From: Candidatus Wirthbacteria bacterium CG2_30_54_11
Lineage (GTDB): Bacteria; Patescibacteriota; CG2-30-54-11
DNA: 53,596 nucleotides
Assembly (NCBI GenBank): GCA_001873755.1
Contig: MNZT01000052.1
Location: 1 to 53,596, forward strand
Direction: 5' to 3'
Shown here: in pieces, positions 1-53,596 of the stretch
How positions within the stretch are numbered: position 1 is the stretch's first letter
Layout: every line of letters begins with the position of its first letter
Program-made: the position numbers and the translations under genes
Notes under the pieces: model-generated
The model's input: only the letters and a program-made list of their open reading frames with translations
Told to the model about the DNA's origin: nothing
Databases searched by the model: none

Positions 1-3000
1 GGCCGGGGCGTTCAGGGTGAAGTGATCGTTCGCAGCCGGGTTCACGGTAACTGCGGTCGAGGTCGCCGCGGTGAGCCCATCCACGCTGGCCGTCACTGTG
101 ATGGTGCCGGGTGCCGTTGCGACGGTATAGGTCAGATCGTCAAAGGTCGCGAGGCCGGCTGCTGCCGCCTGCGTTGTGATCCCGGTAGCGAAAGAGCCGG
201 AACTGGGGGTCATGAGCACGCCATCGGTATCCGCGGTCTGGTTGCCATACTGGTCAGCGATCTGGACCGTGAAGCTGGTCCAGGTGGCCCCCGCGGTGAC
301 CGATGCGTCCGGTTGTGCCACGAACAGGAGTTTATTCTTCGTATCTGGGGTCACGGTGATAGTCTGATCATAGCCCGTGGAATTGATAGCACCGGCCACG
401 ACATGCACCGTGGCATCTTCCGCTTTGTAGAGCCTGAGGATGGACGTCCCGATACCGGCCGCGAACGTCACAGCTGTAACACTGCCAAAAGCGATATTGG
501 CCGAGGCATTGTTGCGGGCAGTAGGGTGAAAGGCAGGGTCTGGAGAATCAATAGCTCCGGAAAAGGTCAGGGATTTCGCCCCCGTATACCCAGTCGCTAC
601 ATTGTCATAGAGATCGTAAGCCGTGATGGTAGAAGTGTTCGTATCTCCCGAAATCATGGTCCCCGTGGCTGAGACGGTGAAATAGGTGGCCGTGGCCGGG
701 TCGACCGTGATAGCGGCAGTGGTTCCGGTCTTCAGATTGCGCGTGATGGTGATAGTAGGGGTCTCAATGCTGCGGTAGAGGAGAATATTGGAAGTGGTAA
801 AAAAACCATCGCCCGAGAGGTCGACATCCACCGTATAGCCAGCACCCAGCATGCTCGTGCCGTCATAACTCGGGTCGCTCGCACCGTCTGGAGCCTGAGT
901 CGCGGTCGTGGTAAAGGTCACACTGTCGGTGCCGTCAAAGGCCAGACCGGCCTCGTCCTTGGCCGTGACGTTGCTGTAGATATCATGCGCAGTGATAATC
1001 GAGGTAAAAGGTGTACCCGCGACCTGAGTGCCGATGGCCGCCCAGTGGAAGTGGTCGAGGTTGGCAGGCTGTACCGTCACAGCTCCGGACGCACCGGTGG
1101 CGGTCAGGATGCCTGAGGTCGCATTGACTGTGATCGAGGTGGCGGTCGTGTAGGTGATATCGTCGAAGGTCGCCAGGCCGCTCGAAGCCGCCCGGGTCGT
1201 CGTACCGGTCGCGAACGAGCCGGCACTGGGGGCGATGACGACATTGTCCGTATCCGCGGTACGGTTGCCGTAGGCATCGGTGATCTCCACGGTGAAATTC
1301 GTCCAGGTGGCACCGGCTACGACCGGGGAAGCTGGTTCAGCGACCCAGAGAAGTTTTGCTTTGGTGTCGACAGAGACCGCGACATGCAGGTCGTACGAAA
1401 GGTCGCCGCTGGTATCAACGCCGACATTGGTGCCATTTGCGATATCGATAACGGCATTTTCAGCTTTATAGAAGGCGAGTGTCGAAGTAGCCACGCCGGC
1501 GGCGAACGTAACGACCGTGTTGGTGCCAAAATTGACAGGAAGAGCATCTTTGTCAGACGCAGTCGCAGCGGTCACGGGGGCAGCCGAAGGGTTCGCCCCG
1601 GAAAAGGTCAGGGTCTTGTCCCCGGTGTAATTGGTGTCGACGTTGCCGTACTGGTCGTACGCCGTGATGGTCACGACGTTAGTCCCTCCGGCAGTGGTCG
1701 CCGGGTCGCCAATGATCACGAGGTGGGTCGCAGCATCGGGCGTGACCGAAAGAGCATCAGTGGCATCATCAATACCGTCCGTGCCGTCCGGTGCGGCAGC
1801 GTCGGAAGCAGTGATGGTCCAGTCCCCGACCTTGTCATCGAAATAGTAGAACGTCTGAGTGCTCGACAGGTCATCAATATCTACAGACAAAACAACTCCA
1901 CCACCTGAGGATGCCCGCAGTTCTTGGTTGCCGGTGGAGTCACTGAACAGATATACCGTCTGAGTACCAGAGGTCACCAGGTTACTGTAAAGGTCGTGAC
2001 GGGTCACGGTATAGGTGTTTTCGGTACCGGCAACAGGGTCAGCCGGTGAGCTCAGATGGAAATGATCGACGCTCGAAACATTCACGGTGATGGCGGTCTG
2101 GGCGCCGGTTTCCGGACCAGTGGTCGAGGTCACCGTGACCGACTGTTCCCCTGAAGTGGTCAGGGTGACTTCATCAGTGAACGTATGCACTCCGTTGTCG
2201 CCGACGAGGAACGTGTAGTCAGCCGGCAGTACGGTTGAGAGACCTGCATCGGTAGAGGTGAAATGGATCTCGCCCACATAGTCGGTCTGGGTATTGCCAA
2301 AGGCATCAAGTGCGGTGACCATCGGAGAAACGGTCGTCCCGGCAGTAACCGGATCGGTAATGCCGGTCACCGTAAAAGAAGCCAACGCTCCGGGATTAAC
2401 CGTAATAGCAGCGGAACTGGTCGTGATCGTAGCGATGGAATCAGCCGCCAGGGTGAGCTGAGGGGTTTCAGTCGCTTTGTACAGGATGACATTGTTGGCG
2501 GTCGTGGCTGTCCCTGAGGCCATGTTCAGCGTAAAGGTCGTGCTGGCTCCGCCGGTCAGAATGCTGATGTCATTATAGGTGGGATTCTGACCGCCCTGGG
2601 CGGCGGCACTGGAGGTGATGGTAAACGTTTCGCTGCCCAAAGCCGAACCGTCGGTCTGTTTGGTGGTCTGGTTGTTATTGGAATCATGCGCTGTGACGGT
2701 GAGGGTAAAACCAGTACCGGCCGTTTCGGTCCCGGCGTTCTGGGTTGCTATATCCCAATGGTCGAGATTGGCTGGGATGACAGTGATCGTCCCCGAATCG
2801 GTCGGGGTCAAAGCACCTGAAGTGGCTCTGATCGCGGCAGTACCCGCGAGATGTCCGGTGAACACGGCACTGGCGCCGCCCGCGACGAGATCTCCGTCTA
2901 CCACGCCAGCTGACTTGGACGGCAGCGACCAGGCATCGGCTGCCACATTGGCGACAAAGTTATCATACTGGTCACGAGTGATCGCATACACGGTGAGCGA

Positions 3001-4734
3001 GGCGCCTGCGGCCAGGTCCTGCGCCCCGACCACGCTCCCGGCGCCGTTGGCCAGCGTCTCCACCAAAACCTTGGTCGCCGTGCCGGATGCAAAAACAACA
3101 TCCTGCGTCGATCCTACTGAGTATCCCGTAACAGCGGAATCCGTCAAAGTCAAGTTCACCGTTTCGGCAGTCGTATCTGAAATATCCTTGGTCCCTACGC
3201 CATCAACGATATCCACGACACCTTCCCCTGTGGCTGACCCGTCTGAGTTGAGGGTCACATCCTTATCCTTGTCCAGTCCGGTAGTGATAATGTTGTCGTA
3301 CTGGTCCTGTAATTGGACCGTCACGGTGACGGCAGCGTCAGTAGTGCCATCAGCGGGATTGATGATGACGAACTTATTGGCGGCGCCATGCAACACGGTG
3401 ATATCACCTGAAAGCGTATCCGTCTGCGCTACGACCGCACCCACATCGGTCACGGCCTGGGCGGACCATGTGTAGGCGGTGCCCACTGTCTGTTCTACGC
3501 TGATCCCGCCCACCCGAACCGTAAAAGACCCCAGCGAGGTCTGACTGGTGGTGACGGGAATGGTCATGGTGGAGGCAGTATTGGCAAAACCGGTCCCGTC
3601 GATGCCGATCCCGGTTGTTCCAGCCGTGGTGCTGATCCAGCCGGAACCGTCGGCATCGAAATTCGTCGCTCCGCCGGTCATGGACACGACAATGGACATA
3701 TCGGTGGTGAGGAGCACCCCACCGGTATTATCAATCGCTATGTTCCAGAACGTATTGGCCTCTCCGGCGACATCATCGGTGCCGGACGCGACCGGAGCCA
3801 CGGTGACAGAGCCGAAGGCAGTGGCAGTCATGGTGATGTCCGTGCTTTCTTCGTCAGTCACGGCCAGACTATTGGCAGACTGCAGATGGATATCTTCCGC
3901 CAGGTTATATTCACAGCCGGCGAAGGTCGCGATACCGTTGGTCATGGTGACGGGATTGACCGTACAGGCAAGCGCGCCGCCCGCGGTCACCGCGCCGCCC
4001 GCAGCGGTCTCGACGCTGAGGGTCACTGTCGCGACGTCATTATCGACCGTATTGTGGTACTGGTCCTGCAGGGTCACGATGGGCTGCTGCACAAAAGTTT
4101 CCCCGGTATTGGCAGTACCGGATGGCTGCTGGGTAAAGTTGACGTGAGTCTCGGTGCCGGCTATTTCGGTCAGCGTACCGAAATTCGTTGCCCCATTGGT
4201 TCCGTTGATGCTGGCCGTCCCTGAATTCAGAATATTCCCGGACGCCAGAGGCGTACCTGCGGTAGGACGAACCCTGACCGGGGTCACTCCACCAATAATC
4301 AAAGTATGGCTTACCGTGGTAGACGATGCGCTCACGGTAACCGTCAGAACCGAAGAGGTAAATCCTGTTCTGGACGCTGCGAGTTCCGCGCCTCCGGTGA
4401 TAGCGACATCCGGTGCGGATCCGATATCGTACTCAAATCCGGAAGGGACTGTGAGAATAATGGTTCCGGTACCGATCTCACCAAAAGCGGATTCAGCGAT
4501 GGCGATCGCTCCCAGGCTGGTCCAGCCTCCGGTTCCAAAGGTATCAGCGGATATCGTCGTTCCCCCGGCTGCCGGGGTGAGCCCCACCGCCGCATACGCC
4601 TGCTCCAGCTGCCCCAGCTGCGGGAATAACAGACTGACCGGTACCCCCCACGCCCACTGCAGCATGCTCATCAATCCGATTACAGCCCAGAGTTTTTTTA
4701 CCTTGGTAAACGGGAGGTGCAGCATTCCGGTCAT
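1..4734 (-). CDS. Giant secreted/surface protein with tandem bacterial Ig-like (Big_1/invasin-like) repeats; only the N-terminal 1578 aa lie in the window (3' end beyond the left edge)
   Basis: ATG at 4734-4732 (minus) preceded by AAGGAG-like RBS (ccaaggagatacc). N-terminus MTGMLHLPFTKVKKLWAVIGLMSMLQWAWG looks like a signal peptide. The frame stays open to base 1 (4734 = 3 x 1578). Recurrent motifs such as ITAYDQYGNV..YTG.K.LTFSGA and FDD(I/L)TYT. The track lists only short shadow ORFs here because the real ORF has no stop inside the window. Confidence 0.8.
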   Translation of the reverse strand, partial: MTGMLHLPFTKVKKLWAVIGLMSMLQWAWGVPVSLLFPQLGQLEQAYAAVGLTPAAGGTTISADTFGTGGWTSLGAIAIAESAFGEIGTGTIILTVPSGFEYDIGSAPDVAITGGAELAASRTGFTSSVLTVTVSASSTTVSHTLIIGGVTPVRVRPTAGTPLASGNILNSGTASINGTNGATNFGTLTEIAGTETHVNFTQQPSGTANTGETFVQQPIVTLQDQYHNTVDNDVATVTLSVETAAGGAVTAGGALACTVNPVTMTNGIATFAGCEYNLAEDIHLQSANSLAVTDEESTDITMTATAFGSVTVAPVASGTDDVAGEANTFWNIAIDNTGGVLLTTDMSIVVSMTGGATNFDADGSGWISTTAGTTGIGIDGTGFANTASTMTIPVTTSQTSLGSFTVRVGGISVEQTVGTAYTWSAQAVTDVGAVVAQTDTLSGDITVLHGAANKFVIINPADGTTDAAVTVTVQLQDQYDNIITTGLDKDKDVTLNSDGSATGEGVVDIVDGVGTKDISDTTAETVNLTLTDSAVTGYSVGSTQDVVFASGTATKVLVETLANGAGSVVGAQDLAAGASLTVYAITRDQYDNFVANVAADAWSLPSKSAGVVDGDLVAGGASAVFTGHLAGTAAIRATSGALTPTDSGTITVIPANLDHWDIATQNAGTETAGTGFTLTVTAHDSNNNQTTKQTDGSALGSETFTITSSAAAQGGQNPTYNDISILTGGASTTFTLNMASGTATTANNVILYKATETPQLTLAADSIATITTSSAAITVNPGALASFTVTGITDPVTAGTTVSPMVTALDAFGNTQTDYVGEIHFTSTDAGLSTVLPADYTFLVGDNGVHTFTDEVTLTTSGEQSVTVTSTTGPETGAQTAITVNVSSVDHFHLSSPADPVAGTENTYTVTRHDLYSNLVTSGTQTVYLFSDSTGNQELRASSGGGVVLSVDIDDLSSTQTFYYFDDKVGDWTITASDAAAPDGTDGIDDATDALSVTPDAATHLVIIGDPATTAGGTNVVTITAYDQYGNVDTNYTGDKTLTFSGANPSAAPVTAATASDKDALPVNFGTNTVVTFAAGVATSTLAFYKAENAVIDIANGTNVGVDTSGDLSYDLHVAVSVDTKAKLLWVAEPASPVVAGATWTNFTVEITDAYGNRTADTDNVVIAPSAGSFATGTTTRAASSGLATFDDITYTTATSITVNATSGILTATGASGAVTVQPANLDHFHWAAIGTQVAGTPFTSIITAHDIYSNVTAKDEAGLAFDGTDSVTFTTTATQAPDGASDPSYDGTSMLGAGYTVDVDLSGDGFFTTSNILLYRSIETPTITITRNLKTGTTAAITVDPATATYFTVSATGTMISGDTNTSTITAYDLYDNVATGYTGAKSLTFSGAIDSPDPAFHPTARNNASANIAFGSVTAVTFAAGIGTSILRLYKAEDATVHVVAGAINSTGYDQTITVTPDTKNKLLFVAQPDASVTAGATWTSFTVQIADQYGNQTADTDGVLMTPSSGSFATGITTQAAAAGLATFDDLTYTVATAPGTITVTASVDGLTAATSTAVTVNPAANDHFTLNAPA

Positions 4735-4967
4735 GGTATCTCCTTGGAATAGATTGATTGACGGCGCAACCGCAAATAACTGAACACCCGTACATCTGAC
4801 GGGTTTCAGCATATATATATGTATTGGTTCGGTTTTTTCATTAGGTATTGAGTCGGTAGGACACCGTAAAAGCGCTCCCACGGTACCATCATTCCAAAAC
4901 GAGTACAAGACAACAAAACGCGTAAACAGAAATGATCAAAAAACGGATAGAAAATCGGGAATAGACG

Positions 4968-5804
4968 ATGTACAATAAAAAAGCGCCTGCTTTAAACCAA
5001 TTATGCTGGATACCTATGTTCCTCCACCTCGTCGCTGATTATGGCAAAAACGACCTCGCCTTCAACGAAGTGATCACCCACCTGAAACTCAGCCATCCCC
5101 ATGTCGATGTCTTTCCTATCTCCGTACCCCCTTTTTCAACTATTGCCACGGGCTTCGTCATCGGGCAGCTGTCCCTGCAGGCTGCCGAAGGTATGGGCAT
5201 CTATGCCAATACCGCCCCCCGGAAGGATGAACGACAGGCCAGACTCAGGAATGCCGGCGAATCCTTTGTCTATGCCCGTCTGAAGAACGGCGTCCCTATC
5301 ATGGCCGTGAATTCCGGCTACAGTCTGTCCTTTGTCAAAAAAGAGATCGCCGCCCTGCACCGGGTAAAAATATCCAATGAAGGCTCCCAGTTCCGCTCCC
5401 GCGACAATTTTCCGGAACCGGTGATCAGCATCATGCGCGGCGAAGTGAACCATATCGGCGCTGCAGTCAACCCGGATACCATACCCGACCCTCCCGAAAA
5501 ATGTGTGGTCTGGATCGACGGCTACGGCAATATCAAAACCTCCATCCGCCTCTCGTCCATCAAGTATAAACCGGGGGACGCGGTGAAGATCACCCTGAAC
5601 ACCACGACGCACCAGGCCACCTTTGCTCCGGGGACATTCGAAGTACACGAGGGGGAACTGGCTTTTGCCCCGGGCTCTTCCGGCGGCGACGACCGGTTCA
5701 TGGAGCTGTTCCTGCGCGGCGGCAACGCGTACAAGGCATTCAATAAAGCTAGAGTGGGGCAGGAGATCGCGCATGAAAAATACATAAACGGTAAGAACGA
5801 ATAA
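4968..5804 (+). CDS. S-adenosyl-L-methionine hydroxide adenosyltransferase family (DUF62 / SAM hydrolase, chlorinase-fluorinase fold), divergent
   Basis: Family-like blocks LVADYGKNDLAFNEV (N-terminal DxG..D..), SQFRSRDNFPEPV (FhGRDiFAP-like), VVWIDGYGNIKTSI (iD.FGN..TN-like) and a C-terminal G.FEV..GEL..APGSSG. The real start may be the internal ATG at 5016 (MFLHLVADYG). Confidence 0.55.
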   Translation: MYNKKAPALNQLCWIPMFLHLVADYGKNDLAFNEVITHLKLSHPHVDVFPISVPPFSTIATGFVIGQLSLQAAEGMGIYANTAPRKDERQARLRNAGESFVYARLKNGVPIMAVNSGYSLSFVKKEIAALHRVKISNEGSQFRSRDNFPEPVISIMRGEVNHIGAAVNPDTIPDPPEKCVVWIDGYGNIKTSIRLSSIKYKPGDAVKITLNTTTHQATFAPGTFEVHEGELAFAPGSSGGDDRFMELFLRGGNAYKAFNKARVGQEIAHEKYINGKNE

Positions 5805-5809
5805 GGAAA

Positions 5810-7876
5810 TTGCTCTTGGGCGAACCGAATTGGGTATTCATCATCCCTGTGCTCAATGAGTCATCGATCATCGGCAGATCGCTGCATATCCTCGACTCTG
5901 CGATCAGGCAGGGGAAATCGAAGTTCGGCGAGTGCACGATCGTGGTCGCGGATAACGGCTCCTCTGACGATACCGGAGCCCGGGTCACTGCCGTCATGGC
6001 AGAGCTGCAGACTCCGGTCGTCTATCAGCACATTCCTGACCGTGGACGGGGCATCGCTATCCGTCTCGTGCTCGAACGGGTCCGTGCCCGGAATTATTGC
6101 TATCTCGATGCCGATCTCCCCCTGGAACTGACCGCTCTGCCCGGACTGCTGGAACCGATCCAGGAAGGCCGTGCTGATATCACCGTTCTTTCCCGCCGGG
6201 GACAACGACCCTTTTTCAGACGGATCCTGACCGGACTGATGAAAAAAATCAATTCCACTCTCCTGCACCTGGATTTCGACGACTGCCAGAGCGGGGTCAA
6301 AGCTTTCAGCTCCCGGGCAGCAGAATTGATGAAACAATGCCGGGAGCCGGGCTATTTTCTGGATACCGAATTCCTCTCACTCGCACAGTCTCAAAATCTC
6401 CGCATTCACCAAGAACCCACCCCCTGGATCGAGCGACGGTACCCCGAACGGCAAAGCAAAGTCAGACCTGTCAAAGACAGCCTTCAAGCCCTGTCAGCTC
6501 AAAAAAGGATCTTCTGCCGTCAGTATCCCCAGGCTGTCGGAGCGATCAAGCATCTGTTCGGACTGGTGGCACTTCTCGCCGTATCGTATACTGTCTTCAC
6601 TCTCTTCTGGCTTACCTTCCCGGCACCCGTCCACAGACTGGAAACGATCTCTATTCTCTTTTGTGTTTTCCATTGGCTTGCGTATCTGGTGCTGGTCCAC
6701 GGCCTGATACGATCTACCGCCATACCGGCCAGACTCCTGACCACGATCATCATGCTGCTGGCTGCCGCCGTGTATCTCGTCCTTGCCCTGCAGCCACCCA
6801 GTCTGTCCCAGGATCTGTACTGGAATCTGCTGCTCGGCAAAGGATCTGCCATCTATCACCTGTCACCCTATGTCACCACGCCCAATGATCTTACGTTCGA
6901 CTCTTGGTCTGCCAATGTAACCACCTGGCGTGACCTGTCCATGACCCATGGTCCTCTATGGGCAGCATTCCTTCATTTAGTGGTTTCACTGGTACCGACC
7001 AGTCAGATCCAGGCGATCATTCTAGTCAAGCTGCTATTTGGCGGCCTCCTTCTGTTTTGCCTGCACCTCTGGCGCAGCCTCATGAAAAATCACCTCAGCG
7101 AAAAAGCACTTCCCCTGCTGCTGGGGCTGCTTGCTTTCAATCCCCTGGTCCTCCAGCACATCCCCGTCGATGGTCACAATGACATTCTGGTCATGCTCGG
7201 GATACTGATCAGCTACTATTTTCTACAACAGAAAAAATATGCCCTGTGCCTGATCTCTCTGATCCTGGCCGGAGGGGTGAAATATGCACCCTGGCTGCTC
7301 CTGCCGATCCCGATCGTGGAGCTGTGGCGCTCCCCGGGGACCTGGAAAGCAAAAAGTCGAACCCTGTTTCTCACTGTTCTCGGCAGCGTCCTGTTGCTCG
7401 CCGCCATGTACTGGCCATACGGGATATCCGCTCTGCAGCCGCCCGGTCTCGTCGAGGAGCTCACCAAACGCCTAGACCTCCTGGCCACCCTGCCCGGGGC
7501 CCTGATTCTGCTGGCGCTCTTTCGACTGACCGTCGCCCAGCTCCATCTGGTCGGTCTGCTGCTTTTTACCGGCGCCCTGGGGTATTTCATCTACCGCCGG
7601 AAAACAATCCTGGCTTATACGGTTCCATTTCTGGTCCTGTTTTTCTGGGGCACCAGCTGGTTCATGCCCTGGTACATCCTCTGGGTGTATCTCTTCCTTC
7701 CCTTCCTGGTTTCCCTCCCGGGATTTCTCGTGCTCACCCTGCTGATCTATTTTTCTTCGGTCGGCTTCCACGGCCTGTTTCTTCTGACTCTCCTGCTTTT
7801 TTTATCGACCGTGTGGGTCTTACTGTCAACCGCGTGGGGCAAGAAAAAAAGTATATGCTGCGCACCGGATGGTTGA
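5810..7876 (+). CDS. Fusion glycosyltransferase: N-terminal GT2 (dolichyl-/polyprenyl-phosphate sugar synthase-like) plus C-terminal polytopic GT-C/DUF2029-like membrane domain
   Basis: N-terminal FIIPVLNESSIIGRSL, VVADNGSSDDTG and YLDADL (DxD) motifs, followed by about 400 aa of repeated hydrophobic helices. TTG start (5810 or 5816) just after AAGGA at 5803-5807. Confidence 0.7.
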   Translation: MLLGEPNWVFIIPVLNESSIIGRSLHILDSAIRQGKSKFGECTIVVADNGSSDDTGARVTAVMAELQTPVVYQHIPDRGRGIAIRLVLERVRARNYCYLDADLPLELTALPGLLEPIQEGRADITVLSRRGQRPFFRRILTGLMKKINSTLLHLDFDDCQSGVKAFSSRAAELMKQCREPGYFLDTEFLSLAQSQNLRIHQEPTPWIERRYPERQSKVRPVKDSLQALSAQKRIFCRQYPQAVGAIKHLFGLVALLAVSYTVFTLFWLTFPAPVHRLETISILFCVFHWLAYLVLVHGLIRSTAIPARLLTTIIMLLAAAVYLVLALQPPSLSQDLYWNLLLGKGSAIYHLSPYVTTPNDLTFDSWSANVTTWRDLSMTHGPLWAAFLHLVVSLVPTSQIQAIILVKLLFGGLLLFCLHLWRSLMKNHLSEKALPLLLGLLAFNPLVLQHIPVDGHNDILVMLGILISYYFLQQKKYALCLISLILAGGVKYAPWLLLPIPIVELWRSPGTWKAKSRTLFLTVLGSVLLLAAMYWPYGISALQPPGLVEELTKRLDLLATLPGALILLALFRLTVAQLHLVGLLLFTGALGYFIYRRKTILAYTVPFLVLFFWGTSWFMPWYILWVYLFLPFLVSLPGFLVLTLLIYFSSVGFHGLFLLTLLLFLSTVWVLLSTAWGKKKSICCAPDG

Positions 7877-7916
7877 AATCTCTGTGGTATCATCTCCTCC
7901 ATCCGCCCCTGATATC

Positions 7917-8180
7917 TTAGCTCAGGTCTTTCTTCTTTTCCTCAAATTCTTTCCGGTCGATCTCTCCTTTGGCATACCGTTCCCGCAGTATATCCAGCGG
8001 GTCTGACCGCATATCGCCATGACCCATGCAGTGATGACCCATCCCGTGCGGACGGCGAAGCATGGAGATGATCATATACACGACCAGCACCCAGAACACC
8101 ATCATGAAAAACCCACCGATCATTCCCGTCCATCCCAACGTCGTGCCACCTTCCACACCCCGATACAATGCGTAATGCAT
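7917..8180 (-). CDS. SHOCT-domain small membrane protein with His/Met/Cys-rich loop
   Basis: C-terminal ILRERYAKGEIDRKEFEEKKKDL matches the SHOCT motif. One TM segment (MIGGFFMMVFWVLVVYMIISML), then HGMGHHCMGHGDM. Start refined to the ATG at 8180 (RBS AGGA upstream); the track ORF extends to 8294. Confidence 0.65.
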   Translation of the reverse strand: MHYALYRGVEGGTTLGWTGMIGGFFMMVFWVLVVYMIISMLRRPHGMGHHCMGHGDMRSDPLDILRERYAKGEIDRKEFEEKKKDLS

Positions 8181-8265
8181 TCGTGATCCTCGTATAGTGA
8201 TAAGTTGCGATCCACGCAACAAGTAAACCATAGATTTGTGAATAAACAATGGAGTCAGAACGGAC

Positions 8266-8307
8266 TTGACATAGCCATGTACTATGTATAACATAGTACA
8301 TGGCTAT
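8266..8307 (+). promoter_or_regulatory. TTGACA -35-like hexamer fused to a perfect 17-bp inverted repeat (candidate operator, possibly for the downstream PadR)
   Basis: TTGACA at 8266-8271. ATAGCCATGTACTATGT (8271-8287), ATA, ACATAGTACATGGCTAT (8291-8307) are perfect reverse complements and carry nested ATGT/ACAT half-sites. Confidence 0.5.
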
Positions 8308-8950
8308 ATACTTTATGGCGTTCCAAATGAATAAACTGTTTACTCACCGTCTCTACTTCCTGTTCGACCTCGCTTTGCTGACTTTTTTCGCCAGTCTGTA
8401 CAACACCCCGGTTTTTTCTTTCCAGCACTATGAGATCCGGCTCGTCTTGTACGGCGTCGGGTTGTGTTATCTGGCCTTCGTAGGTTCTCAGTCCTCACTG
8501 ACCAGGACACAGCTCGGACTGTCGACCTCCGGTACCCGCAGGGCGATCAAGGATATGGCCGTCCCCGGCGGGGCTCTCATCCTGGCGATCCTTTTGAGCC
8601 GCTGGCTCCGGCCGGAGTGGTTCCGACTCGGGATCTCCAATACCTGGTCCTCCATCCCGGTACGCCTCTTTACCTACGCCCTGTTCTCGGTACCCATGCA
8701 GGAGTTGGCCTTCCGCGGCTACGTCATATCCCGGCTCGAACAATTCACGATGCGTCCCGGCATCATCATCACGGCCTCGGCGCTCATTTTCAGCTTCATC
8801 CACTGGCCTTTCGGCAGTCTCATGATGTCAGCCGGCACATTTGTCCTGGGGATCGTTTTTGCCCGTAATTTTCTCCGTCACCGCGACCTCATCACGGTCA
8901 TGACCGCCCACTGGGTCATCGGCGCCGTGCTGCTGCTCTGCATGATCTAA
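8300..8950 (+). CDS. CPBP family intramembrane glutamic endopeptidase (CAAX protease/Abi family)
   Basis: Motifs QELAFRGY (EExxxR-type), FSFIHWP (FxxxH) and HWVIG. Multi-TM protein. The start is uncertain (8300, 8315 or 8327) because the 5' end overlaps the palindrome. Confidence 0.75.
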   Translation: MAIYFMAFQMNKLFTHRLYFLFDLALLTFFASLYNTPVFSFQHYEIRLVLYGVGLCYLAFVGSQSSLTRTQLGLSTSGTRRAIKDMAVPGGALILAILLSRWLRPEWFRLGISNTWSSIPVRLFTYALFSVPMQELAFRGYVISRLEQFTMRPGIIITASALIFSFIHWPFGSLMMSAGTFVLGIVFARNFLRHRDLITVMTAHWVIGAVLLLCMI

Positions 8951-8965
8951 ATACGAGGTGTGCAC

Positions 8966-9292
8966 ATGACCAATCCTGACGAAACCACCCAGTTCAAAAA
9001 AGGCCTCCTGGAACTGGCCGTACTGAAACTCGTGGCCCAAAAACCGCTCTACGGCTACGACATCATCACCCAGCTGGAAAAAGCGGGTCTCCCGGTCGTG
9101 CAGGGGACGCTCTATCCGCTCCTCACCCGCCTGCGAAAAGACGAACTCGTGTCGTACTCCTGGGAGGAATCCCCGAAAGGACCCCCGAGAAAATACTATG
9201 AGATCACCCCCAAAGGGCAGCAATACCTGGACTCCCAGGTCCTGGAGTGGCAGAAGATCCAGAAAAGCATGAATATACTGTTTCAATCCTAG
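8966..9292 (+). CDS. PadR family transcriptional regulator
   Basis: LELAVLKLVAQKPLYGYDIITQLEKAG...GTLYPLLTRLRKDELV...RKYYEITPKG is a typical PadR wHTH. GAGG RBS at 8955-8958, 7 nt before the ATG at 8966 (the track starts at GTG 8960). Confidence 0.85.
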   Translation: MTNPDETTQFKKGLLELAVLKLVAQKPLYGYDIITQLEKAGLPVVQGTLYPLLTRLRKDELVSYSWEESPKGPPRKYYEITPKGQQYLDSQVLEWQKIQKSMNILFQS

Positions 9293-9305
9293 CAAGGACC
9301 AAACC

Positions 9306-11198
9306 ATGACCGAGCAGAATTTCGATGCCGCCTTTGCCGAGATGAGCCTGACCCGCGAAGCGCGCAAGGTACTGAACGACTACCTCAAACGACTGGAGAC
9401 TGAGACCGCCTCTCTGAAAAAAGAGGAGCGGGACGAACTGGTGCGCGATATCCAGGAGCACCTGTACAACGCACTGGAGGCAAAGCTGAAAAAGAGCCGG
9501 TCCAAAAAGGACACGCTCGATGCCCAGATCGTCATGGAAGTACTCTCCGCCCTGGGGGAACCGACCGACTATCTGGAGTCTGCGCAAACCGCGGAGGGGA
9601 TCAAAGGCAGTGCTCCGGTCCGACGGATCCGCCGTGCCCGCGAAGGACGCATATTCGGCGGGGTAGCCATGGGTATGGCCAATTATTTCCGCATCGACGT
9701 GGTCATCGTACGGGTCATCATGATCGGGCTCGTCCTGACCGGTATCTCCGCCATCATCTACCCCGTCCTCTGGCTCGTCATCCCGGAAGAGACCGAAGGT
9801 GAAGCCGCTGTCTCCTCGACCACGCCTGAACCGACCGCCAAAAGACCCCGCTGGGTGCGGGGACTGATCAAGCTGGGCTGGAAGCTCCTCCTGGTGTTCG
9901 TAGCGCTCTGCTTTTACCTGCCGGTGCTCGCCGTCCTTTTGGGCCTGACACTCTCCTTCTTTGCCATACCGCTGGCCTGGCTTTTCCACCCCTCCAACTT
10001 CTGGGGCTTCAATACACTCGCCCTCCTGGGCTACCTCCTGCCGATCGTCTCGGTCTGTCTGGGCGCCATCTTCCTGACCCTCTTGCTCCTGTTCCTCAAT
10101 TTCATCTACCGGGTGCACTTCAAACGGTCCCTGCTGCGGGGTAACTCTCTGAAATATCTGGGAGGCGCGTCTCTCATCGCGATCTGTCTGGTCATCCTCT
10201 CCTCGGCCTATACCCTGGCCGGCAACTGGAGTCGCGGTTCCATCACCGAGACCCGTGTATTCCCTGCCGGGCAGGCGCTCGATATCGAGATCGTAAGTGA
10301 AGTCATCGCCGGCGACATCACCGTCACCGGCAGTGACACCGTGGAAGAAATAACCCTTACCGAAACCCGTAAAGCCAGGGGGTATTCCATCGACAATGCC
10401 CGCCGCAACGCCGGCTCTATCTCAACCACGCCATCCATGGACGGGGACAAGCTCACGCTTGCGACCTCCACCTCGAACACCTGGGTCAATCACAATGCCA
10501 CGGTCGAATACCGCCTGCTGGTACCGAGCACCATGTCCCTCTCACTTCACAACCCTATCGGCCGCACGATCATCGAAGATATCGATGCCTCGACCATAAC
10601 CGTAGACAATGAGATAGGTTCGCTGGAGGTAAAAGACAGCTGGGCAGATCAAGCGGACTTCCGGAACAACATGGGGATGATCGAGATCTCCAGATTTGCT
10701 CCCCCGGCCCTGCTGCTGCCGCTTTCAAGTACCATGGAACAGCTGACCGATGATATCGAACCGCCCCGGCCCACAGCACCTCTGACCTTCTTCACCATCT
10801 CCAACAATCTAGGGGCTATTCGGCTCGAAGCGGTCACGACTGACAGCGCCGTCATCTCCGGGGATATGGGCAGCCTCGAGATCGATACCTGTTCGTTCCG
10901 CGGAAACATTTCGAACAACATGGGTTCCATCTCGATCAGCGACCACACCGGCGCTCTGTCCATCAGCAATTCCATGGGTGCGGTAGACGCCTCCTTCCTC
11001 GCCCTGTACGACGGTGAGGAATACAAAGTAGATTCCAGCATGGGAAGTGTGGTCCTCGACCTCCCTCCCGGTCTGGACCCGGTCTTCGACATCTCCAGTA
11101 ATTTCGGCAGTGTTGATAGAAAATACCGCACCCAGCTCGGTGGACCCAGACCTCACTTCACCATCACCTCGGATATGGGGTCGGTAGAGATCAGGTAA
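9306..11198 (+). CDS. PspC-domain membrane protein with N-terminal DUF1700/HAAS-like helix region and C-terminal DUF4097 (toastrack) beta-repeat domain
   Basis: REGRIFGGVAMGMANYFRIDVVIVRVIMIGLVLTGISAIIYPVLWLVIPEE is a PspC domain. It is followed by several TM helices. The C-terminus carries repeated G(S/A)(I/L)E(I/V)... strands (NNMGMIEIS, GDMGSLEID, NNMGSISIS, NSMGAVDAS, SSMGSVVLD). Confidence 0.8.
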   Translation: MTEQNFDAAFAEMSLTREARKVLNDYLKRLETETASLKKEERDELVRDIQEHLYNALEAKLKKSRSKKDTLDAQIVMEVLSALGEPTDYLESAQTAEGIKGSAPVRRIRRAREGRIFGGVAMGMANYFRIDVVIVRVIMIGLVLTGISAIIYPVLWLVIPEETEGEAAVSSTTPEPTAKRPRWVRGLIKLGWKLLLVFVALCFYLPVLAVLLGLTLSFFAIPLAWLFHPSNFWGFNTLALLGYLLPIVSVCLGAIFLTLLLLFLNFIYRVHFKRSLLRGNSLKYLGGASLIAICLVILSSAYTLAGNWSRGSITETRVFPAGQALDIEIVSEVIAGDITVTGSDTVEEITLTETRKARGYSIDNARRNAGSISTTPSMDGDKLTLATSTSNTWVNHNATVEYRLLVPSTMSLSLHNPIGRTIIEDIDASTITVDNEIGSLEVKDSWADQADFRNNMGMIEISRFAPPALLLPLSSTMEQLTDDIEPPRPTAPLTFFTISNNLGAIRLEAVTTDSAVISGDMGSLEIDTCSFRGNISNNMGSISISDHTGALSISNSMGAVDASFLALYDGEEYKVDSSMGSVVLDLPPGLDPVFDISSNFGSVDRKYRTQLGGPRPHFTITSDMGSVEIR

Positions 11199-12138
11199 GG
11201 GTCGACTGCACAGCCGGCGCGAACCGCGAAAAAGCACCTGCATAAACGGGTGCTTTTTCTGACGCTGCCACCGTTCCTTTGACTCTCGCCAGCTCCCTGA
11301 CGAAATTGACAAAGAACTGCCGGCCTGGTCTGATCCAGGTATTTAGCGGCAAGTCCCGCTGATGTGCGACATCCTGATAATAGTGCTCCGGTTCGTAGTC
11401 GAGCGGCACTTCTCTGATCTGATCGCGCAGCCACTCCCGGTCGAGCGTCGCTGCTCCATATTCGAAATGACCGAGATTGAACAGTTCCCGGCCGCTTCGG
11501 CTGGCGAATATTGAGGTTCCCAGCACCTGCCCTTCCAGTGCCCGCAAGGTCTCCTCTGAAGTGAACAGAGGTACCAGGTCGCCGGATGAAAACAACGGCT
11601 GCAGTTTCTCTTCTCTCAGATACGCATGCCGGCTCTGACAGAGCGTGATCTCGGCATCGATCCCATCCGTGAAGACAGACGAGACATCGACCGCCTTTTG
11701 CAGCGGATAGACGCCTGCGATCTTCCGGGGAAAACAGTTCTCCTTGGTCAGTCCATAGAAATGGTACGCCGCCGCCAGTGCCGCCCAGCCGATATGGACC
11801 GTGCAGGCAACATGCTGCCGGGTATAGTCCATGATGTCCGCAAGCTCTGCCCAGTAATCGACCGCTTCGAACGCAAGGTGCTCAAGCGGAGCTCCGGTGA
11901 CGATCAGTCCGTCCAGATCAGTCCCGGCTTCCCAAAAAGACCGATACCGGCTGTTCACATACGCCGTATCGGTATGCCGACCAGACGGCCGGTGCGTCTC
12001 GACCGTGAGCCAAGTGATCTCGATGGCATGACTTACGCTGGGCAGGATCCCGAGGAGCTCTGTTTCGGTCTGCCACGTATCGGGCATGAGGTTCAGGACT
12101 CCGAGACGAAGCGGGTAGGTCAAATGGGCGGTAGCCAT
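11191..12138 (-). CDS. metA: Homoserine O-acyltransferase (MetA/HTS) family protein; the nucleophilic Cys position appears substituted
   Basis: LGVLNLMP, DGLIVTGAPLE, VDYWAEL, GVYP and LGHFEY align with E. coli MetA blocks (LILNLMP, DGLIVTGAPLG, VAYWPQI, GVYEHH, TGHPEY). Start refined to the ATG at 12138 with RBS AGGAAAGGAAAAG (the track extends to 12201). The 3' end overlaps the convergent PspC gene by 8 nt. Confidence 0.75.
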   Translation of the reverse strand: MATAHLTYPLRLGVLNLMPDTWQTETELLGILPSVSHAIEITWLTVETHRPSGRHTDTAYVNSRYRSFWEAGTDLDGLIVTGAPLEHLAFEAVDYWAELADIMDYTRQHVACTVHIGWAALAAAYHFYGLTKENCFPRKIAGVYPLQKAVDVSSVFTDGIDAEITLCQSRHAYLREEKLQPLFSSGDLVPLFTSEETLRALEGQVLGTSIFASRSGRELFNLGHFEYGAATLDREWLRDQIREVPLDYEPEHYYQDVAHQRDLPLNTWIRPGRQFFVNFVRELARVKGTVAASEKAPVYAGAFSRFAPAVQSTLT

Positions 12139-12160
12139 GTCTTTTCCTTTCCTGATAAAT

Positions 12161-12187
12161 AAAAAACCCACCTCGGAGGGAGATGGG
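12161..12187 (-). terminator. Intrinsic terminator/attenuator 2, immediately upstream of the metA RBS
   Basis: Minus strand: CCCAUCUC (12187-12180), loop CCUCC, GAGGUGGG (12174-12167), then U6 (12166-12161). Confidence 0.6.
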
Positions 12188-12217
12188 TAGAGACAACACA
12201 CAGACCACTCCGTCCGC

Positions 12218-12283
12218 TCAGATACGCAGGTGCATCATGGGCATCATCATGAAACGGCAGGAGGAAGAGCCAGGGGACAGCAT
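12218..12283 (-). CDS. Candidate Met-rich leader peptide 2 (21 aa): MLSPGSSSCRFMMMPMMHLRI
   Basis: ATG 12283-12281 to TGA 12220-12218. Five AUG codons within six codons. Followed by terminator 2. Only a weak SD. Below the track's size cutoff. Confidence 0.45.
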   Translation of the reverse strand: MLSPGSSSCRFMMMPMMHLRI

Positions 12284-12306
12284 GGTCAATTCCGGAAATA
12301 AGAAAT

Positions 12307-12338
12307 AAAAAAACCCGCCTGCTGTGGTCAGAGGCGGG
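12307..12338 (-). terminator. Intrinsic terminator/attenuator 1
   Basis: Minus strand: CCCGCCU(CUG) (12338-), loop, (CAG)cAGGCGGG (to 12314), then U7 (12313-12307). Confidence 0.65.
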
Positions 12339-12361
12339 TTTCGTGTATCAGCGAAAACGGT

Positions 12362-12436
12362 CTACCTCCGACCATGCCAAACCATATCCATCATCATGGA
12401 CATCATCAGGCGGACGGCGGCAGAGGTACGGATCAT
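12362..12436 (-). CDS. Candidate Met-rich leader peptide 1 (24 aa): MIRTSAAVRLMMSMMMDMVWHGRR
   Basis: ATG 12436-12434 to TAG 12364-12362. Six AUG codons within eight codons. Partial SD (GGTG) 6 nt upstream. Followed by terminator 1. Confidence 0.45.
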   Translation of the reverse strand: MIRTSAAVRLMMSMMMDMVWHGRR

Positions 12437-12465
12437 GAGTGGCACCGATTGAAGTAACTACCTAT

Positions 12466-12494
12466 ATTCTAAAGGGATACCGATTGATTGTCTA
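12466..12494 (-). promoter_or_regulatory. Sigma70-like promoter for the leader/metA transcript
   Basis: Minus strand: TAGACA (12494-12489), 17-nt spacer, TAGAAT (12471-12466). It overlaps the stop codon of the upstream ABC ATPase gene. Confidence 0.4.
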
Positions 12495-13185
12495 TACGCT
12501 CTTCTCTCATTGCCCCCTGCCCGTGATCAATGGTTAGTTTTCCGTCTCTCATCTCTGCCACCCTGCCTGCATACTGTTTCACATACTCCGAATGCGTGAT
12601 CATGATGATGGTCTGACCATTCTCATTGAGCTTTTTCAAAAGCTGCATGATCTCCTCGCCCGACTTGCTGTCGAGATTCCCGGTCGGCTCGTCGGCGAGA
12701 AGAATCCGGGGCTTGTTGATCAGGGCCCTGACGAGTGAGACTCGCTGCTGCTCGCCGCCGGAAAGCAGACTGGGTAAATGGTTGATACGGGACTCCAGTC
12801 CGACCTGCGAGAGGAGCTCTTTGACCTGAGCTCTGTTCTCGCGGGTCCGCTTCACGAGCGCCGCCTCCACGTTCTGCGAAGCGGTCAGGGTCGGGATGAG
12901 ATTGAAGTTCTGGAACACGAACCCAAGCATGGCCGAACGAAGCTTCGCCAACTTGCTGTCGCTCTGGCGGGTAATGTCTTTCCCGTCCATAATGATCTCG
13001 CCGGAGGTCGGTCTGTCCAGAGCGCCCAGCAACTGGAGCATCGTGCTCTTGCCCGACCCGGACGGCCCTATGATCGCCCAGAAGTCGCCCTCGTTCACGG
13101 TGAAACTGACATCGTTGACCGCCTTGATCGTCGTGGTTCCTTGTTTGAATGTCTTCAGCAGATGGCTGATCTCGATAAGTGCCAT
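12469..13185 (-). CDS. ABC transporter ATP-binding protein (MacB/LolD/FtsE-like)
   Basis: Walker A GPSGSGKST, signature LSGGEQQR, Walker B LLADEPTGNLD, H-loop ITH. RBS AAGGAC upstream. Confidence 0.9.
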   Translation of the reverse strand: MALIEISHLLKTFKQGTTTIKAVNDVSFTVNEGDFWAIIGPSGSGKSTMLQLLGALDRPTSGEIIMDGKDITRQSDSKLAKLRSAMLGFVFQNFNLIPTLTASQNVEAALVKRTRENRAQVKELLSQVGLESRINHLPSLLSGGEQQRVSLVRALINKPRILLADEPTGNLDSKSGEEIMQLLKKLNENGQTIIMITHSEYVKQYAGRVAEMRDGKLTIDHGQGAMREERIDNQSVSL

Positions 13186-13194
13186 GATCGTCCT

Positions 13195-15006
13195 TTATTC
13201 TAAATTACGTAATGCTTCCTGAGGACGCATCCGGGAGGCTTTCAGGGAGGCGAGCAGTCCGGCGAAAAGAGAGCCCACAATGGCGACCAGGGACCCGGTC
13301 ATCAGAGTGGCGAAGGCATACTTCACATTGAGCACTACGGTAGTCGTGACCTCGGTGGATGCAGTTTCGGTAGCCGCACCACCCGGGCCTCTGCCCATGA
13401 ATCGCCCGACCATACTGCCAAACGAGGAATTCAAAGACGCCACATCCGCGTTCAAGGTGATATTGGCATGATTGATACCATAAATAGCCAGCATGGACAG
13501 CCCGATCCCGGCAGCGGCACCCAGAATGCCAAGTACCAGATTTTCCATGAGGATCTGACGGACGATCTGAAAGTTGCTCCAGCCGAAGGCCTTCAGAGTG
13601 CCGATCTCGCGGACACGCTTGTTGACCGAGAGAATAGTAAGAAGGCTGACGATGACAAAGGCTGCGATGAGTACGATGAGGCTGATCACTCCGACGAACT
13701 TGTTCATGAGATTGGTGACGGAGGTCAGTGAACCGGACACCTGCTTGGCCGTATCGGCTGCCGACGTGACCGTAGCCCCGGTGAACAGTGACGTGAGAGA
13801 AGTCGTGCTGGCTTCAACATTGGCCGCGTCGGTGGATTTCACCAGAATGAGATTGACCCGGTCGGTCTTGCCGGCAAGCTCCTGAAGCAGAGAAAGCGGA
13901 ATATACACATCAGCCGTATTGGTATAGAGCTTGGGCTCAACGATACCAACGATAGTGAACACCCGACTGTTGACCGTGACCGTTCCCCCGACGACCAGAC
14001 TTTGTTTCTGGGCATACGACTGACTGATGATGGCTTCATCCGTGTACGTCGTGATCGTCACGATGGTCGGCTCGGCCGTCACCACCGCAGCATCAGCGGA
14101 TACCGTATCTGACTCTGTCGCAGTCGTTTCGTCAGTCGTTTCAGAGACCGACGCTGCACTCTCATCGGCAGAGGCTTCAGGCTCAACTGTCGTCACAGTC
14201 ACAGTCGGAGCACTGAAATAGTTGCCTTCAATGATCTGGTCGGGCAGGATCAATCCGATATCGGTCTTGGACGGATCCGCTCCGGCAATGGTATAGGAAG
14301 ATGTTTGTATATCGGTCGGAGGGATATCGACATTCTGGGTAATATCCTCTTCCGGCACCACATATTCCGAGGTCACTGTCCTGGAAGGTCTGGTGGCGGA
14401 CGTACCGGTAGAAAATTCTCCGAGAGGACCTCCTCTGCCGCCGGTCGCCGCCCTGTATGCTTCCATTGCGGCAATATCTGCATCAGAGAATTCTATGTCC
14501 TGGCTCATCTGGATCCGCTGACCCCCGATCCGGAAGGTCGCCGTGATGGTCGGTATCGTCCCTTCCTGATGGGTCACGCTCATGATGAGCCCGGTCGAAA
14601 AATCGGCCACGAGAGCCGGGTCCATCTTGTCAGCCTCACTGGTCAAGAACGTCAGATTGCCGCCGGCAGCGAACGTATCATTACTGAAGGGATCACCGGC
14701 CGCTCCCAGCGTGGAAAGATCGGTCATAATTCGATTGTCGGCGATCATTTCCTGCCGGGTCGCCTCATCCACCTGCTGCAGATTATCAACACTGACTGTC
14801 CGGGTCACGAGCATGTCAGTCCCGACATTAGCCAGAGGGTTCAGTACCTCCTCCTGGGAAGCCTGCAGACTGCTGGATACGGAAATGATGGAAATGATGA
14901 TGGCGCTCGCGATGGCAAGCCCGAGTGTGATGGTAATCGTCTTGCCCAGTCTCCTCGTGAGCTCGGCCTTCAGATAGCTGAGATAGAACATGTGCCCCCG
15001 GTCCAT
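13195..15006 (-). CDS. ABC transporter permease, FtsX/MacB family, with large extracytoplasmic domain and a low-complexity T/A/E/S-rich insert
   Basis: N-terminal TM (ITITLGLAIASAIIISIISV). C-terminal FtsX module KRVREIGTLKAFGWSNFQIVRQILMENLVLGILGAAAGIGLS. Insert TVTTVEPEASADESAASVSETTDETTATESDTVSADAAVV. The start may be the ATG at 14991. Confidence 0.85.
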   Translation of the reverse strand: MDRGHMFYLSYLKAELTRRLGKTITITLGLAIASAIIISIISVSSSLQASQEEVLNPLANVGTDMLVTRTVSVDNLQQVDEATRQEMIADNRIMTDLSTLGAAGDPFSNDTFAAGGNLTFLTSEADKMDPALVADFSTGLIMSVTHQEGTIPTITATFRIGGQRIQMSQDIEFSDADIAAMEAYRAATGGRGGPLGEFSTGTSATRPSRTVTSEYVVPEEDITQNVDIPPTDIQTSSYTIAGADPSKTDIGLILPDQIIEGNYFSAPTVTVTTVEPEASADESAASVSETTDETTATESDTVSADAAVVTAEPTIVTITTYTDEAIISQSYAQKQSLVVGGTVTVNSRVFTIVGIVEPKLYTNTADVYIPLSLLQELAGKTDRVNLILVKSTDAANVEASTTSLTSLFTGATVTSAADTAKQVSGSLTSVTNLMNKFVGVISLIVLIAAFVIVSLLTILSVNKRVREIGTLKAFGWSNFQIVRQILMENLVLGILGAAAGIGLSMLAIYGINHANITLNADVASLNSSFGSMVGRFMGRGPGGAATETASTEVTTTVVLNVKYAFATLMTGSLVAIVGSLFAGLLASLKASRMRPQEALRNLE

Positions 15007-15132
15007 AAAGAAATAAACTCAGCACCATCAACCACAGTCAGTATGGCAGAGGATTGTGGATGATTCGTGGAGGGGGAAGAAAATGGCCCACGATTTTTGC
15101 TTCGTTGATCCCGTGATCTTTTGATTATTTGC

Positions 15133-16221
15133 TCAGGTAAGGTAGGTATACAGCAGCTCACCCGGACGGCTGGAAGACAGGATTTTGGTTTTCAAGGCTT
15201 CGAAAGCTTTCGGGTCATCCTTCAAGGTCTCGAACTCCTCGATGATGCGGTCGGCGAGATCGTTGATCCTTTTGTGGCTCTTCTGCCAGTCTGCCCACAG
15301 ACCGTCGACCGTGATGGTCCTGCGGATAGAGGCAAAACTCTTCTTGATATACTCTGCATTTTCCGGCAGAAGATCTCTGGTATCGGTCTTCTTCTCGATA
15401 ACTTTGGCGATGGAGTCAAAATATTTCATGGCCTCTTTGGTCGACTTCCCCTTTTCGATCTTCTTTTCCAGGTAGTTGCGTACTGCCCAGAGAAAGAACA
15501 CCACGACCTCATGCCAGTTGCCGGAAAGCGCCAGGTCCTTTTTACTCTGGTCATTATCTGCGACCAGGGTGATGAGCTGGGCAAATTTCTGGGGGTCCTG
15601 GATGATGCTGTCCACCCAGGTGCCGGGCACCTTGCTTTCTTTGCCGTCAAAATTGTGCAGAAAATCAACCATGAGCTCCATATTGGCCTGGTCGAGTCCA
15701 ACCTCTCCTTCTTTCAGCACATCCTTGCCTGAGACGACCCGCTCTTCCTGTCCGACCTTGCGGTATTCGGCGAACTGGATGGAGAGACAGGGAAAGGCAA
15801 GCGCCATGGCTTCCTGGACCGCAACCTCGACATCATCTATCCTCTCCAGCGTGACCGTGAGAAAAAGAAAGAACTTCTTCACTTCGTCGAGTGAGAGTCC
15901 TTTTTTGACCTGAATGCTGCCTATTTTCAGCCGCAGGATGTTCTCCAGCAGCTTCTGCAGCACGATCGACTTAGGGACGAATTTCACCCCGTTCACGTAG
16001 AGCGACCCCTTGATCTCCTCGATGGTGAGAGATTCGTGGGTGGTGAGAAATACGGTCAACTGGTCGAACCACTCTTTGATCTTGGACTCGATGAGCGGAT
16101 GGTCGATACTGTCCGGCTTGCGGTAGTAGTGCGCCATGTTGAGGGTCAGACTGAGCTGCCAGAGGATCGAGCGAAAGACCTCCTGCTCGGCTATTTTTTC
16201 CCTGGAGGGGTAAGTGTCCAT
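15133..16221 (-). CDS. Hypothetical cytoplasmic protein (362 aa), no family recognised
   Basis: Long ORF co-directional with and tightly packed against its neighbours, with coding-like composition. I recognised no motifs. Confidence 0.6.
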   Translation of the reverse strand: MDTYPSREKIAEQEVFRSILWQLSLTLNMAHYYRKPDSIDHPLIESKIKEWFDQLTVFLTTHESLTIEEIKGSLYVNGVKFVPKSIVLQKLLENILRLKIGSIQVKKGLSLDEVKKFFLFLTVTLERIDDVEVAVQEAMALAFPCLSIQFAEYRKVGQEERVVSGKDVLKEGEVGLDQANMELMVDFLHNFDGKESKVPGTWVDSIIQDPQKFAQLITLVADNDQSKKDLALSGNWHEVVVFFLWAVRNYLEKKIEKGKSTKEAMKYFDSIAKVIEKKTDTRDLLPENAEYIKKSFASIRRTITVDGLWADWQKSHKRINDLADRIIEEFETLKDDPKAFEALKTKILSSSRPGELLYTYLT

Positions 16222-16257
16222 ACCAATGTATTCCGTGGGTGAAAAATCTCGGCACGA

Positions 16258-17058
16258 TCATTGTGAGGTCAGGACCTCCCGGGACAAAGTACCATCATAG
16301 TACAGCTGACCGTCGGTGAAGTATGCTTCATCGGCATGAAAGCCGGTGATAGAACCCAGGCGGCGGTTGATATAGCTGATGATCCATTCCCGTTTGTTGT
16401 CATATTTCCCCAGCTCGTCAGCGATACTGTCCGCATAGGCTGCCTGAAAGATCCCCTCCGGTACGAGCGAGAGGAACATGCTGACCGGCATGGACATGCG
16501 GCCGATCTGGAACGCCTGAGGTTCAAAGATCGCCACCTGGTTGTCCTTCAGGGAGGCTTTCATTTTGACATAGAATACCGGGTCCGGAGGAAGTAGATCG
16601 ATCGCCCGACTGGACACCGCAGACGGGAAGTCGATGACCGTCGCGAATCCTTTCAGCTTGGCCTTGTCTATCTTGCCTGAGATCTCACCGGAGCCGTCCG
16701 CATTGAATCGGACCTGCACATCTTGGAACGGATAATATTTGGAATTCTTGTTGTTCAGGGAGGCGGTGATCTCTGACGACGTGAACTCTTGTTTGACCTC
16801 CCGGGTTCCCTTGTAGATCACGCTCTGCTCGGGCGGTGTGTCAGACGGGAGAGCTCCGAATTGATAGTCTACCCCGCTCTTTTGATGTACTGATGCCAGG
16901 TCCTCCTGGGTCCAGGTGACCCCGAGATCCCGGGGTTTGTTGGCGCCCAGGAGTGCGGACAGCCCCGGGATATACCCGAGATACCCAAGCACCAGCACGA
17001 TACCCAGCACGACCAGGCCCAGGAATGCAGCGATGATCTTCACGATCTTTTTCTTCAT
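16258..17058 (-). CDS. Membrane-anchored exported hypothetical protein; intact paralog of the split gene at 20426-21154
   Basis: MKKKIVKIIAAFLGLVVLGIVLVLGYLGYIPGLSALLGANKPRDLGVTW closely parallels MKKLMKMVVTLIVLLVVGAVLVLGYLGFVPGLSSVFGSDKPRDLGVTY. Start refined to the ATG at 17058. Confidence 0.7.
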   Translation of the reverse strand: MKKKIVKIIAAFLGLVVLGIVLVLGYLGYIPGLSALLGANKPRDLGVTWTQEDLASVHQKSGVDYQFGALPSDTPPEQSVIYKGTREVKQEFTSSEITASLNNKNSKYYPFQDVQVRFNADGSGEISGKIDKAKLKGFATVIDFPSAVSSRAIDLLPPDPVFYVKMKASLKDNQVAIFEPQAFQIGRMSMPVSMFLSLVPEGIFQAAYADSIADELGKYDNKREWIISYINRRLGSITGFHADEAYFTDGQLYYDGTLSREVLTSQ

Positions 17059-17146
17059 GACGACCCCACTTACCAATAATTAAATACGGAACTTCGGCGC
17101 TATACTACCAAATTTTGCCACCTGACGCATCTGCCGGCTGGCTGTC

Positions 17147-17175
17147 AAAAAAACTCGGGCACTTACGTGCCCGAG
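17147..17175 (-). terminator. Intrinsic terminator after the NqrB/RnfD-like gene
   Basis: CTCGGGCAC / GTGCCCGAG 9-bp stem (17154-17175) with a 4-nt loop, followed on the minus strand by U7 (17153-17147). Confidence 0.75.
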
Positions 17176-17208
17176 TCGCCGGGTGTTAACGAGATCCTGA
17201 TACGCCGT

Positions 17209-18030
17209 TCAGGCAGTCGAAGCAGCGGTGAGCTTCAGCCGGCTGGCCAGAAAAATGAGGTTCCCTGCCACCAAAGCCATCTCCGGAGAGGAGGCTATAC
17301 CGAATATGTGCACCTGCGGGATGAACAGCAGGCCGACCACGATGCCGTAGATGATCTGTGCTCTCCTGCGAGCGGGAGCATTTTTGGGGTCGGTGAGCAT
17401 GACAAATCCGAGGAAGAACAACGGGGAATGGAAGGCGAGATCAGAGAAAAAAGCCGAAAGGCTCATGCCCTGCAGCAGATAGGAAAGCATGATCCCTCCG
17501 GTCGAGGTGAGGAAAAAAGCGGTCACCATATCCTCCCGGCGAAATTTCCGGGCGATGAGGATGCCGCCGGCGATGACGAGCGGCACCATGGGACCGACTC
17601 CCACCCACCAGACCGCGGTTCGCGTACCGATGAAAGAAGCGATGACCGCCGCCAGCGCGACCGGGTTGAAGATATGACGTTTTCCCAGGGTCAGGATGTA
17701 CTTGGAAGCCATGGCGAGGATCGAGAGGACGACCAGGAACGAATACTCTCCGAAGCTCACCGCCGGCGGTGCGATCAAGGCGATGATGAGCGCGGCGATG
17801 GTGACCGCATCACGGTTCGAGCGGGCACCGGTCACGCTCACGCCGATCGCGTTCGCGATGAAACAGGAAACCAGGACGACCGCCATCGAGGACAGGATCG
17901 AAAACCCGCTGTACCCCATCCGGCCGGTCCATCCCAGCAGTACCGCGAGGATGCACAGATTCTCCAGGTAATAGAGGGTCAGTCTGTACAGCGGAATCTT
18001 TTTGATCAGGCGGTCGATCAGGTCAGTCAT
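17209..18030 (-). CDS. NqrB/RnfD-family polytopic membrane protein (stand-alone)
   Basis: HIFNPVALAAV and FVMLTDPKNAP resemble the NqrB/RnfD FNPA and DP.T.P blocks. About 8 TM helices. The ATG at 18030 overlaps the apbE stop (ATGACTGA), suggesting translational coupling. Confidence 0.6.
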   Translation of the reverse strand: MTDLIDRLIKKIPLYRLTLYYLENLCILAVLLGWTGRMGYSGFSILSSMAVVLVSCFIANAIGVSVTGARSNRDAVTIAALIIALIAPPAVSFGEYSFLVVLSILAMASKYILTLGKRHIFNPVALAAVIASFIGTRTAVWWVGVGPMVPLVIAGGILIARKFRREDMVTAFFLTSTGGIMLSYLLQGMSLSAFFSDLAFHSPLFFLGFVMLTDPKNAPARRRAQIIYGIVVGLLFIPQVHIFGIASSPEMALVAGNLIFLASRLKLTAASTA

Positions 18031-18769
18031 GGTCCACCACAAAGGCAGGGAAATTACTCGTCCAGGTCGCGATGCCGTCACGGTCGATCATGTACCCAGC
18101 CATGGCTGGTCGCTTTTCCAGAAAATCGAGTCCGGCCCGGCCCATGGCAAAACATGCGGTCGCGAAACGGTCGGCATGGAACACATTGGGCGCGATAACC
18201 GTCAGACTCACGATATCGCCGAGGGTCTCCCCTGCCACCGGATCTGCGATATGATCACCCCTCAAATAGGAACCTGAGGTCGCGACCCCCAGATCGCCCG
18301 GCTGCAGTACTTTGACGATCTGACCTGGGTGAAACGGATCACGGATGCCGATGGTCCAGGGTTTGCCTTCCGCATTGAAACCAAAAGACTGGAAGTCGCC
18401 GCCGGCCTCCACAGAAAAATTTTCGTATCCGACCTCCAGCAGCATGTGCGCCGCCCGGAAGATCGCCCAGCCCTTGACCAGGCCGGTAGGGTCAAAAATC
18501 CCATCCCGGTCGGCAAAAAAGAACCCGTCTGTCTCCTGACTGGTCCGCTGGCACCAGGTCGTAATTTTTTTGAAGTCGTCACTCCATTCATCTTCTTTCA
18601 GTTTGCCGGCATTGAACCGGGAGACCATGCTCGTGTCCCGAAACGGGCTGAACTGCTCATCAATCGACATGAAATAGGCAAAAAGCTGCTCAATATCATA
18701 TTCCCGGGCCTCCGGGTCGCAGATCTCCACCGTGATGGGTATATCCATGAGAATTCGCGTTTGTTTCAT
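18023..18769 (-). CDS. apbE: FAD:protein FMN transferase (ApbE/Ftp family)
   Basis: MDIPITVEI, FDPTGLVKGWA, GVATSGSYLRGDHIADPVAGE and ADRFATACFAMG match conserved ApbE blocks. Confidence 0.85.
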   Translation of the reverse strand: MKQTRILMDIPITVEICDPEAREYDIEQLFAYFMSIDEQFSPFRDTSMVSRFNAGKLKEDEWSDDFKKITTWCQRTSQETDGFFFADRDGIFDPTGLVKGWAIFRAAHMLLEVGYENFSVEAGGDFQSFGFNAEGKPWTIGIRDPFHPGQIVKVLQPGDLGVATSGSYLRGDHIADPVAGETLGDIVSLTVIAPNVFHADRFATACFAMGRAGLDFLEKRPAMAGYMIDRDGIATWTSNFPAFVVDHD

Positions 18770-19103
18770 AGGTGTCCCTTTTAATATTGATTAACTGCCT
18801 GACTGTACCAGGCGAGGACGAGGATCAGCGAGGTGACCGCTTTTTTTTCATATGCCGTATCCGTTTTGAGATCTTTTGGCCGGAAAGGCAACTGTACGGG
18901 TATATTCCAGCATGGATTTATGGATAGCGTATGAAGATGCCTGTACCCATGCTCCACATGTACGCTATGGTAGTATACACGAGAACGGTTTTTCTGACTT
19001 CCACGGAGAAGGTCGCATGATCGAAACGCTGGACCGCCCGGCAAAAAACCAAATGAGGACGAAGCCGTAGCGGGTTGAAAATGACATAGTAACTGTTAAC
19101 GTG

Positions 19104-19131
19104 CAAAGGGGGCGATCTGATGATCGCCCCC
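19104..19131 (-). terminator. Terminator hairpin after the four-helix-bundle gene
   Basis: GGGGGCGATC / GATCGCCCCC 10-bp stem (19108-19131) with a 4-nt loop. Only a short U-tract (UUU) on the minus strand. Confidence 0.55.
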
Positions 19132-19153
19132 TCCTGGTGTACGGACGACCCGG

Positions 19154-19555
19154 TCAGGCAGCGCTGGCTTCCACGACCTTCACTTCCGGGGCAGGACCCG
19201 CATGGTCCTCTTTCAGATGTTTGATGAGACCGGAGAGCATCTTTGCTATATCAGTGCAGGTCTCGTAGAGCGCGGTCCGCTGCTCGACACTGATACATCT
19301 GAGGTCCTCGGCCACATAGAGCGTGGACTTGTACTCGCCGCAGTAGCCGCGGGCGATGTACAGGAACCGGTCAAATTCATGCGAACCTTTGCGTTCGTAG
19401 CCTTTAGCGATATTGTTCAGGATAGTGAGCGAGTCCCTCTGGAGCTGGTCGCGGATACGGTCATCGACACAGGATACCAGCACAGTCGCCGTAGCGACGG
19501 TCAATTCCCTTGCTTTCTGCCAGACCTTCAGATCTTCGAACTGTGGATACGACAT
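19154..19555 (-). CDS. Four-helix-bundle protein (23S rRNA intervening-sequence protein / S23-like, PF05635 family)
   Basis: FEDLKVWQKARELT...QLQRDSLTILNNIAKGYERKGSHEFDRFLYIARGYCGEYKSTLYVA fits the family pattern (F.dL.vWqkA...Q..Ra..Si..NIAEG..R.s..ef..FL.iA.GS..E). RBS AAAGGAGAAT. Confidence 0.8.
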   Translation of the reverse strand: MSYPQFEDLKVWQKARELTVATATVLVSCVDDRIRDQLQRDSLTILNNIAKGYERKGSHEFDRFLYIARGYCGEYKSTLYVAEDLRCISVEQRTALYETCTDIAKMLSGLIKHLKEDHAGPAPEVKVVEASAA

Positions 19556-19691
19556 GGATTCTCCTTTGACACTGGATAAATAAACTGACTGAACAGTTAC
19601 TTTCTCTTATGTACGTTCGGTTTTTTTCATGTGGGGTGTGCCGGTGATGTCTTCCCTCTCTTAGATCATGAATACTGCGTAATTTACTCAT

Positions 19692-19735
19692 GGTATAACA
19701 GAACTGATTTCAGATGTCTTTGTACTGTAATACAA
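19692..19735 (-). promoter_or_regulatory. Copy 1 of the conserved 21-nt motif plus promoter (upstream of the four-helix-bundle gene)
   Basis: Minus strand: TTGTATTACAGTACAAAGACA (19735-19715). AAGACA acts as the -35, then a 17-nt spacer and TATACC as the -10 (19697-19692). Confidence 0.5.
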
Positions 19736-19875
19736 ATCTTTTTTAAATCAGTGGCCAGCCGCCCTCTGGGGCGACCGACTCAGCGAAGTCCGCCCCGGCC
19801 CAAAATCTGGACCAGGCCAAGGAGGCCGCAACGCTCCTGCTCACCCGCTATTAGTCTTTCTTGTTGCTGTTGGAA

Positions 19876-19911
19876 CAAAAAAACACCGCTCTGATCAGGG
19901 CGGTGTTTTTG
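19876..19911. terminator. Bidirectional intrinsic terminator
   Basis: AACACCGC / GCGGTGTT stem (19882-19907), flanked by an A-run (19876-19883) and a T-run (19906-19910). Confidence 0.7.
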
Positions 19912-19927
19912 GTGATAAAGTCTTTGG

Positions 19928-20023
19928 TTATGCCTTCTTCTCTTTCTTGGCTTTTCTCTTCTCTTTCAGAGTCTTCTGCGGTTTTTTCTTTGCATCTTTT
20001 TTGGGCGTGCTTTTTTCTTTCAC
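19928..20023 (-). CDS. Small highly basic Lys-rich protein (31 aa): MKEKSTPKKDAKKKPQKTLKEKRKAKKEKKA
   Basis: GTG start at 20023, 5 nt after a perfect AAGGAG (20034-20029). TAA at 19930-19928. The terminator lies 20 nt downstream. Not in the track (under 60 aa; the track shows a different frame). Confidence 0.5.
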   Translation of the reverse strand: MKEKSTPKKDAKKKPQKTLKEKRKAKKEKKA

Positions 20024-20192
20024 GTCTGCTCCTTTTGTAGGTTGATTTTCCGCACGAGTGCACTATACTGCCAATTGAACAAGAAATAAACACCCTTTGC
20101 CACGACCCGGTTTTTTGGTATGCTTTACCAGTCATCCTTGCAGGCTGCCCGCCTCGAGGACACGCGTTCCTCAGAAGGAACTCCTGAAGTGC

Positions 20193-20266
20193 TGGGAGAT
20201 CGTCCAATGGTAGGACAGCAGACTCTGAATCTGTTTATCGGGGTTCGAATCCCTGTCTCCCAACCA
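20193..20266 (+). tRNA. tRNA-Gln (anticodon CUG), CCA encoded
   Basis: Cloverleaf read by hand. Acceptor TGGGAGA/TCTCCCA. D arm GTCC-AATGGTA-GGAC. Anticodon arm GCAGA-CTCTGAA-TCTGT (anticodon CTG). T arm CGGGG-TTCGAAT-CCCTG. Discriminator A plus CCA. 74 nt. Confidence 0.9.
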
Positions 20267-20389
20267 TTCGACTCGCACAAGCTCGCTCATGGCTGTGGCC
20301 GGTTGACTAGATGTCAGTGCGAATCGAATGCCCTGAGCGAACCCTGAGTGAGGTCATCCGAATCGAAGGGAGAGTCGAAGGACTCATAT

Positions 20390-20411
20390 ACCCGCGTAGA
20401 GCGGGTTTTTT
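20390..20411 (+). terminator. Intrinsic terminator ending the tRNA-Gln transcript
   Basis: ACCCGC-GTAGA-GCGGGT followed by T6. Confidence 0.7.
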
Positions 20412-20425
20412 GTTGTCTAACGTGG

Positions 20426-21154
20426 TTATTCGGTCAAGACGCGTTCCCCGTCCGGGATAGTGCCGTCGAACTTCATCTGCCCGGCATTGAAGCTGACCGA
20501 CTTGACGGTGAAAGCCGGAACATCACGCATGATCCTCGTGGTCAAGATCTCCGCGAGTCCCGATACATCGAACTGTCCCAGCGGTACCGCGAGGCGGCCT
20601 ATCTCCAGTTTCTGTATCGTGTACGCGGGCTGATTGTCGGTGATCGTGGCGTTCGCCTTTAAATACACCGGCGGATCGGTCATTACGAGGTTGAGCGCTG
20701 ATTTTGCTTTGTCCACATCGCCGGATGCATAACCCATGGCTTCGGCAAATCCGTTGATGCGGCCCATGTCCAGTTTGGCCGAAAATTAGAGACTGCCGTC
20801 GTCTTTGATCCTGAGCTGAGGCGAAGAGATCGGCATATACTTCCATTCCGCAGCCGCCAGCCGGGCGGTGAGTTCTTCCTGGGTAAAACTCTTATTGACT
20901 GCGGTCTTTTTGTCCGTGAACACAAGGGTCTTGCCATCAGAAGCAGGCTCGGTCATCGTCTGAAAAGTACCGCCGATCTTCTGGTCAAAACTAGCCTTGT
21001 CCTGCGCGGTATAGGTGACCCCGAGATCCCGCGGCTTATCCGAGCCGAACACTGAGGACAGACCGGGCACAAACCCGAGATACCCGAGGACCAGGACAGC
21101 CCCGACCACGAGCAGAACGATGAGCGTTACCACCATCTTCATCAGTTTCTTCAT
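20426..21154 (-). pseudogene. Paralog of the 16258-17058 exported protein, interrupted by one in-frame TAA
   Basis: Track ORFs 20786-21235 and 20426-20767 are in the same frame and separated only by TAA (20788-20786). The stop aligns with a Glu of the intact paralog (DGSGEISGKIDKAKLKGFA vs DGSL*FSAKLDMGRINGFA). Start ATG at 21154 with RBS GAGGTAG. Confidence 0.7.
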
Positions 21155-21324
21155 GACCGCTACCTCGTTAGGGAAAACTGGGAGTATTCTACCCGATTCA
21201 GAGAGCGTTGAGAACACTTTGGCATCAAACATCAACCGCTGAGGTCAGACAACAGGACTTGACGGCAGGAGTGCACTATTTTATAATTTGAACCAAAGAT
21301 TAGAATAATTATAGTCTTTGGATC

Positions 21325-21912
21325 ATGAAGTACGAAAAGAAGCCTGTTTCCAGCCTCCTCAGATCGGATCGGACCGTTTTCTCCTTTCAGGACATCTGCC
21401 TCTTGTGGGGAACAACGGATGCTGATGCGGCGATCGCGGCGGTGAATTATTATGTCCGCAAGGGAGAGCTCGTCCGCCTCCGGCGCGGTATCTATGCCAA
21501 GGACGGAAATTATGACCGCAGAGAGCTCGCCAGCAGGATCTGCACCCCGTCCTATGTCAGCTTTGAAACCGTACTTGTATCACATGGTATTAATTTCCAA
21601 TACTATGGGCAGATATTTGTTGCCTCCTACCTGTCCCGGGAGATCATCGTGAACGGTCAGGTCTATATCTACCGCCGGATCAAGGACAGTGTCCTGATCG
21701 AACCAGCAGGTATCATCACCCAGAGAGGCAGTTCGACCGCAACTCCGGAACGGGCGTTCCTCGATATGATATACCTGAACAAGGAATACCATTTTGATAA
21801 CCTGAGTCCGCTCGACTGGGACCGGGTGTTCGAACTGCTCCCCCTGTACGACAACCAGCGTATGGCCCGTACCGTGAACACATATTACTCTGATCATCAG
21901 GCATCCAAATGA
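21325..21912 (+). CDS. AbiEi-family antitoxin (type IV toxin-antitoxin system)
   Basis: Architecture and motifs (ELVRLRRGIYA, TPSYVSFETVL, ATPERAFLDMIY) are typical of AbiEi. The 4-nt overlap (ATGA) with the next gene gives the canonical abiEi-abiEii pairing. Confidence 0.8.
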   Translation: MKYEKKPVSSLLRSDRTVFSFQDICLLWGTTDADAAIAAVNYYVRKGELVRLRRGIYAKDGNYDRRELASRICTPSYVSFETVLVSHGINFQYYGQIFVASYLSREIIVNGQVYIYRRIKDSVLIEPAGIITQRGSSTATPERAFLDMIYLNKEYHFDNLSPLDWDRVFELLPLYDNQRMARTVNTYYSDHQASK

Positions 21913-22610
21913 CGATACCCGCTCTTAACCCTGCCCGACACAAGACCTTATTGCTGCAAATCCTCAAAGACATCTATTCCGATGCATCCATTGCCTCCGT
22001 GCTGGGATTCAAAGGCGGGACCGCAGCTTTCCTGTTCTATGGGCTGGACCGTTTTTCCGTGGACATCGATCTGGATCTTCTGGATGGATCAAAGGAGGAC
22101 GCTGTATTCAAACGGGTGGAACAGATCGCCAGACAATACGGGACGGTCAGGGAGGTATCGCGCAAACGGTATACACTGCTTATCATCCTGTCTTATGAAA
22201 CTGGTGCCACCCAGGTTAAAATTGAAATCAACCGCAGAACATTCGGTTCGCACTACCACATATTGACCTATCTCGGCATATCCATGCAGGTCATGGTGCA
22301 GGAGGACATGTTCGCCCACAAGCTGATGGCCATGCACGAACGAATCGGCAAGACCAGCCGCGATATCTATGATGTCTGGTTCTTCCTGCGGCATACATGG
22401 GACATCAACCGGGAGATCGTTGAACAGCGTGCGGGCATGCCGTTCACAGACCTTGTACAGCGTTGTGTCGGTCAACTGGAGACAATGGCTGACCGCTCCA
22501 TCCTGAGCGGACTGGGAGAACTCCTGACTCCCGGCCAGAAGACATGGACAAAAACCAGACTCAAAGGCGACACGATATTCCTGCTCAGAGCACTGGCGGG
22601 GGAGAAGTGA
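21909..22610 (+). CDS. Nucleotidyltransferase AbiEii/AbiGii toxin family (DUF1814)
   Basis: GFKGGTAAFLFYGLDRFSVDIDLDL is the family's signature nucleotidyltransferase motif. Confidence 0.85.
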   Translation: MTIPALNPARHKTLLLQILKDIYSDASIASVLGFKGGTAAFLFYGLDRFSVDIDLDLLDGSKEDAVFKRVEQIARQYGTVREVSRKRYTLLIILSYETGATQVKIEINRRTFGSHYHILTYLGISMQVMVQEDMFAHKLMAMHERIGKTSRDIYDVWFFLRHTWDINREIVEQRAGMPFTDLVQRCVGQLETMADRSILSGLGELLTPGQKTWTKTRLKGDTIFLLRALAGEK

Positions 22611-22657
22611 TTGCAGGATGGGTGGGTGGTCTTTTCTATGTTGTCGGACGCACCCGT

Positions 22658-24055
22658 TCACCACGTCCCACAACGAGATATATCGAATACTTCTATTTCC
22701 CGAACCGCATCCTCCACTGGCATACCAGTGGAAGAGTAGATGTTTCCCGCCAGTAAACCACTGGTGCCCATACAGACTTCTTCTCCGTCGCGGTATCCCC
22801 GGAGCCTGACCGACCAGCCGTCAGGGATATGGACCGCAGCGGCATCCCCCTTCGCCGGAACGGCTTCGGAGGATACTTCGACAGGATTTACGGTATACAC
22901 TCCAGGCTCACTGGTATGGAAGTCCGGCTTACCGTTGCAGGCGCCGGCCGCGGCGAACTGGTCCGCGACCGCATTGGGCGGGTCGGGATAGATGACCACT
23001 TCCGGCTTTTGGCTGTGCACGAATTTACGATCCCGGTTCAGGTATTCTTTCGTCCGCAGACAGGTCGAGCACCAGTTCATCTCGCTCACAGAGATCTTGC
23101 CGGTATCCCAGAGCACCTGCTCCACTGAGGCCACATGACCCGGGCAGCCCTGCACATCATAGACAAAAATATCGCCCTCCCTCGGACAGTCGTCTACCAG
23201 GAATCCATCCATAAACGCCCAGTAATCCCAGTTGCAGGCATTGCCATGGCCGGGGTGATCGGCCGCTGCCGCCCCGACCTCAGGCCGCATGTAGGCTGCC
23301 CACCAGGTGCAGTTGCCGTAGTCGCCGGTGAAATTCTCGCTGCAGGACCAGTAGGGCACCTCACGGTCAGAGAACTGACTGCAGCAGCTGTTCTGCGCGG
23401 TCTCACTGTAGTCGCAGACGGTCGCAGGATCCGGCTCAGGCCCTGAGTCCGTCGAAGGATGACAGGCCGGCTCGTCGTGCACCGCGAACTGCTCGGGCAG
23501 GGAAGTCACTGTGGACATGGGCCCGGGATAAAAGCGGATAAGCGCTTCTCGAAAATCAGTCTCGGAACCGGTCGCCCAGACCAGATAGTTCCGGTCTGCT
23601 CCTGCTATGTACGCAGAATACGACAGCGCTGTTTCGCAGTACTTCGTCACGATGGCCTCCTGTCCGCCGATCAGGGTGCGACCAGGCTCCACGAAGTCAA
23701 AATTATCGAACCAGGCGCTCTGGGTGGAGCGGATCCAGTCGATCAGAGATACGCTTCCGTCCCGTGGCAGGGCATAGATATTGATGGTGCTAGCAGGGCT
23801 CGTGAGCAACAGACGGGTCGTTTCTTCTTCGCTCCCGGGACGGAGCTTCCAGGTGTCAGGATAGTCGAGCACGAACCCTGCCCCTGTATAGCGAGTAAGT
23901 CCTGCTTCCAGCGGGATAGCGGAGAAGTCGGGCGCGGCGACCGGTTCTGCTTCGTCGACAGTGGCGACTTCGCGTTCTGGTCCGGTGGTGCGGAGAGGGA
24001 GCGCGGTCAGGGCAAGGGCGAGGAGGAAGAGGAGGAGGGGGAGTTTGCGAAGCAT
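22658..24055 (-). CDS. Secreted CHAP-domain peptidoglycan hydrolase with Cys-rich linker
   Basis: Signal peptide MLRKLPLLLFLLALALTALPL. CHAP Cys block GNCTWWAAYMRPEVG and His block GDIFVYDVQGCPGHVASVEQV. Confidence 0.75.
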   Translation of the reverse strand: MLRKLPLLLFLLALALTALPLRTTGPEREVATVDEAEPVAAPDFSAIPLEAGLTRYTGAGFVLDYPDTWKLRPGSEEETTRLLLTSPASTINIYALPRDGSVSLIDWIRSTQSAWFDNFDFVEPGRTLIGGQEAIVTKYCETALSYSAYIAGADRNYLVWATGSETDFREALIRFYPGPMSTVTSLPEQFAVHDEPACHPSTDSGPEPDPATVCDYSETAQNSCCSQFSDREVPYWSCSENFTGDYGNCTWWAAYMRPEVGAAAADHPGHGNACNWDYWAFMDGFLVDDCPREGDIFVYDVQGCPGHVASVEQVLWDTGKISVSEMNWCSTCLRTKEYLNRDRKFVHSQKPEVVIYPDPPNAVADQFAAAGACNGKPDFHTSEPGVYTVNPVEVSSEAVPAKGDAAAVHIPDGWSVRLRGYRDGEEVCMGTSGLLAGNIYSSTGMPVEDAVREIEVFDISRCGTW

Positions 24056-24216
24056 GGGAGAGGGGAACCATAGGATCAGACAAGCAGATCATAAACCTTT
24101 AATAGCAGGAAGGAAAAGGATTACCAGATCGCCTACGGCGTCATTTGCCGGGCAGAGAAGTAAAAGCCTATAATGACCACGAGGTCAAAGCATCCAATCA
24201 TCTTTGAGGATTTCAA

Positions 24217-26469
24217 ATGAGCGAGACTGTTTTCACCTAGGTAAACTACAATCTGGGCTCTCTGATTGAACGAATTGAGATCGGGGAAATCGGTCTCCCT
24301 GATATCCAGCGGCCATTTGTCTGGAAGGACGCCAAGGTCCGCGACCTGTTTGATTCAATGTACAAAGGTTTTCCCGTCGGATACCTGTTATTCTGGCAAA
24401 ATGCCTTTTCTGATGACGCCCGATCCATCGGGACCAATTCCAAACAAAAAACACCTCGACTCCTCATCGTGGATGGTCAGCAAAGGCTGACATCTCTATA
24501 CGCTGTCGTGAAAGGAATTCCCGTTGTACGCGAAAATTTCGAAAAAGAATTAATACATATTGCATTCAACCCGCTGCTTGATAAATTTGAAGTGGCAGAC
24601 GCGGCCATACGCCGAGATTCATCATTTATCCCCGACATTTCAATTCTTTGGAATCCCGACAAAAAAATAACGAGCATTATTCGTGAATACACCGCCAATC
24701 TAAAATCAACCAAAGAAGACATCACAGAGGCAGATGAAGCTCGGATTGAAGATTCCATCTTAAAACTGCAGGGATTGCATTGCTTTCCCTTTACAGCGCT
24801 TGAACTATCGGCAGCCATCACCGAGGAAGCAGTCGCGGATGTCTTTGTCCGAATCAACAGCAAAGGTACTCCGCTCAACCAGGCGGATTTCGTGTTGACC
24901 CTCATGTCTGTATTCTGGGATGAAGGACGCACGCAACTAGAATCATTCTGTAGAGCATCCCGTAAGCCGCCGGCCACAGGTCCTTCACCGTTCAATTATT
25001 TCATCAAACCTGATCCGGACCAGCTGCTCCGGGTTAGTGTCGGGGTTGGATTCAAAAGAGCGCGGCTCAAATATGTCTATTCACTCTTGCGTGGCAAAGA
25101 CCTGGAAACCGAACAGTTCAGTGATGCACGCAGGGACGAACAGTTCGCTATTCTAAAAGAAGCCCAGGAACGAACGATCAACCTTCTGTACTGGCAGGAT
25201 TTCATGAAGTGCATTACGCTCGCTGGATTTCGCTCAGAGAGCATGATCAGTTCCCATAACAGCCTGATTTTTTCCTATATCCTCTATCTCCTCGGGCGGA
25301 CAGAATACAAAGTCGAAGAATACCAGCTGAGACGCGTTATCGCTCGGTGGTTCTTCATGTCCAGCCTGACCGGCCGATTCACCGGATCCCCGGAATCAGC
25401 CATGGAATTTGATCTCGCCCGATTCCGCGAAATCCGGGACGCGCACGGCTTTCTCCACACGCTCGAACATGCATGTGATCTCGCGCTCACTGACAGCTAT
25501 TGGAAAATCACTCTGCCCAATGATCTTGCCACATCTTCACCACGAAGCCCCTCACTGTTTGCCTACAACGCCGCTTTGGTTTTACTTGACGCGCCAGCTT
25601 TATTTTCTCGATTAAAAGTATCTGAACTACTTGATCCTGTAGCTCAAGGAGTACGTGGGGCAGTAGAAAGGCATCATCTGTTTCCCAAGGGGTATCTCGC
25701 TACTCTCAGGATCACTGACCTCAGAGAAACCAATCAGATCGCGAACTACGCTCTCGTCGAATGGGGTGACAATGGTGATATCGAGGATCAACCTCCCTCT
25801 GAATATTTAACCCCTCTCCTCAACCGGTTCAACGAAACAGACCGTCAACGCATGTGCCACCTCCATGCCCTTCCCCAGGGATGGGAGCAGATGGAGTATC
25901 AGCAATTTCTGGAAGCACGGCGTGAACTAATTGCCCAGGTCGTATCCGAAGGATACCGAACCCTCATGACGGATCATGACGCGGCGTACACCGCCCAGCC
26001 ACTCTCCCTTCAGGATATGGTCGCACTCGGAGAATCAAGCGCTGTGGAATTCAAGTCCACTCTACGGATAAATCTACATACCAAAGAGGTGGATCCACGC
26101 ATGGAACTGGCGGTACTGAAGACTATCGCCGGCTTTCTGAACACCAACGGCGGCACCCTGACCATCGGCGTGACCGATGACGGGCAGGCAGTCGGTATCG
26201 AAACTGATAGATTTGATAATGAAGACAAGATGAGCCTCCACCTGGTCAACCTCATCCGGAATCATATGGGACCCGTGGTCACGCCCAATATCCATATCAG
26301 GTTCGAGGAATACGAGGAAAATCGGGTGCTTATGGCGGTATGTGCCAAATCCAAAGCACCAGTGTATGTGAAGGATGGAACGGTTGAACGGTTCTATATC
26401 CGCACCGGGCCATCCACCACGGAGCTAACTGCGAGCCAGATACAGGAATATATCAAACAGAGGTTCTAG
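24217..26469 (+). pseudogene. DUF262 (ParB/Srx-like, GmrSD/COG1479-type) plus HNH-like nuclease plus C-terminal AlbA_2 (Schlafen-like) fusion; in-frame TAG at codon 8
   Basis: RBS GAGGA then the ATG at 24217 gives MSETVFT, then TAG (24238-24240), then in-frame VNYNLGSLIERIEIGEIGLPDIQRPFVWKD...IVDGQQRLTSL (DUF262). ERHHLFPKGYL...NQIANYALVEWGDN is the HNH-like block. ESSAVEFKS...LKTIAGFLNTNGGTLTIGVTDDG is AlbA_2. The track ORF begins only at the internal ATG 24358. Confidence 0.7.
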
Positions 26470-26529
26470 TCGGGATCAGTACGGTCCAAGATAATTAGAC
26501 AGATAGGGGGTAGTGGTTCTGGTTGATGA

Positions 26530-26590
26530 CCGTGAATTTATACTATATTTCATTAAAATTCACGGCAAATTGAGTTTTTACCGTGAATTT
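26530..26590 (+). promoter_or_regulatory. Three copies of a CCGTGAATTT element (inverted pair plus direct copy) upstream of fic
   Basis: CCGTGAATTT at 26530-26539, AAATTCACGG at 26556-26565 and CCGTGAATTT at 26581-26590. They sit in an AT-rich spacer 40 nt before the fic ATG. Confidence 0.5.
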
Positions 26591-26630
26591 GCTACACTTC
26601 GCCTAGGCAATTATTTCAAGGGAGGACGCT

Positions 26631-27512
26631 ATGGCGATCAACCAGAAAATGAAACAGAGAATAGATACCCTGAAAAAAGAATATGATTCCCTGAAAACAG
26701 GCAAGGAGTCATTGCTGGCTATGATTATGGAGACCGAGGTCCCAGAAGCGGTCTATAACTCCAACGCGATCGAAAATTCCACCCTCACCATCGCAGAGAC
26801 GGAAAAAATCCTCATGGAGATGAAGGTATCCCGCCATATCTCCGTGCGGGAAGTATTTGAAGCCAAAAACCTCGCCCGGATATCTGACTATTTGATGAAG
26901 AAAACAACCTCGTTCTCGCTGGACAGAGAACTGATCCTCCTGCTCCACTCCATGCTCATATCCAATATCGACGACACCATCGCCGGCAGATTCCGCCAGC
27001 GGGATGAATATGTCCGGGTCGGCATGCACATCGCTCCGGCCCCGGAGCATATCGAATCCATGATGGAATCGCTGCTGCTCGAGTATTCCGGAAATCACAG
27101 TTCATACTTCCTGGACAGGATCGCTCTGTTTCACCTGGGTTTCGAGCATATTCACCCGTTCTGCGACGGCAATGGCCGTATCGGCCGGGTGCTGATCAAC
27201 TGCCAGCTTTCTCAACAGGGATTCCCCCCCGTCATCATCCGGGACAAGGAAAAACAACTCTACTACGCTGCTTTTCGGGAATTCAAAGACAAAAAGAAAA
27301 CGGTGGTCATGGAAAGAGTGCTGATACTCGCGCTCCTGGAATCATTCCATAAAAGGCTTGCCTATCTGAAAGGCAACGCCATCATCACGATTACCGAATA
27401 CGCCGTACAACAGGAAATTCGGCCGCAGATACTTCTCAACAAAGCAAAGCGTCAGACCATACCGGCATTCCGGGAAAAAGGTATCTGGAAGATCGGAATC
27501 GATCAGGGATAA
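26631..27512 (+). CDS. Fic family protein (AMPylase-type) with N-terminal inhibitory helix and C-terminal HTH-like tail
   Basis: Fic motif HPFCDGNGRIGR. Class II-type inhibitory motif SNAIEN ((S/T)xxxE(G/N)). RBS GGGAGGA. Confidence 0.85.
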   Translation: MAINQKMKQRIDTLKKEYDSLKTGKESLLAMIMETEVPEAVYNSNAIENSTLTIAETEKILMEMKVSRHISVREVFEAKNLARISDYLMKKTTSFSLDRELILLLHSMLISNIDDTIAGRFRQRDEYVRVGMHIAPAPEHIESMMESLLLEYSGNHSSYFLDRIALFHLGFEHIHPFCDGNGRIGRVLINCQLSQQGFPPVIIRDKEKQLYYAAFREFKDKKKTVVMERVLILALLESFHKRLAYLKGNAIITITEYAVQQEIRPQILLNKAKRQTIPAFREKGIWKIGIDQG

Positions 27513-27539
27513 CCAAATATGGCCTGAATACAGAAATAT

Positions 27540-27583
27540 TTGTATCACAGTACAAAGACAAACCGATCCCGGCCTGATACAGT
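27540..27583 (+). promoter_or_regulatory. Copy 2 of the conserved 21-nt motif plus promoter (upstream of recQ)
   Basis: TTGTATCACAGTACAAAGACA (27540-27560). The -10 TACAGT (27578-27583) lies 17 nt after AAGACA. 34 nt before the recQ ATG. Confidence 0.5.
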
Positions 27584-27616
27584 GGTCCGGATTTCTTCAC
27601 TAGTAAAAGGCCCCTC

Positions 27617-29752
<2,136 letters not shown>

Positions 29753-29855
29753 GGTCTTCCAGTACTCATCACTCAAACGGTTGCCGGTACCGAATGGGGA
29801 AGTATATACTGATACTGTACTCTGACTGTTTTTCATACATTATCAGAAATCGAAC

Positions 29856-30452
29856 ATGGCCTGCGACCGACAAAAGTATCTCGACGCCATCAAGTCCCAG
29901 CTGGAACCGAACATCGTGAACCATTCCCTGGCGCTCGAAGCGTGCATGGGCGGTCTCTACGACTATCTGGCGTCAGCGGGCCAGCTGCCCTCTGATGAGC
30001 TGCCCCGGGACGACTGGCTTCTGGCCGGTCTAATCCATGACATTGATTTCGGCGGCGAGTTCAAAGATCTGCACCCGGCCCGGACCCGCGAAGCCCTGGC
30101 CAAGTACGGCCTGCAAATATCGGACGAGGTCCATCAGCTCGTCCTCTCCCATGCCGGAGCCCGTCTCGGCATCCACCCGGTGACCCGGGCGCAGTGGTCG
30201 ATCTTCTGCGCCGACAGCCTGACCGGACTGATCATGGCGGTCGCTTTTGTCTATCCGTCTCGCAAACTCGCCGATGTCAAAGTCTCCTCAGTCCTCAAGC
30301 GGTTCCTGAAGGAGCCCAAATTCGCCGCCGGCACCCGCCGCGACGAAGTGGCCCTGTGCAGTAATGCCGAAGGACTCAACCTGCCGATCGAAAAATTCAT
30401 CGAGATCTGTCTCCTGTCCATGCAGAAGATCGCTCCCGATATCGGACTTTGA
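29856..30452 (+). CDS. HD-domain phosphohydrolase-like protein
   Basis: NHSLALEA ... LLAGLIHDIDF ... HAGARLG fits the H..HD..D metal-binding pattern. Confidence 0.65.
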   Translation: MACDRQKYLDAIKSQLEPNIVNHSLALEACMGGLYDYLASAGQLPSDELPRDDWLLAGLIHDIDFGGEFKDLHPARTREALAKYGLQISDEVHQLVLSHAGARLGIHPVTRAQWSIFCADSLTGLIMAVAFVYPSRKLADVKVSSVLKRFLKEPKFAAGTRRDEVALCSNAEGLNLPIEKFIEICLLSMQKIAPDIGL

Positions 30453-30511
30453 GCCGGACCTGTCCTCACGGCAGAGCAAGAAAAGACCACTAGAAATCAA
30501 AGGAACCCTGC

Positions 30512-32149
30512 ATGGTCACCGCTCCCGCTGCTCCGCCCTCCACCCGCGTCAAATGGCTGAGCCTCCTCGTCCTGAGTCTGGCACTCGCCATCATCATCAT
30601 CGACGGCACCGTGCTCAATGTCTCCATCGCCTACCTCATCCGCGACCTCCATACCGACATCCAGCATATCCAGTGGGTGATCACTTCCTATTCGCTCGTG
30701 ATCGCGGCGCTTACCATCGTAGGCGGCCGGCTGGGTGACTTCTTTGGGCGCAAAAAAATGTTCATGCTGGGAGCGATCATCTTTGCCGTTGGCTCGTTCA
30801 CCTCCTCCATCAGCACTGATGTGAACACGCTTCTGCTGGGCTGGTCACTGATAGAGGGCATCGGCGCTGCGCTGATGATGCCAGCCACGGTCTCCCTGGT
30901 CATGTCGACCTTTTCCGGCCGGGACCGGGCGATCGCTTTTGGCGTCTGGGGCGGGATCGCGGGTGCCGTTGCTGCTGTGGGACCGATCCTCGGCGGTTTT
31001 TTCACCACCTACTACAGCTGGCACTGGGCGTTCCGCATCAATATCGTGACCGTCGCCATCCTCCTCCTGGGTTCTCTCCTGATCAAAGAATCCCGCGACG
31101 ACAAGCACAGGATCTCCTGGGATATACCCGGCATCCTGCTTTCCAGTATCGGACTGGTCTCCCTCGTCTACGGAATCATCGAATCCACCGACTACGGTTG
31201 GTGGAAAGCCAAACAGGCCTATCCGCTCTGGGGCCAGAATCTTTCCCCGCTCGGCCTTTCCGTGGTGCCCTGTCTGTTCGGAACCGGACTCCTCCTCCTG
31301 TGTCTGTTCGTACTCTGGGAAGTACACACGGAAAAAGGGGGACGGATGCCGCTGCTGTCAGTCAAACTTTTCCAGAGCAAACAGTTCTCCGCCGGCATCG
31401 TGACCACTGCCGTCCTGACATTAGGGCAGTCCGGACTGATCTTTGCCCTGCCGGTCTTCCTGCAGACAGTCAAAGGTCTGGACGCTATCCATACCGGTCT
31501 GGCTCTGATCCCCATGTCGATCACCATGCTGATCATGGCGCCTCTGGGCGCCGCCCTGAACCGGAAGATCATCCCCCGGCACCTCATCCAGCTGGGCCTC
31601 CTGATCAATATGATCGCCCTGTTCGTCCTGCGGTCAGAGATCTCCGTCTCGGCCACCGCTGCCACCCTGCGCCCCGGGCTGATCCTCTACGGTCTGGGCA
31701 TGGGTCTGGTCATGGCCCAGATCACCAATATCACCCTGTCGGGCGTAGAGGTCCAGGCCGCCGGTCAAGCCGCGGGCATCAACGCCACCATGCGCCAGGT
31801 GGGACAATCCCTGGGCACGGCCATCATCGGCGCCATTTTCCTCACCTCGCTTACAGGCAATGTCACCACGGCGGTCAATGCAAACACCGTACTGCCAGCG
31901 ATCGCCAAACCTGCCATCATAGAAAAGCTGTCCAATACCAATTCCCAATTCGAAACCGCCTCCCAGGACAGCGGCTCTCTGACTGCCTTCCCTCAGCTGG
32001 TGGGAGTTGTCGTGGATATAAAAAACCAGTCCATGGTGGACGCCAACCGGTCATCACTGTTCTACACGTCCGGCTTCGTCGTCCTGTGCTTCGCAGCCAC
32101 ATTGTTCCTGCCCCGGGTCAAGGCATCCGAACGACATGGAGAAGCATAA
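30512..32149 (+). CDS. MFS transporter, DHA2 (EmrB/QacA, 14-TMS) drug:H+ antiporter family
   Basis: About 14 hydrophobic helices. Motif A-like GGRLGDFFGRKKMF. WHWAFRINI is typical of DHA2. Confidence 0.85.
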   Translation: MVTAPAAPPSTRVKWLSLLVLSLALAIIIIDGTVLNVSIAYLIRDLHTDIQHIQWVITSYSLVIAALTIVGGRLGDFFGRKKMFMLGAIIFAVGSFTSSISTDVNTLLLGWSLIEGIGAALMMPATVSLVMSTFSGRDRAIAFGVWGGIAGAVAAVGPILGGFFTTYYSWHWAFRINIVTVAILLLGSLLIKESRDDKHRISWDIPGILLSSIGLVSLVYGIIESTDYGWWKAKQAYPLWGQNLSPLGLSVVPCLFGTGLLLLCLFVLWEVHTEKGGRMPLLSVKLFQSKQFSAGIVTTAVLTLGQSGLIFALPVFLQTVKGLDAIHTGLALIPMSITMLIMAPLGAALNRKIIPRHLIQLGLLINMIALFVLRSEISVSATAATLRPGLILYGLGMGLVMAQITNITLSGVEVQAAGQAAGINATMRQVGQSLGTAIIGAIFLTSLTGNVTTAVNANTVLPAIAKPAIIEKLSNTNSQFETASQDSGSLTAFPQLVGVVVDIKNQSMVDANRSSLFYTSGFVVLCFAATLFLPRVKASERHGEA

Positions 32150-32180
32150 AAAAAGTCCCCTTCCCGGCCTTAATTCACAC

Positions 32181-32209
32181 TTGACTAGTACTTCAGTCAG
32201 TTGTAGTAT
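32181..32209 (+). promoter_or_regulatory. Sigma70-like promoter of the RHH-crp operon
   Basis: TTGACT (32181-32186), 17 nt, TAGTAT (32204-32209). Confidence 0.55.
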
Positions 32210-32242
32210 GCGTAGCGAAACAATTAATTATACTGGAACTAT

Positions 32243-32416
32243 ATGGCAAGCAGCAGTAAACAGCGCGTCACCCTGTTCATCGATCCCGCTCTCGTGAAAC
32301 ACGCCAAAGCCCAGGCCGTGATGGAAGACCTCACCTACGCAGAGCTTGTAGAAAAAGCTCTGCTCAAATATCTGCCCGATGAGACAGTCATTAAACGAGC
32401 TGTGATTCGTGACTGA
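32243..32416 (+). CDS. Ribbon-helix-helix (CopG/Arc-like) small protein, 57 aa
   Basis: MASSSKQRVTLFIDPALVKHAKAQAVMEDLTYAELVEKALLKYLPDETV... shows the beta-strand then two helices pattern of an RHH. Not in the track (under 60 aa). The stop overlaps the GTG of the next gene (GTGACTGA). Confidence 0.6.
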   Translation: MASSSKQRVTLFIDPALVKHAKAQAVMEDLTYAELVEKALLKYLPDETVIKRAVIRD

Positions 32417-33077
32417 TGACAAAACAAGGATATTCAAAGAATTCTTCTCCCGGTTCACTCTCCGTCATTACAAACAGGGTGAAACTCTCATCCGCGCGGA
32501 TGATGACCCGCAGGGCATTTTCTGCCTGACCACGGGGTATGTGCGCCAATACACGATATCCAAAAGCGGGATGGAACTGACCTTGCATATTCTGCAGCCG
32601 ACCTCCTACTTCCCTATGGTCTGGGCGATCAACGGGACACCGAATGTTTACTATTTCGAAGCCCTCACCGAAGTAGAGATAGGACGGGCGCCCCGGGATG
32701 AGGTCGTTGCTTTTATCAAGAACAAACCCGATCTGGTCTTTGCCCTCATGAGCGAACTGCTGGAGGATTATGCCGAATCGCTGCTCAGGATCGAGCATCT
32801 GGTGTTCAGCGATGCCTACCGGCGGGTGATCTCAGTATTGCTCTATATCGCCAAACATTTCGGCGAAACGGCCGACGATCATGTCACCGTCAAACACCGA
32901 TTCACGCATCAGGACATCGCCACCCTGGTCGGCGTCGCCCGGGAAACCGCCAGCATCGAAATGGCAAAATTAACCAAAAGTGGTCTGGTCCGCCTCGTCG
33001 ATCACAGCATGGAATTCGACAGCCTCCAAAAACTGGAAGCAGAACTGCTGCTGGCTAGCCCCTCTTTCGAGACCTGA
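32409..33077 (+). CDS. Crp/Fnr family transcriptional regulator
   Basis: N-terminal cNMP-binding beta-barrel (GETLIRADDDPQGIFCLTTGYVRQY). C-terminal HTH FTHQDIATLVGVARETASIEMAKLTKSGLV. Confidence 0.85.
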   Translation: MTDDKTRIFKEFFSRFTLRHYKQGETLIRADDDPQGIFCLTTGYVRQYTISKSGMELTLHILQPTSYFPMVWAINGTPNVYYFEALTEVEIGRAPRDEVVAFIKNKPDLVFALMSELLEDYAESLLRIEHLVFSDAYRRVISVLLYIAKHFGETADDHVTVKHRFTHQDIATLVGVARETASIEMAKLTKSGLVRLVDHSMEFDSLQKLEAELLLASPSFET

Positions 33078-33257
33078 CCGCATCTGACGAGGTCCGGATT
33101 CATCCGATACGCTGTCAACACACTCACCTCCGCAGGTTAGCTGCATCACAACAACCATGGGAGGTGAGTTACTGCGTTTATGGGGCAAGTTCCCTATACT
33201 GGGAGATACCAAACGCGACAGCGTATCCGTTATCTTTGCCTATTACCCTTGAGGTGC

Positions 33258-33416
33258 ATGATGACCATTACCCGGGAATCCACGAACCACCATGTATTTA
33301 TTGCGCTCGCAGTGGCCAAACAGGCCAAGCTCCAGGCCATTAAGGAAGAACTGACCTTGTCAGCGCTGGTACGAAAAGCCCTGATCCAGTATTTACCCGC
33401 AACCATGGAGCCGTGA
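33258..33416 (+). CDS. Ribbon-helix-helix small protein, paralog of 32243-32416
   Basis: MMTITRESTNHHVFIALAVAKQAKLQAIKEELTLSALVRKALIQYLP shares the ..L(T/S)..(E/A)LV.KAL(L/I).YLP tail with the first RHH. GAGGTG RBS at 33251-33256. Confidence 0.55.
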   Translation: MMTITRESTNHHVFIALAVAKQAKLQAIKEELTLSALVRKALIQYLPATMEP

Positions 33417-33417
33417 T

Positions 33418-33564
33418 ATGGGAATCCTGGAAATTATAGCCATAATACTCCTCTTCTTGTGGCTTGGTGGTTTTGCTTTACATGTCGCTGGATCGTTCAT
33501 TCACCTGCTGCTGGTCGTAGCCGTCATTATGATTGTTATCCGTTTTCTGAAAAAGAGTACCTGA
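33418..33564 (+). CDS. Lmo0937-family small membrane protein (48 aa)
   Basis: MGILEIIAIILLFLWLGGFALHVAGSFIHLLLVVAVIMIVIRFLKKST has the family hallmark (two TM helices, LWLxGF...IHLLLV). Not in the track. Confidence 0.6.
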   Translation: MGILEIIAIILLFLWLGGFALHVAGSFIHLLLVVAVIMIVIRFLKKST

Positions 33565-33610
33565 ACCCTGGTCGACAGAAAAACCCTGAAAGCATAATAA
33601 AGGAAATATC

Positions 33611-33994
33611 ATGAAAGAGACCATAACCACCCGCGAAAGAACCAATACGGATAAAGTCGCCCCGGCTCCCCGGGAAGCAACCGGCTCGCAGACCATCGAA
33701 TATGTTGTATATTTCCTCTTCGGGATCCTGGACATATTCCTGGGTTTCCGTCTGCTACTCAAACTGATGGGTGCCAGCACCTCCAGCGGTTTCGTGAATG
33801 CGGTGTACGGTTTTACCAGAGGCTTCATTCTGCCCTTTGAGGGAATATTCCGTACAGGAAGAACCGGAGGGATAGAAACCGCCGCTGTTTTTGAACCGGC
33901 CACCCTCATCGCCCTCATCGTGTACGGTGCCGCGGCCTGGGGAATCGTACAACTGGTACGGATAGTTTCCGGCCAGCGCCAGGAATCCGACTAG
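33611..33994 (+). CDS. YggT-family membrane protein
   Basis: IEYVVYFLFGILDIFLGFRLLLKLMG...FVNAVYGFTRGFILPFEGIF...LIALIVYGAAAWGIV fits the YGGT repeat pattern. Confidence 0.55.
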   Translation: MKETITTRERTNTDKVAPAPREATGSQTIEYVVYFLFGILDIFLGFRLLLKLMGASTSSGFVNAVYGFTRGFILPFEGIFRTGRTGGIETAAVFEPATLIALIVYGAAAWGIVQLVRIVSGQRQESD

Positions 33995-34033
33995 CTCGAC
34001 CTGCTCTTCGCCTGAAATACGAAAACCAAGACA

Positions 34034-34070
34034 AAAATCGGATCCCGTTCACCCGGACGATCCGATTTTT
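34034..34070 (+). terminator. Intrinsic terminator after the yggT-like gene
   Basis: AAAATCGGATC / GATCCGATTTT stem with a T-run. Confidence 0.7.
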
Positions 34071-34110
34071 GAAATACATAATTTAACAAACTGACCAAAG
34101 GAAACAAACA

Positions 34111-34458
34111 ATGGACACCAACAAACTCATAACCCCGGACGAAGTAAAAAAGGTTGGTGCAGAACTGGGCATCTCCTGGGAAGTGATCGACCCGGAAGAA
34201 TTCCGGAGAGGAATAGACAAGGAGCTCACCGACAGCCTGGCTATGGTACAGGAAGAAAACACTGTCCAGAATCTGCTGGCGGCTGCACAGACCGTGCACT
34301 CCCACCTCACTGATGACCCGGACTACTATCTGCGCCAGAGAGATATGGAAGATCTGACAAAATACTTCTGGGATATCGACCTGAAAAGTGAACACGGTAT
34401 CTTCAAAAGTCTCCGGTTCGCCGGAGAAGGACGAAAACCAGTACGATCAGCCCCTTAA
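34111..34458 (+). CDS. Hypothetical protein (possibly DUF5661-like)
   Basis: EEFRRGIDKELTD...AAAQTVHSHLTDDPDYYLRQRDME resembles the EF..G..vE.EH...ia.aHL.E.pdYY pattern. AAAGGAAACA RBS. Confidence 0.45.
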   Translation: MDTNKLITPDEVKKVGAELGISWEVIDPEEFRRGIDKELTDSLAMVQEENTVQNLLAAAQTVHSHLTDDPDYYLRQRDMEDLTKYFWDIDLKSEHGIFKSLRFAGEGRKPVRSAP

Positions 34459-34518
34459 ACTGGAGGATGTGTATGCACCACGACCGAGACAAATCTATTT
34501 CATCTAAAGGAAAAATCC

Positions 34519-34767
34519 ATGAATACCCAGGTCATGACCAGGGACGAATACAAATACAGCATCGCCGTCCTGTACTCTGTCGAGGACCAACTCATATCGG
34601 CCCGCTGCAATCTCAAAAAAATCATGAGCCGCTTTGAGGTGGAGGAGACGGCCAACAAGCTGTATATCGACACCATCAACGCGCTTATCCTCAATCTGCC
34701 GGGTATCAGGGAGCAGCTGCACAAAATGCCTCTGCTCGATGAAAAAAGAGATCAACTGTCTGCCTGA
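34519..34767 (+). CDS. Hypothetical protein (82 aa)
   Basis: ORF with AAAGGAAAAA RBS and predicted helical composition. No family recognised. Confidence 0.45.
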   Translation: MNTQVMTRDEYKYSIAVLYSVEDQLISARCNLKKIMSRFEVEETANKLYIDTINALILNLPGIREQLHKMPLLDEKRDQLSA

Positions 34768-34939
34768 TCAAGGCAGACTTACTGTTTAATTGCTGTTCCC
34801 CGGTGCCGACATCTCCGTCAACAGGTCCAGATGCCGGCGTTCCTCAATTGCGACCTGCATCGTGCAGGCATCTTTTCAAAGCATTCATTTTGCCTTATCC
34901 TGTAGAGGATCTTATTACCCATTATCAAAGGTCCTCGCC

Positions 34940-35701
34940 ATGGCCACGTTCCTGAAGAACCGTCGATATGTCCTGGCCGGCCTCGTCCTCCTGCTTGCCG
35001 CCTCTCTGGCTCTCAAATGGTATGTGGTACAGAACCAGAACACAGACAGCAACAAAGACGCGTCAACCTCAACCGGAACCACCTCAGACAAGGCCCCCCC
35101 GCTCTCCACCCCGCTGTCCGGCAACGCCATCCCCTCCGCAACGACAGCCGCCTCCGATACGGCCCCTGCCGACCGGGGAGACCTGACCCCGCTCCTGCTC
35201 CACATCGGGGAAACGGACCTGACATTCGAGGGATACCCATACGTGAGCAAAAATGCCACCCCAAACCTTTTTCATCTGGTGTTCATCAGCCCATACCTCA
35301 CATCGCCTGATTTTGAATATGGCTATACGGACCCTGCCGCTGATTGGGTCGGCACCTACGCGCTGTCCCGGACAGACAATTTCGTCTACATCCCCATCGG
35401 TCGTACCTCGACCGACCAACCCATCATGCAGACCATGCGCCTGCTGACCGAGACCGCTCTGGCGGAAAAGGTAACGGGATGCTCGACCTCCGCGATCACG
35501 ATCGAGGAAATGTCCGCCACCCGCTACGACTGCAGCAGCGCCACCGGGACCAACCGGAACAACAGCGCGGCCTGTTCGCTCCCCGTGGGCAGCGATTTTC
35601 TGTTCTACGAACAGCATTCTGCGGACAGCACCGTGACCGGAGACATGTGCGCGGTCCTCCGGTCCAACGCTATCACGAGTGTCACCAAAACCGCCCCCTA
35701 G
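34940..35701 (+). CDS. Membrane-anchored/exported hypothetical protein with S/T/A/P-rich linker
   Basis: MATFLKNRRYVLAGLVLLLAASLALKWYVV is an anchor/signal, followed by a low-complexity linker. Start refined from 34790 to the ATG at 34940. Confidence 0.55.
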   Translation: MATFLKNRRYVLAGLVLLLAASLALKWYVVQNQNTDSNKDASTSTGTTSDKAPPLSTPLSGNAIPSATTAASDTAPADRGDLTPLLLHIGETDLTFEGYPYVSKNATPNLFHLVFISPYLTSPDFEYGYTDPAADWVGTYALSRTDNFVYIPIGRTSTDQPIMQTMRLLTETALAEKVTGCSTSAITIEEMSATRYDCSSATGTNRNNSAACSLPVGSDFLFYEQHSADSTVTGDMCAVLRSNAITSVTKTAP

Positions 35702-35707
35702 ATCAGC

Positions 35708-35739
35708 AAAAAGACCACCCGAGAAGGTGGTCTTTTTTT
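35708..35739. terminator. Bidirectional terminator between convergent genes
   Basis: AGACCACC / GGTGGTCT stem (35712-35733), flanked by A5 and T7. Confidence 0.8.
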
Positions 35740-35758
35740 GACGGTCAACTCCAAAAAG

Positions 35759-38700
35759 CTACTCCAGATGCCGTATGGCATCAGCCGGAGAAATCCTCCC
35801 GGCCTGACGGGCAGGGTAGATGCTGGCCAATAGAGAAAGAAAGAAGCTCAAGCCGGTGATGCCGGCCAGTTCCAGGGCCGGAACGGAGAAACCGATCCCG
35901 GCTCCGTTCGCAGACAGCTGCTGCTGGAACATGGTATAGGCCGTGGTGATCCCCATCACCGTTCCGATCACGATTCCGATAGCGGCGATGACCCCGGTCT
36001 CCAGGATTATACTGAGGACCACGTCTCGCCGCTGAAACCCGATGGCCCGGACGATACCGATCTGATGCCGGCGCTCGTGGACCGAACGGATCATCACGAC
36101 GCCAAGTCCTGAAATGCCGATGATCAATCCGACGCCCAGGTAGGCCTGCATGAGCGCAAAGAACATGTTCATGAAATCCAGCTGGCTCTTCAGTTGCGCC
36201 TGCAGGTCGATGATGTCGGCGCCATATTTCGTCAGCGCCCGCTCGAGCCGGCGACTGACCTCCTGTATGTCGCGTCCTTCTGCCACCTCGAGCCGATACG
36301 CCCCCTGCACGGTATAGCGCGAAATACCCAGACTCTCTTCCAGACCGCTGGCCGAAGTATAACTTTCGCCGGTGTCGCTCGTGCCGATGACCCGCCGGAC
36401 GGTACAGTTTTCCGGGATGTCCGCATCACACAGTTTCACTTCACTGCCCAGGACCACCGGATAGGCAGGCTCCTGATCGTCAGGATCGCTGAGCCAGCCG
36501 AGAATTATGGTGTCCGGTTCGGTCAGAAGCAGCTTCCAGGTCTCAACGGCAGACATATCCTGATCGAGGCGCTCCTTGAGCGGCAGCGCCCGGACCGAGG
36601 ACAGATTGTCCTCGTCCATCATGGCCACCGGCACGAACACCGGAGGGGCATCCGCTGCGGCCTGATCCGGCATGGTAAGCAGCTTGGACCGTTCCACTTC
36701 GATTCGGGAAAGGTCATCGAAGAGGGACGGATCTGCCCCGTTGAGCGCCGCTTCTAGATCAAAAGCTGGATTGGACATACGGAACTGTATTCTGAGGTCA
36801 TATCCCTGGAGGTACTGTTCACGCATGTGGGTGAACCCGGTCCTCTGCAGGTGTTTCATCACCGCGATGAGGGTGACCGAAAAGATCACGATCGCATACA
36901 TGAAGATGGTCAGTCCGGTTCGGAGGCGCGAGCTGAGCGGATACGACACCGCCATTTTCAAAAGCGCTCCCAGCCGGGGCCTCCATGCGGTCAGGAGGCG
37001 GACCGGTCCGATGATGAGCCGGTCGAAATAAACAACCAGCACAACAGCCGCCGTGAGCAGGAGCAATCCTGCCGAGATAAAAGCAATCGGATCATCATAG
37101 AAGCCCGGGATGATCTTCCCCGCGCAGAGCGCATAGACACCGACCGACAGGGACGAGATGGTCATGACCCATTTTTCAGAAAACAGCACCCGGAACATGA
37201 AAGCTCCCCCGGCTGCCACCACGCAGGGACCCAGGAGGTAGAGCGGGGCGCGGCCGGAGCTGAAAACAGAACCCAGAGAGGTCAGGAGCATGCCCAGCAG
37301 GATGGTCATTCCTCCGGCGATAAAACCTGCCCGGCTCCTCTTCTTTCCGTGGGAGGGCGGGATATCACGCAGCGCCGAGACGATGTTCATACTGCTGATC
37401 CGCAGACTGGTAAACAGTACGGTGACGCAGGCGATAGAAAAACCAAGAAGGACGGAAAGCAGGAAATGCTGCCAGGACAGATCGAAACTGAGGAAGAAGG
37501 TCGAAGGCAGGGACAATTTTCCGGCCAGTTTTTGCCCGAGCGTGATAGCACCCCAGGCCGCCCCGGCCCCCGCCACCGCGCCCACGATCGACGAAGCAAA
37601 GGAATACAACATCCCTTCCATGAGGAACATGCCGGCGACAGCGCTTTTCCTGAATCCCATGGCACGCATGAGCCCGATCTCTGATTTCCGCTCTTCCCCG
37701 AGCAGGGTGAAAATGTTGACGATAAGCACGATACCGGCCACTATACTGAATCCGCTGAGGATGAGGAACAGGGCGGTGAAGGCCTGACCGATGAGATCGG
37801 CACTGGCTTTTCCCTCTTCTTTGACCGCCCGGACGGAAAAAACTATCTCGGAAGACTCGGGATGCTGCTCCTGATAGGAGATCACATACTGCTTGAGTAG
37901 CCCCTTGGCCTCCTCCGATTTCAGCACCCCACGATGCCTATCCCCGACATTAGACACCATGACCATGTTGATGGGATTGGGCGGCAGCTCCCGAATGAGC
38001 TGCCGGAAGGTGTCCATCTCTTTATTGAAGAATGAATTTTTGGTCAAAAACGAGAGGTAGTTGTTGGACAGAAAATCCAGGGTACCTTCGAACGCATTCA
38101 GGATCTCGTAGACGCTGTCCAGATTCAGGAGGATGGTGTACCCCTGCATATGAATGGTCGGAAAATCCCGCCGGGCAATAATCTTTTTGACCGTGAAGGT
38201 CTTGTCCACGCCCCAAAGATACAGTTTGAGCTGGCTTCCTTCGGAGAGATTGAGCGCTTTGGCCAGTTCATCGGAAACGATGCATTCCTTCAGACTGAAA
38301 TCCGGGACTGATGGCTGTCTGGTAAAGGTCCTGAAGTCGTCTATTCTCGTCCCGATGATGGTCACGCTCGGTTCGGATGAGAGCACTTCGCCGGAGGAAC
38401 CGTCGAGGTGCTCAGCTGCCATATACCCCAGAAGTGCAGGCATATAGGCTTCCACGATATCGTCTTTCTGCTCCCGCAGGTACGCGACGACCGATTCCGG
38501 GAAAAAAACACTTTTCACGCTCTGGATGGAAAAAAAGTCTGTCTGATCCGAAGCGGCCTGGGTGACTACGACTTCATCAAGTTCGCCGAGCTGATCCAGT
38601 ATCGTCTTGTAGAGAGAGTCTTTCAGCGTATCCCCGATAGCGAGCGACGATGACAGCAGCGCGGTCCCGACCATGGTGCCGATGAGGATGAGAACAGCCG

Positions 38701-38821
38701 TGGCCCGTCTGCGGGCAATGGCGCGCACAGCCATACGGACGAGCAGCGGAAGCCGGATAGCGCGATAGGCGAACCAGCCGAGAAATAAGCTAACAATGAT
38801 CAAAGCTATGATCAGGACCAT
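35759..38821 (-). CDS. ABC transporter permease with two FtsX modules (about 10 TMS, MacB-related)
   Basis: Two FtsX-type blocks: EERKSEIGLMRAMGFRKSAVAGMFLMEGMLYSF and ERRHQIGIVRAIGFQRRDVVLSIILETGVIAAIG. The start is uncertain (38821 or the internal ATG near 38734, MAVRAIARRR). Confidence 0.85.
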   Translation of the reverse strand: MVLIIALIIVSLFLGWFAYRAIRLPLLVRMAVRAIARRRATAVLILIGTMVGTALLSSSLAIGDTLKDSLYKTILDQLGELDEVVVTQAASDQTDFFSIQSVKSVFFPESVVAYLREQKDDIVEAYMPALLGYMAAEHLDGSSGEVLSSEPSVTIIGTRIDDFRTFTRQPSVPDFSLKECIVSDELAKALNLSEGSQLKLYLWGVDKTFTVKKIIARRDFPTIHMQGYTILLNLDSVYEILNAFEGTLDFLSNNYLSFLTKNSFFNKEMDTFRQLIRELPPNPINMVMVSNVGDRHRGVLKSEEAKGLLKQYVISYQEQHPESSEIVFSVRAVKEEGKASADLIGQAFTALFLILSGFSIVAGIVLIVNIFTLLGEERKSEIGLMRAMGFRKSAVAGMFLMEGMLYSFASSIVGAVAGAGAAWGAITLGQKLAGKLSLPSTFFLSFDLSWQHFLLSVLLGFSIACVTVLFTSLRISSMNIVSALRDIPPSHGKKRSRAGFIAGGMTILLGMLLTSLGSVFSSGRAPLYLLGPCVVAAGGAFMFRVLFSEKWVMTISSLSVGVYALCAGKIIPGFYDDPIAFISAGLLLLTAAVVLVVYFDRLIIGPVRLLTAWRPRLGALLKMAVSYPLSSRLRTGLTIFMYAIVIFSVTLIAVMKHLQRTGFTHMREQYLQGYDLRIQFRMSNPAFDLEAALNGADPSLFDDLSRIEVERSKLLTMPDQAAADAPPVFVPVAMMDEDNLSSVRALPLKERLDQDMSAVETWKLLLTEPDTIILGWLSDPDDQEPAYPVVLGSEVKLCDADIPENCTVRRVIGTSDTGESYTSASGLEESLGISRYTVQGAYRLEVAEGRDIQEVSRRLERALTKYGADIIDLQAQLKSQLDFMNMFFALMQAYLGVGLIIGISGLGVVMIRSVHERRHQIGIVRAIGFQRRDVVLSIILETGVIAAIGIVIGTVMGITTAYTMFQQQLSANGAGIGFSVPALELAGITGLSFFLSLLASIYPARQAGRISPADAIRHLE

Positions 38822-38844
38822 ACAAACCTGTAAAGGTCAGAAAA

Positions 38845-39525
38845 TTAGGAGGTGATCTGTCCGCCCTGCATGCGGACGATCCGGTGCGCACGGTCACCGA
38901 GCACCGCGTTATGGGTCACCATGACGATGGTCTGTTTTTCTCTACGGTTGATCTCAGAGAACCGGTCCATGACTGCGAGAGCGGACGGCTCGTCCAGATC
39001 GCCGGTAGGCTCATCAGCCCAGAGGATAACGGGGTCATTGGCAAGAGCGCGGGCAATGGCCGTCCGCTGCCTCTGACCGCCGCTCATCTGCGAAGGCATG
39101 TGATTGACTCGATCTTCCAGCCCGACGGCCGACAAAAGCGACAAGGCTTTTTCCCGTGCCTGTTTGGCTGTTCTTCCCAAAAAAAGCAACGGGAGTTCGA
39201 CATTTTCCAGCGCAGTGAGCACCGGAATCAGGTTATTGTACTGGAAGACAAAACCCATGGTCCGGGCCCGGAGGTCCGTCCTTGGTTTATCTTTCAGGCT
39301 GTGCAGGTCGGTCCCGTCGATCCTGACGGTACCGCAGTCGATATCGTCGAGGCCGGACAGGCAGTTGAGCAGGGTCGTTTTCCCGCAGCCCGAAGGACCC
39401 ATGACCGCCACTATTTCGCCTTTCGATACGGCAAAGGAAACCTTCTTCAGCGCTTCGATTGTGGTATCTCCGACCAGGTAGCTCTTCCGCACATCGGTCG
39501 CTTCGATCGCACAGGGAGCTGTCAT
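38845..39525 (-). CDS. ABC transporter ATP-binding protein
   Basis: GPSGCGKTT, MSGGQRQR, LWADEPTGDLD, VTH. Start refined to the ATG at 39525 (RBS GAAGGTG). Confidence 0.9.
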   Translation of the reverse strand: MTAPCAIEATDVRKSYLVGDTTIEALKKVSFAVSKGEIVAVMGPSGCGKTTLLNCLSGLDDIDCGTVRIDGTDLHSLKDKPRTDLRARTMGFVFQYNNLIPVLTALENVELPLLFLGRTAKQAREKALSLLSAVGLEDRVNHMPSQMSGGQRQRTAIARALANDPVILWADEPTGDLDEPSALAVMDRFSEINRREKQTIVMVTHNAVLGDRAHRIVRMQGGQITS

Positions 39526-39607
39526 TTCAGTCACCTTCTTTAGCCTGAATAACGGCGGTATCATATCATATGATGCTAAATGCGGAATATACGTTGCAGG
39601 TTCGCGA

Positions 39608-39668
39608 GTTAACGGGTTAACGAGTTTTTCCGGGAACCCGCAACTCGTGAACTCGTTAACCCGTTAAC
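39608..39668. repeat. Perfect 19-bp inverted repeat carrying four GTTAAC palindromes
   Basis: GTTAACGGGTTAACGAGTT (39608-39626) and AACTCGTTAACCCGTTAAC (39650-39668) are exact reverse complements separated by 23 nt. Located in the divergent ABC/recA intergenic region. Confidence 0.7.
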
Positions 39669-39675
39669 GCATTTC

Positions 39676-39719
39676 TTGTACCACAGTACAAAGACATCGC
39701 TGATCACTGGTTGTATGAT
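39676..39719 (+). promoter_or_regulatory. Copy 3 of the conserved 21-nt motif plus promoter (upstream of recA)
   Basis: TTGTACCACAGTACAAAGACA (39676-39696; core TTGTAC-N4-GTACAA). The -10 TATGAT (39714-39719) lies 17 nt after AAGACA. Confidence 0.5.
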
Positions 39720-39850
39720 GCGAACGGTCGACAAGATACCTTGTAATGCAGGGTTTTCCTTTGTATACTGTTCTCGTTCGATAAAATCATACCAAAACAC
39801 AGCCCCTGCCTGTGTTTTTTGTGTACTTACAGCCATTTAGGAGGTGCCAG

Positions 39851-41032
39851 ATGACAGATCCCAACAAACAGAAAGCTCTCGAACTCGCCATGATCCAGAT
39901 CGAAAAAACTTTCGGCAAAGGCTCGATCATGAAACTCGGGGACAAGGAAAAACAGGAAGTCGATATCATCTCGACCGGCTCCATCGCACTCGACATCGCA
40001 CTCGGCGTCGGCGGCGTTCCCCGGGGCCGGATCACGGAAATCTATGGACCAGAATCTTCCGGCAAGACCACCCTGTGCTCCCATATCATCGCCGAAGCCC
40101 AGAAAAAAGGCGGCACTGTCGCTTTTGTCGATGCTGAGCATGCGTTTGATCCTGTCTACGCCCAGCATATCGGCGTCGATGTCGACAATCTCCTCATCTC
40201 CCAGCCGGATACCGGCGAACAGGCGCTCGAGATCGTCGAGACCCTGGTCCGCAGCGGTGCCGTGGATGTCGTGGTCGTTGATTCCGTCGCGGCCCTGACC
40301 CCCAGAGCCGAGATCGAAGGCGAAATGGGAGACAGCCACATGGGCCTCCATGCCCGCCTCATGAGCCAGGCTCTGCGCAAGCTCGCCGGCGTCGTGTCCA
40401 AGACCAACACCGCTCTCATCTTCACCAATCAGATCCGCATGAAGATCGGCGTCATGTTCGGCAACCCGGAGACCACCACCGGCGGCCAGGCGCTCAAGTT
40501 CTACGCCTCCATCCGCATCGACATCCGCCGCAAAGAAGCCATCAAGAAGGGCGATGAAGTCATGGGCAATCACGTCCTCGCCCGGGTAGTGAAGAACAAG
40601 GTCGCCGCCCCCTTCCGCAGCGCCGAATTCGATATCATGTACAACGAAGGTATCTCGTACGAAGGTGGCCTCATCGATGTCGGCACCGAAGTCGATGTGG
40701 TAGAGAAGAGCGGCAGCTGGTATAGCTTCGAGGGCGAACGCATCGGCCAGGGCAAGGAAGCCGCCAAGGAATTCCTCCGTGCCAATCCTGAAATCTCCAA
40801 GAAGATCGATGCCCGTCTGCGCGTCAAAGCAGAAGATCTCACCCTGACCCAGGTAGCCGGGCACGAGACGGAAGAATCAGAAGACAATGAAGCCGCAGAA
40901 GCCCCGGTTCCGACCGTCTCCTCCGTCTCCACCAAGTCAGCGGAATTCAAACCCGCCGCACCGGCAGCCGCCTCCAAGAAGGAAGAAGCTTCCCGTTCTT
41001 CCTCCACGATGCCCGGCGACGATATCTTCTAG
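39851..41032 (+). CDS. recA: Recombinase RecA (393 aa, with about 45-aa low-complexity acidic/Ala-Pro C-terminal tail)
   Basis: [25 protein letters not shown], Walker [62 protein letters not shown] and the ATG at 39851 (the track starts at 39812). Confidence 0.95.
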
Positions 41033-41109
41033 TTTGTCAGCCCTGACACAAAAGAGTTTAATAGACACGGGCGCCCGTCGCGCCCGTGTTTTTGATACGG
41101 GGAGGATCC

Positions 41110-41625
41110 ATGAACGACCAGTTTTCTGCCTGGATAGACAGCTACGCCTATCAGCTGCTTGCCCGCCGCGACTATGCGGTAAAAGAGCTGCGGGAAAAGA
41201 TCATCCGGGCCGCAGAAAAAAAGTTCGAAGCGCTGGACGAAGCTCACGAGGACGAGGTTCGGCAACTAATCGAGACGCTCGAGCAGCGCGGGCACCTCGA
41301 CGAAGACCGCTTCATCCGCGCCTGGATAGCGAACCGCATTGCCTATAAACCCAGAAGCCGGTATATGCTTCTTCAGGAACTGCGCCTGCACGGAGCAGAC
41401 CTGGACCTGGCCGAAAGGATCCTAAAAGAAGAGGTCCCCCCGGCAGTGGAAAAGAAGATGGCTGCCTCCTTGGCCGGGAAGAAAGGGCGAACCCAGAAAG
41501 ACCCCCAAAAAATCATAGCCTATCTTTCTTCCAAAGGATTTTCCTACGAAACCATACGAAGCGTTTTAGGAAACCAGGACAGCGAAAAGGCCAGACAAAA
41601 ATCCCCCTTGGTCCCCCTTTCCTAA
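41110..41625 (+). CDS. recX: Recombination regulator RecX
   Basis: Position directly after recA. YAYQLLARRDYAVKELREKI, DEDRFIRAWI and KIIAYLSSKGFSYETI are RecX-type three-helix repeats. GGAGGAT RBS and the ATG at 41110. Confidence 0.8.
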   Translation: MNDQFSAWIDSYAYQLLARRDYAVKELREKIIRAAEKKFEALDEAHEDEVRQLIETLEQRGHLDEDRFIRAWIANRIAYKPRSRYMLLQELRLHGADLDLAERILKEEVPPAVEKKMAASLAGKKGRTQKDPQKIIAYLSSKGFSYETIRSVLGNQDSEKARQKSPLVPLS

Positions 41626-41733
41626 AGGGGGAAAATGCCATCAAGGATAAACAAGGCCAATTAAGATTTTTCGCTCTCAAGAGGCTTGCAGATGAACCCG
41701 TTTTTGTGTAGGATACATGAGCCTAATCGTATG

Positions 41734-41742
41734 TTATCCACA
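41734..41742 (+). promoter_or_regulatory. Perfect consensus DnaA box TTATCCACA just upstream of dnaA
   Basis: Exact 9/9 match to TTATCCACA at 41734-41742. Confidence 0.6.
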
Positions 41743-41761
41743 AGACAGAAAAATCCTTTCT

Positions 41762-43180
41762 ATGACAGAAACAACTCCGCTCGACATGGTGCGCGTCTGG
41801 TCAGCAGTTTTGAGTGAGCTGGAACTGGTGGTCAGCAAGGCAAATTTCGAAACCTGGATCAAAAATACACGCCTCGTGTCCTATGAACCCGGCCTCTGCA
41901 CAATCGGGACCAATAATGGCTTCACCAAAGGACGATTGGAGACTAAGTATCTCCCTCTTCTGGAAAAAGCCGTGTCCTCATACTTCAAAGAATCTACCAA
42001 GGTTGTCTGTCAGATCGTCGCTTTTCCGGTGGTTGATTCCCTGCCGTCCAATGGACTCTTCAGCCCTACACTGAACGGAAATGGTTTTCCACAACATGTG
42101 GATAACATCAGAGCATCGACTGCTTCCCGGCCTGGCGCCGCCCTTCCTTCGCAGCCACCGCTGACCTTAAACGCCCGCTTTTCCTTTGACACCTTCGTGG
42201 TCGGCAACAACAACCGTCTGGCTCACGCCGCCGCCGTGGCGGTCGCCGAAAGTCCGGGGGAAGCGTACAATCCTTTGTTCCTCTATGGCGGGGTCGGGCT
42301 GGGCAAAACCCACCTCATGCACGCCATCTCCCAGTTCATCCTGGGCAAACATCCGGAAAAAACCATCCAGTATGTCTCCTCAGAAAAATTCACCAACGAA
42401 CTGATCGCCTCCATCCGCAGCAACAAAACCGAGGAGTTCCGACAGAGATACCGCACTGTGGACGCCCTGCTCATCGACGATGTGCAGTTCATCGCCGGCA
42501 AGGACTCCACCCAGGAGGAATTTTTTCATACCTTCAATGCCATCTATGAAGCCGGCCATCAGATCGTCCTGACCTCGGACCGGCCTCCGAAAGCGATTCC
42601 CACCCTGGAAGCCCGCCTGCAATCCAGGTTTGCTGCCGGCCTGATCGCCGACATCCAGAAACCTGATTTCGAGACCCGCACCGCCATCCTCACGGCCAAA
42701 GCGCAGGAGCGCGGACTGAATCTCCCCCAGGAAGTCATCTACTTCATCGCCTCCCAGATCTCCTCCAATATCCGGGAGCTGGAAGGTGCACTGACCCGGA
42801 TCGTCTCCCACTGCCACGTCCACGGCCTTCCTATCAACAAAGAGATCGCCGCCAACGTGCTGAGCATGTACACCCAGAGGTCCGCCGAAAAGAAACTTTC
42901 CCTTCCCCACATCATCGACGTGGTCTGCGACTTCTACCGCGTGGAGCGCGAACAGATCACCGGCACTTCCCGACGCAAAGAATATGTCTGCCCGCGCCAG
43001 ATCGCCATGTACCTTATGCGGGAAAAAGCAGAGGCTTCTCTGAACCAGATCGGCTCAGAATTCGGAGGCAAGGACCACACGACCGTGCTGCACGCCTGCC
43101 AGAAAATCACCGACCTGCTGGATCTGAACGATGATCTCAAGAAGGAAATCGGGGAGTTGGAGCAGCGGCTCGGTGCCTGA
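41762..43180 (+). CDS. dnaA: Chromosomal replication initiator DnaA
   Basis: VWSAVLSELE..FETWIK (domain I). AAA+ GGVGLGKTHLMHAI, LLIDDVQF, box VII. C-terminal HTH KDHTTVLHACQKI. An alternative upstream ATG at 41717 would place the DnaA box inside the ORF. Confidence 0.93.
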   Translation: MTETTPLDMVRVWSAVLSELELVVSKANFETWIKNTRLVSYEPGLCTIGTNNGFTKGRLETKYLPLLEKAVSSYFKESTKVVCQIVAFPVVDSLPSNGLFSPTLNGNGFPQHVDNIRASTASRPGAALPSQPPLTLNARFSFDTFVVGNNNRLAHAAAVAVAESPGEAYNPLFLYGGVGLGKTHLMHAISQFILGKHPEKTIQYVSSEKFTNELIASIRSNKTEEFRQRYRTVDALLIDDVQFIAGKDSTQEEFFHTFNAIYEAGHQIVLTSDRPPKAIPTLEARLQSRFAAGLIADIQKPDFETRTAILTAKAQERGLNLPQEVIYFIASQISSNIRELEGALTRIVSHCHVHGLPINKEIAANVLSMYTQRSAEKKLSLPHIIDVVCDFYRVEREQITGTSRRKEYVCPRQIAMYLMREKAEASLNQIGSEFGGKDHTTVLHACQKITDLLDLNDDLKKEIGELEQRLGA

Positions 43181-43401
43181 TTTTCCACCACGGCTTGTGC
43201 TTTCCCGGTGAACAACTTGTGCATAGAATACACTCTCCATGGTCTCCGCCTTCCCCTCCTTTTCCACCCACGCGTTTTCCTCAACCTTCCTCCTATACTT
43301 CTGTAATACCAACGCCACCTTTTCGCCTTTTCCACCATTTTCACATCCCTGCGACTACCACGACTATTTTTTATATATAAATTTCCATAAAAGGAGATAC
43401 C
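43181..43401 (+). other. Candidate oriC (dnaA-dnaN intergenic): three direct TTTTCCACC DnaA-box-like repeats plus an AT-rich unwinding stretch
   Basis: TTTTCCACC at 43181-43189, 43260-43268 and 43328-43336. TTTTCACAT at 43338-43346. AT-rich CTATTTTTTATATATAAATTTCCATAAAA at about 43366-43395. Confidence 0.6.
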
Positions 43402-44520
43402 ATGAAGTTCAGCTGTCTGAAAAGCAATTTGAATCCCATCGTCCAGCTGGCCAGCAAGATCATCAGCACCCGTCCGACACTTCCGGTATTGAATAATGTG
43501 TTATTGAAAACCGACCGGGGAGGAGTCCTGGTCTCGAGCACCAATCTGGAGCTCAGCATGAGCGCGTTCGTGGGAGCCAAAGTGGAAACAGAAGGCGGGA
43601 TCACCGTCCCGGCCAAACTACTGGCCGAATTCATCAACTCCATCCCGGACGAAAAGATCTCCCTGGAGTTCAAGGACTCCAGACTGGAAGTCACGGGAGC
43701 CAATTATTCCGCAGCTTTCAATACCATCGATATGGACGAATTCCCCGAGCCCCCGGCCATGAAAGGCGAAGACAAAGTACTCATCCCGGTACCCGTGCTC
43801 AGAGACAATATCCTGCAGGTAGCCCTCGCCGCCGCTGCTGACGAGTCGCGACCAGTGATCACAGGAGTCCTCATGGTGATAGATGGTAAGAAGTTTACCC
43901 TGGCCGCTGCTGACGGCTACCGCCTGGCCGAGCAGAAAGTTACCCTCAGCGAAGACAGCGGGAAATCAAACCTCCGCCTGATCGTCCCCGCCCGTGGGCT
44001 TCACGAACTTCACCGCCTGCTCTTTGACGCAGGAGAAAAAGACTTCGTGGAAGTTTCCTTTGACGAGAACCAGGCGCTTTTCAAGTACAAGGATATCCAG
44101 CTGACCTCTCGCCTGCTGGCCGGGCAGTTTCCCGACTATCAGCAGATCATCCCGAAGAAATTTGCCTCCACGGTCACGGTTGAGCGGGCCGAATTCTCCC
44201 AGGCGGTAAAGACGGCGGCCATTTTCGCCAAAGACAGCGCCAGCGTCATCTTCCTCTCCGCCGATCCGGCCAAGAAGACGCTTGAACTCAAAGCATCAAC
44301 GAGTCAGGTCGGAGAGAACAACATTTCCGTGGCCGCAGAGATCACAGGACCCGGCGGCTCTATCGCTTTCAACGCCCGCTATGTGAGCGATATGTTGGCC
44401 GTGACCACCAGCGCCAAAGTGTCGCTGAATATCAACGACGCGCTGAGTCCTGGAGTCCTCATTCCCGACACCGGCGCCGGCAGCCTGTATACCTATGTAA
44501 TTATGCCTATCCGCACCTGA
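43402..44520 (+). CDS. dnaN: DNA polymerase III beta sliding clamp
   Basis: MKFSC.K..L...VQLASKIISTRPTLPVLNNVLLKT, three-domain length of 372 aa, ...YVIMPIRT end. AAAAGGAGAT RBS. Confidence 0.93.
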   Translation: MKFSCLKSNLNPIVQLASKIISTRPTLPVLNNVLLKTDRGGVLVSSTNLELSMSAFVGAKVETEGGITVPAKLLAEFINSIPDEKISLEFKDSRLEVTGANYSAAFNTIDMDEFPEPPAMKGEDKVLIPVPVLRDNILQVALAAAADESRPVITGVLMVIDGKKFTLAAADGYRLAEQKVTLSEDSGKSNLRLIVPARGLHELHRLLFDAGEKDFVEVSFDENQALFKYKDIQLTSRLLAGQFPDYQQIIPKKFASTVTVERAEFSQAVKTAAIFAKDSASVIFLSADPAKKTLELKASTSQVGENNISVAAEITGPGGSIAFNARYVSDMLAVTTSAKVSLNINDALSPGVLIPDTGAGSLYTYVIMPIRT

Positions 44521-44599
44521 AATTTTTTAACCTCCAGACCAAGAGCCTGAGCGCTCCGCCCGACGCGCGCGGAGCGCTCCTCGTATCAGAGCAGATTCC

Positions 44600-45736
44600 A
44601 TGATCATCAAATCCCTTTTCATCCAGCAAGTACGGAACATCAGAAATGCCGCCCTGCTGCCCTCTCCCGGGGTGACGGTTTTTTTCGGCGACAACGCCCA
44701 GGGGAAAACAACCGTGCTGGAAGCCGCCTATTTAGTGACCAACCAAAAGAATTTGAGATCGTCTTCATATGTCGACATCGTGAAAGACGGGGAGATTTTC
44801 GCCAAGATCGTGCTGACTGCCGAAAACGACGGGCGGGAGTATGCGCACGAACTGCGGCTGGTCAGGGAGGGGAACAGATTCAAGAAGACCTTTTTCGAAA
44901 ACGGCACCCAGAAAACCCGGGCCAAAAGAGAGCTGAAGAGCTCTGCCGTATTCTTTGGTCCTTCGGAGATGCGCCTGCTGACCGGCCCTCCGAGCCGGCG
45001 TCGTTCCTTCCTCGATAGCATCCTGATGGTGACAGAGCCGCGCTATGGGAGGGCGTACAATGCTTTTGAAAAGATCCTGCGTCAGCGGAACAAACACTTG
45101 AAATCCCTTGCTCTGGGAAGACGCGACGCCGACCGGCTACTCTCGGCGTATGACGAGCAGCTTTCTCTTGCGGCCGCTCATCTCTGGAAAGCCCGGGGAG
45201 ATCTCGTCCCGGAGCTGCTCCCCGTGGTTCACGAACGGCTGAAGCTGTTCTGGCGGGGGAAGGCTGAGGCCAGGCCCTGGGTCTCATATAAACCCGCCTT
45301 GGCTCTTGATTCTTCAGACGAGCAGCAGATCGCAGCCAGGTATGCGAAAACGCTTCTCCGTCTGCGGCCCAAAGAGCTGGTGCGCGGAGTCACCGCCCTG
45401 GGACCACAGCATGACGATCTGGTCTGCTTCCAAGGGACTCATGAGTTCTCCGAACGGGCCTCACAGGGGGAGATGAAGGCGGTCGTCTTTGCCCTCATGT
45501 CGTCGCAGGCCGCGATCATAGAGAAGAGGACCGGGACGGCCCCGGTTTTTCTCCTGGACGACATTCATGCGGAATTTGATTTCAACTATCAGAAGGATAT
45601 CCCTCTGCTGTGCAGGGGGTTCCAGACCTTTATCACCACCACGGCCAATCCGGCCGCGGCCTGGAAAGCGGCTGTCTACGAAGTGGTTGAGGGACAATTC
45701 AACCGGGAAGGAGGCGCTGCCGATGGCCGGAAATGA
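44600..45736 (+). CDS. recF: DNA replication/repair protein RecF
   Basis: FRNI.. start (VRNIRNAAL), Walker A GDNAQGKTTVLEA, signature-like SQGEMKAVVFAL, Walker B VFLLDDI. Confidence 0.9.
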   Translation: MIIKSLFIQQVRNIRNAALLPSPGVTVFFGDNAQGKTTVLEAAYLVTNQKNLRSSSYVDIVKDGEIFAKIVLTAENDGREYAHELRLVREGNRFKKTFFENGTQKTRAKRELKSSAVFFGPSEMRLLTGPPSRRRSFLDSILMVTEPRYGRAYNAFEKILRQRNKHLKSLALGRRDADRLLSAYDEQLSLAAAHLWKARGDLVPELLPVVHERLKLFWRGKAEARPWVSYKPALALDSSDEQQIAARYAKTLLRLRPKELVRGVTALGPQHDDLVCFQGTHEFSERASQGEMKAVVFALMSSQAAIIEKRTGTAPVFLLDDIHAEFDFNYQKDIPLLCRGFQTFITTTANPAAAWKAAVYEVVEGQFNREGGAADGRK

Positions 45737-46031
45737 GTGGAGCCCCATGAGGGACCTTTTGAAGAATATCCTGCAGCGCAATCAAGTACCGGTCAAGGTA
45801 GTGGAAAAAGTTTCCCTGCAGGTCAAAGTTCTCGCTTTGATCCGAGAGCAATACCCGAAAATTGCCGATTCCCTAGGCGAGGTGGAAGTAGACGAGGAGA
45901 CCCTTGTAGTCTCTCTGACGAAGCCCGAAGCGTCACAATATCTGGCACTCAGAACACGAGCAGTATTAAAAAAAATATATGGCCTCCCCGGTGGAGAGGC
46001 CGTACAAAAGGTCAGGATAAAAGGGAAGTAG
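45723..46031 (+). CDS. DUF721 (DciA-like) protein
   Basis: Canonical position after recF. About 100 aa. ...LALIREQYPKIADSLGEVEVDEETLVVSLTKPEASQYLALRTRAVLKKI fits the DUF721 pattern. GGAAGGAGG RBS 7 nt before the ATG at 45723, overlapping the recF 3' end. Confidence 0.65.
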   Translation: MAGNEWSPMRDLLKNILQRNQVPVKVVEKVSLQVKVLALIREQYPKIADSLGEVEVDEETLVVSLTKPEASQYLALRTRAVLKKIYGLPGGEAVQKVRIKGK

Positions 46032-46043
46032 GCGCGACGGCGA

Positions 46044-47069
46044 TCAGAATTGTCCCGATCCTTCGGGAGCCGGCGGGACGACCGTATACTTCAGCGTGGC
46101 GGTATCCAGCCCCTTGGAACGCAGCCAGCTCAGCGCCCGCTGGGTGCCGGTCTCCACGGGACGCTGTTTTACAAAAATGAGGAACGTCCGGTCTGTGTGG
46201 TCAAACTGGATGGTATAATCCGCCGTGGTATACGGAATTTCATACAGCACGTCCGGCAGAGGGTCTTTCAGGTATTCCATCAGTGCCTCGTTGAATTCCA
46301 TATCCAGACGCCCCTGCTCGGTCGCAATTTCGTCCGGTGTCATCTGGGCTGCGGTCTTGACCGTGGTGGCAAAGGAGAACAATCGCGTCCCCCGGTAGCT
46401 TTTGGCCAGATCCGCGGTCCAGGCGCCGGATACCGTGACCTGGTAGGTGGTTTCTTCGGCGAGCAGCCCTTCCGGACGGATCGACACGCGGGTGCTGCCC
46501 TGCAGTTCCTTGGTGACGGGGATCGCGGGCGAGAGGCTAATTTGGATGCTCAGGGGATCGACTGCCCGGTCAAAGGAGAGCAGGATCGGCGAATCGACAC
46601 TGACCGACGTTGCGCCGTCTGCCGGAGAGACCCCGATCAGGCGGGGAGAGAGGACCGTGGAAAAGGTAAAAGACACATCGTCTCCAGCAATCCCCACCCA
46701 GTTTTTGACCTGCGGGAGCAGGATGGTATAGGTACTGTCAGGCAGGAGTTCCTCGGGTCGGAGCACGAGCCGGCGTGGCCGGCCAAAGAGATCCTTGTCC
46801 GTCAGAGTCGTCGTGAAGGAAACGAGAGGATCGACCTCTATGGTGTCGAGGATAGCCGCCGAGACCGCCCCGGTAAACGAGATCACGACCTCCCGGTCCA
46901 GGGTCGCCGGTTCGTCCGTGGCCGGCGATATTGACGTCACGGTGACGGGAGAGAGCAGGCTGCGGCCGATTAGGAACAGCAAGAGGACTCCCAGCGCCGC
47001 CAGGGCAACGCTGATAGTCTTGCGGGGATGTTCTTTGAGCCGGCTGATGAGAGCAGAAAGAGCGTTCAT
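46044..47069 (-). CDS. Membrane-anchored protein with SbsA-type Ig-like (Big_5) domains; last gene of the T4SS-like cluster
   Basis: N-terminal TM (ISVALAALGVLLLFLIG). Repeated V(T/I)S(I/V)SPA(T/D)...T(L/V)...(I/L)SF modules (TSISPATDEPATLDREVVISF, IGVSPADGATSVSVDSPILLSF). Start refined to the ATG at 47069 (RBS GAGGA). Confidence 0.6.
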   Translation of the reverse strand: MNALSALISRLKEHPRKTISVALAALGVLLLFLIGRSLLSPVTVTSISPATDEPATLDREVVISFTGAVSAAILDTIEVDPLVSFTTTLTDKDLFGRPRRLVLRPEELLPDSTYTILLPQVKNWVGIAGDDVSFTFSTVLSPRLIGVSPADGATSVSVDSPILLSFDRAVDPLSIQISLSPAIPVTKELQGSTRVSIRPEGLLAEETTYQVTVSGAWTADLAKSYRGTRLFSFATTVKTAAQMTPDEIATEQGRLDMEFNEALMEYLKDPLPDVLYEIPYTTADYTIQFDHTDRTFLIFVKQRPVETGTQRALSWLRSKGLDTATLKYTVVPPAPEGSGQF

Positions 47070-47118
47070 ATTGATCCTCAAAGGGTGTAATTGCCTCCTC
47101 AATCAAACGGGCACGTTC

Positions 47119-50100
47119 CTACGGACACAGTTCCGGCGTGCAGGGGTGCCCCCAGCCGAGCATATTGAGACCTGAATTCCCGGGATAGACATTGTTGGAA
47201 CCGGGGATAAATTCCATGTGGTATTTGTTCCGGCTATTGTACTGGCAGATAGTAAGCGTGTTCGGCCCGATCTCGCAGATGATGCCGACGTGGTGCACGC
47301 CGCTTTCCCCCGGCGAATTCATGCCGGCGATATCGCCGACCTGGGGTGCGTCATATCCTCCATTTTCATGGTAGACCCCATCTGCGACCAGCCCGTTGAT
47401 CATATTTTCCGCGCCGCGGTCGGCCCAGCCGGCGTTTTTGAAGGCGGAATTGGTGTGCTGGTAGACCGCCATCACGAAGTCGGCGCAGAGGGCGTAGTCG
47501 CCGATACCAGTCCCCTCGTTACTTTCAAAATTTCTATAATTGGGATAGGATCGCAGCGCTCCATGGGGCCAGACATCCACCAGCATTCCTTCACCATAGT
47601 GTTCATTATCCTCCAGGAAGAGGGTCACATTGGCCATGAGGTTTGGGCCGGCGCCGATTCCTCCGCCTCCACCTCCGGTTCCGGTGACAGTACACTGAGG
47701 AGCAGTATACCCGCTGGCCGCGTCACCGTATTGTTTGGTGAAGTACAGGAGCCAGTCGCAGTAGGTTTTTTTTTCGCTTTTGCAGTCAGTACCATCACAG
47801 ACCTCCATGGTCATCAGGTCGGCGGGCTTCGAAGGATCACAGCTTCCGGTGTAGCGATAGCCGATATAGCGGATCTGTTCTTCACTGGGAGAGTCGCTGG
47901 GCAAGACCTGGTCAGGGGTGCACCACGGTTCTCCATCCGCGGGATCGACGCAGGGGCTGCCATCCTCCTGAGCGCAGCTCGCACAGCTCTGCAGGCGAGC
48001 GGCGATGAAGTAGCCGCCGCCGAAAATAGTATCTTCATTGCCGGTAGTTTTGTTGTTGTCATCACAGACGAGTGGCTCGACCTCGGTTCCCTTTTTTGAC
48101 CACATAGGGGAGGAGGCGACCTGATCCTTGACCTGATCCCAGGAGGGTACTTCGTCCGGGGTCGCCGGATTCGGGGTTGTCCCCAGCTGCATGAGCCCGG
48201 ATTCGTTCGGTGGGGTTGGTTGGACTTCACATTGTTTATCAAACGTCGTCGCCCCGCTATTTTCCAGCGTGATAACCGCAGCAATCAGGGGGGCATAGAC
48301 CCCGGTAGAGACCGAAGAGGCATTGATCCAGGCGGTCAGCTGCGGATCAAATGGCGCATTGACAGGCATCCCGCCGGTGCACGACACCGTCCGGGGGCCG
48401 TCCCCCAGGGGATCTATATAGCTTTCTATCATTTTGATATAGGACATTTGCTGGCAGTTGACCTCATAGTAGATATCCATTTTGCCGGCTGCCACGATCT
48501 CTTGACAGGCTTTGACATAATCGCCGTTCAGGAAATCTGTCTGCCATTCTTTCGACTTCGGATCGGCATGATACTTCTCTATCATCTTCTCGGCCGCGCG
48601 TGTAAAACCGTCATTGGCGGCTTCTCCGTATTTTCCGTCCACCAGCGCCAGGGCTATCCCGCCTCCGAGCCAGTCGAACCAGGAGGGGCTCGTCGAGGCG
48701 ACTTTGTCGCCACCCGCGATCGCGGAGGCCAGATGTCCCATGGATGATCCCTCCACGAAGCCGGACTTGGCCGCGTTCAGTGCGGTGAACAGTTCCAGCC
48801 CGACGGTCTGGTCATACAGATCGGCGATGGCTTGGTTGATGCCCAGGAGGCTTACACCACTGAGCAGGTTTTTGAGAGTTTCCATGGCATCGACGATCAC
48901 CTGGTTGTCCGGGAGGGTGACATCGCCGTCATTGACCACATAGTTGCGGTCCGTTGAGCTGAAGCATTTCTTGGGAGCGTCCAGCGTGCTGGCGCTGGCT
49001 GCTTGATAAGCGCTTCCTACGGCCACTGGATCGGTTTCGGCATAGGCGGTATTGATGATGCCATAGAGTTCTGCGATCTGGGTTCTTTGTTGGGCATCGA
49101 AGTATTCTTCGAACTCAGGCATAGCAACCAGCTGCTGAAGAGAGCTGCCAAATGTTACCCAGTCAGCCACTTTGGCGAGCCAGCTGGCCGACCCGGCCAG
49201 AGCCGTGACCTCCGGGCCGTTCGAGGAGCCGTCCATATAGTGCTGCGCCCGGTCCAGCTTGGTCGGGGTCGTACCATCTGCCGCATAGGCGCGGTACACC
49301 CCCATATACTCCTCGGCCAGCAGGGTAGCGATGCGGGAGTATTCGTCCGTCGTTCCCTCCCCATCGGCCAGGACCGTGTCGAGGAGCGGGTGAATATCGT
49401 CCGGGATGCGGTGGTCGGAGATCAGGGTCTCGACCCGGCCGAGGGCGAGCATCCTATAGTCCCGGTCAGTCTCCATGCGTTCTGCGGCGAGCTGGGTCAG
49501 ATCCGCGACCACCGGTTTGGTAGTGTTGGTTTCGATCATACTGGAGACCAGGCCGATGAAGCCCAGACTAGCTATAAAGAAGCCACACATAGTCAGAGGA
49601 ACCGCGACTACGAGCATGATGGCGGCCCCGATGATGAGCTTGTTGGCTTTTCTCAGCAGTTTGGAGGCCCCGGGGATCGCGCGGATCACCTCGCCTGCAC
49701 CGAACGCGGCATCGAGGGCGGCAATCTCGGCTTCGGTGGCGACTCCGGCCCCGACATTTTCCACGACGGCCTTGGTTTCTTCTGCTTTCTGGCCGATGCC
49801 GTCTATGCCATCCTGAACCTTGTCGTTGACCTGATTTTTGATATTTTCTTCGTCGCCGGCCTTGGCCTGGGCGCGGTCAGCTTTTTTCTGAGCATACTTG
49901 GCCTTGATCTTTTTGAGATCCTTGGCAGTATCTTTGACTGCATCGACTGCGGTGCCCAGGACCGGGGCCGCACTTGCTCCTGCTGTGGCCGCTCCAGCGG
50001 CAGAGCCTGCGCCTCCGGCTCCTCCTGCAATATCTGTTGCCCCGGAGAGTCCTCCGGCGTCCGGCAGCCCCATGGGAGCAGCCCCTCCGCCGAGTCCATC

Positions 50101-50910
50101 TGCTCCGGGGATGCCCTTGTCGCCGAGCATTTTGTTCCACGCTTTTCCATCAGTTCGATCGGTGTTACCGATACCGTCTATGCCCCCCATCATCTTGTTG
50201 AAATCGCCCATTTTGTCTTTGCCCAGGTAGCCGCCCATGAAGCCGTCGACCGCTCCCTGGTTGTTCTTGTAGGCGTCAGAGAGCCCCTTCATGAATCCCT
50301 GGGCCTTAGCCGGATCTTTGACGTCTCCGGATTTGATTTTGTCAGCCATCCGGCCCAGAGCCTGATCCATAGGCATGCCGGATGAGCCTCCCCCGATGGC
50401 GTTTTTTAGCCCTCCCATGAAATTATCAGCTTTGCCCGTATCGACGCCCAGCTTGTCCAACATCCCATGGACCTGTGGCCTATAGGTGTCGTAGGCTTTG
50501 CAGGCGCTATCCGCGAATTTGAACGCATCGTCAATATTGTTCGGTGGTTCTTTTTGCTGGTCTCCCCGGGCGGCCCTTCCGAGTCCTCCCATGAAATCGG
50601 ACATATTCCCTGTGTAGCCTGCCTTAGCCGCCGCCTTGTCGATGAGGGGTTTCAGACAGCCGGCCGAGTTGTAGAGTCGAGAGGCGAACGAGTTATCATC
50701 ATTTCCGCCATCCATACGGCGTTTGGCTTCATTCTGTTTGATCGCCATGCGATCATCGGCATCCTTCATCGGCGCCTGAACTTCATCCCGGTGCTGATCG
50801 TGGGCACCCCAGGCTTCTTTATCGTGGGCGTCGTTTGCTGCCCGGATTGCGTTCTGGCGATCCTCGTTCGCTTTTCGCGTTTTTTCCTGCTCTTCAAAAG
50901 GATCAGACAT
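47119..50910 (-). CDS. T4SS-associated bifunctional cell-wall hydrolase (VirB1-like SLT plus C-terminal CHAP) with a long N-terminal Gly/Met-repeat region and a central TM segment
   Basis: SLT block VITLENSGATTF...ESGLMQLG (about 48130-48290). CHAP Cys block DYALCADFV (about 47473-47499) and His block GVHHVGII (about 47281-47301). TM LIIGAAIMLVVAVPLTMCGFFIASLGFIGLVSSMI (about 49540-49640). N-terminal repeats DFMGGLG, NFMGGLK, GFMKGLS, GFMGGYL. Confidence 0.8.
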   Translation of the reverse strand: MSDPFEEQEKTRKANEDRQNAIRAANDAHDKEAWGAHDQHRDEVQAPMKDADDRMAIKQNEAKRRMDGGNDDNSFASRLYNSAGCLKPLIDKAAAKAGYTGNMSDFMGGLGRAARGDQQKEPPNNIDDAFKFADSACKAYDTYRPQVHGMLDKLGVDTGKADNFMGGLKNAIGGGSSGMPMDQALGRMADKIKSGDVKDPAKAQGFMKGLSDAYKNNQGAVDGFMGGYLGKDKMGDFNKMMGGIDGIGNTDRTDGKAWNKMLGDKGIPGADGLGGGAAPMGLPDAGGLSGATDIAGGAGGAGSAAGAATAGASAAPVLGTAVDAVKDTAKDLKKIKAKYAQKKADRAQAKAGDEENIKNQVNDKVQDGIDGIGQKAEETKAVVENVGAGVATEAEIAALDAAFGAGEVIRAIPGASKLLRKANKLIIGAAIMLVVAVPLTMCGFFIASLGFIGLVSSMIETNTTKPVVADLTQLAAERMETDRDYRMLALGRVETLISDHRIPDDIHPLLDTVLADGEGTTDEYSRIATLLAEEYMGVYRAYAADGTTPTKLDRAQHYMDGSSNGPEVTALAGSASWLAKVADWVTFGSSLQQLVAMPEFEEYFDAQQRTQIAELYGIINTAYAETDPVAVGSAYQAASASTLDAPKKCFSSTDRNYVVNDGDVTLPDNQVIVDAMETLKNLLSGVSLLGINQAIADLYDQTVGLELFTALNAAKSGFVEGSSMGHLASAIAGGDKVASTSPSWFDWLGGGIALALVDGKYGEAANDGFTRAAEKMIEKYHADPKSKEWQTDFLNGDYVKACQEIVAAGKMDIYYEVNCQQMSYIKMIESYIDPLGDGPRTVSCTGGMPVNAPFDPQLTAWINASSVSTGVYAPLIAAVITLENSGATTFDKQCEVQPTPPNESGLMQLGTTPNPATPDEVPSWDQVKDQVASSPMWSKKGTEVEPLVCDDNNKTTGNEDTIFGGGYFIAARLQSCASCAQEDGSPCVDPADGEPWCTPDQVLPSDSPSEEQIRYIGYRYTGSCDPSKPADLMTMEVCDGTDCKSEKKTYCDWLLYFTKQYGDAASGYTAPQCTVTGTGGGGGGIGAGPNLMANVTLFLEDNEHYGEGMLVDVWPHGALRSYPNYRNFESNEGTGIGDYALCADFVMAVYQHTNSAFKNAGWADRGAENMINGLVADGVYHENGGYDAPQVGDIAGMNSPGESGVHHVGIICEIGPNTLTICQYNSRNKYHMEFIPGSNNVYPGNSGLNMLGWGHPCTPELCP

Positions 50911-50931
50911 GCTGTGTCCCGTGATGATCGG

Positions 50932-52764
50932 TTAAGGTGTTGCGGCCGCTTCTGTCTTTTCCTGTTCCAGGGCTGCGAGCTTTTCCGGATTGGTGGTGAT
51001 GATCTGGTCTTCGATGTAGGAGGCGATGATTTTGATGGCGACGTGGTTCTGGCCGGCGAAGAAGAGGCCCTCCCCTACGTCGCATTCGAGCAGGAGATAC
51101 TTTTCACCCTCGGTGAGGTTGAACACGGTTGCTATCTTGTCGATGGCAGCCGTGGACTGCTTGAGCAGCACCTGCATGGAGGAGTTGGTCACGATGGCTT
51201 TGCCATAGGAGGAGGAGAGGAAGTCGTCCACGTCCTGGGTGATGGTGGTGAGACCGAGCCAGTATTTACGGGCTCGTTTGGCCAGGCCAAAGAGGAAACG
51301 GGCGCTGTCCTCGTGCTGCATCATGATCCAGGCTTCATCCACCAGGAGCAGGCGGCGTTTGTGGCTGGTCCGCACCTTATTCCAGATGAACTGGAGGATG
51401 GAGAACATGGCCATGGGACGGAGGATGTCCTCAAGGTCGCGGATGTCGAACACGATGAAGTTGTTGTTCAGCTCTACATTGGTTGCCATGTTGAAGATGC
51501 CGGCCAGGGTGCCATGGACGAATTTTTCCATTTTTTCCACCACGCTCTCGGCGCCGGGCATGGTCTTCAGCAGCTCGTAGAGGTCGCCCATGATGGGAGG
51601 GGTGTTGCCGTAGGTGCTGGGGTCAGAGATGATCCCCTTCTGGCGGTAGGCTTCCAGCAGCGCCCGGTCCAGCAGGGATTCTTCCTTATTGGTCAATTCT
51701 CCGAGCAGGATGGCGAACAGGCCCAGCAGGTAGATGATCTGGGAGCGGAGCTCGTCTCCCTCCAGATCCTGGCCCTTCTTGATATCCGCCATGTCGAACG
51801 GGTTGATATGGGTCTTGGAATTCAGGGAAATGTTGATGTAGGTGCCGCCGACTGATTCACAGAGCGCCTTGTATTCCCGTTCCGGATCGATGATGAGGAC
51901 CTCGGTGCCGATCATGAGGTAGCGGAGCGCTTCGAGCTTCACCGTGTAGCTTTTGCCGGCACCGGATTTGGCAAAGATGACGGAGTTGGCATTTTCCAGT
52001 TTGAACCGGTCAAAGATGACGAGCGAGTTGTTGTGCCTATTGAGTCCATAGAGGATGCCCTCGTTCGTGGTCAGGTCAGACGAGGTGAAGGGGAAGGTCG
52101 AGGAAAGCGCTGAGGTGTCCATGTTGCGGAGCACCTGGATGTGGTCATTGCACAGTGGCAGCGTGGTCTTGAACCCCTGCTCCATCTGCATGGCCGTCTC
52201 TTTGGTATAGATGAGCATGCCGCCGAGCATGGATTCCACCTTCTGGCAGAGCTGGGACAGTTCCTCCTTGCCATTGGCGCTCACGGTCATATAGAGGCCG
52301 AACTGGAAAAATTTTTCCTCGCCTCTCTGGATGGCATCGCGCAGGTTGTGGGCGTCCTGCAGCTGGGTCTCCAGCTCCGGGTCTTTGACCAGCCCTTTTT
52401 CCTGGTTGATCTGCCAGGTCGCTTCCATCTGGCCGATGCGGCGCTTCAGGTCCTCCATGACTGACTTGGAGTCGATGGGGTACTGGTAGAGACTGATGGC
52501 GATATCGGCGTTGAAATTGATGAGCGGCGAGAGCCAGTTGGTGCTGACATAGCGGGGATAGCCGGAGACGAACAGGGTGCGGTGGTATTTGTTCCCGATC
52601 TTCAGATAGCTGGGGTCGAGCTCGATAGAGGGCGGAGCGATGATGTCCTTGATCGTGCTCATGCCCTCCTGAAGCACGCGCTGCGTCTCCCGGGCGAGGC
52701 GTTCCTGCTCAAGTACGGCTTGCTGGTCTTTTTTATTTCCTTTTTTCCCTGGTAACAGACCCAT
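50932..52764 (-). CDS. VirB4-family type IV secretion ATPase (Gram-positive TraE/PrgJ/TcpF-like)
   Basis: Walker A FAKSGAGKSY (about 51941-51973). Walker B RLLLVDEAW. N-terminal LKIGNKYHRTLFVSGYPRYV block typical of Gram-positive VirB4 homologs. Confidence 0.85.
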   Translation of the reverse strand: MGLLPGKKGNKKDQQAVLEQERLARETQRVLQEGMSTIKDIIAPPSIELDPSYLKIGNKYHRTLFVSGYPRYVSTNWLSPLINFNADIAISLYQYPIDSKSVMEDLKRRIGQMEATWQINQEKGLVKDPELETQLQDAHNLRDAIQRGEEKFFQFGLYMTVSANGKEELSQLCQKVESMLGGMLIYTKETAMQMEQGFKTTLPLCNDHIQVLRNMDTSALSSTFPFTSSDLTTNEGILYGLNRHNNSLVIFDRFKLENANSVIFAKSGAGKSYTVKLEALRYLMIGTEVLIIDPEREYKALCESVGGTYINISLNSKTHINPFDMADIKKGQDLEGDELRSQIIYLLGLFAILLGELTNKEESLLDRALLEAYRQKGIISDPSTYGNTPPIMGDLYELLKTMPGAESVVEKMEKFVHGTLAGIFNMATNVELNNNFIVFDIRDLEDILRPMAMFSILQFIWNKVRTSHKRRLLLVDEAWIMMQHEDSARFLFGLAKRARKYWLGLTTITQDVDDFLSSSYGKAIVTNSSMQVLLKQSTAAIDKIATVFNLTEGEKYLLLECDVGEGLFFAGQNHVAIKIIASYIEDQIITTNPEKLAALEQEKTEAAATP

Positions 52765-52777
52765 AGGTATTATTTCA

Positions 52778-53515
52778 TTATTGTGTAGACTGTTCAGTTT
52801 TCAGTTTATTGATCTGTTCGAGTTCCTGTTTGGTCTTGAACGTGGTGACCGGGGTGGTGAGCTCTGAGGGATCGACTTCGAGTTTTTCGAGCTGGGCGGT
52901 GCCGGGATTGTAGATGTCATAAAAAAGTTCAATCAATTCCTGGGTGGTCAGTGGTTTTGCCTTGACCCCGACACTGCTGAGGTGGCTGATGAGTGCATCG
53001 CACCGCTGCTGGAGCTGCTGCCGGGCGGTATCGAAATTAGTATCTTCCGCTTTCTTTTTTTTGCCGAACAGTCCGGTCATGGCCTTCACTTCTTCCCCGG
53101 CCCCGCTGCTATAGGGGATGGAGACATAGAACTGGCGGTCGAGGATATTGGCCACTTCGATGAGGCGCTGGATGTATTCGATGTATTCACTGGTCTGCAG
53201 TTTGAGCAGTTCGTTTTCCTGGGCTTCCTCGTGTTTGTGCAGGGTCTCGATATAGTGGTCGATATTGAGCGCCCGGGTACGGATGATGATCTCGACCGGA
53301 AAGGTGATGGCGTTCAGAAAATTGCGATAGGCAAAAATCATGGCGTTCTGTTCCATCTCGGATTTCAGGGAAAAGTTTACATTGGTCGTACGCATGATCT
53401 GCCGGTAGCTGCCGCCCTTCAGAATGATGATACCGTCGCGGATACGGTCAATATCCAGATGCGACTGGGTAGAGGGTTTATTTGGTTTCTGCGGCATGTC
53501 CTGGCGTGGGTTCAT
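52778..53515 (-). CDS. T4SS-associated protein resembling only the N-terminal (pre-ATPase) domain of VirB4
   Basis: IRDGIIILKGGSYRQIMRTTNVNFSLKSEMEQ...FPVEIIIRTRALNIDHYIETL...RQFYVSIPY parallels LKIGNKYHRTLFVSGYP...ADIAISLYQYPIDSKSVMEDL...KFFQFGLYMTV of the adjacent VirB4. It has no P-loop. Confidence 0.5.
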   Translation of the reverse strand: MNPRQDMPQKPNKPSTQSHLDIDRIRDGIIILKGGSYRQIMRTTNVNFSLKSEMEQNAMIFAYRNFLNAITFPVEIIIRTRALNIDHYIETLHKHEEAQENELLKLQTSEYIEYIQRLIEVANILDRQFYVSIPYSSGAGEEVKAMTGLFGKKKKAEDTNFDTARQQLQQRCDALISHLSSVGVKAKPLTTQELIELFYDIYNPGTAQLEKLEVDPSELTTPVTTFKTKQELEQINKLKTEQSTQ

Positions 53516-53596
53516 AGGGTTTTATCTGGGGTTAAGGGGTCTTTGGGTGGAACTGGAGCCGTGACGGATGCGGAATGGCGAGAGATGAGTGAGTTG

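Follow-up and report, generated by a model that had tools for sequence, protein, structure and literature searches.

Can a ribosome that stalls on AUG codons report the supply of methionine, when the same codon starts every reading frame? Leader-peptide attenuation has been described for the Trp, His, Phe, Leu, Thr and Ile/Val pathways, with looser forms for Cys and Pro, and Met pathways are known to be governed by SAM riboswitches, T-boxes and protein regulators. The role of AUG as start codon is plausibly one reason why Met attenuators are missing from this list. The question is raised by a 330-nt intergenic leader that lies 5' of a metA-family gene, on the minus strand, in an uncultivated groundwater bacterium of a deep-branching lineage. 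A sequence-only reading of this DNA had proposed a duplicated Met attenuator here and had stated that it knew of none described; our search of the full-text literature, with subscription-only papers outside its coverage, likewise found no description of a Met leader-peptide attenuator. We argue below that the metA leader probably consists of two ribosome-mediated transcription attenuators in series, both tuned to Met by runs of AUG codons. Throughout, the window is the whole stretch of DNA analysed (53,596 nucleotides).

On the minus strand, genes for an FtsX/MacB permease and an ABC ATPase come first, followed by the leader and then by the metA-family gene. The gene downstream of the leader and the predicted promoter are as follows.

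11191-12138, minus strand: metA-family homoserine O-acyltransferase, 315 aa, PF04204 (HTS/MetA, E 2.2e-60), with its ATG at 12138.
12466-12494, minus strand: predicted sigma-70-like promoter, TAGACA-17 nt-TAGAAT, 10/12 consensus matches.

Homologues of the product retrieved by protein search carry the names homoserine O-succinyltransferase or O-acetyltransferase, and MetA catalyses the first committed step of Met synthesis. Contigs of three further assemblies, made from different samples, carry the leader at 100% identity (four assemblies in all). They encode the same protein and hold the sole other copies of the leader found, which is therefore no assembly artefact.

Two short open reading frames occupy this leader, each with a run of Met codons.

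12362-12436, minus strand: leader ORF1, 24 codons plus stop, encoding MIRTSAAVRLMMSMMMDMVWHGRR; 7/24 codons are ATG; alternative in-frame GTG start at 12445.
12383-12406, minus strand: Met-codon run of unit 1, ATGATGTCCATGATGATGGATATG, read as ATG ATG TCC ATG ATG ATG GAT ATG; 6 ATG in 8 codons, the densest in the window.
12218-12283, minus strand: leader ORF2, 21 codons plus stop, encoding MLSPGSSSCRFMMMPMMHLRI; 6/21 codons are ATG; alternative in-frame TTG start at 12289.
12233-12250, minus strand: Met-codon run of unit 2, ATG ATG ATG CCC ATG ATG; 5 ATG in 6 codons.

Both frames, with their runs, lie exactly where the sequence-only reading had placed them. In each, an ATG start stands about 10 codons ahead of the run and the stop codon follows 3-5 codons past it. 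Collinear and identical in the order of their elements, the two units start 153 nt from each other, and the peptides, 21-24 residues long, have little in common beyond the Met run. The run of unit 1 also makes an 8-bp apical hairpin (12403-12396 with 12391-12384).

Are such runs to be expected by chance? The AUG runs are highly non-random: five ATG in six in-frame codons, observed twice in the leader, were reached once in 20,000 dinucleotide-preserving shuffles of the 330-nt region. In all six frames of the 53.6-kb window the two leader runs are the two densest AUG runs. Only five clusters of at least four ATG in eight codons occur there; the two strongest are the leader runs, and the remaining three are antisense to coding genes. 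Similarly, among short ORFs of the window with a run of the same residue, just three are followed within 110 nt by a hairpin below -13 kcal/mol and a T-run, and of these ORF1 and ORF2 alone lie between genes and have a run that reaches 5 in 6 or more. One of the three antisense clusters, the ATG run at 14876-14917, is the reverse complement of an Ile/Ser-rich membrane segment of the permease, IIISIIS.

Each of the two frames is followed by a terminator, as the sequence-only reading had described (a hairpin and U7 after ORF1, a hairpin and U6 after ORF2).

12305-12343, minus strand: terminator 1, hairpin 12341-12329 with 12324-12311 (core 12338-12314), U7 (12313-12307) and AUUU; -19.6 kcal/mol.
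12161-12188, minus strand: terminator 2, 9-bp hairpin 12188-12180 with 12174-12166, loop CCUCC, U6 (12166-12161) and AUUUAU; -13.7 kcal/mol; matched by the terminator scan.

Both are canonical and oriented toward metA, with U-tracts on the minus strand only. The T-run of terminator 2 stops 22 nt short of the metA ATG, and an SD-like sequence for metA, AGGAAAGGAAAAG, lies 3' of this terminator at 12153-12141.

The leader could be no more than the sum of ordinary features: two intrinsic terminators and in-frame low complexity of the (ATG)n type, with ORFs that are untranslated and a metA gene that is regulated in some other way or not at all. ATG repeats are frequent as metagenome microsatellites, and there is no conservation to examine. 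Yet the two interrupted runs are independent, they lie on one strand in ORFs that begin with ATG and are similar in size, each is followed by a terminator, and the pair stands directly 5' of a Met biosynthesis gene. Nor is there an ordinary explanation for two full terminators within one 5' leader that are separated by no gene. The rarity of even one such run among the shuffles and the lack of anything comparable at other metA-homologue loci (see below) also speak against this account, which we consider unlikely, even allowing for the leader ORFs without SD and the antiterminator energies discussed further on.

It could also be asked whether the ORFs are small genes in their own right, specifying Met-rich peptides that, for instance, bind Cu(I) or act as antioxidants and have nothing to do with the control of metA, since each has an ATG start and is then followed by a terminator of its own. 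We hold this to be very unlikely: ORF2 lacks its own promoter, both ORFs are without an SD, homologues were not found, the products would have just 21-24 residues with little shared beyond the Met run, and the one route apparent for transcription of metA would be closed by two terminators.

What route is that? The promoter predicted by the sequence-only reading ahead of unit 1 is indeed present; it is the best promoter-like site in 11000-13500 and the single one that precedes both units. Its -10 hexamer overlaps the stop codon of the ABC ATPase gene (12471-12469), and its position would put the transcription start near 12459. Our promoter scan found no other minus-strand promoter-like site between it and metA. 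Since there is none between terminator 1 and metA, transcription of metA must cross unit 1. This bears on a simpler account, in which only unit 2 attenuates metA, the first hairpin with its U7 is the intrinsic terminator of the ABC operon, and ORF1, a copy that is incidental or in decay, regulates nothing. The ABC operon does need terminator 1, because there is no other terminator between the ABC ATPase stop (12469) and that hairpin, and the predicted promoter is a consensus match only. It is possible that terminator 1 serves the ABC operon and attenuation alike. Against a passive unit 1 stand, besides the obligatory passage of metA transcription, the denser AUG run of ORF1 (6/8), its better four-segment geometry and its antiterminator, the more convincing of the two (-20.1 kcal/mol, 19/2000 shuffles, a 22 kcal/mol barrier; see below). 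A role for unit 2 alone thus seems rather unlikely to us.

The strand itself may be questioned. On the plus strand, 12374-12457 encodes MPNHIHHHGHHQ... and 12230-12301 encodes (V)HHGHHHET..., both with 5 His in 6 codons, so that the locus might be read as a pair of His-type leaders. These His runs are automatic, because ATG is the reverse complement of CAT. Neither hairpin has a plus-strand U-tract, both ORFs extend into the convergent ABC ATPase gene at its 3' end, the next plus-strand ORF of at least 150 aa outside the minus-strand genes begins at 17167, and none of the window ORFs scanned was identified as a His-related gene. We rejected this reading, extremely improbable in our judgement, as one of His-rich frames with neither a terminator nor a downstream gene. 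Two further plus-strand ORFs, one of 41 aa from the gene-caller (12183-12308) and one at 12324-12452, are nondescript.

The translation signals of the leader ORFs are inconspicuous. The sequence-only reading had warned of weak Shine-Dalgarno sequences; neither leader ORF in fact has one, and the warning is a minor one, as most genes in the 53.6-kb window have none either. Since the genome is SD-poor, the absence of SDs from the leader does not disqualify the ORFs.

If the two units are attenuators, each should contain a strand near the leader stop codon that can choose between alternative partners. The segments proposed are listed here.

12409-12435, minus strand: unit 1, segment 1, pairing with segment 2 (12378-12344) in a 1:2 anti-antiterminator hairpin that encloses the Met run.
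12352-12378, minus strand: unit 1, segment 2, the antiterminator 5' strand, made of the last leader codons, the stop TAG (12364-12362) and 10 nt beyond; pairs with 12343-12325.
12275-12287, minus strand: unit 2, segment 1, including the start codon of leader 2; pairs with 12215-12203 (1:2 hairpin).
12203-12216, minus strand: unit 2, segment 2, the antiterminator 5' strand, 2-15 nt past the stop TGA (12220-12218); pairs with 12186-12175.

Segment 3 of unit 1 is formed by the 5' arm and loop of terminator 1 (12343-12325). The pairing GGUCGGAGG:CCUCUGACC that had been suggested for unit 1 exists, with a duplex energy of -15.1 kcal/mol. Its counterpart in unit 2, CGGACGGAG:CUCCCUCCG, exists as well (-10.6 kcal/mol), but RNAfold favours a shifted register, 12215-12205 with 12186-12175, which invades more of the 5' arm of the terminator.

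We modelled the position of the ribosome by masking, and folded the RNA downstream of it as it would stand before the 3' arm of the terminator is made. In unit 1, the 1:2 hairpin has -36.4 kcal/mol (for 12436->12342), and the core of its segment 1 is covered once the ribosomal A site stands at 12406-12397. The antiterminator of this unit has -20.1 kcal/mol in all states with the ribosome on the Met run and 0 with the ribosome on the stop codon. In unit 2 the corresponding values are -11.3 to -15.6 and -1.8 kcal/mol. The geometry that the masking logic of the sequence-only reading calls for is thus predicted in both units: with the ribosome on the AUG run, the segment beside the stop codon pairs with the 5' arm of the terminator, and with the ribosome on the stop this segment is masked. 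The comparison of antiterminator and terminator energies called for there gives structures of comparable stability, -20.1 against -19.6 kcal/mol in unit 1 and -11.3 against -13.7 kcal/mol in unit 2. Refolding into the terminator would have to overcome a barrier of about 22.5 kcal/mol in unit 1 and of 12-15 kcal/mol in unit 2, according to rough findpath estimates. When a ribosome stalls on the Met run of unit 2, segment 1 of this unit is upstream of its footprint and outside it; with segment 1 behind the footprint, unit 2 is a poorer match to the classical model than unit 1.

How unusual are these pairings? The whole leader folds better than its shuffles (z = -3.7). The antiterminator energy was equalled by 411/2000 shuffles for unit 1 and by 972/2000 for unit 2; when equal pairing to the terminator arm is asked for in addition to the energy, the counts become 19/2000 (about 1%) and 109/2000 (about 5%). 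The antiterminator of unit 1 is thus only moderately unusual, and that of unit 2 is no better than shuffles, a result that counts in favour of the ordinary features discussed above, as both energies alone fall within the shuffle range. The equilibrium (MFE) fold contains the terminator wherever the ribosome is placed, so that equilibrium folding was dropped as a discriminator; because the terminator wins in every state, the attenuator model needs kinetic control. The in-silico checks that were run among those suggested with the tandem Met attenuator agree with it, and the proposal is supported in part: in its favour are its anatomy, the non-randomness of its AUG codons and its pairings; on the other side are antiterminator energies in the range of shuffles, a terminator that prevails at equilibrium and the lack of the element in the nearest MetA relatives (see below).

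We infer that the leader ORFs are translated, that ribosomes stall in them under Met limitation and that the alternative structures compete kinetically. Two such attenuators in series could work in the following way. Transcription would start near 12459 at the TAGACA/TAGAAT promoter, and polymerases that read through from the ABC operon may reach the leader as well. A ribosome would translate ORF1 while RNA polymerase approaches terminator 1. With ample charged elongator Met-tRNA, this ribosome would reach the stop codon and cover segment 2 (12378-12352), leaving segments 3 and 4 to pair, and terminator 1 would end transcription at U7. With scarce Met-tRNA, the ribosome would stall on the 6/8 AUG run and disrupt the 1:2 hairpin; the freed segment 2 would pair with the 5' arm of the terminator before the 3' arm is made, and the polymerase would read through. 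Surviving transcripts would face the same test at unit 2, with ORF2, its 5/6 AUG run and terminator 2. Expression of metA would then be roughly the product of two read-through probabilities, so that basal expression would be low and would rise steeply as Met becomes limiting. Without any translation, 1:2 and 3:4 would both form and the default would be off.

One difficulty is peculiar to Met. Since AUG is also the start codon, Met starvation touches initiation and elongation together: Met limitation should also cut initiator fMet-tRNA, reduce translation of the leader and push it toward the off state, which counts against the model. A Met attenuator could work all the same because the demand for elongator tRNA(Met) far exceeds that for the initiator, an argument that has its basis in the theory of selective tRNA charging.

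Could the same leader act without translation? In such a regulatory RNA, a protein or the anticodon (CAU) of tRNA(Met) would bind the AUG repeats, or both terminators would be controlled by an aptamer, as yet undescribed, for SAM or Met. The significant structure of the leader (the z of -3.7) is compatible with this, and SAM riboswitches and T-boxes do occur in metA leaders elsewhere: our covariance-model search finds SAM-I in locus L005, SAM-I/IV in L029 and a T-box in L027, upstream of metA homologues. The same search found neither SAM riboswitches (SAM-I, II, III, IV, V, VI) nor a T-box in 12000-12650, even at E up to 10. No Rfam family matches the leader at its gathering threshold, the best scores below it being those of Trp_leader (15.9 bits, threshold 41) and Thr_leader (13.7, threshold 55); the leader is outside every curated Rfam leader family. 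An RNA of this kind would not require the in-frame layout of the ORFs, nor a stop codon adjoining the antiterminator strand, and a conserved aptamer-like core is not definable from a single sequence. We regard it as quite unlikely.

Relatives of the gene are distant. A search of 5.8 billion proteins gave nearest MetA relatives at 39-43% identity, and a MetA search of genome contigs gave 33 loci with homologues at only 30-37% identity. No Met-run ORF was found upstream of the closest relatives (L037-L041) or at the 33 more distant loci, and none comparable to those of the leader precedes the MetA homologues at the 36 other loci considered. A pattern scan of metagenome contigs for ATGATGATGNNNATGATG hit at least 120 loci; among the matches listed, most are (ATG)n microsatellites, probably eukaryotic, and none has a short ORF followed by a terminator.

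How does the metA leader compare with known attenuators? In the classical systems (trpL, hisL, leuL, thrL, pheL and ilvL/ivbL of E. coli and Salmonella; Rfam Trp_leader, His_leader, Leu_leader and Thr_leader), we find the same leader ORF rich in codons for the end product, the same intrinsic terminator just 5' of the first biosynthetic gene and, as predicted for the metA leader by folding, the same four segments with 1:2, 2:3 and 3:4 pairing and an antiterminator strand at the leader stop, and the same off state by default when there is no translation. The metA leader differs from them in its codon, AUG, which would make the sensed amino acid one that is also needed for initiation; in its lack of sequence or covariance-model similarity to the Rfam leader families; in having two complete units in series; and in its host, a deep-branching uncultivated lineage with little SD use. 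Taken together, these traits may make it the first example of a Met-sensing leader-peptide attenuator, with two same-signal units in series giving a multiplicative, steep response, in a lineage that makes little use of SDs; the balance tips slightly in favour of this wider claim.

Two short ORFs in one leader have a precedent. The leader of Salmonella mgtCBR contains mgtM and mgtP, each thought to govern alternative stem-loops and hence transcription of the coding region (PMC3641672). The metA leader is similar in carrying two short ORFs over one long leader, but its units have the codon run in common and each ends in a canonical intrinsic terminator, so that it looks like a duplicated series for one signal. 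The two mgtCBR ORFs reportedly answer different signals (ATP; charged tRNA-Pro or proline), and are said not to rely on canonical hairpin and U-tract terminators.

SAM riboswitches (S-box, SAM-I/IV) and Met T-boxes occupy the same position in metA leaders and likewise involve premature intrinsic termination relieved when the product is scarce. Their sensor is a SAM aptamer or an RNA that reads uncharged tRNA, whereas that of the present leader would be a translating ribosome. Arranging T-boxes or riboswitches in tandem is a known means of sharpening a response. Polycysteine leaderless sORF attenuators are found in mycobacteria. More broadly, Cys-rich short ORFs occur upstream of cysteine genes in Actinobacteria and mycobacteria, often with no obvious terminator (PMC1262725). 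These share with the metA leader a sulfur-amino-acid pathway, an upstream ORF rich in cognate codons and non-canonical initiation signals, but they sense Cys, whereas the metA units have strong terminators and would sense Met.

If the tandem attenuator is real, stalling on elongator AUG codons can report Met supply despite the need for Met in initiation. The effects of Met on initiation and on elongation would then be separable, and the question could be tested with a self-contained element of 330 nt. Like tandem riboswitches and T-boxes, a same-signal tandem would be a natural case of multiplicative attenuation, and it may provide a compact Met-responsive part for synthetic biology. It would also mean that the divergent, orphan-looking PF04204 gene really belongs to Met metabolism.

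As to the host, the DnaA encoded in this DNA shares only 50-60% identity with those of MAGs labelled WWE3, Chloroflexota or Limnocylindria, and synteny with the closest contig extends over dnaA-dnaN-recF and the type IV secretion-like genes.

On the minus strand, a 330-nt non-coding stretch between an ABC ATPase gene and metA holds two collinear units, whose starts lie 153 nt apart and whose elements follow in identical order. Each has a short ORF with a run of AUG codons (6 of 8 codons in ORF1, 5 of 6 in ORF2), then a hairpin and a U-tract. The best available reading, self-consistent and in our judgement moderately probable, is a Met-sensing tandem leader-peptide attenuator, a model built on a single sequence and on assumptions about kinetics. 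The sequence-only reading had proposed such a device; its coordinates are all correct, and its ORFs, AUG runs, hairpins with U-tracts and promoter-like site are all present as described:

13195-15006, minus: FtsX/MacB-type permease
12469-13185, minus: ABC ATPase
12494-12466, minus: promoter-like TAGACA-17-TAGAAT (score 10/12)
12436->12362, minus: ORF1, peptide MIRTSAAVRLMMSMMMDMVWHGRR, then stop
12341-12311, minus: hairpin 1, then U7
12283->12218, minus: ORF2, peptide MLSPGSSSCRFMMMPMMHLRI, then stop
12188-12166, minus: hairpin 2, then U6
Between U6 and the metA ATG, minus: 22 nt with the Shine-Dalgarno-like AGGAAAGGA
Start at 12138, minus: metA, 315 aa, homoserine O-succinyl/acetyltransferase (MetA; PF04204, E 2.2e-60)

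The promoter-like site scores highest in a scan of 11000-13500 and is the sole minus-strand promoter candidate ahead of metA. The scan found none between the units, so unit 2 should meet only transcripts escaping unit 1; metA output would approximate the product of two read-through probabilities. Were ORF1 and ORF2 genes for small Met-rich peptides, metA would be deprived of a transcription route. Terminator 1 probably doubles as the end of the ABC operon, but this does not account for ORF1, whose run and antiterminator are the better of the two. Read on the plus strand, the region offers His-rich ORFs that automatically mirror the ATG runs, and terminators and a downstream gene are absent. 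Downstream, metA converges with the plus-strand gene of a 630-aa HAAS/PspC/DUF4097 protein (9306-11198); their 3' ends share 8 nt (11191-11198), which leaves no terminator between them. Immediately upstream of this PspC-like gene come a PadR regulator (8960-9292) and an Rce1-like CPBP protease (8300-8950).

Could the AUG runs have arisen by chance? When the window (53.6 kb) was scanned in six frames for clusters with 4 or more ATG in 8 codons, five came up, the strongest two being the leader ORFs (6/8, and 5/8, which is 5/6). The remaining three fall opposite coding genes, on the antisense strand; of these, 14876-14917 was checked and is complementary to a membrane segment rich in Ile/Ser. Five ATG in six in-frame codons appeared in 1 of 20,000 dinucleotide-preserving shuffles of the 330-nt region, and there once, whereas the real region has it twice on one strand, each time within an ATG-started ORF. 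This test is conservative, since the shuffles retain the AT and TG excess made by the runs. When short ORFs (8-45 codons) with a same-residue run were surveyed throughout the window, only three had a hairpin below -13 kcal/mol and a T-run within 110 nt downstream, and of these ORF1 and ORF2 alone were also intergenic with a run reaching at least 5 in 6. The whole leader is more stably folded than its own shuffles (z = -3.7), and no comparable AUG run was found upstream of MetA homologues at 36 loci. Pure chance is hard to reconcile with these results. Three further assemblies, made from other samples, carry the identical leader sequence, which thus is not an assembly artefact.

The sequence-only reading also proposed a switch in pairing, and this stands in part: at equilibrium each unit folds into its terminator in all states, with or without a ribosome mask. 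In classical attenuators the terminator likewise wins at equilibrium, and the decision is kinetic. We therefore folded only the RNA 3' of a 30-nt ribosome footprint, with the terminator 3' arm not yet transcribed. With the ribosome on the Met codons, an antiterminator forms in unit 1 (12374-12352 with 12343-12325; -20.1 kcal/mol at five of the six Met positions, -12.4 at the last) and in unit 2 (12215-12205 with 12186-12175; -11.3 to -15.6 kcal/mol). With the ribosome on the stop codon it is lost, unit 1 having no structure (0.0) and unit 2 -1.8 kcal/mol. The terminators reach -19.6 and -13.7 kcal/mol, and Findpath barriers from antiterminator to terminator are about 22.5 kcal/mol in unit 1 and 12-15 kcal/mol in unit 2, so high that an antiterminator formed first would outlast polymerase passage over the U-tract.

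The antiterminator energies are ordinary, being matched by 411 of 2000 shuffles of the upstream sequence in unit 1 and 972 of 2000 in unit 2; energy together with equal pairing to the terminator arm is reached by about 1% and about 5%, respectively. Chance readily yields pairing between G-rich sequence and a C-rich arm. A 1:2 (anti-antiterminator) hairpin encloses the Met run in unit 1 (12435-12409 with 12378-12344, -36.4 kcal/mol), and its unit 2 counterpart includes the start codon (12287-12275 with 12215-12203). Both units are thus predicted to follow the complete four-segment logic of trp-type attenuation. Segment 1 of unit 2 lies behind the footprint of the stalled ribosome, which makes unit 2 the poorer match to the classical model.

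Like the trp, his, leu, thr and phe leader-peptide attenuators, the metA leader would be off without translation, when 1:2 and 3:4 (the terminator) form, and off when segment 2 is covered by a ribosome at the stop codon and 3:4 can form; a ribosome that stalls on the AUG run would permit 2:3 (the antiterminator) and turn metA on. Charging of the initiator tRNA should likewise drop when Met is limiting. In selective tRNA charging theory, demand for elongator tRNA(Met) is several-fold above that for the initiator, so failure would be expected in elongation first. The sequence-only reading warned of weak Shine-Dalgarno sequences; the leader ORFs in fact have none, a trait shared with most predicted genes of the window (34 ORF start regions, up to 30 nt upstream of the start), so the organism evidently initiates without one.

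Rfam gives no support for a riboswitch or T-box that works without translation. The leader belongs to none of the curated leader families (Trp_leader 15.9 bits versus a threshold of 41, Thr_leader 13.7 versus 55). In other lineages SAM-I (locus L005), SAM-I/IV (L029) and T-box (L027) elements occupy the equivalent position upstream of metA homologues. Tandem attenuators in Salmonella mgtCBR reportedly sense two different signals, whereas the metA leader would be a same-signal tandem. The mgtCBR leader is a precedent for tandem short-ORF attenuators (PMC3641672). In a comparative survey of Actinobacteria, Met operons yielded no RNA element; the survey lists Met as under riboswitch control elsewhere (PMC1262725). 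The sequence-only reading knew of no described Met leader-peptide attenuator, and none was found in the full-text literature, an absence of evidence only, as subscription papers are poorly covered there. We lean towards regarding the element as a leader-peptide attenuator with a new amino-acid specificity, Met, and a same-signal tandem layout. The candidate is small and self-contained.

MetA itself is divergent, with 30-37% identity only in a search of genome contigs and 39-43% to its nearest relatives in a large protein search, upstream of which no Met-run ORF was found. Among other metA-homologue loci, one in a Treponema sp. MAG (L004) alone has a weak in-frame ATG enrichment (ATGGTATGCATGCCTATG, 3 ATG in 6 codons), about 117 nt upstream of the gene. 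Matches listed by a metagenome pattern scan were mostly ATG microsatellites. DnaA, 50-60% identical to MAGs labelled WWE3, Chloroflexota or Limnocylindria, places the organism, whose source includes a groundwater metagenome, far from anything named. Pfam matches are lacking for many window ORFs of 170-340 aa; together with the few Shine-Dalgarnos and with DnaA identities of at most 60% to any database protein, this points to a lineage that has been poorly sampled and whose translation-initiation signals are unusual.

About 6 kb from metA, a 278-aa protein (4968-5804, plus) matches the SAM hydroxide adenosyltransferase C-terminal domain (PF20257, E 1e-6), from a SAM-cleaving enzyme family; the N-terminal domain was not detected in it. 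Positions 39812-45736 and 46044-53515 form the chromosomal origin neighbourhood (recA, dnaA, dnaN, recF), adjoined by type IV secretion-like genes. The order dnaA-dnaN-recF-Big_5-large protein-TraG-TraC-PrgI recurs on the contig that encodes the closest relative of DnaA (54% identity). Defence or toxin-type genes cluster at 21325-27512.

46044-47102: Big_5 protein
47119-50910: CHAP-domain protein, 1263 aa
50932-52764: TraG/VirB4-like ATPase
52778-53515: TraC-like gene
21325-22610: AbiEi/AbiEii pair
24358-26469: GmrSD_N and Schlafen/AlbA_2 fusion, 703 aa
26631-27512: Fic/DOC protein

Follow-up and report, generated by a model that had tools for sequence, protein, structure and literature searches.

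A conserved palindrome abutting the -35 element of recA, recQ and a four-helix-bundle gene is a putative SOS-like operator in Candidatus Wirthbacteria

What kind of regulator reads a 21-nt sequence that recurs, joined to the promoter, in front of recA, recQ and a gene for a four-helix-bundle protein? The sequence lies in a contig of Candidatus Wirthbacteria, a phylum that is known from groundwater, has no cultured member, branches beside the Candidate Phyla Radiation (CPR) and comes with no prior knowledge of transcription control, and the original prediction took it for an SOS-type operator fused to the -35 box. Through a comparative analysis of the whole contig stretch of 53,596 nucleotides (hereafter, the window) with related loci from metagenomes, we propose that the site is an SOS-like operator in a phylum without regulatory data and that membership of its regulator in the LexA family is putative.

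The window has a GC content of ~55% and contains recA-recX-dnaA-dnaN-recF; we therefore regard it as the origin region. Segments identical to it were found in groundwater and aquifer metagenomes. Its RecA has few relatives above 74% identity, with lower-identity matches scattered across many phyla, and a homologue of the four-helix-bundle protein at 61% identity is named Candidatus Wirthbacteria. Family matches identify the targets of the motif as recA (39851-41032, plus strand; PF00154, E = 2e-139), which is followed by the co-directional recX (41086-41625, plus strand), probably in one operon; recQ (27617-29752, plus strand; TIGR01389, 710 bits), whose product carries a C-terminal HTH_40 domain; and a gene on the minus strand (19154-19555) for a PF05635/TIGR02436 four-helix-bundle ('23S rRNA intervening sequence') protein. 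Two of the three, recA and recQ, are thus recombination/repair genes, as originally proposed. Most of the proteins closest to the window RecQ share this extra HTH_40 domain. Between the four-helix-bundle gene and recQ (20193-27512) lie a tRNA-Gln and then a defence/mobile island encoding AbiEi/AbiEii, a CHAP-domain protein, a GmrSD-like protein and Fic. At the right end of the window, the minus strand of 47119-53515 encodes a 1263-aa protein without a family match and, after it, type IV secretion-like genes of the TraG/DUF87 and TraC-like kinds.

A scan of the window places TTGTAYYACAGTACAAAGACA at 19715-19735 (minus strand), 27540-27560 (plus strand) and 39676-39696 (plus strand) with zero mismatches in each case, which reproduces the three copies, positions and orientations of the original prediction. 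Beyond these, the 53.6-kb window holds no match to TTGTAYYACAGTACAAAGACA at three or fewer mismatches, and 100 dinucleotide-preserving shuffles of the window gave none. Likewise, the bare palindrome TTGTA-N6-TACAA was seen three times against an expectation of 0.025. All three copies are intergenic, and each faces its target (recA-recX, recQ or the PF05635 gene); recF and dnaN in the window have no good operator site. The 17-nt distance from GACA to the hexamers TATGAT (recA), TACAGT (recQ) and TATACC (four-helix-bundle gene) also stands as first described, with TATACC lacking the final T of the -10 consensus.

Comparison with relatives divides the 21-mer into a 16-bp palindrome, TTGTAY-N4-RTACAA, and a -35-like nGACA, the last A of the palindrome serving as the first A of the -35-like hexamer. 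Orthologous promoters keep the palindrome arms, GACA, its distance from the -10 and the -10 itself but differ freely at the centre; with Y at position 6 and R at position 11 in every site, we write the consensus with a free centre. The full form reads TTGTAY-N4-RTACAA-N-GACA-N17-TAnnn(T). The earlier core, TGTAC-N4-GTACA, is exact in the recA copy and only there. The register is strict: the palindrome ends 22-23 nt before the -10 in 9/9 sites from the window and other organisms, so that the operator centre lies an invariant ~30.5 nt upstream of the -10. The dinucleotide TA occupies positions +18/+19 after GACA (for L077, after the palindrome plus 5 nt) in all six sites that did not come from pattern searches, with a chance probability of ~0.05 per site. 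If the -10 is set at -12 to -7, the operator would span ~-50 to -35 and be centred near -42.5 relative to the predicted transcription start.

A dyad whose centre is free to vary points to a dimeric protein, and we conclude that the composite is the predicted footprint of a dimeric DNA-binding protein abutting the -35 of a sigma-70-type promoter. The flanks and the 17-nt spacers are unrelated among the three window copies; with nothing in common outside the 21-mer, they do not constitute a repeat element.

Upstream of recA, the palindromic operator TTGTACCACAGTACAA (39676-39691, plus strand), which contains GTAC-CACA-GTAC, leads into the -35-like AAGACA (39691-39696, plus strand) and the -10 TATGAT (39714-39719, plus strand) of a distal, operator-bearing promoter. 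This AAGACA-17-TATGAT promoter passes a sigma-70 consensus scan at 9/12; both arms of the palindrome are kept in the orthologous site of the close relative L008, and GACA in L008 and L080. Downstream, an operator-free proximal promoter, TTGTAA-17-TATACT (39741-39769, plus strand), is retained by L008 and L010, and a second promoter of this kind is what a basal-plus-inducible design would have. Past the two promoters but ahead of the start codon sits a terminator-like leader hairpin, AAAACACAG-loop-CTGTGTTTT(TT) (39794-39818, plus strand), with counterparts at ~5996-6022 in L008, ~2628-2656 in L010 and ~6838-6868 in L086. Its loop is variable and its arms are conserved in these four lineages, down to a RecA identity of 69%, and a possible role of the hairpin is attenuation of recA or its regulation from the 5' UTR. 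Two smaller features accompany this region. GTTC-N2-GTTC follows the proximal promoter in the window and in L008, and a perfect 19-bp inverted repeat, GTTAACGGGTTAACGAGTT (39608-39626 and 39650-39668; four GTTAAC units), separates a divergent ABC-transporter gene from the recA operator. The repeat has a single copy in the window and a counterpart in L008, and it may serve a different regulator as operator or have a structural role.

The other two copies have weaker core promoters. Upstream of recQ, the operator and -35 composite TTGTATCACAGTACAAAGACA (27540-27560, plus strand) begins 27 nt past the fic stop codon and is followed 17 nt after GACA by the -10-like TACAGT (27578-27583, plus strand). 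Upstream of the four-helix-bundle gene, the composite TTGTATTACAGTACAAAGACA (19715-19735, minus strand), a motif match with orthologous sites in L080 and L077, is followed at the same distance by TATACC (19692-19697, minus strand), with identical hexamer and spacing in L080. Both promoters reach 8/12 and fall below the threshold of the consensus scan. Other promoters in the window, at 32185-32213 and 8266-8294, have ordinary TTGACn -35 elements and no such palindrome.

Orthologous promoters were compared at L008, L080 and L077-L079, where the sites were located without the motif as query. The recA gene of L008 (RecA 89% identical) is preceded by TTGTACCGCAATACAACGACA, 17 nt and TAGTGT. In L080, from the same assembly as L008, a gene for a four-helix-bundle protein 90% identical to that of the window is preceded by TTGTATCTGGATACAAGGACA, 17 nt and TATACC; in the alignment, similarity to the window sets in precisely with the first operator T, and the six central operator bases are the most diverged stretch of promoters otherwise 74% identical. 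In L077-L079, where the four-helix-bundle protein is 60% identical, a perfect palindrome, TTGTATCCGGATACAA, stands 23 nt before TGtTATAAA, an extended -10 (TATAAA with a TG extension), with no GACA. The recA promoter of L008 is more complex: MAFFT pairs TATGAT-GCGAACG of the window with TATTAT-ACGAACG 45 nt after GACA, past an insertion of ~28 nt, and L008 may therefore have an additional promoter (TTGCGT-17-TATTAT). L008 still has TAnnnT exactly 17 nt from GACA, for which we estimate a chance of ~0.01 from base frequencies; selection thus appears to act on the composite itself. A possible common CGAACG(TAC) element downstream of the -10s was discarded, as it occurs at chance level.

Farther away, the association changes. 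The operator is absent upstream of recA in L010/L011 (RecA 79% identical) and L086 (69%), all of which retain the proximal promoter and/or the leader hairpin. Among the relatives compared, the link between recA and the operator is thus restricted to the window organism and its 89% relative, and recA and recQ are predicted operator targets within the genus-level clade of the window. The four-helix-bundle gene, by virtue of that absence from more distant recA genes, is the most widely conserved target and the only one conserved over four organisms (window, L080, L077 and L033).

The fourth of these organisms came from a scan of metagenomes with the motif, which returned 50 loci. L033 (GC 40%) has a 21-mer identical to the four-helix-bundle copy of the window, followed by 17 nt and a perfect TATAAT (promoter 10/12), 48 nt before another PF05635 gene whose product is 32% identical to that of the window; the adjoining uvrA has no good operator site. 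L050 and L061, both from one sample, have the composite, 17 nt and TACTGT or TATATG in front of tail-fibre-like proteins that bear signal peptides and would be secreted. These three are the informative foreign loci, with L030 less certain, and L055 and L056 are the recQ and recA sites of the window organism again. The scan also matched ~15 unrelated background groups, including coding matches in phage tail-fibre genes, AT-rich marine phages and a conserved human-gut element, and TA falls at the -10 position in just one of them. A scan of a genome collection with the 21-mer gave six chance-level matches in unrelated taxa, and viral scans gave nothing relevant past the phage contigs described below. 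Overall, the recurrence of the composite or its palindrome at orthologous promoters (L008, L080, L077 and L033) identifies it as the operator of a dimeric regulator and neither a dispersed repeat nor a generic promoter element. That alternative, which the original prediction had named as its own refutation, does not hold given the unrelated flanks and the fixed register, and the claim that recA, recQ and the four-helix-bundle gene have in common a motif joined to a -35-like element is borne out.

Which regulator, then, reads the operator? We propose a LexA-like (SOS-type) repressor and assign this reading a probability of roughly 0.45. Its identity, the sign of regulation and the inducing signal are all inferred from the DNA. 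A dimeric helix-turn-helix regulator would read the 16-bp palindrome through its arms, and the composite would place recA-recX, recQ and the PF05635 gene under this one protein. Bound over ~-50 to -35, a LexA-like repressor would block access of sigma region 4 and of the RNA polymerase alpha C-terminal domains; its departure after DNA damage would supplement the constitutive proximal promoter of recA with an inducible one. The three transcription units most likely form a small DNA-damage/recombination regulon, judging from their gene content: recA and recQ both act in recombination, which argues for a functional theme, and phage homologues of the third gene, which overlap recT, have ssb nearby. 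Among known systems, palindromes conserved in front of recA belong overwhelmingly to damage-responsive repressors (LexA, DdrO, UmuDAb and LexA-like proteins of Bacteroidetes). The retention of GACA at the optimal 17-nt spacing is also in keeping with a repressor, and the promoters of recA (9/12), L033 (10/12) and L077 (extended -10) look self-sufficient.

Several observations count against a LexA-like repressor. LexA operators normally occur at varied positions within promoters, and a centre near -42 is the classic position of a class II activator; here, the register is identical in all nine sites, with the centre near -42 and abutting the -35. The recQ and four-helix-bundle core promoters are weak, the composites of L050 and L061 precede tail-fibre-like proteins, and neither recA of L010/L011 and L086 nor uvrA of L033 has a site, all of which speak against an SOS regulon. 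The window itself, as first noted, contains no lexA gene, nor any other gene for an S24 peptidase.

The resemblance to LexA boxes can be specified further. The core GTAY-N4-RTAC has the 4-N4-4 geometry of the Gram-positive and cyanobacterial boxes, as had been claimed for the Gram-positive one. Published boxes read AGTACWNWTGTACT / RGTACNNNDGTWCB in cyanobacteria and CGAAC-N4-GTTCG in Bacillus subtilis (PMC3091678), and LexA-like proteins of Bacteroidetes are among the damage-responsive repressors at recA-promoter palindromes (PMC8565304). The operator has in common with the cyanobacterial box the GTAC-N4-GTAC(/GTAT) core, the 4-N4-4 dyad and the presence at recA; it differs in its inverted flanks (T...A here, A...T there), in arms that extend to TTGTAY/RTACAA and in the absence of the conserved T before the second GTAC. 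We scanned the window with a matrix of 14 columns built from 46 published cyanobacterial LexA sites. Restricted to its eight core columns, the matrix scores the recA site highest in the window and places the recQ and four-helix-bundle sites within the top ten, tied with several other sequences. With all 14 columns, the three sites are not recovered and every score in the window is below the training median. The likeness to LexA boxes is therefore genuine, but it does not extend past the core. Thus, of the proposed SOS-type operator, the cis-regulatory palindrome joined to the -35 stands, and the attribution to SOS is qualified by the failure of the full LexA matrix and by the distant recA genes without a site.

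Relative to the Cheo/DinR box of Gram-positive bacteria, spacing and symmetry are equal and one base per half-site differs (GAAC to GTAY), but Cheo boxes occur at varied promoter positions, in contrast to the fixed register here. The E. coli-type SOS box, by its familiar consensus CTGT-N8-ACAG, has the same 16-bp span; TTGT-N8-ACAA differs in the outermost arm bases and lacks the (TA)n centre, and the lineage is unrelated. Other damage-response systems, namely PafBC (RecA-NDp), DriD and DdrO (RDRM), similarly join a motif to the promoters of recA and repair genes, and mycobacteria have two recA promoters, as does the window. However, RecA-NDp is non-palindromic and replaces the -35, and the RDRM and DriD sequences are unrelated to the operator; no WYL, DdrO or IrrE gene is present in the window. 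A literature search returned no mention of TTGTAY-N4-RTACAA; the comparison covered the boxes named here, and a similar motif may already have been described for the neighbouring Patescibacteria.

Alternatively, a class II activator (Crp/Fnr-like, WYL-type or phage-cI-like) could bind the palindrome; its dimer, centred near -42, would touch sigma region 4 and the alpha subunit and switch on otherwise weak promoters upon DNA damage, competence or some other cue. We regard this as possible, though less likely than a repressor. The strict register is at least as typical of activators as of repressors, and known class II sites (FNR and CRP at -41.5, NtcA, lambda cI at OR2/PRM) likewise consist of a 14-16-bp palindrome whose centre lies ~42 nt ahead of the transcription start and which abuts or overlaps the -35, with invariant -10 spacing across the regulon. 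Our operator has that geometry, with its centre near -41.5 for a predicted start site and an invariant distance to the -10. The -35 element lacks its two conserved T's, two of the three window promoters (recQ and four-helix-bundle) fail the consensus scan, and the L077 site keeps palindrome and register without GACA, all of which would suit a promoter that depends on an activator; a Crp/Fnr-family gene is also present in the window (32409-33077). Against this stand the retained GACA at its 17-nt optimum and the promoters named above as self-sufficient. The half-site, TTGTAY (TGTA-N6-TACA), matches neither the TGTGA of CRP (GTGA) nor the TTGAT of FNR (TTGA) nor the GTA-N8-TAC of NtcA, and activators with palindromic recA sites are rare among known systems. 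Nor is there a fitting Crp/Fnr regulator in the window: the recognition helix of its Crp-like protein, R-E-T-A-S-I, has an Arg-Glu pair predicted to read GTGA/TGA-type half-sites and not TGTA, for which reason this protein was rejected as the regulator. A PadR-like protein (8960-9292) was considered after the motif turned up where a PadR homologue begins in metagenome contig L051, and it was ruled out since both PadR operons have a different palindrome of their own and that of the window lacks a TTGTA site. No candidate regulator was found in the window. A specific form of the activator reading, in which a non-LexA, class II-type regulator controls recombination genes with the PF05635 family as the evolutionary core target, is rather unlikely in our judgement; if true, it would represent an undescribed regulon in a sister phylum of the CPR.

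The wide conservation of the site at the four-helix-bundle gene, together with the narrow range of the recA link, admits another origin, namely a regulon that stems from a mobile element or phage or is unrelated to damage, with the PF05635 gene as its core (possibly autoregulated) and recA and recQ as recent recruits in one genus. Phages carry close PF05635 homologues, the four-helix-bundle gene of the window adjoins the tRNA-Gln and the defence island, and the further targets in L050 and L061 are tail-fibre-like proteins. We nonetheless consider such an origin improbable, as the phage copies of the gene lack the site, PF05635 proteins have no known sequence-specific DNA binding (the closest solved structure is that of an uncharacterised protein) and the pairing of recA with recQ points to a functional theme. 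Finally, there may be no dedicated regulator at all; the sequence would then act as an UP-like or strong-promoter element, belong to a dispersed repeat or organise the chromosome near its origin, as parS does. All three sites are within 20 kb of dnaA-dnaN-recF, and their sequences are unusually uniform. This explanation is largely refuted and, to us, highly improbable: the flanks are unrelated, the dyad has a free centre, and orientation and -10 spacing are fixed; the other window promoters use TTGACn without the palindrome; the operator is unlike the parS consensus TGTTNCACGTGAAACA; and in the L033, L077 and L080 contigs the site tracks the four-helix-bundle gene, with no origin genes nearby.

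The locus offers a well-defined operator and a small, coherent target set as a handle for finding a DNA-damage/recombination regulator in this phylum, and it would add another data point on the divergence of SOS-type motifs between phyla. It also raises the testable idea that PF05635 four-helix-bundle proteins, which are very common and have no assigned function, take part in recombination/repair. Were the family the core target of a non-LexA activator, as considered above, PF05635 ('23S rRNA intervening sequence / Avd-like') would thereby gain its first functional connection with DNA damage or recombination. The phage contigs L070-L072 point toward the same connection. They encode a PF05635 gene 78% identical to that of the window (L070, 4546-4911), which in L070 overlaps the start of recT, upstream of ssb; the homologues are translationally coupled to recT, and this overlap suggests a role of the family in recombination modules.

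Two other palindromes came to light in the course of this work. More than 20 contigs, at least some of them from human-gut metagenomes, have in common a conserved ~90-nt element in which the perfect palindrome TTGTATTGCAATACAA is followed by AGACA (L013-L015, L022-L024, L027-L029, L035, L037, L039, L040, L042, L045, L047, L048, L053, L054, L057, L058 and L060); this element appears unrelated to the lineage of the window. Within the window, the promoter (TTGACA) of the PadR operon is overlapped by CCATGTACTATGT-ATA-ACATAGTACATGG (8275-8303), a palindrome with 13-bp arms. The operon behind it encodes an Rce1-like protease, the PadR regulator and a PspC/HAAS/Toastrack protein, and a related palindrome precedes the PadR homologue in L051. 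The 8275-8303 palindrome is probably a PadR autoregulatory operator.
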